A DNA stretch of 39,124 nucleotides, from positions 1 to 39,124 of the forward strand of contig MU271222.1 in the NCBI GenBank assembly GCA_021432655.1, given 5' to 3'. Under the pieces are notes generated by a model. It ran no database searches. It was not told where the DNA came from and saw nothing but the letters and a program-made list of their open reading frames with translations. The position numbers and the translations under genes are program-made. This document shows positions 1 through 39,124 of this stretch, piece by piece (the stretch's first letter is position 1; each line of letters begins with the position of its first letter). Source of the DNA: Atractiella rhizophila. Its lineage: Eukaryota.

Positions 1-959
1 GTAGTCGTTCGAATGGAAATATGTTTCTCACTCTGAGGACTGGGAGTAAGGAACGGTCAGCTGATACCCTGGGATTCTTGTGAGAGACGAAGGAGAACGA
101 ACTTGTCAGGATGGCTACAGACCAACAGCTAACCAACTGAACTAAAAGAGCTAATGATGGGTGTTTACACCCATCTTGGTCTGTACTTAAGGTATATCAG
201 GGGCTCGAACCCTGACAGAACTCTTTGACTTTGTGCTGAACTTTGTGATGCCATGGACGATGCCGGAGGGGGATTGCGATTGGCATGACATTGTTTTATG
301 GTATATGTGTGGATTGATGGCGTGAATAGAGAAGTCGTAGGAGGGAGGAACATAATGGAGAGACGGCCATCAAAAGCTGTTCCATGCAAAGTCAGTCTCC
401 GAATCCATCTAATAAGTAGCAGAACAGGAGCAATGCGGACCTGAACAGGAATGCTACAATCCCACGCAAGAAGGATGACAGTCCTACAAAAAAGTTTTGG
501 CATGATGGGTATTGTAACGTTCCACAGTGATAGTGACGTTGGTCCTCTAACCCTAGCAGGGCAGCGAATCCCATCTGGATTGTTGGCGCACGGAGCTCTT
601 GTGAGTCGATACACCTTGATCTGCGAGTGGACCTGGAAGCTTTAAGAGCAGCGGAAAGCGGAGCGTGTTCCGTCTTCGAATTGTCTGTGGATGGTCAGCT
701 TGTGGAGTACCTGAGTCTAGCCGTTGTCAATCTCCGCTTGCCTTAGCAAAGAAATGTGTACAAACCACTTTTGATGCAATGTGTGTGTTCGCTGGAAGCC
801 AGCCTTGCTTGGATGATAGTGCCTGTGGTCCCCCTTTGGATAACCCGGCAGAGCTTTGACAAAGTGAACAACGCGTCCTGCTCCATCGCATCACATGGAT
901 TCAGCGTTGTGACGGCTAAAGAGGGTTAAGTATGGAAGGCTGACAGCAAAGCAGATTAG

Positions 960-1382
960 TGTTACCTTCCAAGTTTGATCCCCCATCCCTCATTCGTCAA
1001 CCAGAGTCTCATCACATCACGCTCGCTAGTACTCTTCATTCCGAAAGAAGCAGCACCAATGCTGCACTGGTTCTCTACCATGCCACCTCCATCTCGACTC
1101 CTTTTTCTCCTAGATGCTTTCTTCAATCCATCCTCATCCTCTCATCGTCCATTTCCTCGACATCACCTCTCCATCCAACATATGCTCCCGCTTTCCACGT
1201 AATTCCCCTCCTCCTCCTCAATTCCAGAATCCCGCTCGCCCCCTCTCCTAACGAAGACATTAGAGAATTAGGAAGCCCTTTCTCACACACAGTTCCAGCG
1301 AGCCGGCTGGGGGAAGTCGGAGAGATGGATGACGAAAATGACACGTTAGATTGCTCGACGCGTCCCTCGCCAAGTTGTCAAA
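960..1382 (-). pseudogene. 3' fragment of unidentified gene family 'Y', truncated next to the transposon
   Basis: Aligns by eye with 20560-20945 and 28090-28450 (same orientation) and with 12240-12600 (inverted). The minus ORF ends in VEEMDDERMRMD, like EEMEDER of the 11819-12451 ORF. Confidence 0.6.
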
Positions 1383-1389
1383 CCCTTCG
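1383..1389 (+). repeat. Left target-site duplication CCCTTCG
   Basis: The identical 7-mer directly follows the right TIR, at 11719-11725. Confidence 0.8.
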
Positions 1390-1417
1390 CCCTGTGGAAA
1401 GTCCAGGCTGGTTTTTT
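1390..1417 (+). repeat. Left terminal inverted repeat
   Basis: CCCTGTGGAAAGTCCAGGCTGGTTTTTT versus the reverse complement of the right end, CCCTGTGAACAGTCCAGGCCAGTTTTTT (24/28). Confidence 0.85.
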
Positions 1418-1640
1418 GAAGGATTACCAGGTCTGGTTTTTTACCAGAGTCCACTCCGGTGAAGTTGCAAGAATACCAGGTGGAAATCCAGGTAATTCAA
1501 AAGGGAGGACTGGTAAATTACCAGAGAGAGTGGAGCGGGGATGAAAGGACCGCACCTCGGTTTCCAGTGCTCCAGACTGGTTATTTACTTGTGTCCAGAC
1601 TGGACTTCAACAGGTAAATAACCAATTATTTTACCATCTC
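1418..1640. repeat. Left subterminal repeat field (TACCAG/CTGGT motifs in both orientations)
   Basis: Many ACCAG/CTGGT/CCAGG motifs. The quasi-palindrome GGTAAATTACC at 1512-1522 recurs at 11658-11668. Confidence 0.7.
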
Positions 1641-1961
1641 ACCCAGTTTCTGTTCGATATTCTCACAGGGACTCCTTATTTCATTACCGGGCACCGTATT
1701 TTCAAAATCGCCGCTCTTGCTCACATATTCTCGCACAAATATTGTCATAAAAAGAGAAATGATAATTGCAACCCAATGTTGTGTGAATCCCTGGTTCCCT
1801 CTAGACACAGGCTATCAGCCTAGCAACAAACAAAGCAAGTAAGTCGAAGGAAGACAAGCAAGAGAGCACGAACGGAGCCTGCTTTAGCAATCTGCTAATA
1901 CGACGCCTTCGCCTTCGCCTTTCCGCCGTTCGCGCGCCGCCTCGTCCGCCTTCTGCTCCCT

Positions 1962-4200
1962 CTATCCTGCTTCCACTCCGACTCCTTTCCAAGGCACAAT
2001 AACGATCTGCATGACCGAGTAACGAGTAATTAGAAGAAGACAACATTGAACAAACCTTGGTACAGTTTCTTGCGCATCGCCGTCGGAGCCTCCTCTTGCG
2101 CTTCGCGTCCTCCAAGTCCTTGTACAAAACTCGCTCGAACATCTCGATTGCTACAAATGAAGCCTACACCCGAGTTAGAGAAAGAAGATGATGAAGGTAC
2201 TGACATGACACAAGAATGAAGGTACTAACCTTCAACTGCTCATCACCAATACCCGGTCTGCTGCTCCACTACTCTCTTGACGTATTATCGGCTCGATTTT
2301 CATGAGGGTTCCTTGCATAAACGTAAGACAAACGAGTTAGAAGTTGTCTGTGAGAAGGCGAACCGAGATGGGCCGAAAGTGCAAAATGAGTGTTTGAAGG
2401 AATCTAAAGAATAAGGAGTGATATCAGCGTATGTCAAACGTTTGAAGCAAGGCAAAAACGTATAGAAATTGAAAGAAAATGTGCCACTTCTTCCTCAATC
2501 TTCAAGTCCCCCCTCCGCGGAACAGCTACACTTTCGAACCAAACCAAAGGTCGCGAAAACGATTTCCACGCCCACAAAACCATACTATATATTCTAAAAC
2601 ACTCACAGAGTGTGAAGATGCGGCTAGAGCACCTTCCCATCCCCTTGTACGTGTTCACTACATTCCTTCGAATTCCTTCACTCCGAGACCTTCCCATCAA
2701 CCGACGCGTCGCTACTTAGCTGGAGACATAAGAACCATCTAAGAATCCACATTCATTTGTCATAAAGGAGACCTGATGTTGAAATGGCATCGAATGTTCG
2801 TCGAGGCGGGGTTCCCAAAAAGTGCTGAAGGCGAGAAAAAAAACGCGTTTTTCGCATCAAAAACCTGCGATGGGGTGGGAACGAGATGGGGGGATGTCGA
2901 TATCGATTTAGGAGGATGATGCACGGGAATAATGCTGTTTGAGGGAGTCGAGGAGGAGTCGAGTTCGTCGATTTTGAAGTTTCAGCACGGTCTGAGACAA
3001 ATGTGGCCAAACAATCCTCGAGCAGACGACGGACGGAAAGTCCTCAACTCAACAACAGCTCCAGCTCCAGCGTAGCCTGAGCGGAGTACCTGAGTCAAAC
3101 TATTCGAAAGAAGGGCAGAAGATTGATGATCTGAAGTGGAAGGGTGGCGAGGTGATTCTCCGGTGTGTTTCTTGTTGACTTGACAGAGAAGTCGAAAAAG
3201 GGTAGCTTCTGCATTGTGGCCTGGGCATCTGTGCAGTGACAGGCGTTTACAGATGCGAAGTTTACACTTTGGAGACTTCTCTGTGCAAGGAAGTTCGATT
3301 CTCACTTTGTCTGATTGCAGCGCTGCCGCTGTGCAGGAGAGGGGCACAGGTATCTTCCTCAATCTGCCTATGCCTATACCTACCACAGCCTACCACGATG
3401 AGCAGCCCTTTTTGACGATGGACGGCGCTCTCGAATTAACTTCAGCCCATAACGATGAGTCCATCCTCCAGCACTGTGCCTAAGCAGAAGAAGATCCTCA
3501 TGTCTGTGGACTGAGAGCTATTGCAACAGTTTTGTAAAAGACAGAGAATTTCCTTCTGCTTTGGTACAGTATCTGGAGGTGTACAGGATTGGGATCTTTA
3601 TCTGGTATGGTCTTCCTCCGGTTTTTTTCTCTCTGCTGAAGATTTCTTGTGTTCGGTAGCTCTCATGCTCTCAATCGTCTCCACCATGACTTTGACTTTC
3701 CCCTCGCCATCTATCATCTTGCCACTGCCCGTCTTTCGTGGCTTCACAACGGTGCCTCTCCACCTCTCCCGCTCACTTTCCGCAGGAGCAGAATCTTCCG
3801 AGGCGTGGGTGTGGATGTGGATGGCGAAGTGCTGGTCTATTGGGCAAGTTCTCTCCCGTCTCGGAACTTGTTGAGGGCTACGACATGTCGACGGCCGCCT
3901 GGTGCCGAGAGATGGATCACAGAGATAAACCTCAACGGTAAGCTAAGTTCTTTCTTTTGTTCAGGCGTTAATATAACTCGCTCGTTTGTAGTCCCGACTC
4001 CGCTTTGCCATGGCCCACTTGCTCTCCCTTCCATTAGCCATTCCCGATATCAACCTCTAGCGAGCATCGGCAGGAGTCTCGTACGTTGAGATTTCGAAAC
4101 AACGGGATGCAATTATCGATTTGCGATGAGCTTATGAACATCCATGTCTGTTCTCACTCGCACTCGTTCAGGACTAATCGCTTCAAACAGTCTTTCAATC
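1962..4200 (-). pseudogene. Degenerate multi-exon gene of unknown product inside the element (5' limit uncertain)
   Basis: Canonical minus-strand introns 2229-2164 (GTTAGT..CTAAC..TAG) and 2055-2007 (GTTTGT..CTAAT..CAG) splice to ...DEQLKASFVAIEMFERVLYKDLEDAKRKRRL...KIVIVPWKGVGVEAG*. The upstream part has many stops. Confidence 0.4.
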
Positions 4201-4759
4201 ATACTCTGCACAGCATGGATTCTAGCTGGAGTTTGTCCCACATCCCACATGACAGGTATCTCCTCTCGCTTCTACCACCGTTGTGTGCTTTCTCCTTCTA
4301 ACTCATTCTCCTTTTAAGCAGTGTCCGATCTTTTTGGCATGATTCTCTCCATCCTCTCTTCATCCGCCCCTCCTGTTCGACCGAAACCGACTTCTCAACT
4401 CCCTGGGTTCCTGTCCCTCCGCAACTTCTCTTACCGACACCTCTCACTCTTCCGTCTCTTAGTCTAGTTGGCAAAAGTTAGAATCTGTAAAGATTTCCAA
4501 AGTGCTAGGTACTTTGGCTGGTTTATGAGCGGAAAAGTGTTTCAATGAGTAGTGGACCTTCGACTTCAATCCATTCCGAGTGTTCTCAATACAGCTAGTT
4601 CACGCACACCAGAAACTTGGGATATAAGCCATTCATTTCAACATTCTTTTGTTTCGGCTGCTAAGATATAATATGTACTTATGGATAAAGATATTTGGTT
4701 GTTCTGTCAATCTTGATTAGAGCATACAATGAAATGAAGAACTACTTACTATACTTGGA

Positions 4760-6217
4760 GCATTTCATTTCGCTTCTACCCTTGACGGCTTAGGCTTTCA
4801 CTTTCTTCCCGGTTTTCTTCTTCTTCTTGCTACTGCTTATTTCGGCTACCTGCGCCTCTTCTTCTCTAGCTCTTCTTTTTCTAGTCCTGCCTGCGACTCA
4901 TATATCCCCAGAACCAACCGTAGCGCGTGTGGTGCCCGTGCTGGGAGTGCTGATCACACCGTTGATGGCATTGCTTGTGCCTGCGATACCCTCGTTGGAA
5001 GTGCCATTGCTGGTGCTGATGGTGGGCAGAGTTGTGGCTGAGGTGGTTTCTTCATTTCCTGCATCAATGACCGCATCTACAAGGGCTTGCATAGTCTTCG
5101 TTGACGGCTGACTCTGTCTTGCCGGGTCGTTTTGTAGCCCAGTTAGGATGTGTTGACCATGGTCATGATTCGTGACGTCTCTGGCTCACAAAATCAGCTG
5201 TGTGATCTCACATTACAATCTTATCCACATACCCTTCACCAGAACTGCTCACCCTCACCGGTGCAGGATTGGAAGTCATTGGATCCTTCGGGATCTTAAG
5301 CCTGATTACTTGAGGAGCTACTATGCATTCCATCAATAAAGTAGGCATGTTGTGAAGCATCCAAACGAACCAACGATGGGACCAACGATGGTGCCATCAA
5401 CATCCTCTTCGTCGTCATCCGTTGTTACGCTCTGCTGGACTGTTAACTGCGAAATAATGTTTCAAAGTAAAAGACAGACTTTTTCTTTCCTCTTTTGCTC
5501 TCTAGCCGCCACCTTTGCATCGGTATGGTTCGCGACCGCATTCTCAAGAACACTTATAAGGTACCTCCTAGCTTTCTCCTCTCCCTCGCAGAGTCGGAAG
5601 ACCTCATGTCCGGCCATCAATCTTCGTATCGCCCAGGCTTGTGTTTCCTGCGAGAACTTGGTCCAGCGCACATTCTGCCCATTTACCGTCTTCCTCATCT
5701 CCAAGATGGTCTCGTCGACTAAATCCTTCACAATCTTCATAACCGGTGACTTGTGGATATAGTCACCATTCGCCATTTGGAGTTGCTTCCGAATCGAAGT
5801 CTTCCCTTGAATCCCTACTTCGATGGCTGCTTTCGTCCAGTACCGAATGTTGGGGAACTTCTCCTTCTCGTATGTGGGTGGAACACTGACAGAGGTGAGA
5901 GAAATGGGAGCCGGAAGGGAGGCTGAATGTGCGAATGGATTCGTGAAGTTTGATGCAGGCTGCATGGTACCGACTTTTTCTTCAAGAATCTTGACCTTGT
6001 CTTTGAGGAGCTCGATGACGGTCTCGTTTCCTGAAACAATAACTTGGAAGCTTGTCGTATCTTTCCAGTATTGAACATAAAGGGGATTGAACATGAGCTG
6101 TTCATGCGAAAGGTTGGAAATGGCTTGGGTTGAAAGATGAGGTGTAGCAAACTGTTGGGGAGTAGCAAACTGTTGAGGGGTGCTAGGAGTACCGGGGTGG
6201 AAGCTGGTAAAATCCAT
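4760..6217 (-). pseudogene. Transposon accessory gene (ORF2), divergent from the transposase, multi-exon, with downstream in-frame stop
   Basis: Long first exon starting MDFTSFHPG, with a coiled-coil-like stretch and EKFPNIRYWTK and FRLCEGEEKARRY motifs. Several GT..AG introns follow, then a T/S-rich region and a K-rich NLS-like end. There is an in-frame TGA at ~4898. Confidence 0.6.
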
Positions 6218-6373
6218 TTTCGTTGTTGAAGTAAGTGCAAACCGAGGTGGATGTACGAGAAAATTCCACTTGTGGCGTCGCTTGAGTAAATCTGTGCCGT
6301 AAAACCAAATCACATCAAGCCTGAGCCTGATTTTTCCTTGATCAGGTATTGCACCTCGCACTTTTACCAGGCA

Positions 6374-9300
6374 ATGTCGAGCATACACATTCCTGCAGGC
6401 AAGAAGCGTTGTGGTTGTCCTAAGCATCATGCTTCCCCTTTCATCGATAAATCAACTTATAGTCGTTGTTTCAAAAGCCACCAGCAGCGTGGAAAAGAGG
6501 CGGAATGGTTCAACTTCCAGCGAACAGACCTAGCTCAGGTATCTCTTGAGCCAACTATGTCGCAAAGAAGCCAGTTGTCAACTCCCAGCAGAGGTGAACA
6601 ACATTCTAGCTTCGACGAGTCTAGATCACAGGCGAATGAAACTTGTATGCAACAGATTTACCTATTTACTTTGTTTAAACCAAATTTAGATGGACCAGAT
6701 GAGGCTTCATCGTCTGCGAGTGAAGAAGAGAGCATGCAAAGTGAACCTGAGGCTCCAGATTCCACTAATCATCCTCCTTCCCCAAGGGAAGCTGCGGCAT
6801 CTCCTGCATCCTTCTCATTTATGCCACTTCAGCCTGAACCTGCTTCTCCGAACCTTTCAAGTTTTTTTGTCAACGAGGATTTTCTATTTTCTGATGGAGA
6901 CGATCATGACGATGACGATGAGAGCACAGGAGCCTTGCCCTCAGATGGCTTGGACGAGGATGATTTTCTGGAAATGGATGACTTTGATTCAACCCATCAA
7001 GGTGAAGCTTTCGAGTGGAATGATATGGAGTTTGAGCATGACCTTCCACATGCTGAAGATCTGCCACCACCACCGGCTATTGAGCTGGATGACGACGAGT
7101 TTTTTAATCTTTGCCTCTATCAGTGGTTTCGGGAGCACCCCGGAGTCACGCAAGTGGCTTTCGACAACTTGCTTCATCTCTTACAACATTTCAACCTTTA
7201 TAACAATTTGCGCTCTCGATATCGCAGTGAGAACATGGCAAAGAAACTTACTGGTCTTAATGGGAACGAGCGGGATTGCTGCATCAACTCGTGTATTGCT
7301 TATACTCGGCGGTATAAGGATACTTTGAGTTGTCCTCATTGTGGTGAGGCAAGATACGACGAACGGAGGTTGGCAGAGGGAAAGAACGTTTCTCGCAAGA
7401 CCTTCACTTGGCTCCCTCTTGCTCCTTGTATTCAAGCAATGTATCGTGCTACCTTTCGTGCTGAAGCCATGTTGTATCGTGCAAGGGCTACTGCAGCAAT
7501 GCGATCCAATCCAGACAAGCCCATTGAGGACTATATCGATTCAGAAAATTACAAGAGGCTCCTTGAACGGTTTTTCAGAGATGATCGAGACGTTGCCTTG
7601 CTCTTTTCATCCGATGGCGCTCAAATCTTTCGTGACAAGCACTCTGATGCTTGGCTTGTAATGTTGCTGAACTTGAACTTGTCTCCTGAAGAACGAGTTA
7701 AGAAGCACAACATGATTCTTGTCTCAATCATTCCTGGACCTAATAACCCTAAGGATATCTTTACTTTTCTTCAAGAACCACTGGAAGAATTGAGGAAGCT
7801 TGAGACCGAAGGTGTTCATGTCTGGGACGAGAAGGAGAGGGAATGGTTCATCTGTCACATATACCTTCTCCTTGGAGCGGCTGATATGCAGGGAAGCTCA
7901 AAATTTGCTTGCACTGTGGGTCCACATGGCAGGTGTGGTTGTAGCTCTTGCTATCTTATTGGTTATTATGCCGGAAAGAGTGGTTACTACTACGCTTTCG
8001 AAAACCCTACCGATGACCTTGAATTTGGGACAATGAGGCGAAGGAAGAAAAATATTCGCTGAAAGCAGTATTCAAGAGATTCACCACCTCCTCTACGTAC
8101 AGACGATACCTACGGGCGAGAAATGACAAAACTTTTGCTTGCAAAATCTCAAGAGGAGACAACAAAGCTTACCACCAAGTTTGGAATCGCACGAAAGACT
8201 CCTTTCGCCAGTTTCGATACTTTTATTTGGCCCTATTTCTTTCCAATCGATGCCATGCACCTTTTTTTTCAACTCGTTACACTTTTATGTTCAAGATCTG
8301 GCGTGGTGATGAGCAGATGGGTTTGAATGGCACGGAAGACTTTGTTATCCCCGAAGAAAGCTGGGAGAAGATTGGTATGCGTTCCATCTGTTGTTACAAG
8401 GTATACATCTGACAGTTCCTGGATAGGTATATTAATGGAGAATGCCTCTCGCTTTTGGCCAGCAGCATTTGGCGAACGACCTCACAATATCCACACTTCT
8501 TGGACCTCCTACAAGAACAAGGATTGGGCACAATGGTGCTTTATCTGGTCTCGCCAATTTTTGCCACACTTTTTACCCCCGATATATCTGGATCACTAGC
8601 TGAAATTCGTCAAAGCTGTGACAATCGCTTGCCAGAGACAAATTACCCATGAGGAGCTGCTCGAAATGAAGCACCTTTTTGAGGAGTTTCACGACGAGTT
8701 TATGCAGCTGTATTATCAGCGGAAGATCAAGCGCATCAAGATGTGCCGCATGGCTCTTCATCGCCTTTTGCACGTCTACGATTGTATTTTGCAAATGGGC
8801 CCTGTCTGGGTCTACTGGCAGTATCCGATGGAACGGTTGATTGGCCAAATGGTTCAATCTCTTCAGAATGTCACTCAGTATACGGCCAATTTAGTGCGTC
8901 TTATGCTTCACCGTGAACGCGTAAATATCGTCAACTGGCTCTGTCCAATCCCAAAGAGGGCCCTTGCGTCGAGCATTGCCTTTGAGAAGAGTAAAGTCGA
9001 CAACTCTCGTTTTTTGACTGTCAAGAGAGAACTGAACCCGTCGTTGGACAAGTCAGTTCGAGAAGATCTGGTGCGATTCATTTATTGGCAGTACAACAGT
9101 AAAGATTTTGCCGGTCTCATCGACGAGGATCTCAACTCAGACGTCTCAAGTAGTGATTCCGAAGACAGCACTTGCTCAAACATGTCAGTGGACACGACCC
9201 AGTCATCTTCTGAGGAGACCCAAGTATCATTTGGCAAACTGAGAGAGGTCGTTCGATGGGGAAATCTCAAGTTGGCGGGAAACAAGCAAACCATTCGCTC

Positions 9301-9825
9301 AATGTGGGTTGAGTCCGGTTGGAAGCGAAAGGAGCTTACGAGAAGTGCAACTTGTATCTCAGTGAGTGGTTGTTACCTTTGCACGACTCGTCTAATACCA
9401 TGCAGTTCGTTAATCGGGACAGGGAAACCAGTGAACTGCAAGGATACTTTGGCGTCGTGCAATTCTACCTCACTTGTCGGTTTCAGGACCACTGCTTCCA
9501 GCTCACATTCGTTACGGTTGTAGATGATCTGAGAGGAGAAGTTGAGCGAGGCGATCTTTCCTGCTGCTTTTCTGACGAGACACCTCGAAGGAATCGCTTC
9601 ATTGACATTGGGACAATTAAAGGTCTTGTTTCTATCTTTCCTATTGATGAGCAGCTGTTAGAAGCAAACTCCAAGTCCGAGGAAGAAGAAGATATAGAAG
9701 AGGAAGAGAGCGGACAGTTTGAGGAAGATTGGGAGAACACACGGCAGGCTGTTGGGCAGCAGAGATATGGGATTGCTTGGAAGCATATGACCCTGCTCGC
9801 AAACTTGGAGTCGGATGATGACTGA
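6374..9825 (+). pseudogene. CACTA/EnSpm transposase (Transposase_21/tnp2 family, DDE), disabled
   Basis: Motifs CINSCIAY..CPHCGEARY, LLFSSDGAQ, IIPGPNNPKD, AADMQG, FFPIDAMHLFF, GPVWVYWQYPMER and FGVVQFY. Introns at 6645-6689 (probable), 8375-8426 and 9362-9404. Lesions: TGA 8060-8062, a frameshift at the T-run ~8262-8270, and TAG 8597-8599. Confidence 0.92.
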
Positions 9826-10084
9826 GCTACTTACATGGGTACCGGGTTTATTGTTTTTATTATGTTAAAGCAATAAAGAGATTGACAATCACTTCTTTTT
9901 GTATATATATGCCGTCTGCTCGCCAATTTCCATCCAAGATCAAGGAAGAGGTTTGTTGTCCGGCATGGGCTGAATGGACTGTGTCTCGGAGTGGGAGAGG
10001 ACTGATTACGATGGAAAAGACTAGGCGGCTAGTGTGCATGTGGCATGGGAGTGAGCGACGGTGGACGAGGGGCGGATGCAATTC

Positions 10085-11410
10085 AAGGAACTGAATAACC
10101 CTCAGCAATTGAGTGCTTTTGACTGTGGCCACACTCACTTGTCTTATCTCCTTAGCAAGCTCGCTCCGTTTCCCCCCAGTCCGCCGCTGCGTGAGGTTAT
10201 CCGGCTAGAATTCGAAGAGGTCATGCTCATTGTGAGATAAGGCTTAGAAAGAGGGGATACTGACTTATCACAATACTCCAACATCCATCCTGCTCCCTGT
10301 GCTGTTTCCATCTGACCTAGCGGCTAAGCTTCAGAGTCTATCAAAGTCGAATCGAGATTCAAGAACGACAAAGGTGAGGTGGAGAACAACATGGCCAGTG
10401 CACGGACAATCTTCTCGGTAGGGGTGAACCATTCGAACGAAGCTCTTTGTGGAGAAAGAGGTGGAAGAGGAAGCGAACAGAGAGACGGGTGGATGATGGA
10501 TGGGTGCAGTGTTAAGGTATCGAGATGTTGGAAGAGATTTGTGAAATGAGAAAGTTCAGCGCTGCCCCCCACGTAGTTTAGGATGGAACCGGCCGGTTAA
10601 ACTTGAGCAAGAGAGGACACACCTGGATAGTGGATCGTATTTATCATGCAGGCAACCAGCGTCAATCCTTCTTCTCCAATCAACTTGTATAGTTCTCCTA
10701 AGTACTCGTCGCTTCTCCTGGTCATGGCTACGTGATGGCTCATTGGAAGTCGATGGAGATGCCTTGGGGTGTCACGGTTTCGAAGAAGCCTGTTAGCAAC
10801 GGAGCTTCAAGAATCTAATCTGCCCCAAGATGAAGGCCGTCTTCTCTCTCCTGCCAACGGCGCCGAAAGTCTCAATTGCGATTTCTTGGATGATCCGTTA
10901 TGCTTCTGCCACCCCTCCCCTAGGAAGATCTGTTATCATATCAATCCGAAATCAGCTCCTCAGTGCGTAATGTAAGTATAAGAAGAATAGGGAAAAGCGA
11001 ACCTTTCCTTCCGTAACCATCCCTCAGACAGACCGTCAGTCCCTCTCTCTCATCCTCCTCTGCCTTTCCCGCCTCCCAAACCTCCATCACCGCTCCAACC
11101 ATCTTCTTTGTGCTCTCCCTAAGTTGTCCATGCTTCTTACTCAACGCCTGAACCTGCTCCTTCAGTTCATTCCAGTCTCTCCTTTCACTCAACAACTTCA
11201 CGATCACCAAAAGCATTCGTGTCGTCGAAGGCTGGTCAGATGCCGAACTGGTTTGTTTTCGAGAGCGAGAAGGGCGGAAAGCGCTTCTTAGACCCGTAAA
11301 ATTCTCTATTCAGCATGTTTTGAGCCCTGATAAGTAGAGAAATCGTGACAAACATTGGGAACGGCTAGCAATTCGTATCAGCTCGTCCACCTGGCTCGCG
11401 AAATCAGCAT
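10085..11410 (-). pseudogene. RPN5: Captured, decayed copy of the 26S proteasome lid subunit Rpn5/PSMD12
   Basis: Collinear Rpn5-like segments on the minus strand: DFASQVDELI, EALSALLALE-KQT..ASDQPSTTRMLL, LSKKHGQLRESTKKMV, VTEGK|IFL (across an intron), IIQEIAIETFGAVGRREKTAFILGQIR, SRIT..ETER. Frameshifts and stops occur throughout. Confidence 0.85.
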
Positions 11411-11499
11411 GCAACAGTTAGTTCAGCCTGGCATTTCTGCTCCAAGGAACAACTACTCACCGAGGTGCGTGTACTACTTGATCCTGATTGAACTCGGGG

Positions 11500-11690
11500 T
11501 GTCGTCGCAGTGGTTTTGCCTGCAGAAATGTGAATCATTGAATACTGGCTTCCCCAGTAAAAAACAGCTAAAAAAACCTGTTTACTCACCAGTAAAACCA
11601 GGCTCGACGTTCCCGCTTTCTCGCCCGGTATTGGTTCATTTTTACCAGCCTTGCCCAGGTAAATTACCGGCACTAAAAACCAGTGGTCAA
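11500..11690. repeat. Right subterminal repeat field
   Basis: Repeated ACCAG/CTGG motifs with A-tracts; GGTAAATTACC at 11658-11668. Confidence 0.7.
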
Positions 11691-11718
11691 AAAAAACTGG
11701 CCTGGACTGTTCACAGGG
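11691..11718 (-). repeat. Right terminal inverted repeat
   Basis: Its reverse complement matches 1390-1417 at 24/28 positions; it ends CACAGGG. Confidence 0.85.
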
Positions 11719-11725
11719 CCCTTCG
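11719..11725 (+). repeat. Right target-site duplication CCCTTCG
   Basis: Identical to 1383-1389. Confidence 0.8.
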
Positions 11726-12620
11726 GTGTCCCCTTTCACTTCACTTTGACGTGCCACCACACGACGAAGCGCAGAGGCACCCAACCACCATTCGAAGCAG
11801 ATCTACTCTCGCTACGCCGTGACAAGAGCGAATATCACATCGTTTTCTCCCCCTCTTCCCTCCCCTTCCTGCTTCACTTTTATCCAGACTGAGCAGCTGG
11901 AGCAGCTCGTGGACAGGTTGGTCAGTGGATGCGGCAGTGAGAGGAGAGGGATGGAGAGGGAGATCGGTTGGGTTGAGGTGGAGAGGGAGGGGTTGCTGCT
12001 GGGGGAGAGAATCCGATCTGAGCTTATGCATATCCTGAGGAGGAGGAAGGTGAGCACGGCAGTGGACGGGAGCGGAAGGGAGTGGTGGACAACAAATCCC
12101 AGCACCTGCCCCTATCACTCTTCGACCAGCAGGCCAACAAGTGACCATTCAAAGGCTTCTCTGTGGGACATTGGCATGGACGACCTCCGTCTTCTCAGCC
12201 GTCCTTTACACCCATATTCTGTCCCTTTGACGAGGAATGCATCGCGTGACCTAGCTGTCGCCTTCACCATTCACCTCTCTAACTCCCCCTCGTCAGCTCG
12301 CAGGAACCTCGTGGGATATTTGAGAAAAGGCGCCTTTATGTTAGATGACAGGCAAGCTTCCAGAATTGAGGACGGGGAAGAAAATAGACGGAAATTGAGA
12401 GTAGACATGGAGATGGAGAGGGATGGAGAGGAAATGGAGGATGAGAGGTGAGAAAATTTGAAGAAGGGTCTCGCGGAGGAAAGAGAGCGAGATGGGAGGC
12501 GGTCTGCGAGAGAGCCGGTGCAGCATCACATCGGTACTGCTTCTTCCGAACGAGGACTATTAGCGAGGGTGGATGATGATGAGACAGAATGGGGTGACTC
12601 TCTGGTTGCCGAGTAAAGGC
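11726..12620 (+). pseudogene. 5'-truncated copy of family 'Y' (open stretch 11819-12451)
   Basis: Its reverse complement aligns with ~20570-21460 and ~28090-28935. Shared peptides include HILRR and DIxMDDL. Confidence 0.6.
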
Positions 12621-14833
12621 TGGGAGATGTACGTTAATCGACTCTGTTGTGAGTCGTCCATACTTTGACACTCTTTCGTCTTCACTGCTGATTCCTTGGG
12701 ATGGGATGGAGCAAGGTTGTCCCCATCGTTGAAATTTTACCGGTTTATCCAGAGTGGAACGATTCACATAAGCATGTGGTTTGTACGCCTCCCTTTCCTA
12801 AGACAAGTAGACAATGAAGATGGCAGTCAGACTCAGACTCTGGACAACTGACCGTCGGAATGGAATTCGAAAAATGGCACGCCTTGTGCTGTCTGGTGCC
12901 CCTCAAGCCTCAAGCATTATTCGCATCTCAAATCAGATAAACAACAAAACATCATCACACGAAAGACTCCCCTACCACGCTTTGTTTAGTACCTTGCAAT
13001 GGTCTTCGTCACCATCACCATGTGAAGTTATAGAACGTTTCCCCTTCTTCAGCGCCAACTCCCTTCCGTCATCTATTTTGTCGGAGTATCATCTTTCGCT
13101 GGATTATCTCCTTGCTCTAAGTTGCATTGCTGCTGCGCTGCTACCAGATGGGTTATGCAACTGACGTGCGTGTATTATAGTCAGAACGGCTGTTTAACAT
13201 GCAAAAGCTCCGCTCCCCGAACACGCCGTACTCGCAGACTGGATCACTTTCGGCTTGGGAGTGGAAGAGGTTGAGCAGCACCAGTGCCACTCAGCATCAA
13301 CAACCTTCTCAGACCTCTCCATCCTTACGAACCATCTGAAACTGGAGTGAGGAGCAGAGTTGCAGGGGTTCGAGGATCTGTGAGAAAGGAGACCTGGCCG
13401 ATAGCTCGAGTGTCGAACCAGAGATTGAGGCAGAACCTCTCGTTGGGAAGGGAGGAATGGGGTATCATGCCTCTCCATTTACTCAAGGACGACGAGCCAG
13501 TCAGAGACAGACCTTCCACGAATCTGCTGATAACATCTCTCCTCATCCCTCCGTTCCCAGCTCTAGTATGACCCCCCAATGATGCCTCATGCTGAAATCC
13601 CGTTCCGAATGCTCCCAACCCACTGGACCCTCGCCATTTCCGCTTCTGACCAAATGATGAATTGAGGTGTTGTGCTCAGCATCAGGAGTACTTAGGTTGT
13701 ACATATGAATACTTTCAGTGTTTATGGACTGGTAGAAGACAGTTCGTCCACTCTTTCGGTCATTTTGGCATGGGTTGAGTGTGTTGGATCATGGACTTCT
13801 TCCCATTCTTTCCCAGCTGGTGGTTATTGGTCTCTTCACTGTGCTCTAGTTATGTCTCACATTTTGTTTTGTTCCATTCTTAGCCAACGCTGTCCGCTCA
13901 TATAAACCTCGTCTCAGTTCACTGGATTCCCCATTGTCTTCCATCATTGTGAACGATTGGATAATCCAGGTTTGCTCTCACTATTTAGTCCTTTGCATTG
14001 CTCATTGTCTCCCACCATTGTGAATGATCAGGGAATCCAGGTTCTATCAGAGCAGAAAAAGGCTTTTGTGAATGATAGCACCAATTTCCTCCTGTCCCCT
14101 TTCCTTCATCTTTCCAGCGTTCGTGGCAAATCCCTGCTTGATTTTAACACCGCCGACATCTAATAGAATGATTGCACCATGCTAGGCGCATATATGTGCT
14201 GCACAATATGGTATGGCAAGATTTCACAGGTATGTACAATATTTCTCTATGTCCCACTCTGTCTCTGTCCCTTTCTCCTGCCCTAACCACTGTTGCTACA
14301 GGTTTACTTTGTTTCTCACCATATTGACGTCTCTCCCCTATGTCCAACACTAGCAATGGGACATGGCTCTCCTTCCTTCAAGTGCAGCTAAGCCGATTTT
14401 CTCAGTCATCGAACAGTTTCGTTGTACACTATGAGTTGCCTCCTCATGTTCCTTTGTACCTTTAAGTCAGAATAAATTAAAGAAATCGTTTCCCCCCTAT
14501 TTCATTTATCTGTGAACACTTTATGACTGCTCTCTCCAGGGCGGGCAGAAAATAGGTGGACCAGGTTTGAAAAGCTTAGTAGCCCCATGAGGCGCTCGGA
14601 TGCAAGTCAGTAAGTGCTGCGTGCAGCAGGAATGTCACCGGATGATCATGTTTGAGCTCGACAAAGACCCTCCTAAACTTCGTTCAGGTCGGGGATGTCT
14701 GATGTCTGTTGGTGTCACTCCTGTCTAGCAATAGCTGCTTGATCCTCAAAATGTTCTTTACCCTCTCTTGAAATGCACTGTCTTTACTGCTTGAAATTGC
14801 TGCTGCTCTGAGTCTGTATCCTACAACGTCCCT

Positions 14834-15290
14834 TCAAGTCCTCCATCTCCCATTTCCTCTGCCTCTCTGCCCTGTTCTTTCTCTCCTTAGTACTGCGACC
14901 TCATACTGATCCCACATCGCCTGTGCAATTCTATCCCGCTCTGCTAATGCTCGCTGATACTCTGCACTGCTAACAGAACTTCTTCCTAGTGACCCGGCAC
15001 TGCTGTTTCTGTTCCGATCCCGCACTGCAGCCTCTTGAATTTCTGCATCGAGGGTCTCGAGCTCGAATTCGTTGATTTCAAACGGCTCGTAATGTAGTAT
15101 GAAGTTATGAATCAGACAGAGAGCGGGGATCAGAGCGGCCTAGCCAAAGAGTTAGATGGGCCACACATGCACAGATTGAAGTTACAAACCTGTGTTTCAA
15201 ACTTGTATTCTCACATCAGTTCAAGGATGGCAGAGCGCCGCTTTATCACTCCAAATGCTCGCTCAGCTGCATTAGTGATGCCCGAGTGGT
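14834..15290 (-). pseudogene. C-terminal remnant of a PIF/Harbinger transposase (DDE_Tnp_4-like)
   Basis: HSGITNAAERAFGVIKRR..IL..Q [intron 15189-15140] AALIPALCLIHNFI ... RDRIAQAMWDQY is the typical Harbinger C-terminus. It has an internal stop and lacks the N-terminus. Confidence 0.85.
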
Positions 15291-15301
15291 ATCCTCCTCG
15301 T

Positions 15302-15940
15302 TGTAATCTAAGCTTTTGCCTTGCCTGGCTAGTGAAATGAGGGCACTAGTCCCCTCACAAGTTCTTTCCAAGTTCACAGCCACCCTCCATTAATCATGAG
15401 ATACTGAGAGTGACATGAGACCCCGTTATAACGCGACTACAAGGAGTTGGCAAGGCTCCAGATAGTGGTGGGGGTTCGAAATATGATAGTCTAAAACATG
15501 AGTTTCATAGTATAAGAACAAGAGCATGAGGATATAAGCATAAGTGAGACAAGCATACCAAAAACACTCGAAGAGTCTACGGAGCTGGGGACAGTGGAGA
15601 AGGCTTTGGCAAAGCCCTAAAATACCACGGACTAACTAAGTGGAGAAAGAGGGTCAAAAGAAGAGTACAGACCCTCTTTGAGTGTTTTAGAAACGAGGGG
15701 TACATCAAACTTACAGAGAAGAGAAAGGAGACCTTCGAAGTGTACTTGAATGAGCACAGCACAACTACTGAGAGAAGGTACTCATCTCACACACAGCACT
15801 AGTACCTCAGTACAGCCAAGCTCAAGAGATGGTGGTTGTGTGTGAGTGAAAGAAAGGGGTCATGGAAGCAACACTGCGACGAAAGAGAAATGACTCATAA
15901 AGGTAACGAAGAATTGACCATTTATGTTATTTGTATTACA
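15302..15940. mobile_element. Solo LTR, 639 bp
   Basis: Begins TGTAAT and ends ATTACA (6-bp inverted termini). Flanked by CTCGT (15297-15301) and CCCGT (15941-15945), a 4/5-matching 5-bp TSD. Non-coding; the Harbinger homology stops at its edge. Confidence 0.7.
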
Positions 15941-17570
15941 CCCGTAGTCTGATCCCATGTCTCCCAGCACCAATTCTCACCAGACTCCCAGACTCCCAGA
16001 CACCTGACCCCTTGCTAGCTTCTCTATACTCCTTCAGCATACTCCTTGCAATCACGATCTCCACTTCACTCCACTCTCCAAAGAATAACACAACAAAAAG
16101 TTTCATACACTCCTTCTCCATCCGCCTCACCTGCCGATACCCAAAGAACCAGCGGATGAAGTCTGGGAAGTCGAATGAATCCACCACACAGTACCAGAGC
16201 GTCATATAGCGTATCGCCGTTGCATTTGTGAGGGTGCTGAAGAACTGGCGAGAAACGAGTTTTGACGTTTCTTCACCCCCATCGAGGATCAGCTTGGTGA
16301 GGTGTTTGAGGTGCGAAAAGTCGAGCGGAGTGGGTAGGATGGAGGTCTTTCCATTGACAGAGAAGGGAGCAAGCAGGACTCTGAGCTTTTCTAGAAGAGG
16401 CGGCAGAGGGTAGTTGGAGATGGAGGATGGGAGTGGGCACATATGCACGAGTGAGAGGCGCTTGAGTGTGTGTGGGAGGGACAGTGATGCAAGAGGCGGG
16501 TAGCTGTAAAGGTGGAGGTGTTCGAGGCGAGAGGATAAGTGAAGTCCTGTCGAGGCTGAAGCAGGAGAGTCCTCCACGTTGTGAACAGTGAGCCATCTGA
16601 TCCTGTTACCCATCCTCCACATAAAGTCGTCAATTTCCTCGATCCTCCACTTTCTTGAACCACTTCCAAACGTGACATCATCCACCCGTTTCAAGCCTTC
16701 GACTGCATTCAATACAATTTTCGCCTCCTCTTCATTCCAAAATGCACCCATTATCACCATTGTGACACCTGGCGAGCCTACGATGACCTCCTTCGCCATC
16801 CCAACATCTATGCTTTTGTTAATCCTCAGTTCGTTCCACAGTCGTCCGGCACCAGGATAGCGTTTCAACAGCTCGTACTTTTGCACCAAAGAATCAGGTT
16901 CGCCCAAATAAGGAGCTGAAACTTCCCTCCAGACCTTGGATACGTCAGAGATGGTGGAAGCGTCGGCGGAGAAACTGAATATGAGAGAGAGGAGCTCCAC
17001 AGGCAAGCGCGAGATGGAGCAGAGAGTAACATCTGTAAGTGGGACAGAGAGCTGGATGATGCTAGCTGTCCGGAGGGATGGGGGCAATGATGATTCATCC
17101 TCACTGATGAGCAGGAAACGGTCTTCATGTTCGGAGTATGAGGCAATGGGGGCGAATATTGCATTCTCGCAACAGAAAGTAAATGTGCCATATGAGGCAT
17201 TCGAAAGCCACGTGTATCCTTGCCACGTGTCTGCTTCAACTTCCAAACAGGTTATTTTGAATCTCTCGTAGCCGATGGTAATGTAAAGCTTGATTACACC
17301 ATCCTTGTCGACCCCATTCTCGACCGGTTCAAGTGATAAATAAAACAATTTTGACACTATCTTTACAAGGTTCCCCCTGAATATTGAAGGATATACGACA
17401 CACGAAATCCTGACTGTGTGAATTGACGAAGGTAGGCGAGATAGGAAAGAGGGAAGAATGGAGAGGTGAATTGAATTGGTCTCATCGCTTGGGGTCATGA
17501 GGTGGACAAGTGCCTTCGAGTTTGGTTCCTGAGAGGCATGGCAAAGCCCAGCCGTTTGCTCCTCCGTCAT
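15936..17570 (-). CDS. F-box-like + LRR-like protein, copy 1 (544 aa)
   Basis: Open ORF with an F-box-like motif (ISRLPVELLSLIFSF..ISDVSKVWREVS) followed by LxxLxL repeats; paralogous to copies 2 and 3. A possible upstream exon at ~17923-17678 would splice in frame. Confidence 0.8.
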   Translation of the reverse strand: MTEEQTAGLCHASQEPNSKALVHLMTPSDETNSIHLSILPSFLSRLPSSIHTVRISCVVYPSIFRGNLVKIVSKLFYLSLEPVENGVDKDGVIKLYITIGYERFKITCLEVEADTWQGYTWLSNASYGTFTFCCENAIFAPIASYSEHEDRFLLISEDESSLPPSLRTASIIQLSVPLTDVTLCSISRLPVELLSLIFSFSADASTISDVSKVWREVSAPYLGEPDSLVQKYELLKRYPGAGRLWNELRINKSIDVGMAKEVIVGSPGVTMVIMGAFWNEEEAKIVLNAVEGLKRVDDVTFGSGSRKWRIEEIDDFMWRMGNRIRWLTVHNVEDSPASASTGLHLSSRLEHLHLYSYPPLASLSLPHTLKRLSLVHMCPLPSSISNYPLPPLLEKLRVLLAPFSVNGKTSILPTPLDFSHLKHLTKLILDGGEETSKLVSRQFFSTLTNATAIRYMTLWYCVVDSFDFPDFIRWFFGYRQVRRMEKECMKLFVVLFFGEWSEVEIVIARSMLKEYREASKGSGVWESGSLVRIGAGRHGIRLRV

Positions 17571-19500
17571 TTTTTGAGAAGAGGCAGCAAACTAGAACCC
17601 ATAACCCATGTTAGATGAGGAGAAGAAGGTGGAAGTTGGAGACGAAATCATGCCTGGGTGGTGTCATCAGCAGGGTTTACCCTCCTCCTTACACTCCTCG
17701 TCTTGATGGGATCGAAACTGTGACGAAGCTTGATGAGAAGGAGCCAAGGTCCCAACTGTGAGCTGTGAGACTGCCTTGACAAATAGTTTGTGGGAGAATC
17801 AAGGTGAAAGGCAAGATCGATGTCTCGTTTTGTAGTTGGGGGATTGAAGGACGTTGCCTGCTTTGTAGGTGATGTGGAGAACTCGGACTTCAGCAGGACG
17901 ACCGTCTGGTTCGTGTTGGGCATAGAGAAACGACCTTCTTTGATTAATGAACAAAGCGATTCAAACAGAGCGAGCGGACTGACCTAGATTGGTCAAGCTG
18001 TTTAGTGGGTGGATGGACAGGTCCGTACCGAGATGCCGTGGTTCAATTCTCCTGGCTTCCCACACGGGACCATAGCAAGTCGAGCTACTTCATAACTTGT
18101 TCTGAGGAGGAAGAGAAGTACTGATCGAAGCCGCTTTCGTTGAGAGTAGGTACTGTAGGCAAGTGGGCTGGCGGAGGACAAAGGAAGGTAGAGGGAGTTG
18201 ATCCATCGATGTACGAGTGTTCGGAAGAATGTTCAAATGAAATGGTCGCCCTGATCAGGCTTGAATGGAGGGAGCTCCAAGAGCTACGTCACAGGTAAAT
18301 TGCTTGTTGATATGATGATGTCGCCGCCAAAGAGCCAACAAAACAAACAAAACACATCGTAGCATCCGCAATTCCGTCCACAAACGACAAAACAAAGTGT
18401 TTCAACCGGCGTGAAATGGGAAGAGATCCTAGTCCCGGGACATCTTACCATGTCAGGGACAGGGACAGAGATTGGGGAGAGCGGAAAAACGATGACCGTG
18501 ACCGTGAGGGCAGTGATAGGAGGAGGAGGAGGCGTAGTGTAGAGCATGAGCGTGAGAGGGACAGAGAGAGCAAAGTGGAGCGTACGTCATTCCATACTGG
18601 TTGAGAACGGTGGTTCATGCGTATTAGGGTCGCGTGAACGTCACAGCCACGGGGAGCGAGATGGAAGGAGACGCTCTCGTTCTATTTCCAGAGAGGGGCA
18701 GAGGCGGAGGAGGGAGATGTCCCGCTCCCGCTCGAGGGACAGAGATAGGAAGGGGAAACGCTCCCGATCTCCAGGTTTGTCTTTCCTCACTTTTCTGTTC
18801 AATGTATCCTCGTATTGAACCAAACGTGAATGGGCAGAAACGCGCTCGCGCTCTTCCACCTCATATCGTTGACTAAAGAAAAAGAAGAAGGAAAAACGAC
18901 AGGACGAGACACTGCTGAGCGTGCGGCGAGGAAGGAGAGGGAGAGGGAGAAGAAAGCGATGAAGGAAGAGAAGAGGAAGAAGGAGGAGGGTGGGGGTGGG
19001 GGAGTGGAGTGGGGAAAGTATGGCGTTATTTCTGAATCTGGTTCGTCTTCCTCCTTCCTCCCTACGTTCTTTCTGTCTTGTGAATGTTGGGTAGTGAGAA
19101 TTGATGGACGTTACGGGTGGAACAGACATATTCGAGAAGGAAGAAGAATTTAGGCCCTGGTTGGTTGAAGAACGCTTTACTAACCCAGAAACACTTCAAA
19201 TCCACAGAAAAAGAGACCTTCGTCCAAAACTACAACACCGCCACCCTCCAAATATTACTCTCTTGCCTCTCCGCACTCCGAATGGGCGAGTCGCTCGTCT
19301 CCACTCCGAGACCTACGATGCGAGGGCGGATGAGGAGGCGTTGAGGAAGAGTTTTAGGAGAGGAAGGAGGAGGATAGTTTTAGAAGTCGGGAGAAGTTGG
19401 AACAGTTGAGGAGGATCGAGAGGGGAGAAAGCGGAGAGAGGGAAGATGGAAGGGTGGGGGATGAAGGTTAATGCTAACGTGGCAGTGAAATACGACACTG
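15990..19500 (+). repeat. Segmental duplication, paired with ~30770-34400 (F-box gene + intergenic + RS-rich gene)
   Basis: Long collinear similarity that includes non-coding DNA (17570-18300 vs 32424-33150). Confidence 0.9.
18416..19500 (+). pseudogene. Pseudogene copy of the RS-rich gene at 33288-34410
   Basis: Same exon/intron layout (MGRDPSPGTS, VEWGKYGVISES, DIFEKEEEFRPWLVEERF), but deletions and frameshifts disrupt the last exon. Confidence 0.85.
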
Positions 19501-20109
19501 ATGCCATTATTGTCCGTTTCATCCTCTTCCGCTGGCTTAAGGGTTTTCTTCCCGTCTCGGTTCAATTGTCTCCATCCCGTCTAGCGTTCATCTCCTCCTC
19601 CCGAAACAAGCCACTATTCCTCGAGAACATACAGCTTTGAAGGACGGCATAGAAATGACTCAAGGCTCAAGGAGGTGCGTAGTGACGAAGGCGGCGTGAG
19701 AGTTTGGGAGGACATGTGGGAGCAATATGTCTGAGGCTGCTTTGCGCTTCCCAACCAGATGTGGTTGAGTCGACCTCCTGCACAAGGGGGGAAGCCCGGG
19801 TCTTGTCGATAATGAATAGGTGGCTCATTCGGACATTGACCAGAAGGACGAAGAATAACAGGGCCATAGTGGCAAAGTTGGAGTGATTACGACGACTCAC
19901 GGAGGGTTATTAATCCAGGTTTGTCTTCCCTCTCCCGACCACTTTAGCACTTCGGTTTATCCATCTATGCATCCCTTTCTTATTGTTTGCAAGCTTTTCT
20001 GTCATTCCTGCTCTTGTGCCATTCAGATTTTTCATGGCATCTTTGGGAAGTTCAGCAGGCATTAAACAGACGCTACAGCGACCTTGCTCGCAGAATCTTC
20101 GATGTCATG

Positions 20110-20420
20110 ACATGTGTGCTAATGGCTGACATATGGTGCAAGAGACAAATAGGAAGTGAGGTTCAAGAGCATGGATCGAAGGAACGACCAGATTGCGTTC
20201 GTCGAAGTAAGTTGGACAGTAGACGTGAGGCTGCAAGAGGCAGAGAAGACGTTGGTTTCGAAAGGAGGCAACACAACCATGCCGCGAGGGAGTGTAGAGG
20301 TGAGTTTTCATAAGTGCGCACAATCTCACTCTTGACTTTCCATCTGACGCAGCCTTTTCGCAGCCGTGAGCGCAATTTTTGCCCAGAATATGCTCCACAA
20401 CCTGGTCACTCGCAAGCGGC
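20110..20420 (+). pseudogene. Fragment of unidentified family 'X'
   Basis: Aligns with ~23010-23320 (e.g. GGCTGACATAT.GTGCAAGAGAC and GAGGCTGC.AGA). Confidence 0.5.
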
Positions 20421-20529
20421 GTATGTGGGGACTGGGCAATGGATGTTACCGATACGCAAGTTGGAATCAAAGCAATGCTTGTTCTGTTCGAAAGGCAGGC
20501 ATCCATATCCACAGCCATAAATCACGACT

Positions 20530-21930
20530 CGATACTCCATCCTCACAGACCGCCGCTCAATCATTATCACATCACATCACCCTCGCTGGGTACCCTCGTT
20601 CAGCAAGATGCTGCACCGACTGTCTCCCACACTACCTATCTCTCGTCTCCTTCCCTCCTCTAGACCCTTCTTCAATCCTTCCTCATCCTCTCCTCCCCCT
20701 TCCCCAACATCACTTCTCCGTTTCCACGTGTACTCTCCCACATTCCATTCATTCTCCTCCGCCTGGTGCATTCCAGAATCTTGCCAATGACCACCCACTC
20801 CTAAAAACGACATGAGAAAGGGAGGAAGCGTGCCCCTCACCGAATATCCAACGTTGTTCCTGCCGGCAGGAGAGGATAGTCGGTGAGGAGATTGTCGAAG
20901 CGGAAAGATGGACGCTCGACGCATTCCTCGCTACTTTGTCAAAGTAGAAGGGGGAGCTATCAGATAGGAGGGACGGGATTTGAGGCGGACAGGATGCTTG
21001 AGAGGAGGTCATCCATGCGAATGTCCTCCAGAGAACCCCGTTGAACGGTTATGTGATGCCCTCAGGCGAACGAGGAGAGAAACGGTGCGTGGTGGGATGT
21101 TTCCACTCCTCTCCATCACTGCCCTTGCTCCAGTCCTCACCTTCCCCTTCTCAGGATGTGCACATAGCTTGAAACAGATCCTCTACCTGGTGACACGAAC
21201 CCGCTTCGATCAACCCATCTCCCTCCTCGTCGATCCTTATCCTCCCTCTGCGGCATCCTCAAGCTTTCTACGGACTGCTCCAGCCGGTCTATCTAATGAA
21301 TATTGAATAAAGCGAAGGAGGAAGGAGCGGAACGACGGGGAGGATACGGCATTTGCTCTTGTGCGACGCGAGCCGATATTCCAAAGGGGCCTTAAAGGCC
21401 CTTGCGGTATCTCGGTTGGTCTTACGTCAAAGAAAGGGAAAGTGAAGGAGACACGGACGGGGAAGTGACGGAGAGGGTGGATGGGTAGAGATGAAGTTTG
21501 AGTGCAGTATGGAGTTGTGAGGGGGCGAAGGGAATGCCTCGAGGAGAGCAAGTTGCGGTTCGGAGGGTCGACGAAGCGCATTGGGGGGGCGAATGCCTAG
21601 TTGAACAAAGTTGGAACCAAGGAAAGCAGAGGAAGGAATGCCGCTGAAAAGTGCTCACTCAAATTCCACCGTTTGTAAGTTCTCGATCATGGACGGCGAG
21701 TTGAATGACGTAGTTGATCCTCCGCCACGTCCGAGTTAGCTGTCTCCCATCCCGCCTCGCCTCGACCTTCCTCCGGCTTCCATCTTCTCCTTCGGACTCC
21801 TTCGGGTACTCTACTCCTGACTCCAGCGCTGCACACCTCCTGCCGGCTAGAAAGGTTCTTCTGCCGCCATGCTCCTCCGAACTGTCACCTTTCACGCTCA
21901 AGCAAGTGAGCGAGCACACAGCGCACTCCA
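20530..21930 (-). pseudogene. Family 'Y' copy, heavily decayed
   Basis: Homologous to 960-1382, 11726-12620 (inverted) and 28030-29200; multiple stops. Confidence 0.55.
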
Positions 21931-22999
21931 AGATGCCTATCTTGTGGCTACGGCCAAAGGGAGTAAGGAGGCAGTGGAGAAAAGCTCAAATAGGTGGGAG
22001 TGAGGTGGAAAGTAAGCCAACAGAGGACGAGTTCCATTGCTCTCAACAACCACTATGCTCTCGAATTGGCTCGCTTGCGGAGGGAAAGCTATGAGGTCTT
22101 AGAACAGACCGTAAGACTATGAGATTTTGAGTAGGAGGAAGAAGAGTATTACGCTCTCGTGGGATCCTGGAACGGGAAAGAATGCTGTGGTCACAAAGGT
22201 TCATCTATCGAGGTAAGACCTCGTTCCTCCCCTTTCTTTGCGATGGTATTAACGTTCTACTATTCAGATCGTTTGATTGCAGCAACTGCTTACAGATGCA
22301 CGGAGTAGCAACGGCGCACGCGCACTGGACTTACACCGCTCTGTCTCTGATTCTCTCCTTCATCTTCTCCAAAAGAACGTCCAACATCCTCCGCTCTTTC
22401 AGCTCTCCTAGTCCAGCTACCCCTTTACAAAAGAGAATCTGCAATTCTGTCAAAGCACCTCTTCCATCTAAGATAACAGAAGCACATAGGCGAGGCAGAG
22501 CAGTGTATCGTATTATATCCTGCTAGTCTAGCTGCATGGCAGGAGGAGGGAGCAAGGAAGAATGGGGTGGAGGAGGCATTGAATGTGATGAAGTCGTCGA
22601 GGGTTGAGAGGGCGGTCGACGGAGGAGGGTTTGCCTTCGAACTCTGAACAGAATGTGAACGAGTTCTGCGAAGGGGAGGACAGTAGGTCTTCAGAAAGGA
22701 TGACGAGATTAGCGGACTCATTCTATGTTGTGTAGAAACACGCAGAAAAGCTAGTCCAGATTCGTGAAGCTGGAGTAGGCAGAGGGCGGAGCAGAGAGTT
22801 ACTAGTCTAAGTTCGTCCTCCCTCTTCCGCTCCTTGCCGCACTTCCGTTCCTCCACCTTTCTATCCTTTCTATTCTACTTTGCGACTTTGGACCATTCAG
22901 ATTGTTTGTTTCCCACTTGTTTTTCGCCTCCAATTCTGGAAAGTCAAACCTGACCATGGATTGAACAGACTGTTCACAAACCTACCAGCAACATCTGCT

Positions 23000-23960
23000 C
23001 TGTCACCATTGACGTTCTCGTGGCTGACATATCGTGCAAGAGACGATAACAAGAGACAGTCAAGAGTATGCTGCACAGGATAGGAGAGAGTGACCAACAT
23101 TCGGTTTATCGAAGTGAGTTCGCTCGTAGGCGGGAGGCTGCGAGAAGTACAGAGGATGCGGGATTCGAATGATAGGGAGCGACCGTTGCAGCGAATACCA
23201 AGTAGGGTGCACGCTCCAATTCGAGTGCGTCTCCCAGATCATGCTCTTTCATCCAATATCTAACCAAGCTGTTTTACAGCTAGTCCACTCAACTGTTCGA
23301 TCCCAAACGCGCTCCTCAACCCGTTGACTTCAGAGCTCATTTACTGAATATTGTCATTCTATTACTAACACGATGTGGATAAAGATGGAAGCAACAACGT
23401 GGACATTGAAGAAGCAAACGATTGAACGGAAGTCTTGGGGATATCATGGTATGTGAAGGCCGCTTCTCTTCATTGTCGTTTGTAGATCGGTGCTACAGTT
23501 GTCGTCAAATGGACAAAGACATCTGCAGTAGTCGCCCAAGCTGAGCGATGTCTCGTCTTCTGCTATTCACTGTGCAGAGGACTTCAATTACTTTTATCCT
23601 GTACTCATACGCAAAGTCGCAATCGGAGCCCTCGCACTTTATTCTTATTCCTCGCTTCCTGTCGTGTCACCTTCCTGTCTGTCAATTCCAGGACTCGGCT
23701 TCGCAATGAATATGCAGAGTCAAGTTTCATTCACAGTTGCCGAGTTGCTGTCAAAAGGCAGGTTCCTCTATTGTACATTTACTCAACGAATCTACTCTTG
23801 TGTAAACGTCAGAGTAATGCACTTGAAGCCCCAGTACAAGTGGTATTGTCCTAACCCGGAATCTAAGCATTGGACAGGGCTAGCGAAATCAGTCGTGTAG
23901 TCTCCTGTGTGTTCGGAGGCACGTCCTGTAGTCATGGACTGCTGAGAGCGATATGCGTCT
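23000..23960 (+). pseudogene. Family 'X' copy, convergent with F-box copy 2
   Basis: Aligns with 29940-30700. Shared peptides LSIPGLGFAM and KWxCP..SKxWTxLAKxVV; GT..CTAAC..CAG intron remnant; stops present. Confidence 0.55.
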
Positions 23961-24010
23961 GGATCTAGTAGCTCAAGAGGTGGAGCCTGGATCGGACTGT
24001 GCCTTCAACA

Positions 24011-25582
24011 CTATTCGTCCCCTTCCCCTGGCTCCCAAATGCCTGAACTCGGGCTCTTCCTGTACTTTCCCATCACACTCCTCGCAATCGCAATCTCCTC
24101 CGCACTCCACTGTCCAAAGAATAAACGAACCTCAAGATGTTTCCCTATCTTCTCTCCATCCTCCAGATGACCCTTCTCGATCCCCCTCACCCGCCAATCC
24201 CCAAAGAACCAGCGGATGACGTCTGGGGAGTCGAAGGAGTCCACTAAACAGTACCGGAGTGATATCCGCTTTATGCCCGTTGCATTTTTGAGGGTGCCAA
24301 AGAACTCGCGGGAAACGAGGTTTGACGTTTCTTCGCCGCCGTCAAGGAGCAGCTCTGTGAGGCTTGTGAGGTGTGATAAGTCGAGTGGAGTGGGTAGGAT
24401 GGTCCTCTTTCCATTGGCGGAGAAGGGGCCCAGCTCGATCTCGACATGTTCCAGAAGAGGCGGCAGAGGGTAGTCTGAGATGGAGGAAGGGAGTGGACAC
24501 ATATTGCAGACTTCGAGGTGTTTGATGGTGTGTGGGAGGGAGAGCGATGGTTGAGGCGGGTACTTATAGAGGTCTAGGAATTCGAGGCGAGGTAAGCGAA
24601 GACCTGCTGAGGCTGAAGCCGGAGAGTCTTCCACATCCCAAGCTTTGAGCTGTCTGATCCTGTCACCCATCCTCCACACAAAGTTTTCGATCTCCTCCTT
24701 CCTCCACTTTCTCGAACCGCTTTCAAACATGACAGCATCCACCCGATTCAAGCCTTCGATTGCATTCAACACAATCTTCGCCTCCTCTTCATTCCAGAAT
24801 GCACGCATCCGCACCAATTTGACAGCCGGCGAGCCCATGATGACCTCTTCCGCCATCCGAGCGTCCATACTTTCGTAAAAATCCAGCTCTTCCCACAAAC
24901 GTCCTATACCGGGATATTGTTTCAACCACTCATACTTTGTTGTCACAGAACCAGGTTCCTCCCAATAAGGAATCGCAATATCGCTCCAGAGCTTGCACAC
25001 GTTGGAGAGGATATGAGCGTTGTTGCAGAAACTAAATATGAGACAGAGGAGCTCCACAGGCAAGTGAGAGATTGAGCGGGGAGTAACATCTGGAGTTGGG
25101 ATGGAGAGTTGGATGATGTTAGCTGTGTGGAGGGATGGGAGGGATGACGATTCGTCGTTACTGATGGGGAAAAAGCCTTGTTCGGAGTATAAGGCCATGG
25201 GGGCGAATATGGCATTCTCTCGAGGGAGAGGAAACCTGCGAGTGTGTGGCTTATAAGACCTATCTCTTTTGAGAGCTGACAGATGCCCTTCGAACTCCAA
25301 AAGGGTTACTGTGACATTTTCACGGTTGATGAAAATGCAAAGGTTGATTACACCATCCTCGTCGACCCCATTTTTGACCCGTTCAAGTGATAAATGAGAT
25401 AATTTTGAGATAGGCACCCACCTCCCGTCCAATGAATGAGATAAGATCAACGAAATCTCGAGTGTGTGCACTGACGAAGGCAGGCGAGATAGGAAAGACG
25501 GGAGAATAGAGAGGTCGATCCTGTTGCCGCTGTTTACTGGGGTGATGAAATGGACCAGTGCCTTCATCTTTTGAGAAGACAC
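24011..25582 (-). CDS. F-box-like + LRR-like protein, copy 2 (~520 aa; first ATG at 25567)
   Basis: Open ORF with ISHLPVELLCLIFSF..LSNVCKLWSDIA, LxxLxL repeats and the conserved LDGGEETSNLVS and LFFGQWS motifs. Confidence 0.8.
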   Translation of the reverse strand: MSSQKMKALVHFITPVNSGNRIDLSILPSFLSRLPSSVHTLEISLILSHSLDGRWVPISKLSHLSLERVKNGVDEDGVINLCIFINRENVTVTLLEFEGHLSALKRDRSYKPHTRRFPLPRENAIFAPMALYSEQGFFPISNDESSSLPSLHTANIIQLSIPTPDVTPRSISHLPVELLCLIFSFCNNAHILSNVCKLWSDIAIPYWEEPGSVTTKYEWLKQYPGIGRLWEELDFYESMDARMAEEVIMGSPAVKLVRMRAFWNEEEAKIVLNAIEGLNRVDAVMFESGSRKWRKEEIENFVWRMGDRIRQLKAWDVEDSPASASAGLRLPRLEFLDLYKYPPQPSLSLPHTIKHLEVCNMCPLPSSISDYPLPPLLEHVEIELGPFSANGKRTILPTPLDLSHLTSLTELLLDGGEETSNLVSREFFGTLKNATGIKRISLRYCLVDSFDSPDVIRWFFGDWRVRGIEKGHLEDGEKIGKHLEVRLFFGQWSAEEIAIARSVMGKYRKSPSSGIWEPGEGDE

Positions 25583-26425
25583 GGCAGACTACTCCCCATA
25601 ACCCACGCACGTCAGAAGAGAAGAAAGCTGAAGGTGGAGAATAAACTGTGCCTTAATCGCATCATAAGCCCTTGGCATCCTCATCGTCAGCCTTGTCACC
25701 CAAATCACTCTTCTCATCTTCCTTCTCATCTTCCTTCCCATCCTGACAATTGAGACCATGATTTGACGACAAAGATCTGTGCGACTACCTAGATGAACAG
25801 GTTGATGGGAAATGAAGGAGAATGGGGAGATAGATGGATTGTTTGTTCTTGGCAATAGAAGGACGTGGTTATATGAGGCGGAAAACTTGGATTTCGGGAG
25901 GCTTTCACGATATTACGACCAGAGGGGTGACTCTAAGAATGAAAGAAGTGATTCAAGCGGTGGATGTGGGGAACGGACGTTGGACCCAGCCAGCTCCAAA
26001 GATTCCGTAGCTCCAGTCATGAACAGCTTGGTTTGATACTCCTCCCTCGCCTGCAATGACCACTTGACTTAGTTCACAAATTGCTAGCGGAGGAAGGGAA
26101 CATGATGGTGAATGTTGCGGTGATTCCCGAGTGGATACAAGGCCAAGCAGAGGACAAGAGGAGAGATGGTAGAGTTGAGAGGTTCGCGCCATTTGGCAGA
26201 GTCGAAGAAGGCCTTGAAGAGGAAATATCAGTCCCAGTTTGGGTTCGAGAGAAGTGTGTTTGCAAGATATTGTAGTTTGAATTACTCACGAATGACATCC
26301 AGCAAATTGCTCCCTCTTCACTCTTCCATTTCTCTTTCTTCCCCTTCGTCTTCAGCAATATATCGCTAACTGCTCCATATCCTTCATACTTCGGTTATCC
26401 TCCGCTCCATCCCTCATCATCCTCC

Positions 26426-27110
26426 ATTCACCTTCAAACTACATTGCCTTACATGACCAGGCGTGGCTTCTCAGTCATCTTTCTGCGTCCAGCAATTCTT
26501 TCTGTCGATTCCTGTGAAGGACGAAAGAGAACGAACTCTTTGAGCCTGTTAGCAAACGGGGTGAGGTCATCAACGATGTCTTCTTTGGTAGACAATGAGC
26601 AGTACGGTGATAACGAGGGAGGCGATGGCGATGATCTATTCATTCACCTTCGAACTACACTGCCTTACATGACCAGGCGTGGATTCTCAGTCATCGTTCT
26701 GCATCCCGCACTTCCCTCTTTTCTGTCCTAAGCAAGTGAACTGGAAGACGCTGCGGGATTCTGACGTATTCCGGTTGCTGCTGAAGGCGGTCGTTCGTCG
26801 AAGGAGAGGAGGAAGAGCGTCGCTCGATCGAGATGGAATTCAAACTTATCTTCTTCCTCGCGTCAAGTCAGGAAGCGATGCCCAGCGATGCCGCTATTCG
26901 AAGGGAAATAAGCATATGTTTATGCCTCAAGACTGAGAGTCGTGGGCAATCAGTTAATAACAGAGGTTCGTGTGAAGGATGAAGAATGAACTTTTTGAGC
27001 TTGTTTGCAAACGGCGTGAGGATCATGTCTTGGTAGATGATGAGCAACATGTCTTGGTAGATGATGAGCAGTCCAATGGGGACACGGAAGACGATGGCAA
27101 TGATCCGATG
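26426..27110. repeat. Cluster of local direct repeats in decayed sequence
   Basis: 26426-26498 ~ 26641-26715; 26514-26635 ~ 26971-27105; near-perfect 24-bp tandem CATGTCTTGGTAGATGATGAGCA at ~27024-27071. Confidence 0.75.
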
Positions 27111-28029
27111 TGACAACATGCAACGCGTCGGTTTCCGCTGCCTTTTAGTAGGACGTAGGATGGAAGCTAAGGCTGAGGTTGACATACTGAGGTTTTCTAA
27201 GCGATAAGGCATCTTCGAAGCGTCCTTCCAAGTCCTTTCACGCAATCCTCTTCCATCTACCTCTGCAAAAAAGAAGTCTCCAAGGGCCGTCCACCCATTT
27301 TTCGTCTTCCTCTTATCGACATCCTTGGTTCAAAATCCATTATAGACCTCGAGCTGCTTCTTCACTATGTCACTGGGATAAAGCTGGTTTGTGACTCCGT
27401 GGAGGGACGAGGAGTAATGTTCCCAGCAGAATCGAGGATGGTCTCCCTTCGACTGGTCATTGAATCCTCTAGTGAGTTCAGAGCCATGAATCCTGTTCCC
27501 TCGTCAACGAGGTGGTTCGACCCACTCTCCGTCCCTCCACGCGAGCTACTGGGCCGGCCTTTCCACACTCATTCAACTCTGCTCTAGCACTCCCTCTCCA
27601 GACGGTCCGGAAGGAAGGATACACAGGTGCGAGAATATCGGTCAGGCTGGGTGGTGATACGCTACCCAAATCTGATCTACTGGCAAGCGGAAGGGATTCA
27701 GTTGAACAGAAGCAGTTCGAATCGCCTTCGGATGGTCAGCTCGTCGAGCGTATGAGTACAGCTGCCGTCGTCAGCCTCCACCTATCGTATGAAAGGATGG
27801 CATACAAGCCACGGTGTCGCCTTTTGATGCTATCACGGTACAACAGATGTGAAATTTCTAGGGGCAGCCAGCACTGCTGACATGAAAGTGGGAGTAGTCT
27901 CCATTTGGATATGGCAGCAGAGTGTCAACAATGCCACACATCCTGCTTCATCGTATCGTGTGAAATCGGCACTGTAGACGGGAAAGAGTTGAAAGTAAAG
28001 AGGACACACAACACAGTCGATTCGCGTGA

Positions 28030-29200
28030 CCTTTCCGCTTCCATCTCCACATCCTTACTCTGCAACCAGAGGCTCACGCAATCCTTGTCTCATCTCATCA
28101 CCTTCCCTAAGTAGTCCTCGTTCCGATAGAAGCAGCACTGGCTCTCTCCCATGCCACCTCTCATCTCGAAACCCTTTGTCCCTCCAGGCCCTTCTTCTAT
28201 CATCATCCTCATCCTCTCATCCTCCATATCCTCGACATCAGCTCTCCATGTCCCCGTCTACGCCCGATTCCTCCTTCTCCTCCGTTCCGAAATCTTGCGC
28301 GTCACCGCTCCTTACCGGGACATTAGAGAATGAGGAGGCATCCAATTTGCTGAATATCCCCACATTGTTCCAGCTAGCTGGCTAAGGAAGTTGGAGGTGA
28401 ACAGCGAAGGCGACTGATGGACGCTCGACGTGTTCCTGCCAAAGTGTAAAAGCGGAAGGAGGGAGCAGGGGAGCGGAGGAAGGTCGTTCGTGCCAATCCA
28501 ACTGAGAACCTGTTGAGTGGTTATGTGATGGCGCGCTGACCGAAGAGCAGAGAGGTGGCAGTGGTGAATGTGTTTTCGACCTCTCCACCGCCGCACCCCC
28601 TACGGTCCTCACCCTCCTCCTCTTCAGGATATGCGTCCTGCTTGAAACAAACCATCCCCCTCCGTCTCCACCATGAACCGACCTAGCCGAACCCCCTTCG
28701 ATCAGCCCATCTCCCTCCCTGTCTTCACTCTGCCGCATGCTCCAACCAACCTGTCTCTGGGACTGCTCCTGCCGCTCTACTGGATAAGAGGAAGGAGGAA
28801 GGAGACGGAAGACGGGGAGCGAGACGTGGTATTTACTCTTGCGCTACGGGAGTAGATCCACTACGAATGCGCGTTGAGAGTCTGTGATGTGTCGGGTAGT
28901 GGTACTTCAGGGTTAGTGAAGGCAACAGCGGAGGGAGTGGCGGAGATGGAATGCAAGGCGGAGAGGTGGATTGATGGCTTGGTGAGCGAAGAGTGGTTCG
29001 TGCTTGTGCGGGGGAGAGTTTTGAGATCGGGAGGTGTGAGGGATGAAGAGGAGGCTCCGTTGTGGGAAAGGATGGTGGACCTAGCTGGACAAAATTGGAA
29101 TGAAGGGAAGAGCTGAGCATTACAACACATTGCCGACTCCCACTCCAAGTTGAATGATGTCATTCAATCCCGGCCGCAAAGTTAGCCGCTGCATTCCTCC
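28030..29200 (-). pseudogene. Family 'Y' copy, decayed
   Basis: Homologous to the other three Y copies; stops and frameshifts. Confidence 0.55.
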
Positions 29201-29319
29201 TCCACGGATCATCGACTTCTGGACATCATGTGGCTGACAAGCTGTTTAATGCAGGAGAAGTAATCAGGAGTAGACAAGTATGGCTACCCTCTGAAGATTG
29301 TGCGCGTGCTGCTCCAAGT

Positions 29320-29817
29320 TACCCTGTAAGTCTTCTGCTCTCTTATCGGTTTGACAGCAGATTGGTGATGAAGGTGAATTAAAGACCTCAAGCAGCTCGT
29401 GTTTGACATTTTATAGGTACGGGAATCCGAGTACACGCTCCTATTGCCGACGAAAGGATGCCAAAGGTCACCTTCCTTTCCTCCCCCACTTTACTCCCAC
29501 AAGGGCTAACACCACAATGCAGCCGCTCGGATAAAGCGTACACATCCCGACACAAACGCAACAGCCCTCAGTTGCTTCTCCCACCAAGAAATCCAAAGCA
29601 GTCAATTCCGCACAACCCGGCACGGCACCAAGGTCAAGATCCGAAGCTGAATACCTTTACTCTCTCCCTGCTTGCTGATGCCGAGAAGGTAGAGAAGCTC
29701 AAGCAGAGTCTCGCTCTTAGTACGTCGTCTCTTCGAGTTTATGGTGCTGGTATGAGTGCTATTGGCCAAGATCTGATGGTGGAGGTTATTGATGAGACCA
29801 CCAAGAAGGAGAAGTGA
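29320..29817 (+). pseudogene. RPL38: 60S ribosomal protein L38 (eL38) pseudogene with retained introns
   Basis: IA-RKDAK [intron 29467-29522] AARIKRT ... TKVKIRS* YLYSL .. DAEKVEKLKQSL [intron 29720-29770] .LMVEVIDETTKKEK*. This matches the eL38 pattern IARRKDA..ARIK..TKFKVRCSRYLYTL..DAEKAEKLKQSLPP, with frameshifts and a stop. Confidence 0.85.
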
Positions 29818-29939
29818 GTGAGGCTCGTTAGACGGGATTTCGTCTGTGTGCAACTATGTACATCGACTCTATATAAAAACTGACGATCATTGAACCGACT
29901 TACAGAGGAGGGACCTGACCATCGCAGTGATGTTGATTT

Positions 29940-30700
29940 ACATGGTTCAAACAGGTGCATCTTCAAGATCATGCCTTTTCATTCAGCATCTAACTAGACT
30001 GCTTTACAGCCAGTCCACGTCATTGTTCGATTCAAACGAGCTCCTTAATCTGCTCCATTCGTTATTGACGAGCCACTCCTGGATGGTGCAACAGCAATAA
30101 TGCCATGCGACTCCAGAGCACATCGAGTCGAGGTCCTCATTCTCCTTCAGACATAGATGTGGATGAAGATAGAGGCTGTGGAATTGACATTGAAAAAGCG
30201 AACGATCGAAGGGGAGCTTTGTGGATTGTATGTGAAACCCCTGTTGTTCTCATTTTCGTCTGTAGATTGGTCCAACAGTTGTCTCAACTGCACGAAGGTG
30301 CTTGCAACTTGTATTCTGCTATTCACAGTGCAGAGGACTTCATTCGCATTATAGCATGCGCAAACATATATGAACTTTCGCACTTTGTTCCTCGCCTCCT
30401 ATCTTGCCACCTTCCCGTCTGTCAATTCCGGGACTCGGCTTCGCAATGATCATACAAATTCATTTTTATTCACGGTTGCTGTCAAAAGAACATTTACTCA
30501 ACAAATCTAATCTTTGTTTGAACATGAGAGTAACGGACTTGATGTCTCAGCGCAAGTGGCATTGTCCTACCTCTCAATCTAAGCGTTGGACCTGGCTAGC
30601 AAAACAAGTGGTTGAGTCCCCCTGGCAAATTCTGTGCGTTCGCAGGTATGTCCTGCCGCCGTGGGGTGATGAGAGCGATGCGAGAGTCGGGAGTCTGATG
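29940..30700 (+). pseudogene. Family 'X' copy, convergent with F-box copy 3
   Basis: Aligns with 23225-23960; fragmented ORFs. Confidence 0.55.
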
Positions 30701-30708
30701 CAGTAGTT

Positions 30709-32424
30709 TCAGAGGTGTAGCCTGGGTCGGATTGTGCCTTCTACACTACTCCTTGCCCTCCCCTCCCCAGGCTCCCAAATACCTGACGTCATGCCCCAAA
30801 TATTTGACCGCTTGCTCCTTGGATACTTTCCCATCGTACTCCTCGCAATCACAATCTCCACCTCGCTCCACTCTCCAAAGAATAAACGAACCTCAAGATG
30901 TTTCCCTATCTCCGCTCCATCAACTCGATCCCCCTTTTCAATCCCCCTTACCTGCCAATCCCCAAAGAACCAGTGGATGAAGTCTGGGCAGTCGGACGAG
31001 TCCACCACACAGTACTTGACTCTTATCTCCTCGACCGCCTTTGCATTTTTGAGGGTGCTGAAGAACTCGTGGGAAACGAGGTTTGACGTTTCTTCGCCCC
31101 CGTCGAGGACCAGCTTGCTGAGGTGTGTGAGGTGTGAGAAGTCGAGCGGAGTGGATAGGATAGAGGTCTTTCCATCGGCGGAGAAGGGGGCCAGCTTGAT
31201 CCAGAGAATATTCAGAAGAGGCGGCAGAGGATAGTCTGAGATGGAGCAGGGGAGTGGACACATATTGGAGAGTCCGAGGCGCTTGAGGGTGCGTGGGAGG
31301 GAGAGCGATGACAGAGGCGGGTACTTGACAAGCTCTAGCCATTCGAGGCGAGAAGATAAGTGAAGGCCTTCTGAGGCTGAAGCGGGAGAGTCCTCCACAT
31401 CGTGAACGCTGAACCATCTGATCTTGTCACCCGTCCTCCGCACAAAGTTCTCGATCTCCTCCTTCCTCCACTTTCCCGAACCCCCATCTCCAAACATGAC
31501 GTCATCCACCCGTTTCAAGCCTTCGATTGCATTCAACACAATCTTCGCCTCCTCTTCGCTCCAACATGCATACATCACCACTTCCGTGACATTCGGCGAG
31601 CCCGCGATGATCTCCTCCGCCATCCCAAGATCCATACTTTCGTCAAACCACAGTCTGTTCCACAGTCGTCCAGCACCAGGATAGTGTTTCAATCGCTCAT
31701 ACTTTTCCACCACAGAATCAGGTTCACCCCAATAAGGAGCTGAAACGGTTCTCCAGAGCTGGCACACTTTAGAGAGGATGGAAGCGTCGCCGTGGTAGAA
31801 ACTGAATGTGAGAGAGAGGAGCTCGATCGGTAAGCGCGAGATGGTGCACGGAATAACATCTGGAGGTGGGACAGAGAGTTGGATGATGCTAGCTCTCCGG
31901 AGGGATTGGAGGGTTGGCGATTCGTCGTCACTGATGGGGGTGAAGCCTTCTGGTACGGAGTATGAGGCAATGGGGGCGAATATGGCATTCTTGCGAAAGA
32001 AAGGAAATGTGCGGGTATATGAATCACCATATGAAGCAAGTGGGTTGACCGCTGATTTGACATCTCTTTTGACAGTCAACGTATGCCCTTCAACATCCAA
32101 AAATGTTACTGACCCACTTTCGCTGTTGATGATAATGTGAAGATTAATTGCACCATCCTTGTTGACCGCATTCTCTACCCGTTCAAGTGATAAATGAGAC
32201 AATTTTGATGACATCTCTTCAAAGTCCCACCTGCTCAATGTTCGGGATAAGGCAAACGAAATCTGGAGCATGTGAATTGATGGAGGTAGGCGAGATAGGA
32301 AAGAGGGGAGAATGGAGAGGTGAATCGAGTCGGTCTCATTACTAGGGGTGATGACATGGACAAGTGCCCTCGAGTTTGGTTCTTGAGAGCCATGGCAAAG
32401 GCCAACCATTTGCTCCTCCGTCAT
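30709..32424 (-). CDS. F-box-like + LRR-like protein, copy 3 (571 aa)
   Basis: Open ORF with ISRLPIELLSLTFSF..LSKVCQLWRTVS and LxxLxL repeats; paralog of copies 1 and 2. Confidence 0.8.
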   Translation of the reverse strand: MTEEQMVGLCHGSQEPNSRALVHVITPSNETDSIHLSILPSFLSRLPPSIHMLQISFALSRTLSRWDFEEMSSKLSHLSLERVENAVNKDGAINLHIIINSESGSVTFLDVEGHTLTVKRDVKSAVNPLASYGDSYTRTFPFFRKNAIFAPIASYSVPEGFTPISDDESPTLQSLRRASIIQLSVPPPDVIPCTISRLPIELLSLTFSFYHGDASILSKVCQLWRTVSAPYWGEPDSVVEKYERLKHYPGAGRLWNRLWFDESMDLGMAEEIIAGSPNVTEVVMYACWSEEEAKIVLNAIEGLKRVDDVMFGDGGSGKWRKEEIENFVRRTGDKIRWFSVHDVEDSPASASEGLHLSSRLEWLELVKYPPLSSLSLPRTLKRLGLSNMCPLPCSISDYPLPPLLNILWIKLAPFSADGKTSILSTPLDFSHLTHLSKLVLDGGEETSNLVSHEFFSTLKNAKAVEEIRVKYCVVDSSDCPDFIHWFFGDWQVRGIEKGDRVDGAEIGKHLEVRLFFGEWSEVEIVIARSTMGKYPRSKRSNIWGMTSGIWEPGEGRARSSVEGTIRPRLHL

Positions 32425-33287
32425 TCTTTGAGAAGAGGCAGCAAACTAGAAGTCATAACCCATCTTAGATGAGAAGAAAGCCGAAGTTGGAGATGAAATC
32501 ATGCCTGGATGGTGTCATCAGCAGGGGTTAACCTCCTCCTTACACTCCTCATCTTGACGGGATCGAAACTGTGACGAAGCCTGATGAGAATGAGCCGAGG
32601 TCCAAACTGTGAGCTGTGAGACAGCCTTGACGAATAGTTTGTGGGAGAATCAAGGTGAAGGGCAAGATCGATGTATCGTTTTGGAGTTAGGGGATTGAAG
32701 GACTTTGCCTGCTGTATACATGATGTGGAGAACTCGGACTTACTTCAGCAGGACGACCGTCTGGTTCGTGTTGGGCAATGGAGAAACGACCTTCTTTGAT
32801 TAATGAACAAATCGATTCAAACAGAGCAAGGGGACTGACCTAGATTGGTCAAGTTGGTTTGTTGGCACGTCCGTACCTAGATCCCGTGGTCAATACACCT
32901 GGCTTCCCACACACAACCATAGCAAGTCGAGCTACTTCACAACTTGTTCTGAGGAGGAAGAGAAGTACTGATTGAAGCCGCTTTCGTTGAGAGTAGGTAC
33001 TGTAGGCAAGTGGGCTGGCGGAGGACAAAGGACGGTAGAGGGAGTTGATCCATCGATGTACGAGTGTTCGGAAGAATGTTGAAATGAAATGTTCGCCCTG
33101 ATCAGGCTTGAATGGAGGGAGCTCCAGGAGCTACGACGCAGGTAAATTGCCTCTTGATTCGTGTTGATTGATGATTGATCTGTTGGTGTCAGTGCCAACA
33201 AAGCAAACAAAACACATCACGCATCACATCGTAATAGCGTCCGCAACTCTGTCCACAAACAACTTGGCTAGTTTTGACCTGACCGAA

Positions 33288-34410
33288 ATGGGAATAGATC
33301 CCAGTCCCGGGACGTCTTATCGTGGCAAAGACAGAGATAGAGACTGGGGAGAACGAAAAAAGGATCACCGTGGTCGTGAAGGCAGAGATAGGAGCAGGAG
33401 CAGGAGCTTAGAGCGTGAGATGGACAGAGAGCGTACGTTATTCCATACAGATTGAGAACGGTGGTTCATGCGTATTAGGGTCGCGTGAACGTCACAGCCA
33501 CCGGGAGCGAGAGGGAAGAAGACGCTCTCGTTCTCGTTCCAGGGAGAGGCGGACAGAGAGGAGGGAGCGTTCCCGCTCCCGCTCGAGGGACAGAGATAGG
33601 AAGAGGAAACGCTCCCGATCTCCAGGTCTGTCCTTCCTTACCTCTGTTTAATGTATCCTCGTATTGAAAAAAAGTGAACGGCAGAAAGGCGCTCACGCTC
33701 TTCATCCCTCTCTTCCACCTCACATCGTCGACTAAAGAAAGAGAAGAAGGGAAAGCGGCGGGATGAAACTTCTGCGGAGCGTGCGGCGAGGAAGGAAAGG
33801 AAGAGGGAGAAGAAGGCTCGGAAGGAGGAGAAGCGGAAGAAGAAGGAAGGAGGGGGTGGCGGAGTGGAGTGGGGAAAGTATGGGGTTATTTCTGAATCTG
33901 GTTCGTCTGCCTCCTTCCTTTCTAGCCTCTTTCTGTTCAGTAATATGTTGGCCGTGAGAATTGACTAAACGATACGGTGGAACAGACATATTCGAGAAGG
34001 AAGCGGAATTCAGGCTCTGGTTGGTCGAGGAACGCTTCATCAACCCCGAAACACTCCCAAAATCCAAAGAAAAAGAGCTCTTCCGCACCTTCGTCGAAGA
34101 CTACAACACCGCCACCCTCCCACACTCCAAATACTACTCTCTGGCCTCTCACTCTGCCCAACTCTCCGCGCTCCGAATGGGGGAGTCGCTCGTCTCTACG
34201 TCGGAGACGTACGACGCGAGGGCGGACGAGGAGGCGTTGAGGAAGAGTTTTAGGAGGGAGAGGAAGGAGGAGGATAGTTTTAGGAGTCGGGAGGAGTTGG
34301 AACAGTTGAGGAGGATCGAGAGGGAGAGGGTGGAGAGAGCGAAGATGGAGAGGTTGGGGATGGAGGTTAAGGCTAGTATGGGGGTGAGATATGATACCGA
34401 ATATGAGTGA
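33288..34410 (+). CDS. Conserved uncharacterised RS/K-rich, probably nuclear, protein (4 exons)
   Basis: Introns 33433-33478, 33626-33684 and 33901-33985 splice in frame. RS dipeptides precede a WGKYGVISESD..EFRLWLVEER..FVEDYNTATLPHSKYY domain. Confidence 0.85.
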
Positions 34411-34729
34411 TCACTTTCTTATTTCTATTCTTTTTTTTCTTGCTTGGTTGTTGGGAGCGAAAAAGATATGTATATCACCATAAATACCTATGAACATTCG
34501 TACCACATACTTCAACCACTCAATCTGAAGATGCTCGGAGCTAAGAAAAAGGAATGTTGAGAGGTACAATGGTGCAGATGAATGCGATAAGAAGAGGCTG
34601 CCAGATCCGTGAAAGAGTCCGTTCAAACCAACCGAAGCGAAAGCATCTGGTCCAAGAAGTCATCGACATCCATTCCGATAGAACCAAAACCTGAAGGAGA
34701 GATGTACTGGTCGTGAAAGATCCGGGAGA

Positions 34730-36052
34730 TCATTTCTTATTATTCTGCAGCAGATAAACCTGTCACGCAAGAAAGTAAGAAGAGAAGAAAGAACTCACAC
34801 TAACGATTTTGATAGCGACGACGACCCCGACGATGATGAGGATGATCAAAAAGATGACAAAACACCAAATCCTCTTCTTCCTCGCCCCCCTCGCGCTCTT
34901 GACCGCCTTCTCCATCTCCCCCACACCCTGCTGCATATCCACCGCCGCCGTCTCCGTCTGCTTCTCGATCGCAATGATCACTTCGTCTTGCTGCTCCACC
35001 CTGATACTCAGATCATTGAAGAGCTCGGCGAGCTCGACGAGCGTCCGTTCGATCTGCAGGATCTCTTCTTGTCGCCGCTTGACTTCGTCCAACGCACCGC
35101 GAGCCGCGTTCTGACGACTCGAGAGCGCCTGCGCGAACACACCGTCATTCCCTGTCCTGAGCGCCTCTTCCACGCGCTGTTTGACGGCGTAATCGTCGAG
35201 GGAAGGATCGACGATCTTGATCTGTCTCTCCAGCTTCCTCTTCTCGCCCTCCCTGCCCGTCCTCTCGATCGTCCCGAACTCTTCGACCAACGAGAGCAGG
35301 CGGGATTGTTGGGCTTTGAGCTGGGAGAGACGGAGGTCGACGTCGGATTGGGTTATGGAGCCGGGGATGCGGGCGAGGGATTTGGTTTCGGAGGTGAGGG
35401 AGGTCAGGGCGGATTTGACGCGTTGGATGGAGGTGCGGATGGTGGAGGTGAGAGTGGTTTGTTGGGTTTGGACTTGGGGGTAGTCGGGAGAGGTGGAGGG
35501 GAGGGTGGAGAGCTCTTGTTGGATGGAGGAGAGGGTGCGGAGGGAGGAAGAGAGGTCTTTGAGCGTGGATTGGATGTCGCTTATCTGTCACCATCCCGTC
35601 CATCATCTTACTCCTTAATATAATTTGATGAAAGAAGGACGCACGGAACGAAAGAAACCCTCCATGTCGTTCCTCACTTCCCCCCTCTCATCGAGCGAAT
35701 ACCCACTCCCCCGCTTCGCCTTCCTCCCACCCGCCTGGTTCCCTCTCCCACCACCAGCACCACCTCCTCCTCCCCTCTCCTCCATCTGATACCCCCCTCC
35801 CCCTCCTCCACCATAACTATCCTGTCTCCTCGCCCCCCCTCCTCTCGGCCCACTAGGCAACCCCCCTCCGCCAGCACGCGGCCCAGAAGGAAGACCAGCA
35901 GGCTGCGCCTGCCTCATTGGCGGATACGATGGCTCGTTATCATTCCCGTATCCATTGTTGCTATTGCTGAACGTGTTATTATTATTGTAGGCGTTGGAGG
36001 GCGGTTGCCCCTGGTTCCCGGCGCGCATGGCGGCGAGACGGTCGCGCGACAT
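34730..36052 (-). CDS. Plasma-membrane syntaxin (Sso1/Sso2-like Qa-SNARE), 3 exons
   Basis: MSRDRLAAMRA start; introns 35644-35585 and 34798-34745; helical Habc-like region; SNARE motif (EVKRRQEEILQIERTLVELAELFNDL..VEQQDE); basic ARKKR; C-terminal transmembrane helix. Confidence 0.93.
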
Positions 36053-36804
36053 GGTGATGGTGAGGGTTGGTTGGTTTGATGGTGCTGGTTGGCTGTTGGG
36101 TGTGTTGCTTGTGTGTAAAGAGGGTGGAGGTGCCTGCACCGATTGCTGAGCTCTGCGTTGAGGAAGGACCGTCGTTGTTTGTTCTGGTTGCTTGTTGGAT
36201 AGTGTGAATGGATAGTGTGTTGTAGTGTGGATCTTTCACAGATGTGGCACCAATACCACACACAGGTTATACCGACAACACTCGGCCCGACATCAAACCC
36301 GACCTTGCACGAATATTTTTCCTCCCCGCTATTCCGGTCTCCCTCTGTGGCTCCTCCTCCAGCGCCGTCAACACCTTTTCTATTTCGATCTCAGGACAGC
36401 AGATATTCCAGGCTGCGTTACGCAAACACACGACAAGACTCGAGTCCACGGTCTCTGTCCCCCATCCCGACTCCGTGGCTTGCTGACTACTCGACGCGCG
36501 AATCGTCTTGTCACGTCTTGTCGCCAGCTGCCGATCGTGCCGGCATGGCATCTTTCCAGACTCTTATAACCTACCATCTCAACGCAATGTGCCTCCACTT
36601 CTCTTCCCTGTCAAAAACTTATTTAACTCTTCCCCTCCTTTTCTCCTTCTCAACTCACCGATCCCACTCGCATCGTTCTCCGTCGAAAATCAGCTACGAA
36701 TTCCTGCATACTTTACTGTACTGTTACACACCCTCGCTTGCTTGTTTGCTCTGCGAGAAGACATTGTGTATTGACCATCGAAGTATCGACGGTTTCTTTG
36801 AAGG

Positions 36805-39124
36805 ATGATGGCAAGCGGACAGAGACGCACGTCCAACGCTTCAGAAGCGATCAGTCTCGCAAGGCAAGAGACGGGAGGCTTCAGTGGCAGACATGATCGG
36901 TTGCAGCCTGGAGAGGAGGCGGAGGAGGGCGAGAGGGTGAGGAGGATGCCGACTGGTGAGCTCCTTTCTTTGGTTCTTTCCGTGTGTCGGTATGGTGGTT
37001 CTTGGGAGGTGGGAATGTTGGGTGTGTTGCTGCCTTAACGGACGAGCACATAAGTTGTGGCGTTTCCTCATTCTAAGTAGGAGTGACAAGGATAGGCTAC
37101 TGTATAACTTGATTTCTGTCCTCTCTCAATCCTTTGCAAGCTGTCAGTTTAAGACACGAGCCATCTTTGTGTTGGATTATTCGCGTAATAGTGCAGTGGC
37201 GAGCTTTTCGCAATGCAAAAGGAACATCGTTCGCTGGAAGAGTAAAGAACCGACCGTCGCTGATTCTGAAGCTATTTTGGCATCTTTACGTTGACTTCAT
37301 AAGTGAGGAACGTGCGGATCGAAGATTTTGAACAAATGATCATTTCGTTCGCTCCTCCCATCTCATGATTGGGTGGGAACATGATCCTTGTTTGGAGGTT
37401 TGCATACTTTGCACGTTTTCCATTGTTTAGCGAGTCGCTAAGATTTTTGCGATGTGGGAGAGTTGGTAGAAGTTGTCTAAATAATTTGAACATTGTTACT
37501 GTTATTGCGATGGCCACGTTTGGCTTTTCGCTTTTCGAAATTCAAAATCAATACACTTGTTGCCTCTGAAGACACCCTAGCTGTAACATTGAAGACCTTC
37601 CATTATGAACGCGGAAGAAATATTTGATTTTCACATTCAGGCGTTCCTTAGTAGTCAGTCTAGTTATCCCAGCTTTCTGCTCATTAAGACCGTCACCACC
37701 AATACTGACAGCCACATCCAGGGGAACTAGTATATCCCGGCTTAGGGACCAAAGCATCTCCCTACGTCGTCTCATTCGCACCAAACGATCCTCAAAAGCA
37801 GAACCCACTCGAGTTCTCAACCGCCAAAAAATACACCATCACGTATGACCCTCCTCTTCTCTGTGAGGCTAATCATCTGACCTGGAGTCTCGCAGCATGA
37901 TGACGGCTCTCGCAACACTTTGTATCGCTTATTGTTCGAGCGCGTTTGCGGGCGCGATATCAGCTATGCTTTCATATTTTGGAGTGAGCAGAGAACTGCT
38001 CACTGCTGGCCTTTGTATGGCTTTTTTTCTCTCTTCTCCTCATGTCGTTACTCAATCTTGTACTACAGCCCTTTACGTTTTGGGATTCGCTCTTGGCCCG
38101 CTTGTTTGGGTGCGCACCTATGCTGCTCCCGTCATTGACGTGAACCTGATAACTGGGAACAGGCACCGCTCTCCGAGCTGTTTGGACGCCGAAAACTCTT
38201 CCTCGCCACCTACGCCCCCTTCACATTCTTCCACATCGGCTGCGCGCTCGCAAAGAACATCGAGACGCTCCTCGTCTGTCGTTTCTTCGCCGGCATGTTC
38301 GGTTCCGCCCCCCTCACCAACTCGGGCGGGGTGATCAGCGACATGTTCATCCCCCGCGACCGTTCCCTCGCCATGTCCTTCTTCGCCATGGCCCCATTCT
38401 CGGGTCCCGTCTTGGGCCCCATAGTGGCAGGATTCGTGGGACAGACGGTGGGGTGGAGAGCTAACTTTTGGATCATGTTTGGGTTCTCGGCCGTCATGTT
38501 TATGGCTAACTTCCTCCTCGTACCGGAAACGTATGCGCCGGCGATTTTGAGAGAGAGAGCGGCGAAGTTGATGGAGAAAGCGAATGCGGGTAGGAAGGCG
38601 AAGGACCTGAAGGTGGCAGCCAGGCTTTCTATCGACAAGGAGAAGGAGAAGGAGAAGGACGGGCTGGATGCGCTGGATGAAGAGGCGGGTGATATCGTCT
38701 ACTACGTCTCGATTTACGATAAGGACAAGCCTCCGGAATCTTTGGGCCACAAGCTCCAGATCTCCCTCGTGAGGCCATTCAAGATGCTGCTTCTCGACGT
38801 TATCGTGCTGCTCTTTGCTCTCTATGCAGCTTTGGTATACGGTATGCCTTGTATTTGGACTCAATATCACAGTGAGCTGACATGATTCGAAAGGCATATT
38901 GTACTTGTGTTTCACCGCGTTCCCAATTGTGTTCCAGCAGGAGAGAGGTTGGTCCCCTGGCATCGGTGGACTCGGGTACCTTGGTCTTTTAGCAGGGAAC
39001 TTTCAGTGGAATCTTCATCAACCTGTGGTTGAACAAGAGCTATGCGAGGAAATGTGACGCTTCTCCAACCGGCATCATTGCGCCAGAGGCCAGATTGCCC
39101 GGTCTGATGATAGGAGGTGAGATT
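36805..39124 (+). CDS. MFS transporter, DHA1 (drug:H+ antiporter) type; runs off the window end
   Basis: [60 protein letters not shown] and [14 protein letters not shown] motifs, with several short introns. The first exon (36805-36955) is inferred through a long intron (36956-37721). Confidence 0.9.

Follow-up and report, generated by a model that had tools for sequence, protein, structure and literature searches.

Transduplication by fungal hAT and Tc1/Mariner elements has already been published (PMC3538342, PMC6710886), and gene capture by Helitrons has been published for the basidiomycete Pleurotus ostreatus (PMC4289320). In the accessible parts of these reports, the system closest to the present one is histone H3, which has been transduplicated by hAT transposons in the Dothideomycetes Pyrenophora tritici-repentis and Pseudocercospora fijiensis (PMC3538342, PMC6710886). 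An earlier note on the DNA considered here had treated gene capture as little known from fungi, a view that the published hAT, Tc1/Mariner and Helitron cases do not bear out (PMC3538342, PMC6710886, PMC4289320). Here, we analyse a stretch of 39,124 nt from Atractiella rhizophila (GCA_021432655.1, contig MU271222.1, positions 1-39,124, forward strand), referred to as the window, and argue, with a probability that we put at roughly 80%, that a 10.3-kb transposon captured a 5′ piece of RPN5 as DNA and that the element and a deletion derivative of it have spread this piece. RPN5 encodes a subunit of the proteasome lid and is an essential gene. The case adds one more example to a process already known, i.e. 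transduplication, here with a Pack-type deletion derivative; in the literature searched, with subscription journals mostly outside it, we found no such case for Tnp2/EnSpm-like carriers or for Atractiellomycetes.

As described in the available text on hAT and histone H3 (PMC3538342, PMC6710886), that system shares with the A. rhizophila locus a cut-and-paste fungal element with a housekeeping sequence between its terminal inverted repeats (TIRs), an original gene that is intact, and a long transposase-bearing form alongside a shorter, internally deleted one, both present in multiple copies. The A. rhizophila locus differs in its carrier, which is Tnp2/EnSpm-like, in its host, a basidiomycete of the Pucciniomycotina, in its cargo, an intron-containing 5′ fragment that amounts to 36% of the coding sequence rather than to all of it, and in its copy number of about ten, compared with tens to hundreds. 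Plant Pack-CACTA or Pack-TYPE elements, as far as the accessible part of the source defines them (PMC6379663), are EnSpm/CACTA-related non-autonomous elements with a piece of a chromosomal gene, and the 3.4-kb derivative described below falls under that definition. In contrast to these elements, the cargo is found here in the transposase-bearing form as well, the element lacks CACTA termini, its flanking repeat measures 7 bp instead of 3 bp, and it is known from sequence alone. Like the P. ostreatus Helitrons, the element is a DNA transposon capturing and spreading host gene fragments in a basidiomycete, although Helitrons are described in the text available to us as rolling-circle elements with a different mechanism and with neither TIRs nor target-site duplications (TSDs) (PMC4289320).

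The transposon was placed at 1390-11718 (10,329 bp) from its TIR pair and a flanking direct repeat (Table 1). Inverted pairs matching at 24 or more of 28 positions number 22 in the window, two of them representing the 1390/11718 pair, read in neighbouring registers, and the remaining 20 falling inside the similarity of an old repeat family ('R'), which has four copies in the window, a region rich in local duplications; no pair this good arose in 20 shuffles of the window. A 7-bp flanking repeat accompanies the 1390/11718 register only, compared with 5 bp one base outward and 0-2 bp for the other 20 pairs. The similarity of one R-family copy (27964-28935) to the right end breaks off at 11719, as does that of a contig from sequencing run X3 with 1 mismatch in 930 nt, and these two independent breaks support the limits of the element. 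The motifs CTGGT, ACCAG and TACCAG are enriched about tenfold at both ends (1390-1800 and 11400-11718), with TACCAG occurring four times in 410 bp of the left end compared with 0.23 per kb window-wide. From this single insertion, the window copy, on which the TIR and TSD assignments are based, CCCTTCG would be the target-site duplication, and the uninserted sequence is predicted to read ...GTTGTCAAA CCCTTCG GTGTCC.... The corresponding empty-site joint, 1382/11719, was absent among the contig joints listed, beyond which there are 168 further joints, and exact-pattern scans of metagenome contigs with the TIR and a 32-nt subterminal stretch gave no matches. Two other candidates for the TIRs were rejected, namely a 20-nt pair (6383-6402 and 11516-11535), whose left arm consists of the first codons of the transposase, and a long inverted similarity (828-1224 and 12760-12363), which belongs to the R repeat and does not adjoin the 28-nt TIR.

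Table 1. Features of the RPN5-carrying element, in window coordinates.
Feature	Position	Strand	Evidence or remark
Left copy of 7-bp direct repeat CCCTTCG (putative TSD)	1383..1389		Identical to 11719-11725
Left TIR CCCTGTGGAAAGTCCAGGCTGGTTTTTT	1390..1417	+	24/28 against reverse complement of 11691-11718
Left arm, retained in deletion derivative, no coding content recognised	1390..4035		Joint 4035/G/10930
Left subterminal repeats (CTGGT and TACCAG motifs, short hairpins)	1400..1660		Motif enrichment
Second ORF, 251 aa, divergent from transposase, function unassigned	5465..6217	-	ORF list
Tnp2/Transposase_21-type transposase gene, broken	6377..9825	+	PF02992; three in-frame stops
In-frame stops in transposase (TGA, TGA, TAG)	8060-8062, 8324-8326, 8597-8599	+	
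Frame change in transposase	near 9313-9523	+	
Spacer of unassigned origin, transposase to cargo	9830..10798		Part of repeated element; 10625-10798 may be RPN5-derived
RPN5/PSMD12 5′ fragment, pseudogenised, residues 10-188 of 498	10799..11408	-	tblastn, Pfam
Stop TAA in RPN5 fragment	10900-10898	-	
Deletion of ~52 nt in RPN5 fragment, after IFL	about 10921	-	
Retained RPN5 intron, 73 nt, GT..AG, between K128 and I129 of P0001	10930..11002	-	P0001 continuous there
Extra base in RPN5 fragment	11017	-	Absent from contigs: X1 1/1, X2 1/1, X3 3/3
1-nt indel in RPN5 fragment	about 11251-11260	-	
Stop TAA in RPN5 fragment	11290-11288	-	
Right subterminal repeats (ACCAG motifs)	11540..11690		Gene models P0003-P0006 begin here
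Right TIR, minus-strand CCCTGTGAACAGTCCAGGCCAGTTTTTT	11691..11718	-	Pairs with left TIR 24/28
Right copy of 7-bp direct repeat CCCTTCG	11719..11725		Perfect repeat of 1383-1389

The transposase gene matches PF02992 with an E value of 2.7e-17 (score 63.1, compared with a cut-off of 28.6 bits), and a homologue of the Tnp2 family (P0012) aligns with it in one frame over 7241-8947, straight through all three stops (31% identity over 578 columns, E 5e-79). Position 8598, within the last of these stops, is G in four of four X1 contigs and two of two X2 contigs, which would read TGG, i.e. tryptophan. The window's copy of the transposase is dead; a Tnp2-type transposase is the probable enzyme for moving the element. 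No A. rhizophila gene model for it turned up, the best matches being proteins from other sources that are 36-38% identical. Beyond the transposase, the element has little that can be recognised: the second ORF has no Pfam match and only uncharacterised fungal clusters as relatives in the ESM Atlas (best score 0.90), none of the 50 ORFs of the left arm has a Pfam match, a Pfam scan of 64 ORFs from the two parts outside the transposase and of four further ORFs returned nothing, and Pfam found no other transposase domain between the TIRs.

CACTA elements have CACTA ends and make a 3-bp target-site duplication. The present element ends in CCCTGTG..CACAGGG, which is neither CACTA nor CAC..GTG, and is flanked, at the one insertion available, by 7 bp rather than 3 bp, while a Transposase_21 (tnp2) type transposase and subterminal repeats near both ends are features that it does have in common with CACTA/EnSpm elements; the label 'CACTA' given in the earlier note is thus apt for the Tnp2/EnSpm-like transposase (PF02992) and inapt for the termini and the flanking repeat. 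The same type of transposase and subterminal repeats are reported for the fungal EnSpm/Plavaka 'CMCT' clade (Kojima 2025, PMC12730594). In the accessible part of that source, TSDs in the wider EnSpm/Plavaka-type clade are 2-5 bp, with termini CA..TG, CAC..GTG or TGT..ACA and, at the level of the lineages, CAC..GTG, TGT..ACA or CATCA..TGATG (PMC12730594), unlike the CCCTGTG..CACAGGG ends and the perfect 7-bp repeat found here. The TGT..ACA termini of PlavakaA (PMC12730594) do occur 3 nt inside the proposed ends, at 1393 and 11715, but the inverted repeat extends 3 nt further outward, and ends placed there would have the 2-bp flanks CC and GG and hence no duplication. Inverted CAC..GTG ends with duplications of 2-3 bp were likewise rejected, such pairs occurring at chance level only and none of them with a flanking repeat. 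No Plavaka-named Pfam family was matched at E ≤ 0.1, Pfam including a model of that name. With its 7-bp repeat and CCCTGTG ends, the element is a poor fit to the reported EnSpm/Plavaka-type elements, a point against our main reading. It is unlikely, in our view, that it represents an undescribed Tnp2/EnSpm-related lineage with 7-bp TSDs and CCCTGTG..CACAGGG ends whose inward-pointing RPN5 cargo also has a regulatory effect, through transcripts antisense to the transposase or small RNAs against RPN5.

The cargo was identified with the 498-residue Rpn5 of A. rhizophila (P0001), residues 10-122 of which match 11408-11019 and residues 123-188 match 11017-10799 by tblastn (joint E 2e-51), and with the Pfam family PF22241 (PSMD12/CSN4 N-terminal), which matches the ORFs at 10941-11309 (E 7.4e-18) and 10793-10897 (E 3.3e-6) in two different frames and in part (profile positions 11-88 and 123-152 of 218). 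The fragment therefore represents 179 of 498 residues (~36%) from the 5′ portion of the gene, and lies between the TIRs, 310 bp inward of the right end and in the orientation opposite to the transposase. An intact full-length Rpn5 with both PF22241 and the PCI domain (PF01399) is known as a protein model, P0001, and is one of two full-length A. rhizophila gene models, P0001 and P0002, each of which is 88% identical to the window fragment. No Rpn5 similarity could be supported at coordinates below 10799: tblastn with P0001 gave no match in 10085-10798 at E ≤ 10, no ORF of 9830-10800 matches PF01399, the 14 ORFs of at least 45 aa in that interval have no Pfam match at E ≤ 0.01, and the better of two ORFs compared with P0001 by BLASTP (9860-10204, residues 137-187) reached an E value of 0.074. 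Weak colinear tblastn matches to residues 186-437 form a best chain of 152 bits, compared with a shuffle median of 141, and a score reached by 26 of 100 shuffles places this chain in 9830-10798 at chance level; blastn showed no internal duplication of the RPN5 piece in the same interval. The piece may reach 10625, as one diverged contig suggests. The earlier note was thus right to recognise, on the minus strand, an Rpn5-like coding sequence inside a transposon, between the 3′ end of the transposase and the right subterminal repeats and convergent with the transposase, both being enclosed by the TIR pair. Its description of a near-full-length gene with motifs up to the PCI region has to be given up, residues 189-498 having neither a tblastn signal above shuffles nor a PF01399 match, and of its span, 10085-11410, about 10799-11408 stands while 10085-10798 lacks supported similarity.

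Within the fragment, an intron has been retained, at the position where the gene models P0004 and P0005 join VTEGK to IFLELE like the parent protein, and in our reading a second interruption of 60 nt, starting GTTTGT, lies at 11353-11294. Because intron sequence is retained, capture occurred at the DNA level, as had been proposed earlier. The 3′ end of the 73-nt intron coincides with the right breakpoint of a 6.9-kb deletion derivative (see below). After splicing, the reading frame would still be interrupted by two TAA codons, at least two frameshifts and a deletion of ~52 nt, and the fragment in the window is a dead pseudogene.

The same RPN5 fragment is present in seven A. rhizophila gene models of 81-173 aa (P0003-P0009), which lie on seven contigs of differing length. 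Identity to the window ORF is 93-100% for six of them and 78% for the seventh, compared with 88% for full-length Rpn5; P0007, at 100%, may be the window's own model, so that the other loci may number six. From the MLLVIV motif onward, nine substitutions are common to all eight element-borne sequences and are found in neither full-length protein. In six of the seven models the cargo adjoins element sequence, as the earlier note had suggested should be checked: P0003-P0006 start within window 11639-11595 (MNQYRARKRERRAW corresponding to 11639-11598 on the minus strand), P0004-P0006 additionally match 11520-11458, and P0008 and P0009 read from RPN5 directly into the left arm (4034-3846, minus strand).

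The latter two models agree with a joint, 4035/G/10930, which is found in DNA contigs of runs X1 and X2 (a single contig per run, with a side of 30 nt), and in our reading the Q codon at the P0008 junction includes the filler base G. The derivative defined by this joint consists of 1390-4035, G and 10930-11718, is ~3.4 kb in length and has lost 6.9 kb, including the transposase. Contigs of ~99% identity bridge 3985-4958, 8716-10151 and 10183-10959, and another covers 10100-10700. Contig depth is ~850-1900 over 10100-11600 and ~1000-2700 over 2049-3361, compared with 231-325 over 4414-7330 and 121-144 for two flank contigs with zero differences; as contig depth is not copy number, this comparison is a weak hint. 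The transposase part has fewer or shallower contigs than both arms, and X3 has none on 4670-9338. Contigs carry no strand information and no run is recorded as RNA; X3 looks like RNA because a 62-nt skip at 17591/17654 occurs only in this run.

The thinner coverage of the transposase means that the arms could be those of a family with another means of mobilisation. One alternative is that two unrelated repeats have been combined, a Tnp2 block (~4036-10000) having inserted into a separate RPN5-bearing repeat (~10100-11718 with the left arm 1390-4035), in which case the transposase-bearing element never captured RPN5. The depth of the 4035/G/10930 form (872 in X1 and 418 in X2, several-fold above the 231-354 of transposase contigs), the coverage of both arms by X3 with zero depth on 4670-9338, and ends and a 7-bp repeat that are atypical of the Tnp2/EnSpm clade would all fit such an arrangement. 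However, neither TIRs nor a flanking duplication delimit 4036-10929 itself, its ends (AG..AT), together with a single filler base, look more like the scar of a deletion than like an empty site, no second transposase domain lies between the TIRs, and RPN5 residues 129-188 are present in the long form and missing from the short one, which makes the long form ancestral for the cargo; we regard this alternative as quite improbable. The fragment could also be a resident pseudogene from an old RPN5 duplication, caught between two independent insertions or sitting beside one, and the two full-length models show that RPN5 duplication does occur, in a window region with abundant local duplications. This is scarcely credible when the fragment, its private substitutions included, adjoins the same element sequences on seven contigs, when contigs of ~99% identity extend from the 3′ region of the transposase as far as 10151 and, starting at 10183, reach into the fragment, and when transposase and fragment are enclosed together by a single TIR pair with its 7-bp duplication; the version with two insertions, which the earlier note had named as its own counter-scenario, is ruled out by the shared joints elsewhere and the single TIR/TSD pair.

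A further question is whether the fragment is functional and under selection, either as a truncated N-terminal Rpn5 peptide or as antisense or small RNA acting on host RPN5 or the transposase; the earlier note had raised, as a speculation, antisense RNA to RPN5 through read-through from the transposase. A 76-aa core (MLLVIV...GLTV) is free of stops in eight of eight copies, with P0009 deviating over a short stretch, genes were modelled on the fragment at seven loci by the annotation, its orientation is convergent with that of the transposase, and contigs of X3, which is probably an RNA run, lie on 10673-12006. Against this, the copies are 93-100% alike, so that the open core is uninformative on selection, the frames upstream and downstream of the core vary between copies while stops are shared, and the X3 signal, from contigs that are strandless and not recorded as RNA, includes true RPN5, a loose end at 10839 leading in our reading into SFILEQMR, which is parent sequence. 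We consider a function of this kind very improbable.

In the model that we favour, capture by the transposon followed by spread, a cut-and-paste DNA transposon (1390-11718) with 28-nt imperfect TIRs, subterminal repeats, a second ORF and a Tnp2/EnSpm-like transposase would have acquired ~0.6-0.85 kb of the 5′ end of host RPN5 as DNA, beginning at about the start codon, ending at codon 188 and including introns. Template switching and aberrant repair have been proposed for plant Pack elements, and one or the other, in the course of excision or gap repair, is the probable mechanism here, too. The cargo would then have diverged from the parent gene before amplification. Multiplication of the element, and of one or more non-autonomous derivatives with an internal deletion, would afterwards have taken the fragment to seven loci or more.

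Should other copies confirm it, the 7-bp repeat would widen the range of TSDs for this transposase clade. For the annotation of A. rhizophila, the finding means that no fewer than seven 'hypothetical proteins' that have a PSMD12 N-terminal domain are transposon cargo and not paralogous genes. For fungal transposons, the locus offers a clean case of transduplication: genomic DNA of an essential housekeeping gene was taken up, and the element is preserved in a long form as well as in a short one of Pack type.

The RPN5 signal in the window is genuine and ends at residue 188 of the protein. In a tblastn search, P0001, the 498-amino-acid full-length parent Rpn5 of Atractiella rhizophila (domains PF22241 and PCI, PF01399), matches positions 11408-11019 with residues 10-122 and 11017-10799 with residues 123-188, both on the minus strand (joint E 2e-51), and in Pfam PF22241 (PSMD12/CSN4 N-terminal) matches the open reading frames (ORFs) 10941-11309 (E 7.4e-18) and 10793-10897 (E 3.3e-6). 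The best protein matches to the window's RPN5-like ORF are all from A. rhizophila, and one gene model among them, P0007, is identical to it; the window, which is fungal DNA, therefore most probably derives from A. rhizophila or a very close relative. The earlier note had described a near-full-length gene, reaching the PCI region, at 10085-11410; Rpn5-like sequence is indeed present, but it spans about 10799-11408, corresponds to ~36% of the protein and is followed by nothing above chance beyond residue 188. Within 9830-10798, residues 189-498 gave no tblastn match at E ≤ 10, none of 14 ORFs of at least 45 amino acids had a Pfam match, and two ORFs compared with P0001 by BLASTP reached a best E of only 0.074. 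A permissive search of the same stretch returned a few weak, roughly colinear Rpn5 matches, which scored 152 bits when chained, against a median of 141 bits for 100 shuffles of the same DNA, 26 of which equalled or exceeded the real score. The captured DNA may extend to 10625, perhaps as an intron, because one diverged contig of X3 (one of three sequencing runs, X1-X3, whose contigs were aligned to the window) can be aligned down to that position.

A 73-nt interruption with GT..AG ends (11002-10930) lies exactly between parent residues K128 and I129; a second, of 60 nt and beginning GTTTGT (11353-11294), and a branch-site-like CTAAC upstream of the G10 codon were read by eye. The retained introns mean that genomic DNA rather than mRNA was the source of the piece. 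The window's RPN5 copy is dead, carrying the lesions listed in the table, of which the extra base is absent from every aligned contig (X1 1/1, X2 1/1, X3 3/3).

Lesions of the RPN5 copy, R-repeat copies and paralogous long ORFs in the window
Feature	Position	Strand
RPN5 copy, stop: TAA replacing Gln	11290-11288	minus
RPN5 copy, 1-nt indel	near 11251-11260	
RPN5 copy, extra base	11017	
RPN5 copy, ~52-nt deletion removing the codons for ELERARLTRRLSAMLEAK		
RPN5 copy, stop: TAA replacing Ser	10900-10898	minus
R repeat, copy 1	794-1276	plus
R repeat, copy 2	11719-12760	minus
R repeat, copy 3	20558-21372	plus
R repeat, copy 4	27863-28935	plus
Paralogous long ORF 1	15936-17591	minus
Paralogous long ORF 2	24011-25588	minus
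Paralogous long ORF 3	30709-32445	minus

This piece lies 310 bp inside the right end of a transposon. Positions 1390-1417 and 11691-11718 form an inverted pair in which 24 of 28 bases match, and a perfect 7-bp direct repeat, CCCTTCG, flanks these ends at 1383-1389 and 11719-11725 (one insertion only). A whole-window scan found no other inverted pair of at least 24/28 outside the similarity of R, an old repeat family, and 20 shuffles of the window gave none; the 7-bp repeat is seen in the 1390/11718 register only, with 5 bp one base outward and 0-2 bp at the other 20 pairs. Inward of both ends are subterminal repeats rich in CTGGT/ACCAG/TACCAG, enriched about tenfold. The flanking R repeat ceases to resemble its paralogue at 11719, and, independently, an X3 contig matching 11719-12648 with one mismatch breaks off at the same base. 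From the inverted pair, the 7-bp repeat, the subterminal repeats and these breaks, the element is therefore placed at 1390-11718 (10,329 bp). The inverted R copies 1 and 2 were also considered as its ends and were rejected, since R is an old repeat present in four copies and neither of the two is contiguous with the terminal inverted repeat. The R copies, four in 39 kb, are ~1 kb long, 65-73% alike and devoid of Pfam-recognisable coding; the transposon adjoins the exact end of one, and an inverted copy lies 106 bp off its other side.

Within the element, ORF 6290-8062 matches PF02992 (Transposase_21/tnp2; Pfam, E 2.7e-17), and a single frame, 7088-9415, aligns with Tnp2-family proteins, including the homologue P0012 (31% identity over 578 columns, E 5e-79). 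The RPN5 fragment, on the minus strand inside the right end, is convergent with this transposase, as the earlier note held. Three stops interrupt the frame (TGA at 8060, TGA at 8324 and TAG at 8597), and the window's transposase copy is therefore defective; other copies appear open at 8598, because all aligned contigs read G there (X1 4/4, X2 2/2), which would restore a Trp codon. Where other contigs differ from the window, transitions predominate. The three stops, all TGA or TAG, stand at sites compatible with a Trp codon, which agrees with decay of the transposase mainly through G-to-A transitions. A 251-aa ORF on the minus strand (5465-6217), divergent from the transposase, has no recognisable family in Pfam or the ESM Atlas. 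CACTA-type ends were searched for and none was found. The element resembles CACTA/EnSpm in transposase family and subterminal repeats and differs in its termini and duplication length (7 bp, one insertion only), the reported target duplications of the whole EnSpm-related clade being 2-5 bp long (PMC12730594). Since neither termini nor duplication length fits, the former CACTA label is replaced by Tnp2/EnSpm-like.

Other copies of the element carry the same cargo: the fragment is present in seven gene models, six of them joined to element sequence, and contigs agree. These models (P0003-P0009; 81-173 aa, on separate contigs), found by a length-matched protein search, are 93-100% identical to the window fragment in six cases, P0007 reaching 100%, and 78% in one, compared with 88% for the two full-length Rpn5 proteins. 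From the MLLVIV motif onward, nine substitutions are common to all eight element-borne sequences in the alignment and absent from both full-length proteins, and a tenth, R to S, is present in all five element-borne sequences covering that position; these common substitutions indicate that a single capture was probably followed by amplification. When the models were placed on the window by exact 6-mers, P0003-P0006 began in the right subterminal repeats (11639-11595) and ran from there into RPN5, with P0004-P0006 additionally matching 11520-11458, and in P0008 and P0009 RPN5 is joined directly to 4034-3846 (minus strand), the element's left arm. This junction agrees with one found independently in X1 and X2 DNA contigs, where a single filler G links 4035 to 10930 and 6,894 bp are skipped. 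The resulting short form (1390-4035, G and 10930-11718; ~3.4 kb) retains RPN5 residues 10-128 plus an intron and is by definition a non-autonomous, Pack-type element. Eighteen codons deleted in the window, P0003 and P0007 are kept in P0004 and P0005; with the short form, at least three structural variants of the element therefore exist. Contigs ~99% identical to the window span 3985-4958, 8716-10151 and 10183-10959, and contig depth, a hint only and not copy number, exceeds that of single-copy flanks several-fold over the arms and takes intermediate values over the transposase.

Further observations concern the host and the rest of the window. P0002, a second full-length Rpn5 gene model, lies on a different contig from P0001, differs from it at 3 residues over the first 326 and beyond these has frameshift-like stretches and no PCI match; possible explanations are a second locus, a haplotig and a damaged duplicate. 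At the Ala in RRLSAML, element-borne P0004 and P0005 agree with P0002, not with P0001. The three paralogous ORFs listed in the table are 525-578 aa long and resemble, on inspection by eye, leucine-rich-repeat or F-box proteins. They sit in tandem segmental duplications, 74-81% alike over 1.5-3.6 kb, and suggest a large gene family, because contig depth is the highest of the aligned stretch there. At the end of the first of them, four X3 contigs and none from X1 or X2 skip 62 nt (17592-17653; GC..AG on the minus strand), which looks like an intron; its occurrence in X3 alone suggests that this run is RNA-derived, though not recorded as RNA. Telomere-like (AACCCT)n precedes one X2 contig aligning from 14923 onward, so a relative of the segment from ~14923 may adjoin a chromosome end. 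A 101-aa ORF (14834-15139, minus strand) ends in a motif that we take to be reminiscent of a PIF/Harbinger-type (DDE_Tnp_4) transposase C-terminus.

Transduplication is well known in plants. Among fungi, Pyrenophora has been described as having hAT and Tc1/Mariner elements of this kind, with histone H3-like genes present in an autonomous form of 5.6 kb as well as in a recombinant form of 2.3 kb (PMC3538342); further described cases are hAT elements of other Dothideomycetes (PMC6710886) and Helitrons of Pleurotus (PMC4289320). The literature searched, covering few subscription journals, held no report of fungal gene capture by EnSpm/Plavaka-type elements or of Atractiella transposons. In the most likely history, a Tnp2-type element would have taken up the RPN5 5' region as DNA, probably when excision or gap repair involved template switching or went awry, as proposed for plant Pack-CACTA elements (PMC6379663). 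The cargo would then have gained some ten amino-acid changes plus one stop or more, a deletion derivative would have arisen by an NHEJ-like event, and family and derivative would have spread before individual copies decayed, with the intact RPN5 (P0001) persisting. The cargo is real, was captured at the DNA level and was amplified, with a Pack-type derivative; rather than a near-complete gene it is a short 5' piece that is dead, and it arose by a process already known.

Follow-up and report, generated by a model that had tools for sequence, protein, structure and literature searches.

FBXL-type substrate receptors of the SCF (Skp1-cullin-F-box) complex, among them FBXL17, FBXL2, Skp2, yeast Dia2 and the plant proteins TIR1, COI1 and D3/MAX2, are single-copy, conserved regulators in which an F-box precedes a leucine-rich repeat (LRR) solenoid. 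Current accounts of non-self recognition in fungi centre on NLR-like and het genes. In the accessible parts of the published accounts, F-box families of Caenorhabditis and plants show tandem birth-and-death, purifying selection acting on the F-box and positive selection on the portion that binds the substrate (PMC8120010), a newborn F-box copy can destroy the protein of a foreign allele (PMC11573670), and apple S-haplotypes carry a multi-copy F-box array of divergent structure, with transposons, conversion and positive selection (10.1101/2025.10.28.683340). Mushroom-forming fungi possess 67-1,199 F-box copies, most of which arose by recent tandem duplication and are expressed in development, as far as the available text of that study goes (10.1101/349894), and a paper on plant F-box genes, in its available portion, puts forward a genomic-drift view (PMC3030570).

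Here we analysed a window of 39,124 nucleotides from contig MU271222.1 of the root-associated basidiomycete Atractiella rhizophila, which holds three F-box/LRR genes (copies 1, 2 and 3). With the FBXL-type receptors, their top fold matches, these genes share the F-box-then-LRR solenoid, but they occur in dozens of copies, carry an additional N-terminal domain of ~177 residues without known fold and display a hypervariable concave face. Like Caenorhabditis FBXA/FBXB and Cni-neib-1 and the plant families, they combine birth-and-death and an F-box under purifying selection with a positively selected binding part, although that part is an LRR here and FTH or FBA there, the host is a fungus rather than an animal or plant, and function has been shown for some members of those families. 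The multi-copy array, the probable divergent haplotypes of different structure, transposons, conversion and positive selection recall the S-RNase SLF/SFBB arrays, from which the locus departs in having no linked toxin that we could find, LRR in place of FBA domains, many dispersed relatives and a half of its copies dead. A basidiomycete host, recent tandem duplication and high copy number are shared with the Agaricomycetes expansions; however, A. rhizophila belongs to another subphylum, no sequence relationship was found outside the F-box, and those expansions are argued to be developmental, with site-level selection or haplotype divergence not reported in the available text (10.1101/349894). 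Plant NLR clusters and the VLRs of lamprey and hagfish offer an analogy only, as the present proteins have neither NB-ARC/NACHT nor a membrane anchor and their output is probably degradation rather than signalling. A literature search at title and abstract level, with subscription journals largely outside its coverage, found no paper on the A. rhizophila family.

The gene array, its neighbours and its transcripts

All three copies are intact stop-to-stop open frames on the minus strand (Table 1), and identity to copy 1 is 61% for copy 2 and 64% for copy 3. This bears out the initial annotation, which had proposed three intact F-box/LRR-like paralogs and quoted conserved blocks and variable patches that are indeed present in their alignment. 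No further copy or remnant of the family was detected in the window by tblastn. The genome-wide collection suggested at that time returned at least 76 long matches, and copies 1-3 are the final three members of a large tandem family of probable SCF adaptors. Apart from the window's own entry, all homologues (63 of 64) are named Atractiella rhizophila, in databases from which close relatives may be absent. Six array contigs hold 52 family places, in a single orientation per contig: 22 intact, 22 broken and 8 fragments. With half of the 44 long copies broken, the array is one of lineage-specific tandem birth-and-death, as in nematode and plant F-box repertoires, and the survival of three intact copies amid decay, earlier seen as special, is not so. 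The copies are mosaics produced by segment exchange, and transposon insertions are present at the array. Two gene models fuse family sequence to TPR repeats (P0064, Pfam PF13424; P0066, by eye).

Table 1. Features of the window and their positions (contig MU271222.1)
Feature	Position	Strand	Remarks
Copy 1, main coding exon	15936..17591	-	Met 17570; 544 aa from first in-frame Met; N-terminal beta domain, F-box, LRR
Copy 1, 5' GC-AG intron	17592..17653	-	joint 17591-17654, public run X2
RS-rich gene copy, co-duplicated	18413..19501	+	broken by a stop; 41% identity in last exon
Copy 2, main coding exon	24011..25588	-	Met 25567; 518 aa
Spacer X, co-duplicated	27850..28950		other copies 794-1276, 11719-12693, 20558-21372; spliced contigs exist
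RPL38 copy, co-duplicated	29150..29900	+	decayed; DNA 74-75% identical to best RPL38 loci
Block colinear with contig C76	29176..39124		89.7% identity; RPL38 copy, copy 3, RS gene, syntaxin, MFS transporter
Copy 3, main coding exon	30709..32445	-	Met 32424; 571 aa; final copy of array
Copy 3, LRR solenoid	30871..31665	-	ten strands; 30 alternating exposed strand positions hypervariable
Copy 3, F-box motif	31729..31842	-	purifying selection; family-level PF12937
Copy 3, N-terminal beta-rich domain	31843..32373	-	~177 aa; AlphaFold2 pLDDT 77.7, pTM 0.75
Patch 2 (indel-tolerant loop, poorly modelled)	32002..32091	-	neutral-like; pLDDT under 50
Patch 1 (end of strand 3 and next loop)	32209..32256	-	elevated omega
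Copy 3, GC-AG intron and first exon	32446..32552	-	intron 32446-32504; 16-codon Arg-rich exon 32505-32552
Intact RS-rich gene	33250..34420	+	divergently transcribed from copy 3; array edge marker

The neighbouring genes had also been described as duplicated and broken, and this holds for the RS-rich copy and for the RPL38 copy, which is absent from the 14 Pfam RPL38 matches, but not for spacer X, where a broken gene is not demonstrable because its copies share no conserved reading frame.

Transcription, which the initial annotation had proposed to check, was found for two of the three copies, as spliced forms of copies 1 and 3 occur in public contigs. A contig from run X2 matches positions 17442-17811 across the copy 1 intron with 0 differences, the upstream exon of this copy having ACG in place of ATG, while the copy 3 joint (32445-32505) is seen in runs X2 and X6. 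Alignment suggests an upstream Arg-rich exon for copy 2 as well, the splice of which is not among the joints shown. The upstream DNA, formerly taken as non-coding, is so only in part, since it contains the 16-codon first exon and the intron. Its conservation between copies 1 and 3 (7% different over 668 aligned bases) had served as an argument for fast-evolving coding patches; that argument fails, because 22% of the 175 four-fold silent sites in the coding regions differ, a threefold higher value than for the upstream DNA, so that in these mosaic copies upstream DNA provides no neutral yardstick.

Family-like contigs also occur in root metatranscriptomes and microbial F-box effectors exist, which would fit effectors delivered into plant root cells, hijacking the host SCF and diversified against host targets. 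We regard this as highly improbable: inspection of the N-termini by eye revealed no hydrophobic signal peptide and the first exon is Arg-rich, while the products are 60-kDa multidomain proteins whose size and decay resemble those of defensive families.

Domain architecture and the variable LRR face

The proteins consist of the beta-rich N-terminal domain followed by the F-box and the ten-strand LRR, whose nearest solved fold is FBXL17. Searches of Pfam, PDB sequences, PDB folds and BFVD with the N-terminal domain were all negative and, as modelled, it is a candidate new fold. Taken individually the F-boxes score weakly, copies 1 and 2 matching PF12937 (F-box-like) below the curated cut-off (E 1.8e-4 and 9.6e-5) and copy 3 going without a match in the Pfam search; at family level the assignment stands, with PF12937 found at E<=0.1 in 35 of 40 members (best 5.8e-9), a family profile that matches only F-boxes in the PDB, and P, E, L, F, V, C and W nearly invariant across 54 copies. 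An F-box with an LRR solenoid C-terminal to it places the family with FBXL proteins, and Skp1-like genes are present in the genome.

The weak scores, the TPR-containing gene models and the paratope-like diversification of the LRR, which is typical of receptors, could also be accommodated by LRR sensors that act with NLR-like or other signalling partners, the F-box serving partner turnover or being partly vestigial and the N-terminal domain acting in signalling or as a decoy. The near-invariant F-box core under purifying selection speaks against such sensors, as does the finding of no NACHT or NB-ARC match in Pfam for the three copies or 40 family members and of no NLR gene in the window, and we consider them quite unlikely.

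Whether variable residues share a surface in predicted structures had been put forward as a test; the main signal of diversification falls on alternating, exposed residues of the LRR strands, a location that the initial annotation had not listed. In the three pairwise comparisons of the copies, 23, 27 and 25 of the 30 exposed positions are different, vs ~56 of 230 other LRR positions. Omega at the exposed positions is 1.81 on the tree, with silent rates estimated from these sites alone, and 3.6 in tree-free pairs, vs ~0.5 elsewhere; plain Nei-Gojobori counting, in which pS is inflated by multi-hit codons, arrives at 1.05. In an independent clade (clade B), positive selection was detected at 19 of 30 exposed sites vs 1 of 232 others. 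The site models were our own implementations with naive empirical Bayes, and only clade B constitutes a fully clean test, because the exposed set was taken from the strands of the model after the first site-model output had been viewed. Four approaches (site models, the independent clade, the tree-free pair test and null simulation) nevertheless agree on omega >1 on this defined surface, and the LRR core and the F-box (omega 0.57 and 0.39 in two estimates) are under purifying selection, the combination described for nematode and plant repertoires. The predicted binding surface of the LRR is thus changing faster than neutral DNA.

For the N-terminal patches in which elevated dN/dS had been anticipated, the outcome is divided. 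Patch 1 has omega 1.63 (p 0.017) and, over 15 pairs, 3.2 (LRT 56), with 1.08, not significant, in clade B, whereas none of three estimates for patch 2 (1.02, 0.94 and 1.12) is different from 1. Nor is patch 2 barely alignable, as had been claimed: it aligns across the family, copy 1 having undergone a compensated frameshift (2 bases inserted, 17 deleted) and copy 2 an in-frame deletion.

A gene-wide omega of 0.76, an N-terminal domain near 1 and the broken half of the array would suit regulators of the fungus's own development or metabolism, whose number grew through tandem duplication and whose sequences mostly drift, in line with the mushroom expansions (10.1101/349894) and the drift view of plant F-box genes (PMC3030570), both as given in the available text. 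Pure drift is already unlikely, for it cannot raise omega above 3 at alternating residues of the strands in clades independent of each other, and conserved substrates of the fungus itself would exert no pressure for turnover of this kind; we therefore rate this account as very unlikely.

A probable second haplotype

The end of the window from the RPL38 copy onwards is colinear with another contig, C76. Housekeeping proteins of the two flanks are near-identical, yet the F-box copy is 21% different (79% amino-acid identity) and the array content differs. Copy 3 thus probably has an allele on C76, which would be a deeply diverged second haplotype, allelism being read from colinearity in an unphased assembly. 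At the other array end C123 and C92 are colinear, with 77-96% identity over about 23 kb. Colinear second copies at both ends show 85-96% identity in most blocks vs ~99% further away, this background being sampled in two 10-kb stretches only. The probable alleles of copy 3 and C76 are different at 21 of 30 exposed sites, and those at the opposite end of the array, likewise probable alleles, at 1 of 30. There appear to be two deeply different forms of the locus.

Such deeply diverged versions at both ends (C43/C76 and C123/C92), with different internal gene content, if they are haplotypes, together with transposon insertions, tandem duplication, conversion and positive selection, would reproduce the architecture of apple S-haplotypes as laid out in the accessible text (10.1101/2025.10.28.683340). 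They would be compatible with an S-locus-like or poison-antidote locus in which the toxin or incompatibility factor of one haplotype is destroyed by the F-box sets of others, as collaborative non-self recognition during mating, fusion or spore killing. No toxin candidate emerged in the window, however: X is without a conserved frame, and a Pfam search covering 150 of its 192 intergenic frames turned up no toxin family. The selected surface moreover is not tied to a single locus, because it recurs in dispersed copies on unrelated contigs. We judge such a locus unlikely.

A proposed repertoire of degradation receptors

On balance we think it somewhat probable that the tandemly arranged genes form a repertoire of intracellular substrate receptors of SCF complexes, shaped by arms-race selection and directed against foreign proteins. 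The F-box, whose motif and purifying selection are evident, would dock the protein on Skp1, as F-boxes do; the concave beta face of the LRR, as in FBXL structures, would bind the target, perhaps with a contribution from N-terminal domain loops, and the target would be ubiquitinated and then destroyed by the proteasome. From the selection pattern, targets may be fast-changing foreign cytoplasmic proteins, e.g. those of mycoviruses, transposons, antagonistic microbes or a foreign nucleus. The repertoire is renewed by unequal crossing-over, which takes neighbouring genes with it and leaves them to decay, and by the exchange of segments among copies, about half of which die. Different array versions may have been long retained, since two repertoires widen coverage, provided that C76 and C92 are second haplotypes.

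Counted against this repertoire are the weak F-box scores, the omega of 1.8 or 1.05 under other counting and the single exposed difference at the other-end allelic pair, and also the frequent occurrence of large tandem F-box expansions among mushroom-forming fungi, where the available text links them to development (10.1101/349894).

Of the initial suggestion of a diversifying receptor-like or antidote-like family, the receptor-like part is upheld by omega >1 on a defined surface and by the spliced copies, and the antidote-like part is not, no target, toxin or phenotype having been found. Non-self recognition appears a fair reading of the sequence data, strengthened by the probable second haplotype. 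More tentatively, and with considerable doubt, the locus might represent a degradation-based innate-immune or self/non-self locus of a fungus, MHC- or S-locus-like in its anciently diverged haplotypes, in which antibody-like LRR faces and a new-fold domain recognise foreign or non-self proteins for the proteasome, a counterpart to the fungal NLRs. Now that the hypervariable face is mapped, spliced transcripts are at hand and a single genome offers two probable haplotypes, defence by targeted degradation becomes directly testable.

Expression, turnover and mosaic structure of the array

The window carries three minus-strand F-box/LRR genes. Measured against copy 1, identity is 61% for copy 2 and 64% for copy 3, and a search of the window gave neither a fourth copy nor a remnant. 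An intron precedes the main exon in every copy, with a short Arg-rich first exon where the ATG survives. Because contigs of X2 (a public run of a kind not on record) skip introns of 62 and 59 bases at GC-AG ends, we regard copies 1 and 3 as spliced transcripts; the X2 contig matches copy 1 with 0 mismatches over 308 bases, and the joints listed include none for copy 2. The three intact paralogs of the initial annotation are thus borne out as long frames, two of them transcribed, but they are not exceptional, since half of the long array copies are likewise intact. Family-like contigs, mostly 90–99% alike, were also present in two root metatranscriptomes and may come from other strains or paralogues. 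A. rhizophila is a root endophyte, which is consistent with the root metagenome runs. Elsewhere, spacer X gave a spliced X2 contig, possibly a non-coding RNA, and a plus-strand transcript in runs X2 and X4 is perhaps the duplicated unit Y.

Features of the window
Feature	Position	Strand	Remark
CACTA-like element	5462–9825		inside array
Its divergent frame	5462–6451		without Pfam match
Its Transposase_21 (Tnp2) frame	6290–8062		E 2.7e-17
Its further frames	8600–9825		without Pfam match
Proteasome lid subunit gene fragment	10941–11309	minus	PSMD12/Rpn5 N-terminal, E 7.4e-18; stranded in array
Stretch shared with contig C88	11719–13218		C88:72044–73550, 98%
Copy 1 long frame	15936–17591	minus
Copy 1 joint	17591–17654		X2 contig
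Joint of plus-strand transcript	19915–20067	plus	GT-AG
Copy 2 long frame	24011–25588	minus
Direct repeat	26425–26727		~85 bases, identity 86%; lies between copies 2 and 3
Spliced spacer X	27586–28474	minus	two skipped stretches
Stretch colinear with contig C76	29176–39124		C76:147–10148, 89.7% identity
Copy 3 long frame	30709–32445	minus
Copy 3 joint	32445–32505		X2 contig
Syntaxin/SNARE gene	34763–35587	minus	flanks array; one second copy on C76
MFS transporter gene	38139–38885	plus	flanks array; one second copy on C76

Searching this genome at the protein level, with 76 of 519 first-look candidates scored, gave at least 77 matches (76 long) at 50–100% identity. Database homologues were named Atractiella rhizophila in 63 of 64 cases, the remaining one being the window's own protein. 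A profile search reached 105 proteins, its weakest matches covering the F-box alone, and all 10 distant ones looked up came from this species. Judged from these searches, the family would be restricted either to A. rhizophila or to a thinly sampled class. Two gene models, P0064 and P0066, join TPR repeats to family sequence and are either genuine gene fusions carrying NLR-like tails or annotation artefacts.

Across six array contigs we counted 52 family places (22 intact, 22 broken and 8 fragments), with a single orientation within each contig; co-duplicated neighbours gave 16 (RS-rich gene), 23 (RPL38 region) and 46 (X) DNA matches. Since the 538-codon F-box gene is intact in 22/44 long copies and the 135-codon last RS exon in only 2/9, retention of the F-box frame is not neutral, even though half of the long F-box copies are dead. 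The description of the neighbouring duplicated genes as broken holds for RS, but X shows no reading frame conserved among its copies. We infer that the array turns over by birth-and-death through unequal crossing-over.

Homology between copies 1 and 3 extends over 3.5 kb and takes in the RS gene; the two differ by 7% in upstream DNA vs. 22% at four-fold silent coding sites. The coding tree separates copy 1 from copy 3, the nearest relative shifts along each gene, and the final 80 codons in copy 3 lie 1–3% from a copy only 71% identical overall. With silent sites so divergent and the copies mosaics, the argument that upstream DNA better conserved than coding patches points to diversification cannot be upheld; on sequence comparison, the upstream similarity stems from exchange or constraint and does not serve as a neutral clock.

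Selection on the exposed LRR face

From 70 loci we obtained 55 stop-free frames spanning copy 3 positions 21–530, or 54 after removal of one exact duplicate, so that the alignment took in unbroken copies and left out broken ones. Site models were run in our own implementation with naive empirical Bayes. In the set of 26 close copies, 510 codons long, omega over the whole gene was 0.76. M2a was strongly preferred over M1a (LRT 622) and put 12% of sites in a class with omega 3.6; with the copy 1 frameshift masked and 442 gap-free codons used, M8 exceeded M8a by an LRT of 486. Elevated dN/dS, which the initial annotation looked for in the patches, was found mostly at exposed LRR strand residues. 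M8 placed selected sites at 18/30 exposed positions, i.e. alternating residues on the ten strands of the structure model, vs. 5/217 other LRR positions. As the exposed set was drawn after the M2a result, the untainted test comes from a separate clade of 17 dispersed copies, in which 19/30 exposed and 1/232 other LRR positions were selected; a third group (n = 10) gave 4/30 vs. 3/232.

Because recombination among copies is real, trees were refitted in five windows (LRT 63–172, in all five) and a tree-free test was applied to 15 disjoint pairs with local divergence, yielding omega 3.6 at exposed sites vs. 0.49 elsewhere (LRT 221). When exposed sites were simulated as neutral under mosaic divergence, six null runs returned 0.83–1.15, and silent differences in unchanged exposed codons were ordinary (0.104 vs. 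0.116–0.123). Fitting the silent rate to exposed sites alone gave omega 1.8 (p 5.6e-6 and 9e-4), which weighs against the stronger figures; Nei–Gojobori counting puts exposed-site omega at 1.05, since multiple hits affect most of the changed codons. Omega was 0.39–0.69 in the F-box and 0.19–0.49 at buried LRR strand residues. In C. elegans, a passage of PMC8120010 citing Thomas 2006 likewise places stronger selection in substrate-binding than in F-box domains.

The N-terminal domain reached 0.69–0.98 overall, mixed along its length. Diversification of its two hypervariable patches, as originally suggested, is retained in part for patch 1 (1.63 with p 0.017, and 3.2 in the pair test, against 1.08 in the dispersed clade B) and not for patch 2 (0.94–1.12, never different from 1); copy 1 reads patch 2 out of frame, from a 2-base insertion to a 17-base deletion. 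Positions 28–33, a short loop singled out post hoc, gave 4.4. A wider, very divergent A. rhizophila F-box/LRR set (P0091–P0117) has N-terminal regions of 110–270 aa ending in a similar strand ahead of the F-box, a likeness that does not imply homology of the domain.

A probable second haplotype

The genome contains exactly two instances of the syntaxin-MFS block, one in the window and one on C76. Between them, residues differ at 1/261 (syntaxin), 1/232 (MFS) and 1/135 (RS) positions vs. 116/550 in the F-box gene, including 21/30 exposed positions, with silent divergence of 5–12% throughout. Beyond the RPL38 copy the content diverges, with 3 family places in the window and 7 on C76. At the far array end, contigs C123 and C92 are colinear over ~23 kb (77–96% identity), and RPL38 finds its best matches there; the F-box copies on the two share 93.5% identity with only 1/30 exposed sites different, which tempers the haplotype picture. 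For two control stretches lying farther along the contig of the window, the second copies are 96.6–99.4% identical. The simplest reading of these alignments would be that RPL38 and RS bound a single locus, of which a dikaryon or diploid carries two old haplotypes, although the C76 and C92 second copies may be segmental duplications.

Also adjoining the array on C76 is a multi-copy, DIRS-like element (L096:2150–8230) with reverse-transcriptase-like and tyrosine-recombinase-like frames recognized by eye; the final 272 bases of this element are 99% identical to the beginning of C51, which may therefore extend the C76 haplotype. The stretch shared with C88 includes an identical 233-aa frame in X and reads as a recent exchange, duplication or allelic patch.

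A candidate recognition repertoire

The F-box/LRR repertoire is real, expressed and positively selected. We lean towards a repertoire of cytoplasmic SCF receptors, in which the F-box would bind Skp1, the LRR concave face would bind changing, presumably foreign proteins, these would be degraded by the proteasome, and balancing selection would act on array versions. Architecture, splicing, the selection pattern, turnover and mosaics are the directly observed parts of this model. Three Skp1-like loci (L075–L077) lie on C110 and C301; one of these contigs has two of the loci, separated by 11 kb.

An S-locus-like or antidote locus, of the architecture described for apple S-haplotypes (10.1101/2025.10.28.683340), is unlikely, as a partner gene was not found and 150 of the window's 192 intergenic frames gave no toxin family in Pfam. 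Slightly less likely still is a sensor acting together with NLR-like proteins. In another system, hybrids are killed by a newborn F-box gene (PMC11573670). Fungi that form mushrooms possess 67–1,199 F-box genes, read as developmental in sections of 10.1101/349894 and PMC10282164, and a drift view of plant F-box genes appears in portions of PMC3030570; developmental regulators or drift seem improbable here, and a host-directed effector very improbable. Judged by titles and abstracts, our literature search found nothing about this family, nor about selection at the level of sites in a fungal F-box/LRR family.

What the window contributes is the array edge: with its probable pair of alleles, a conserved flank that serves as control, and an N-terminal fold still unplaced, it makes the recognition hypothesis testable.
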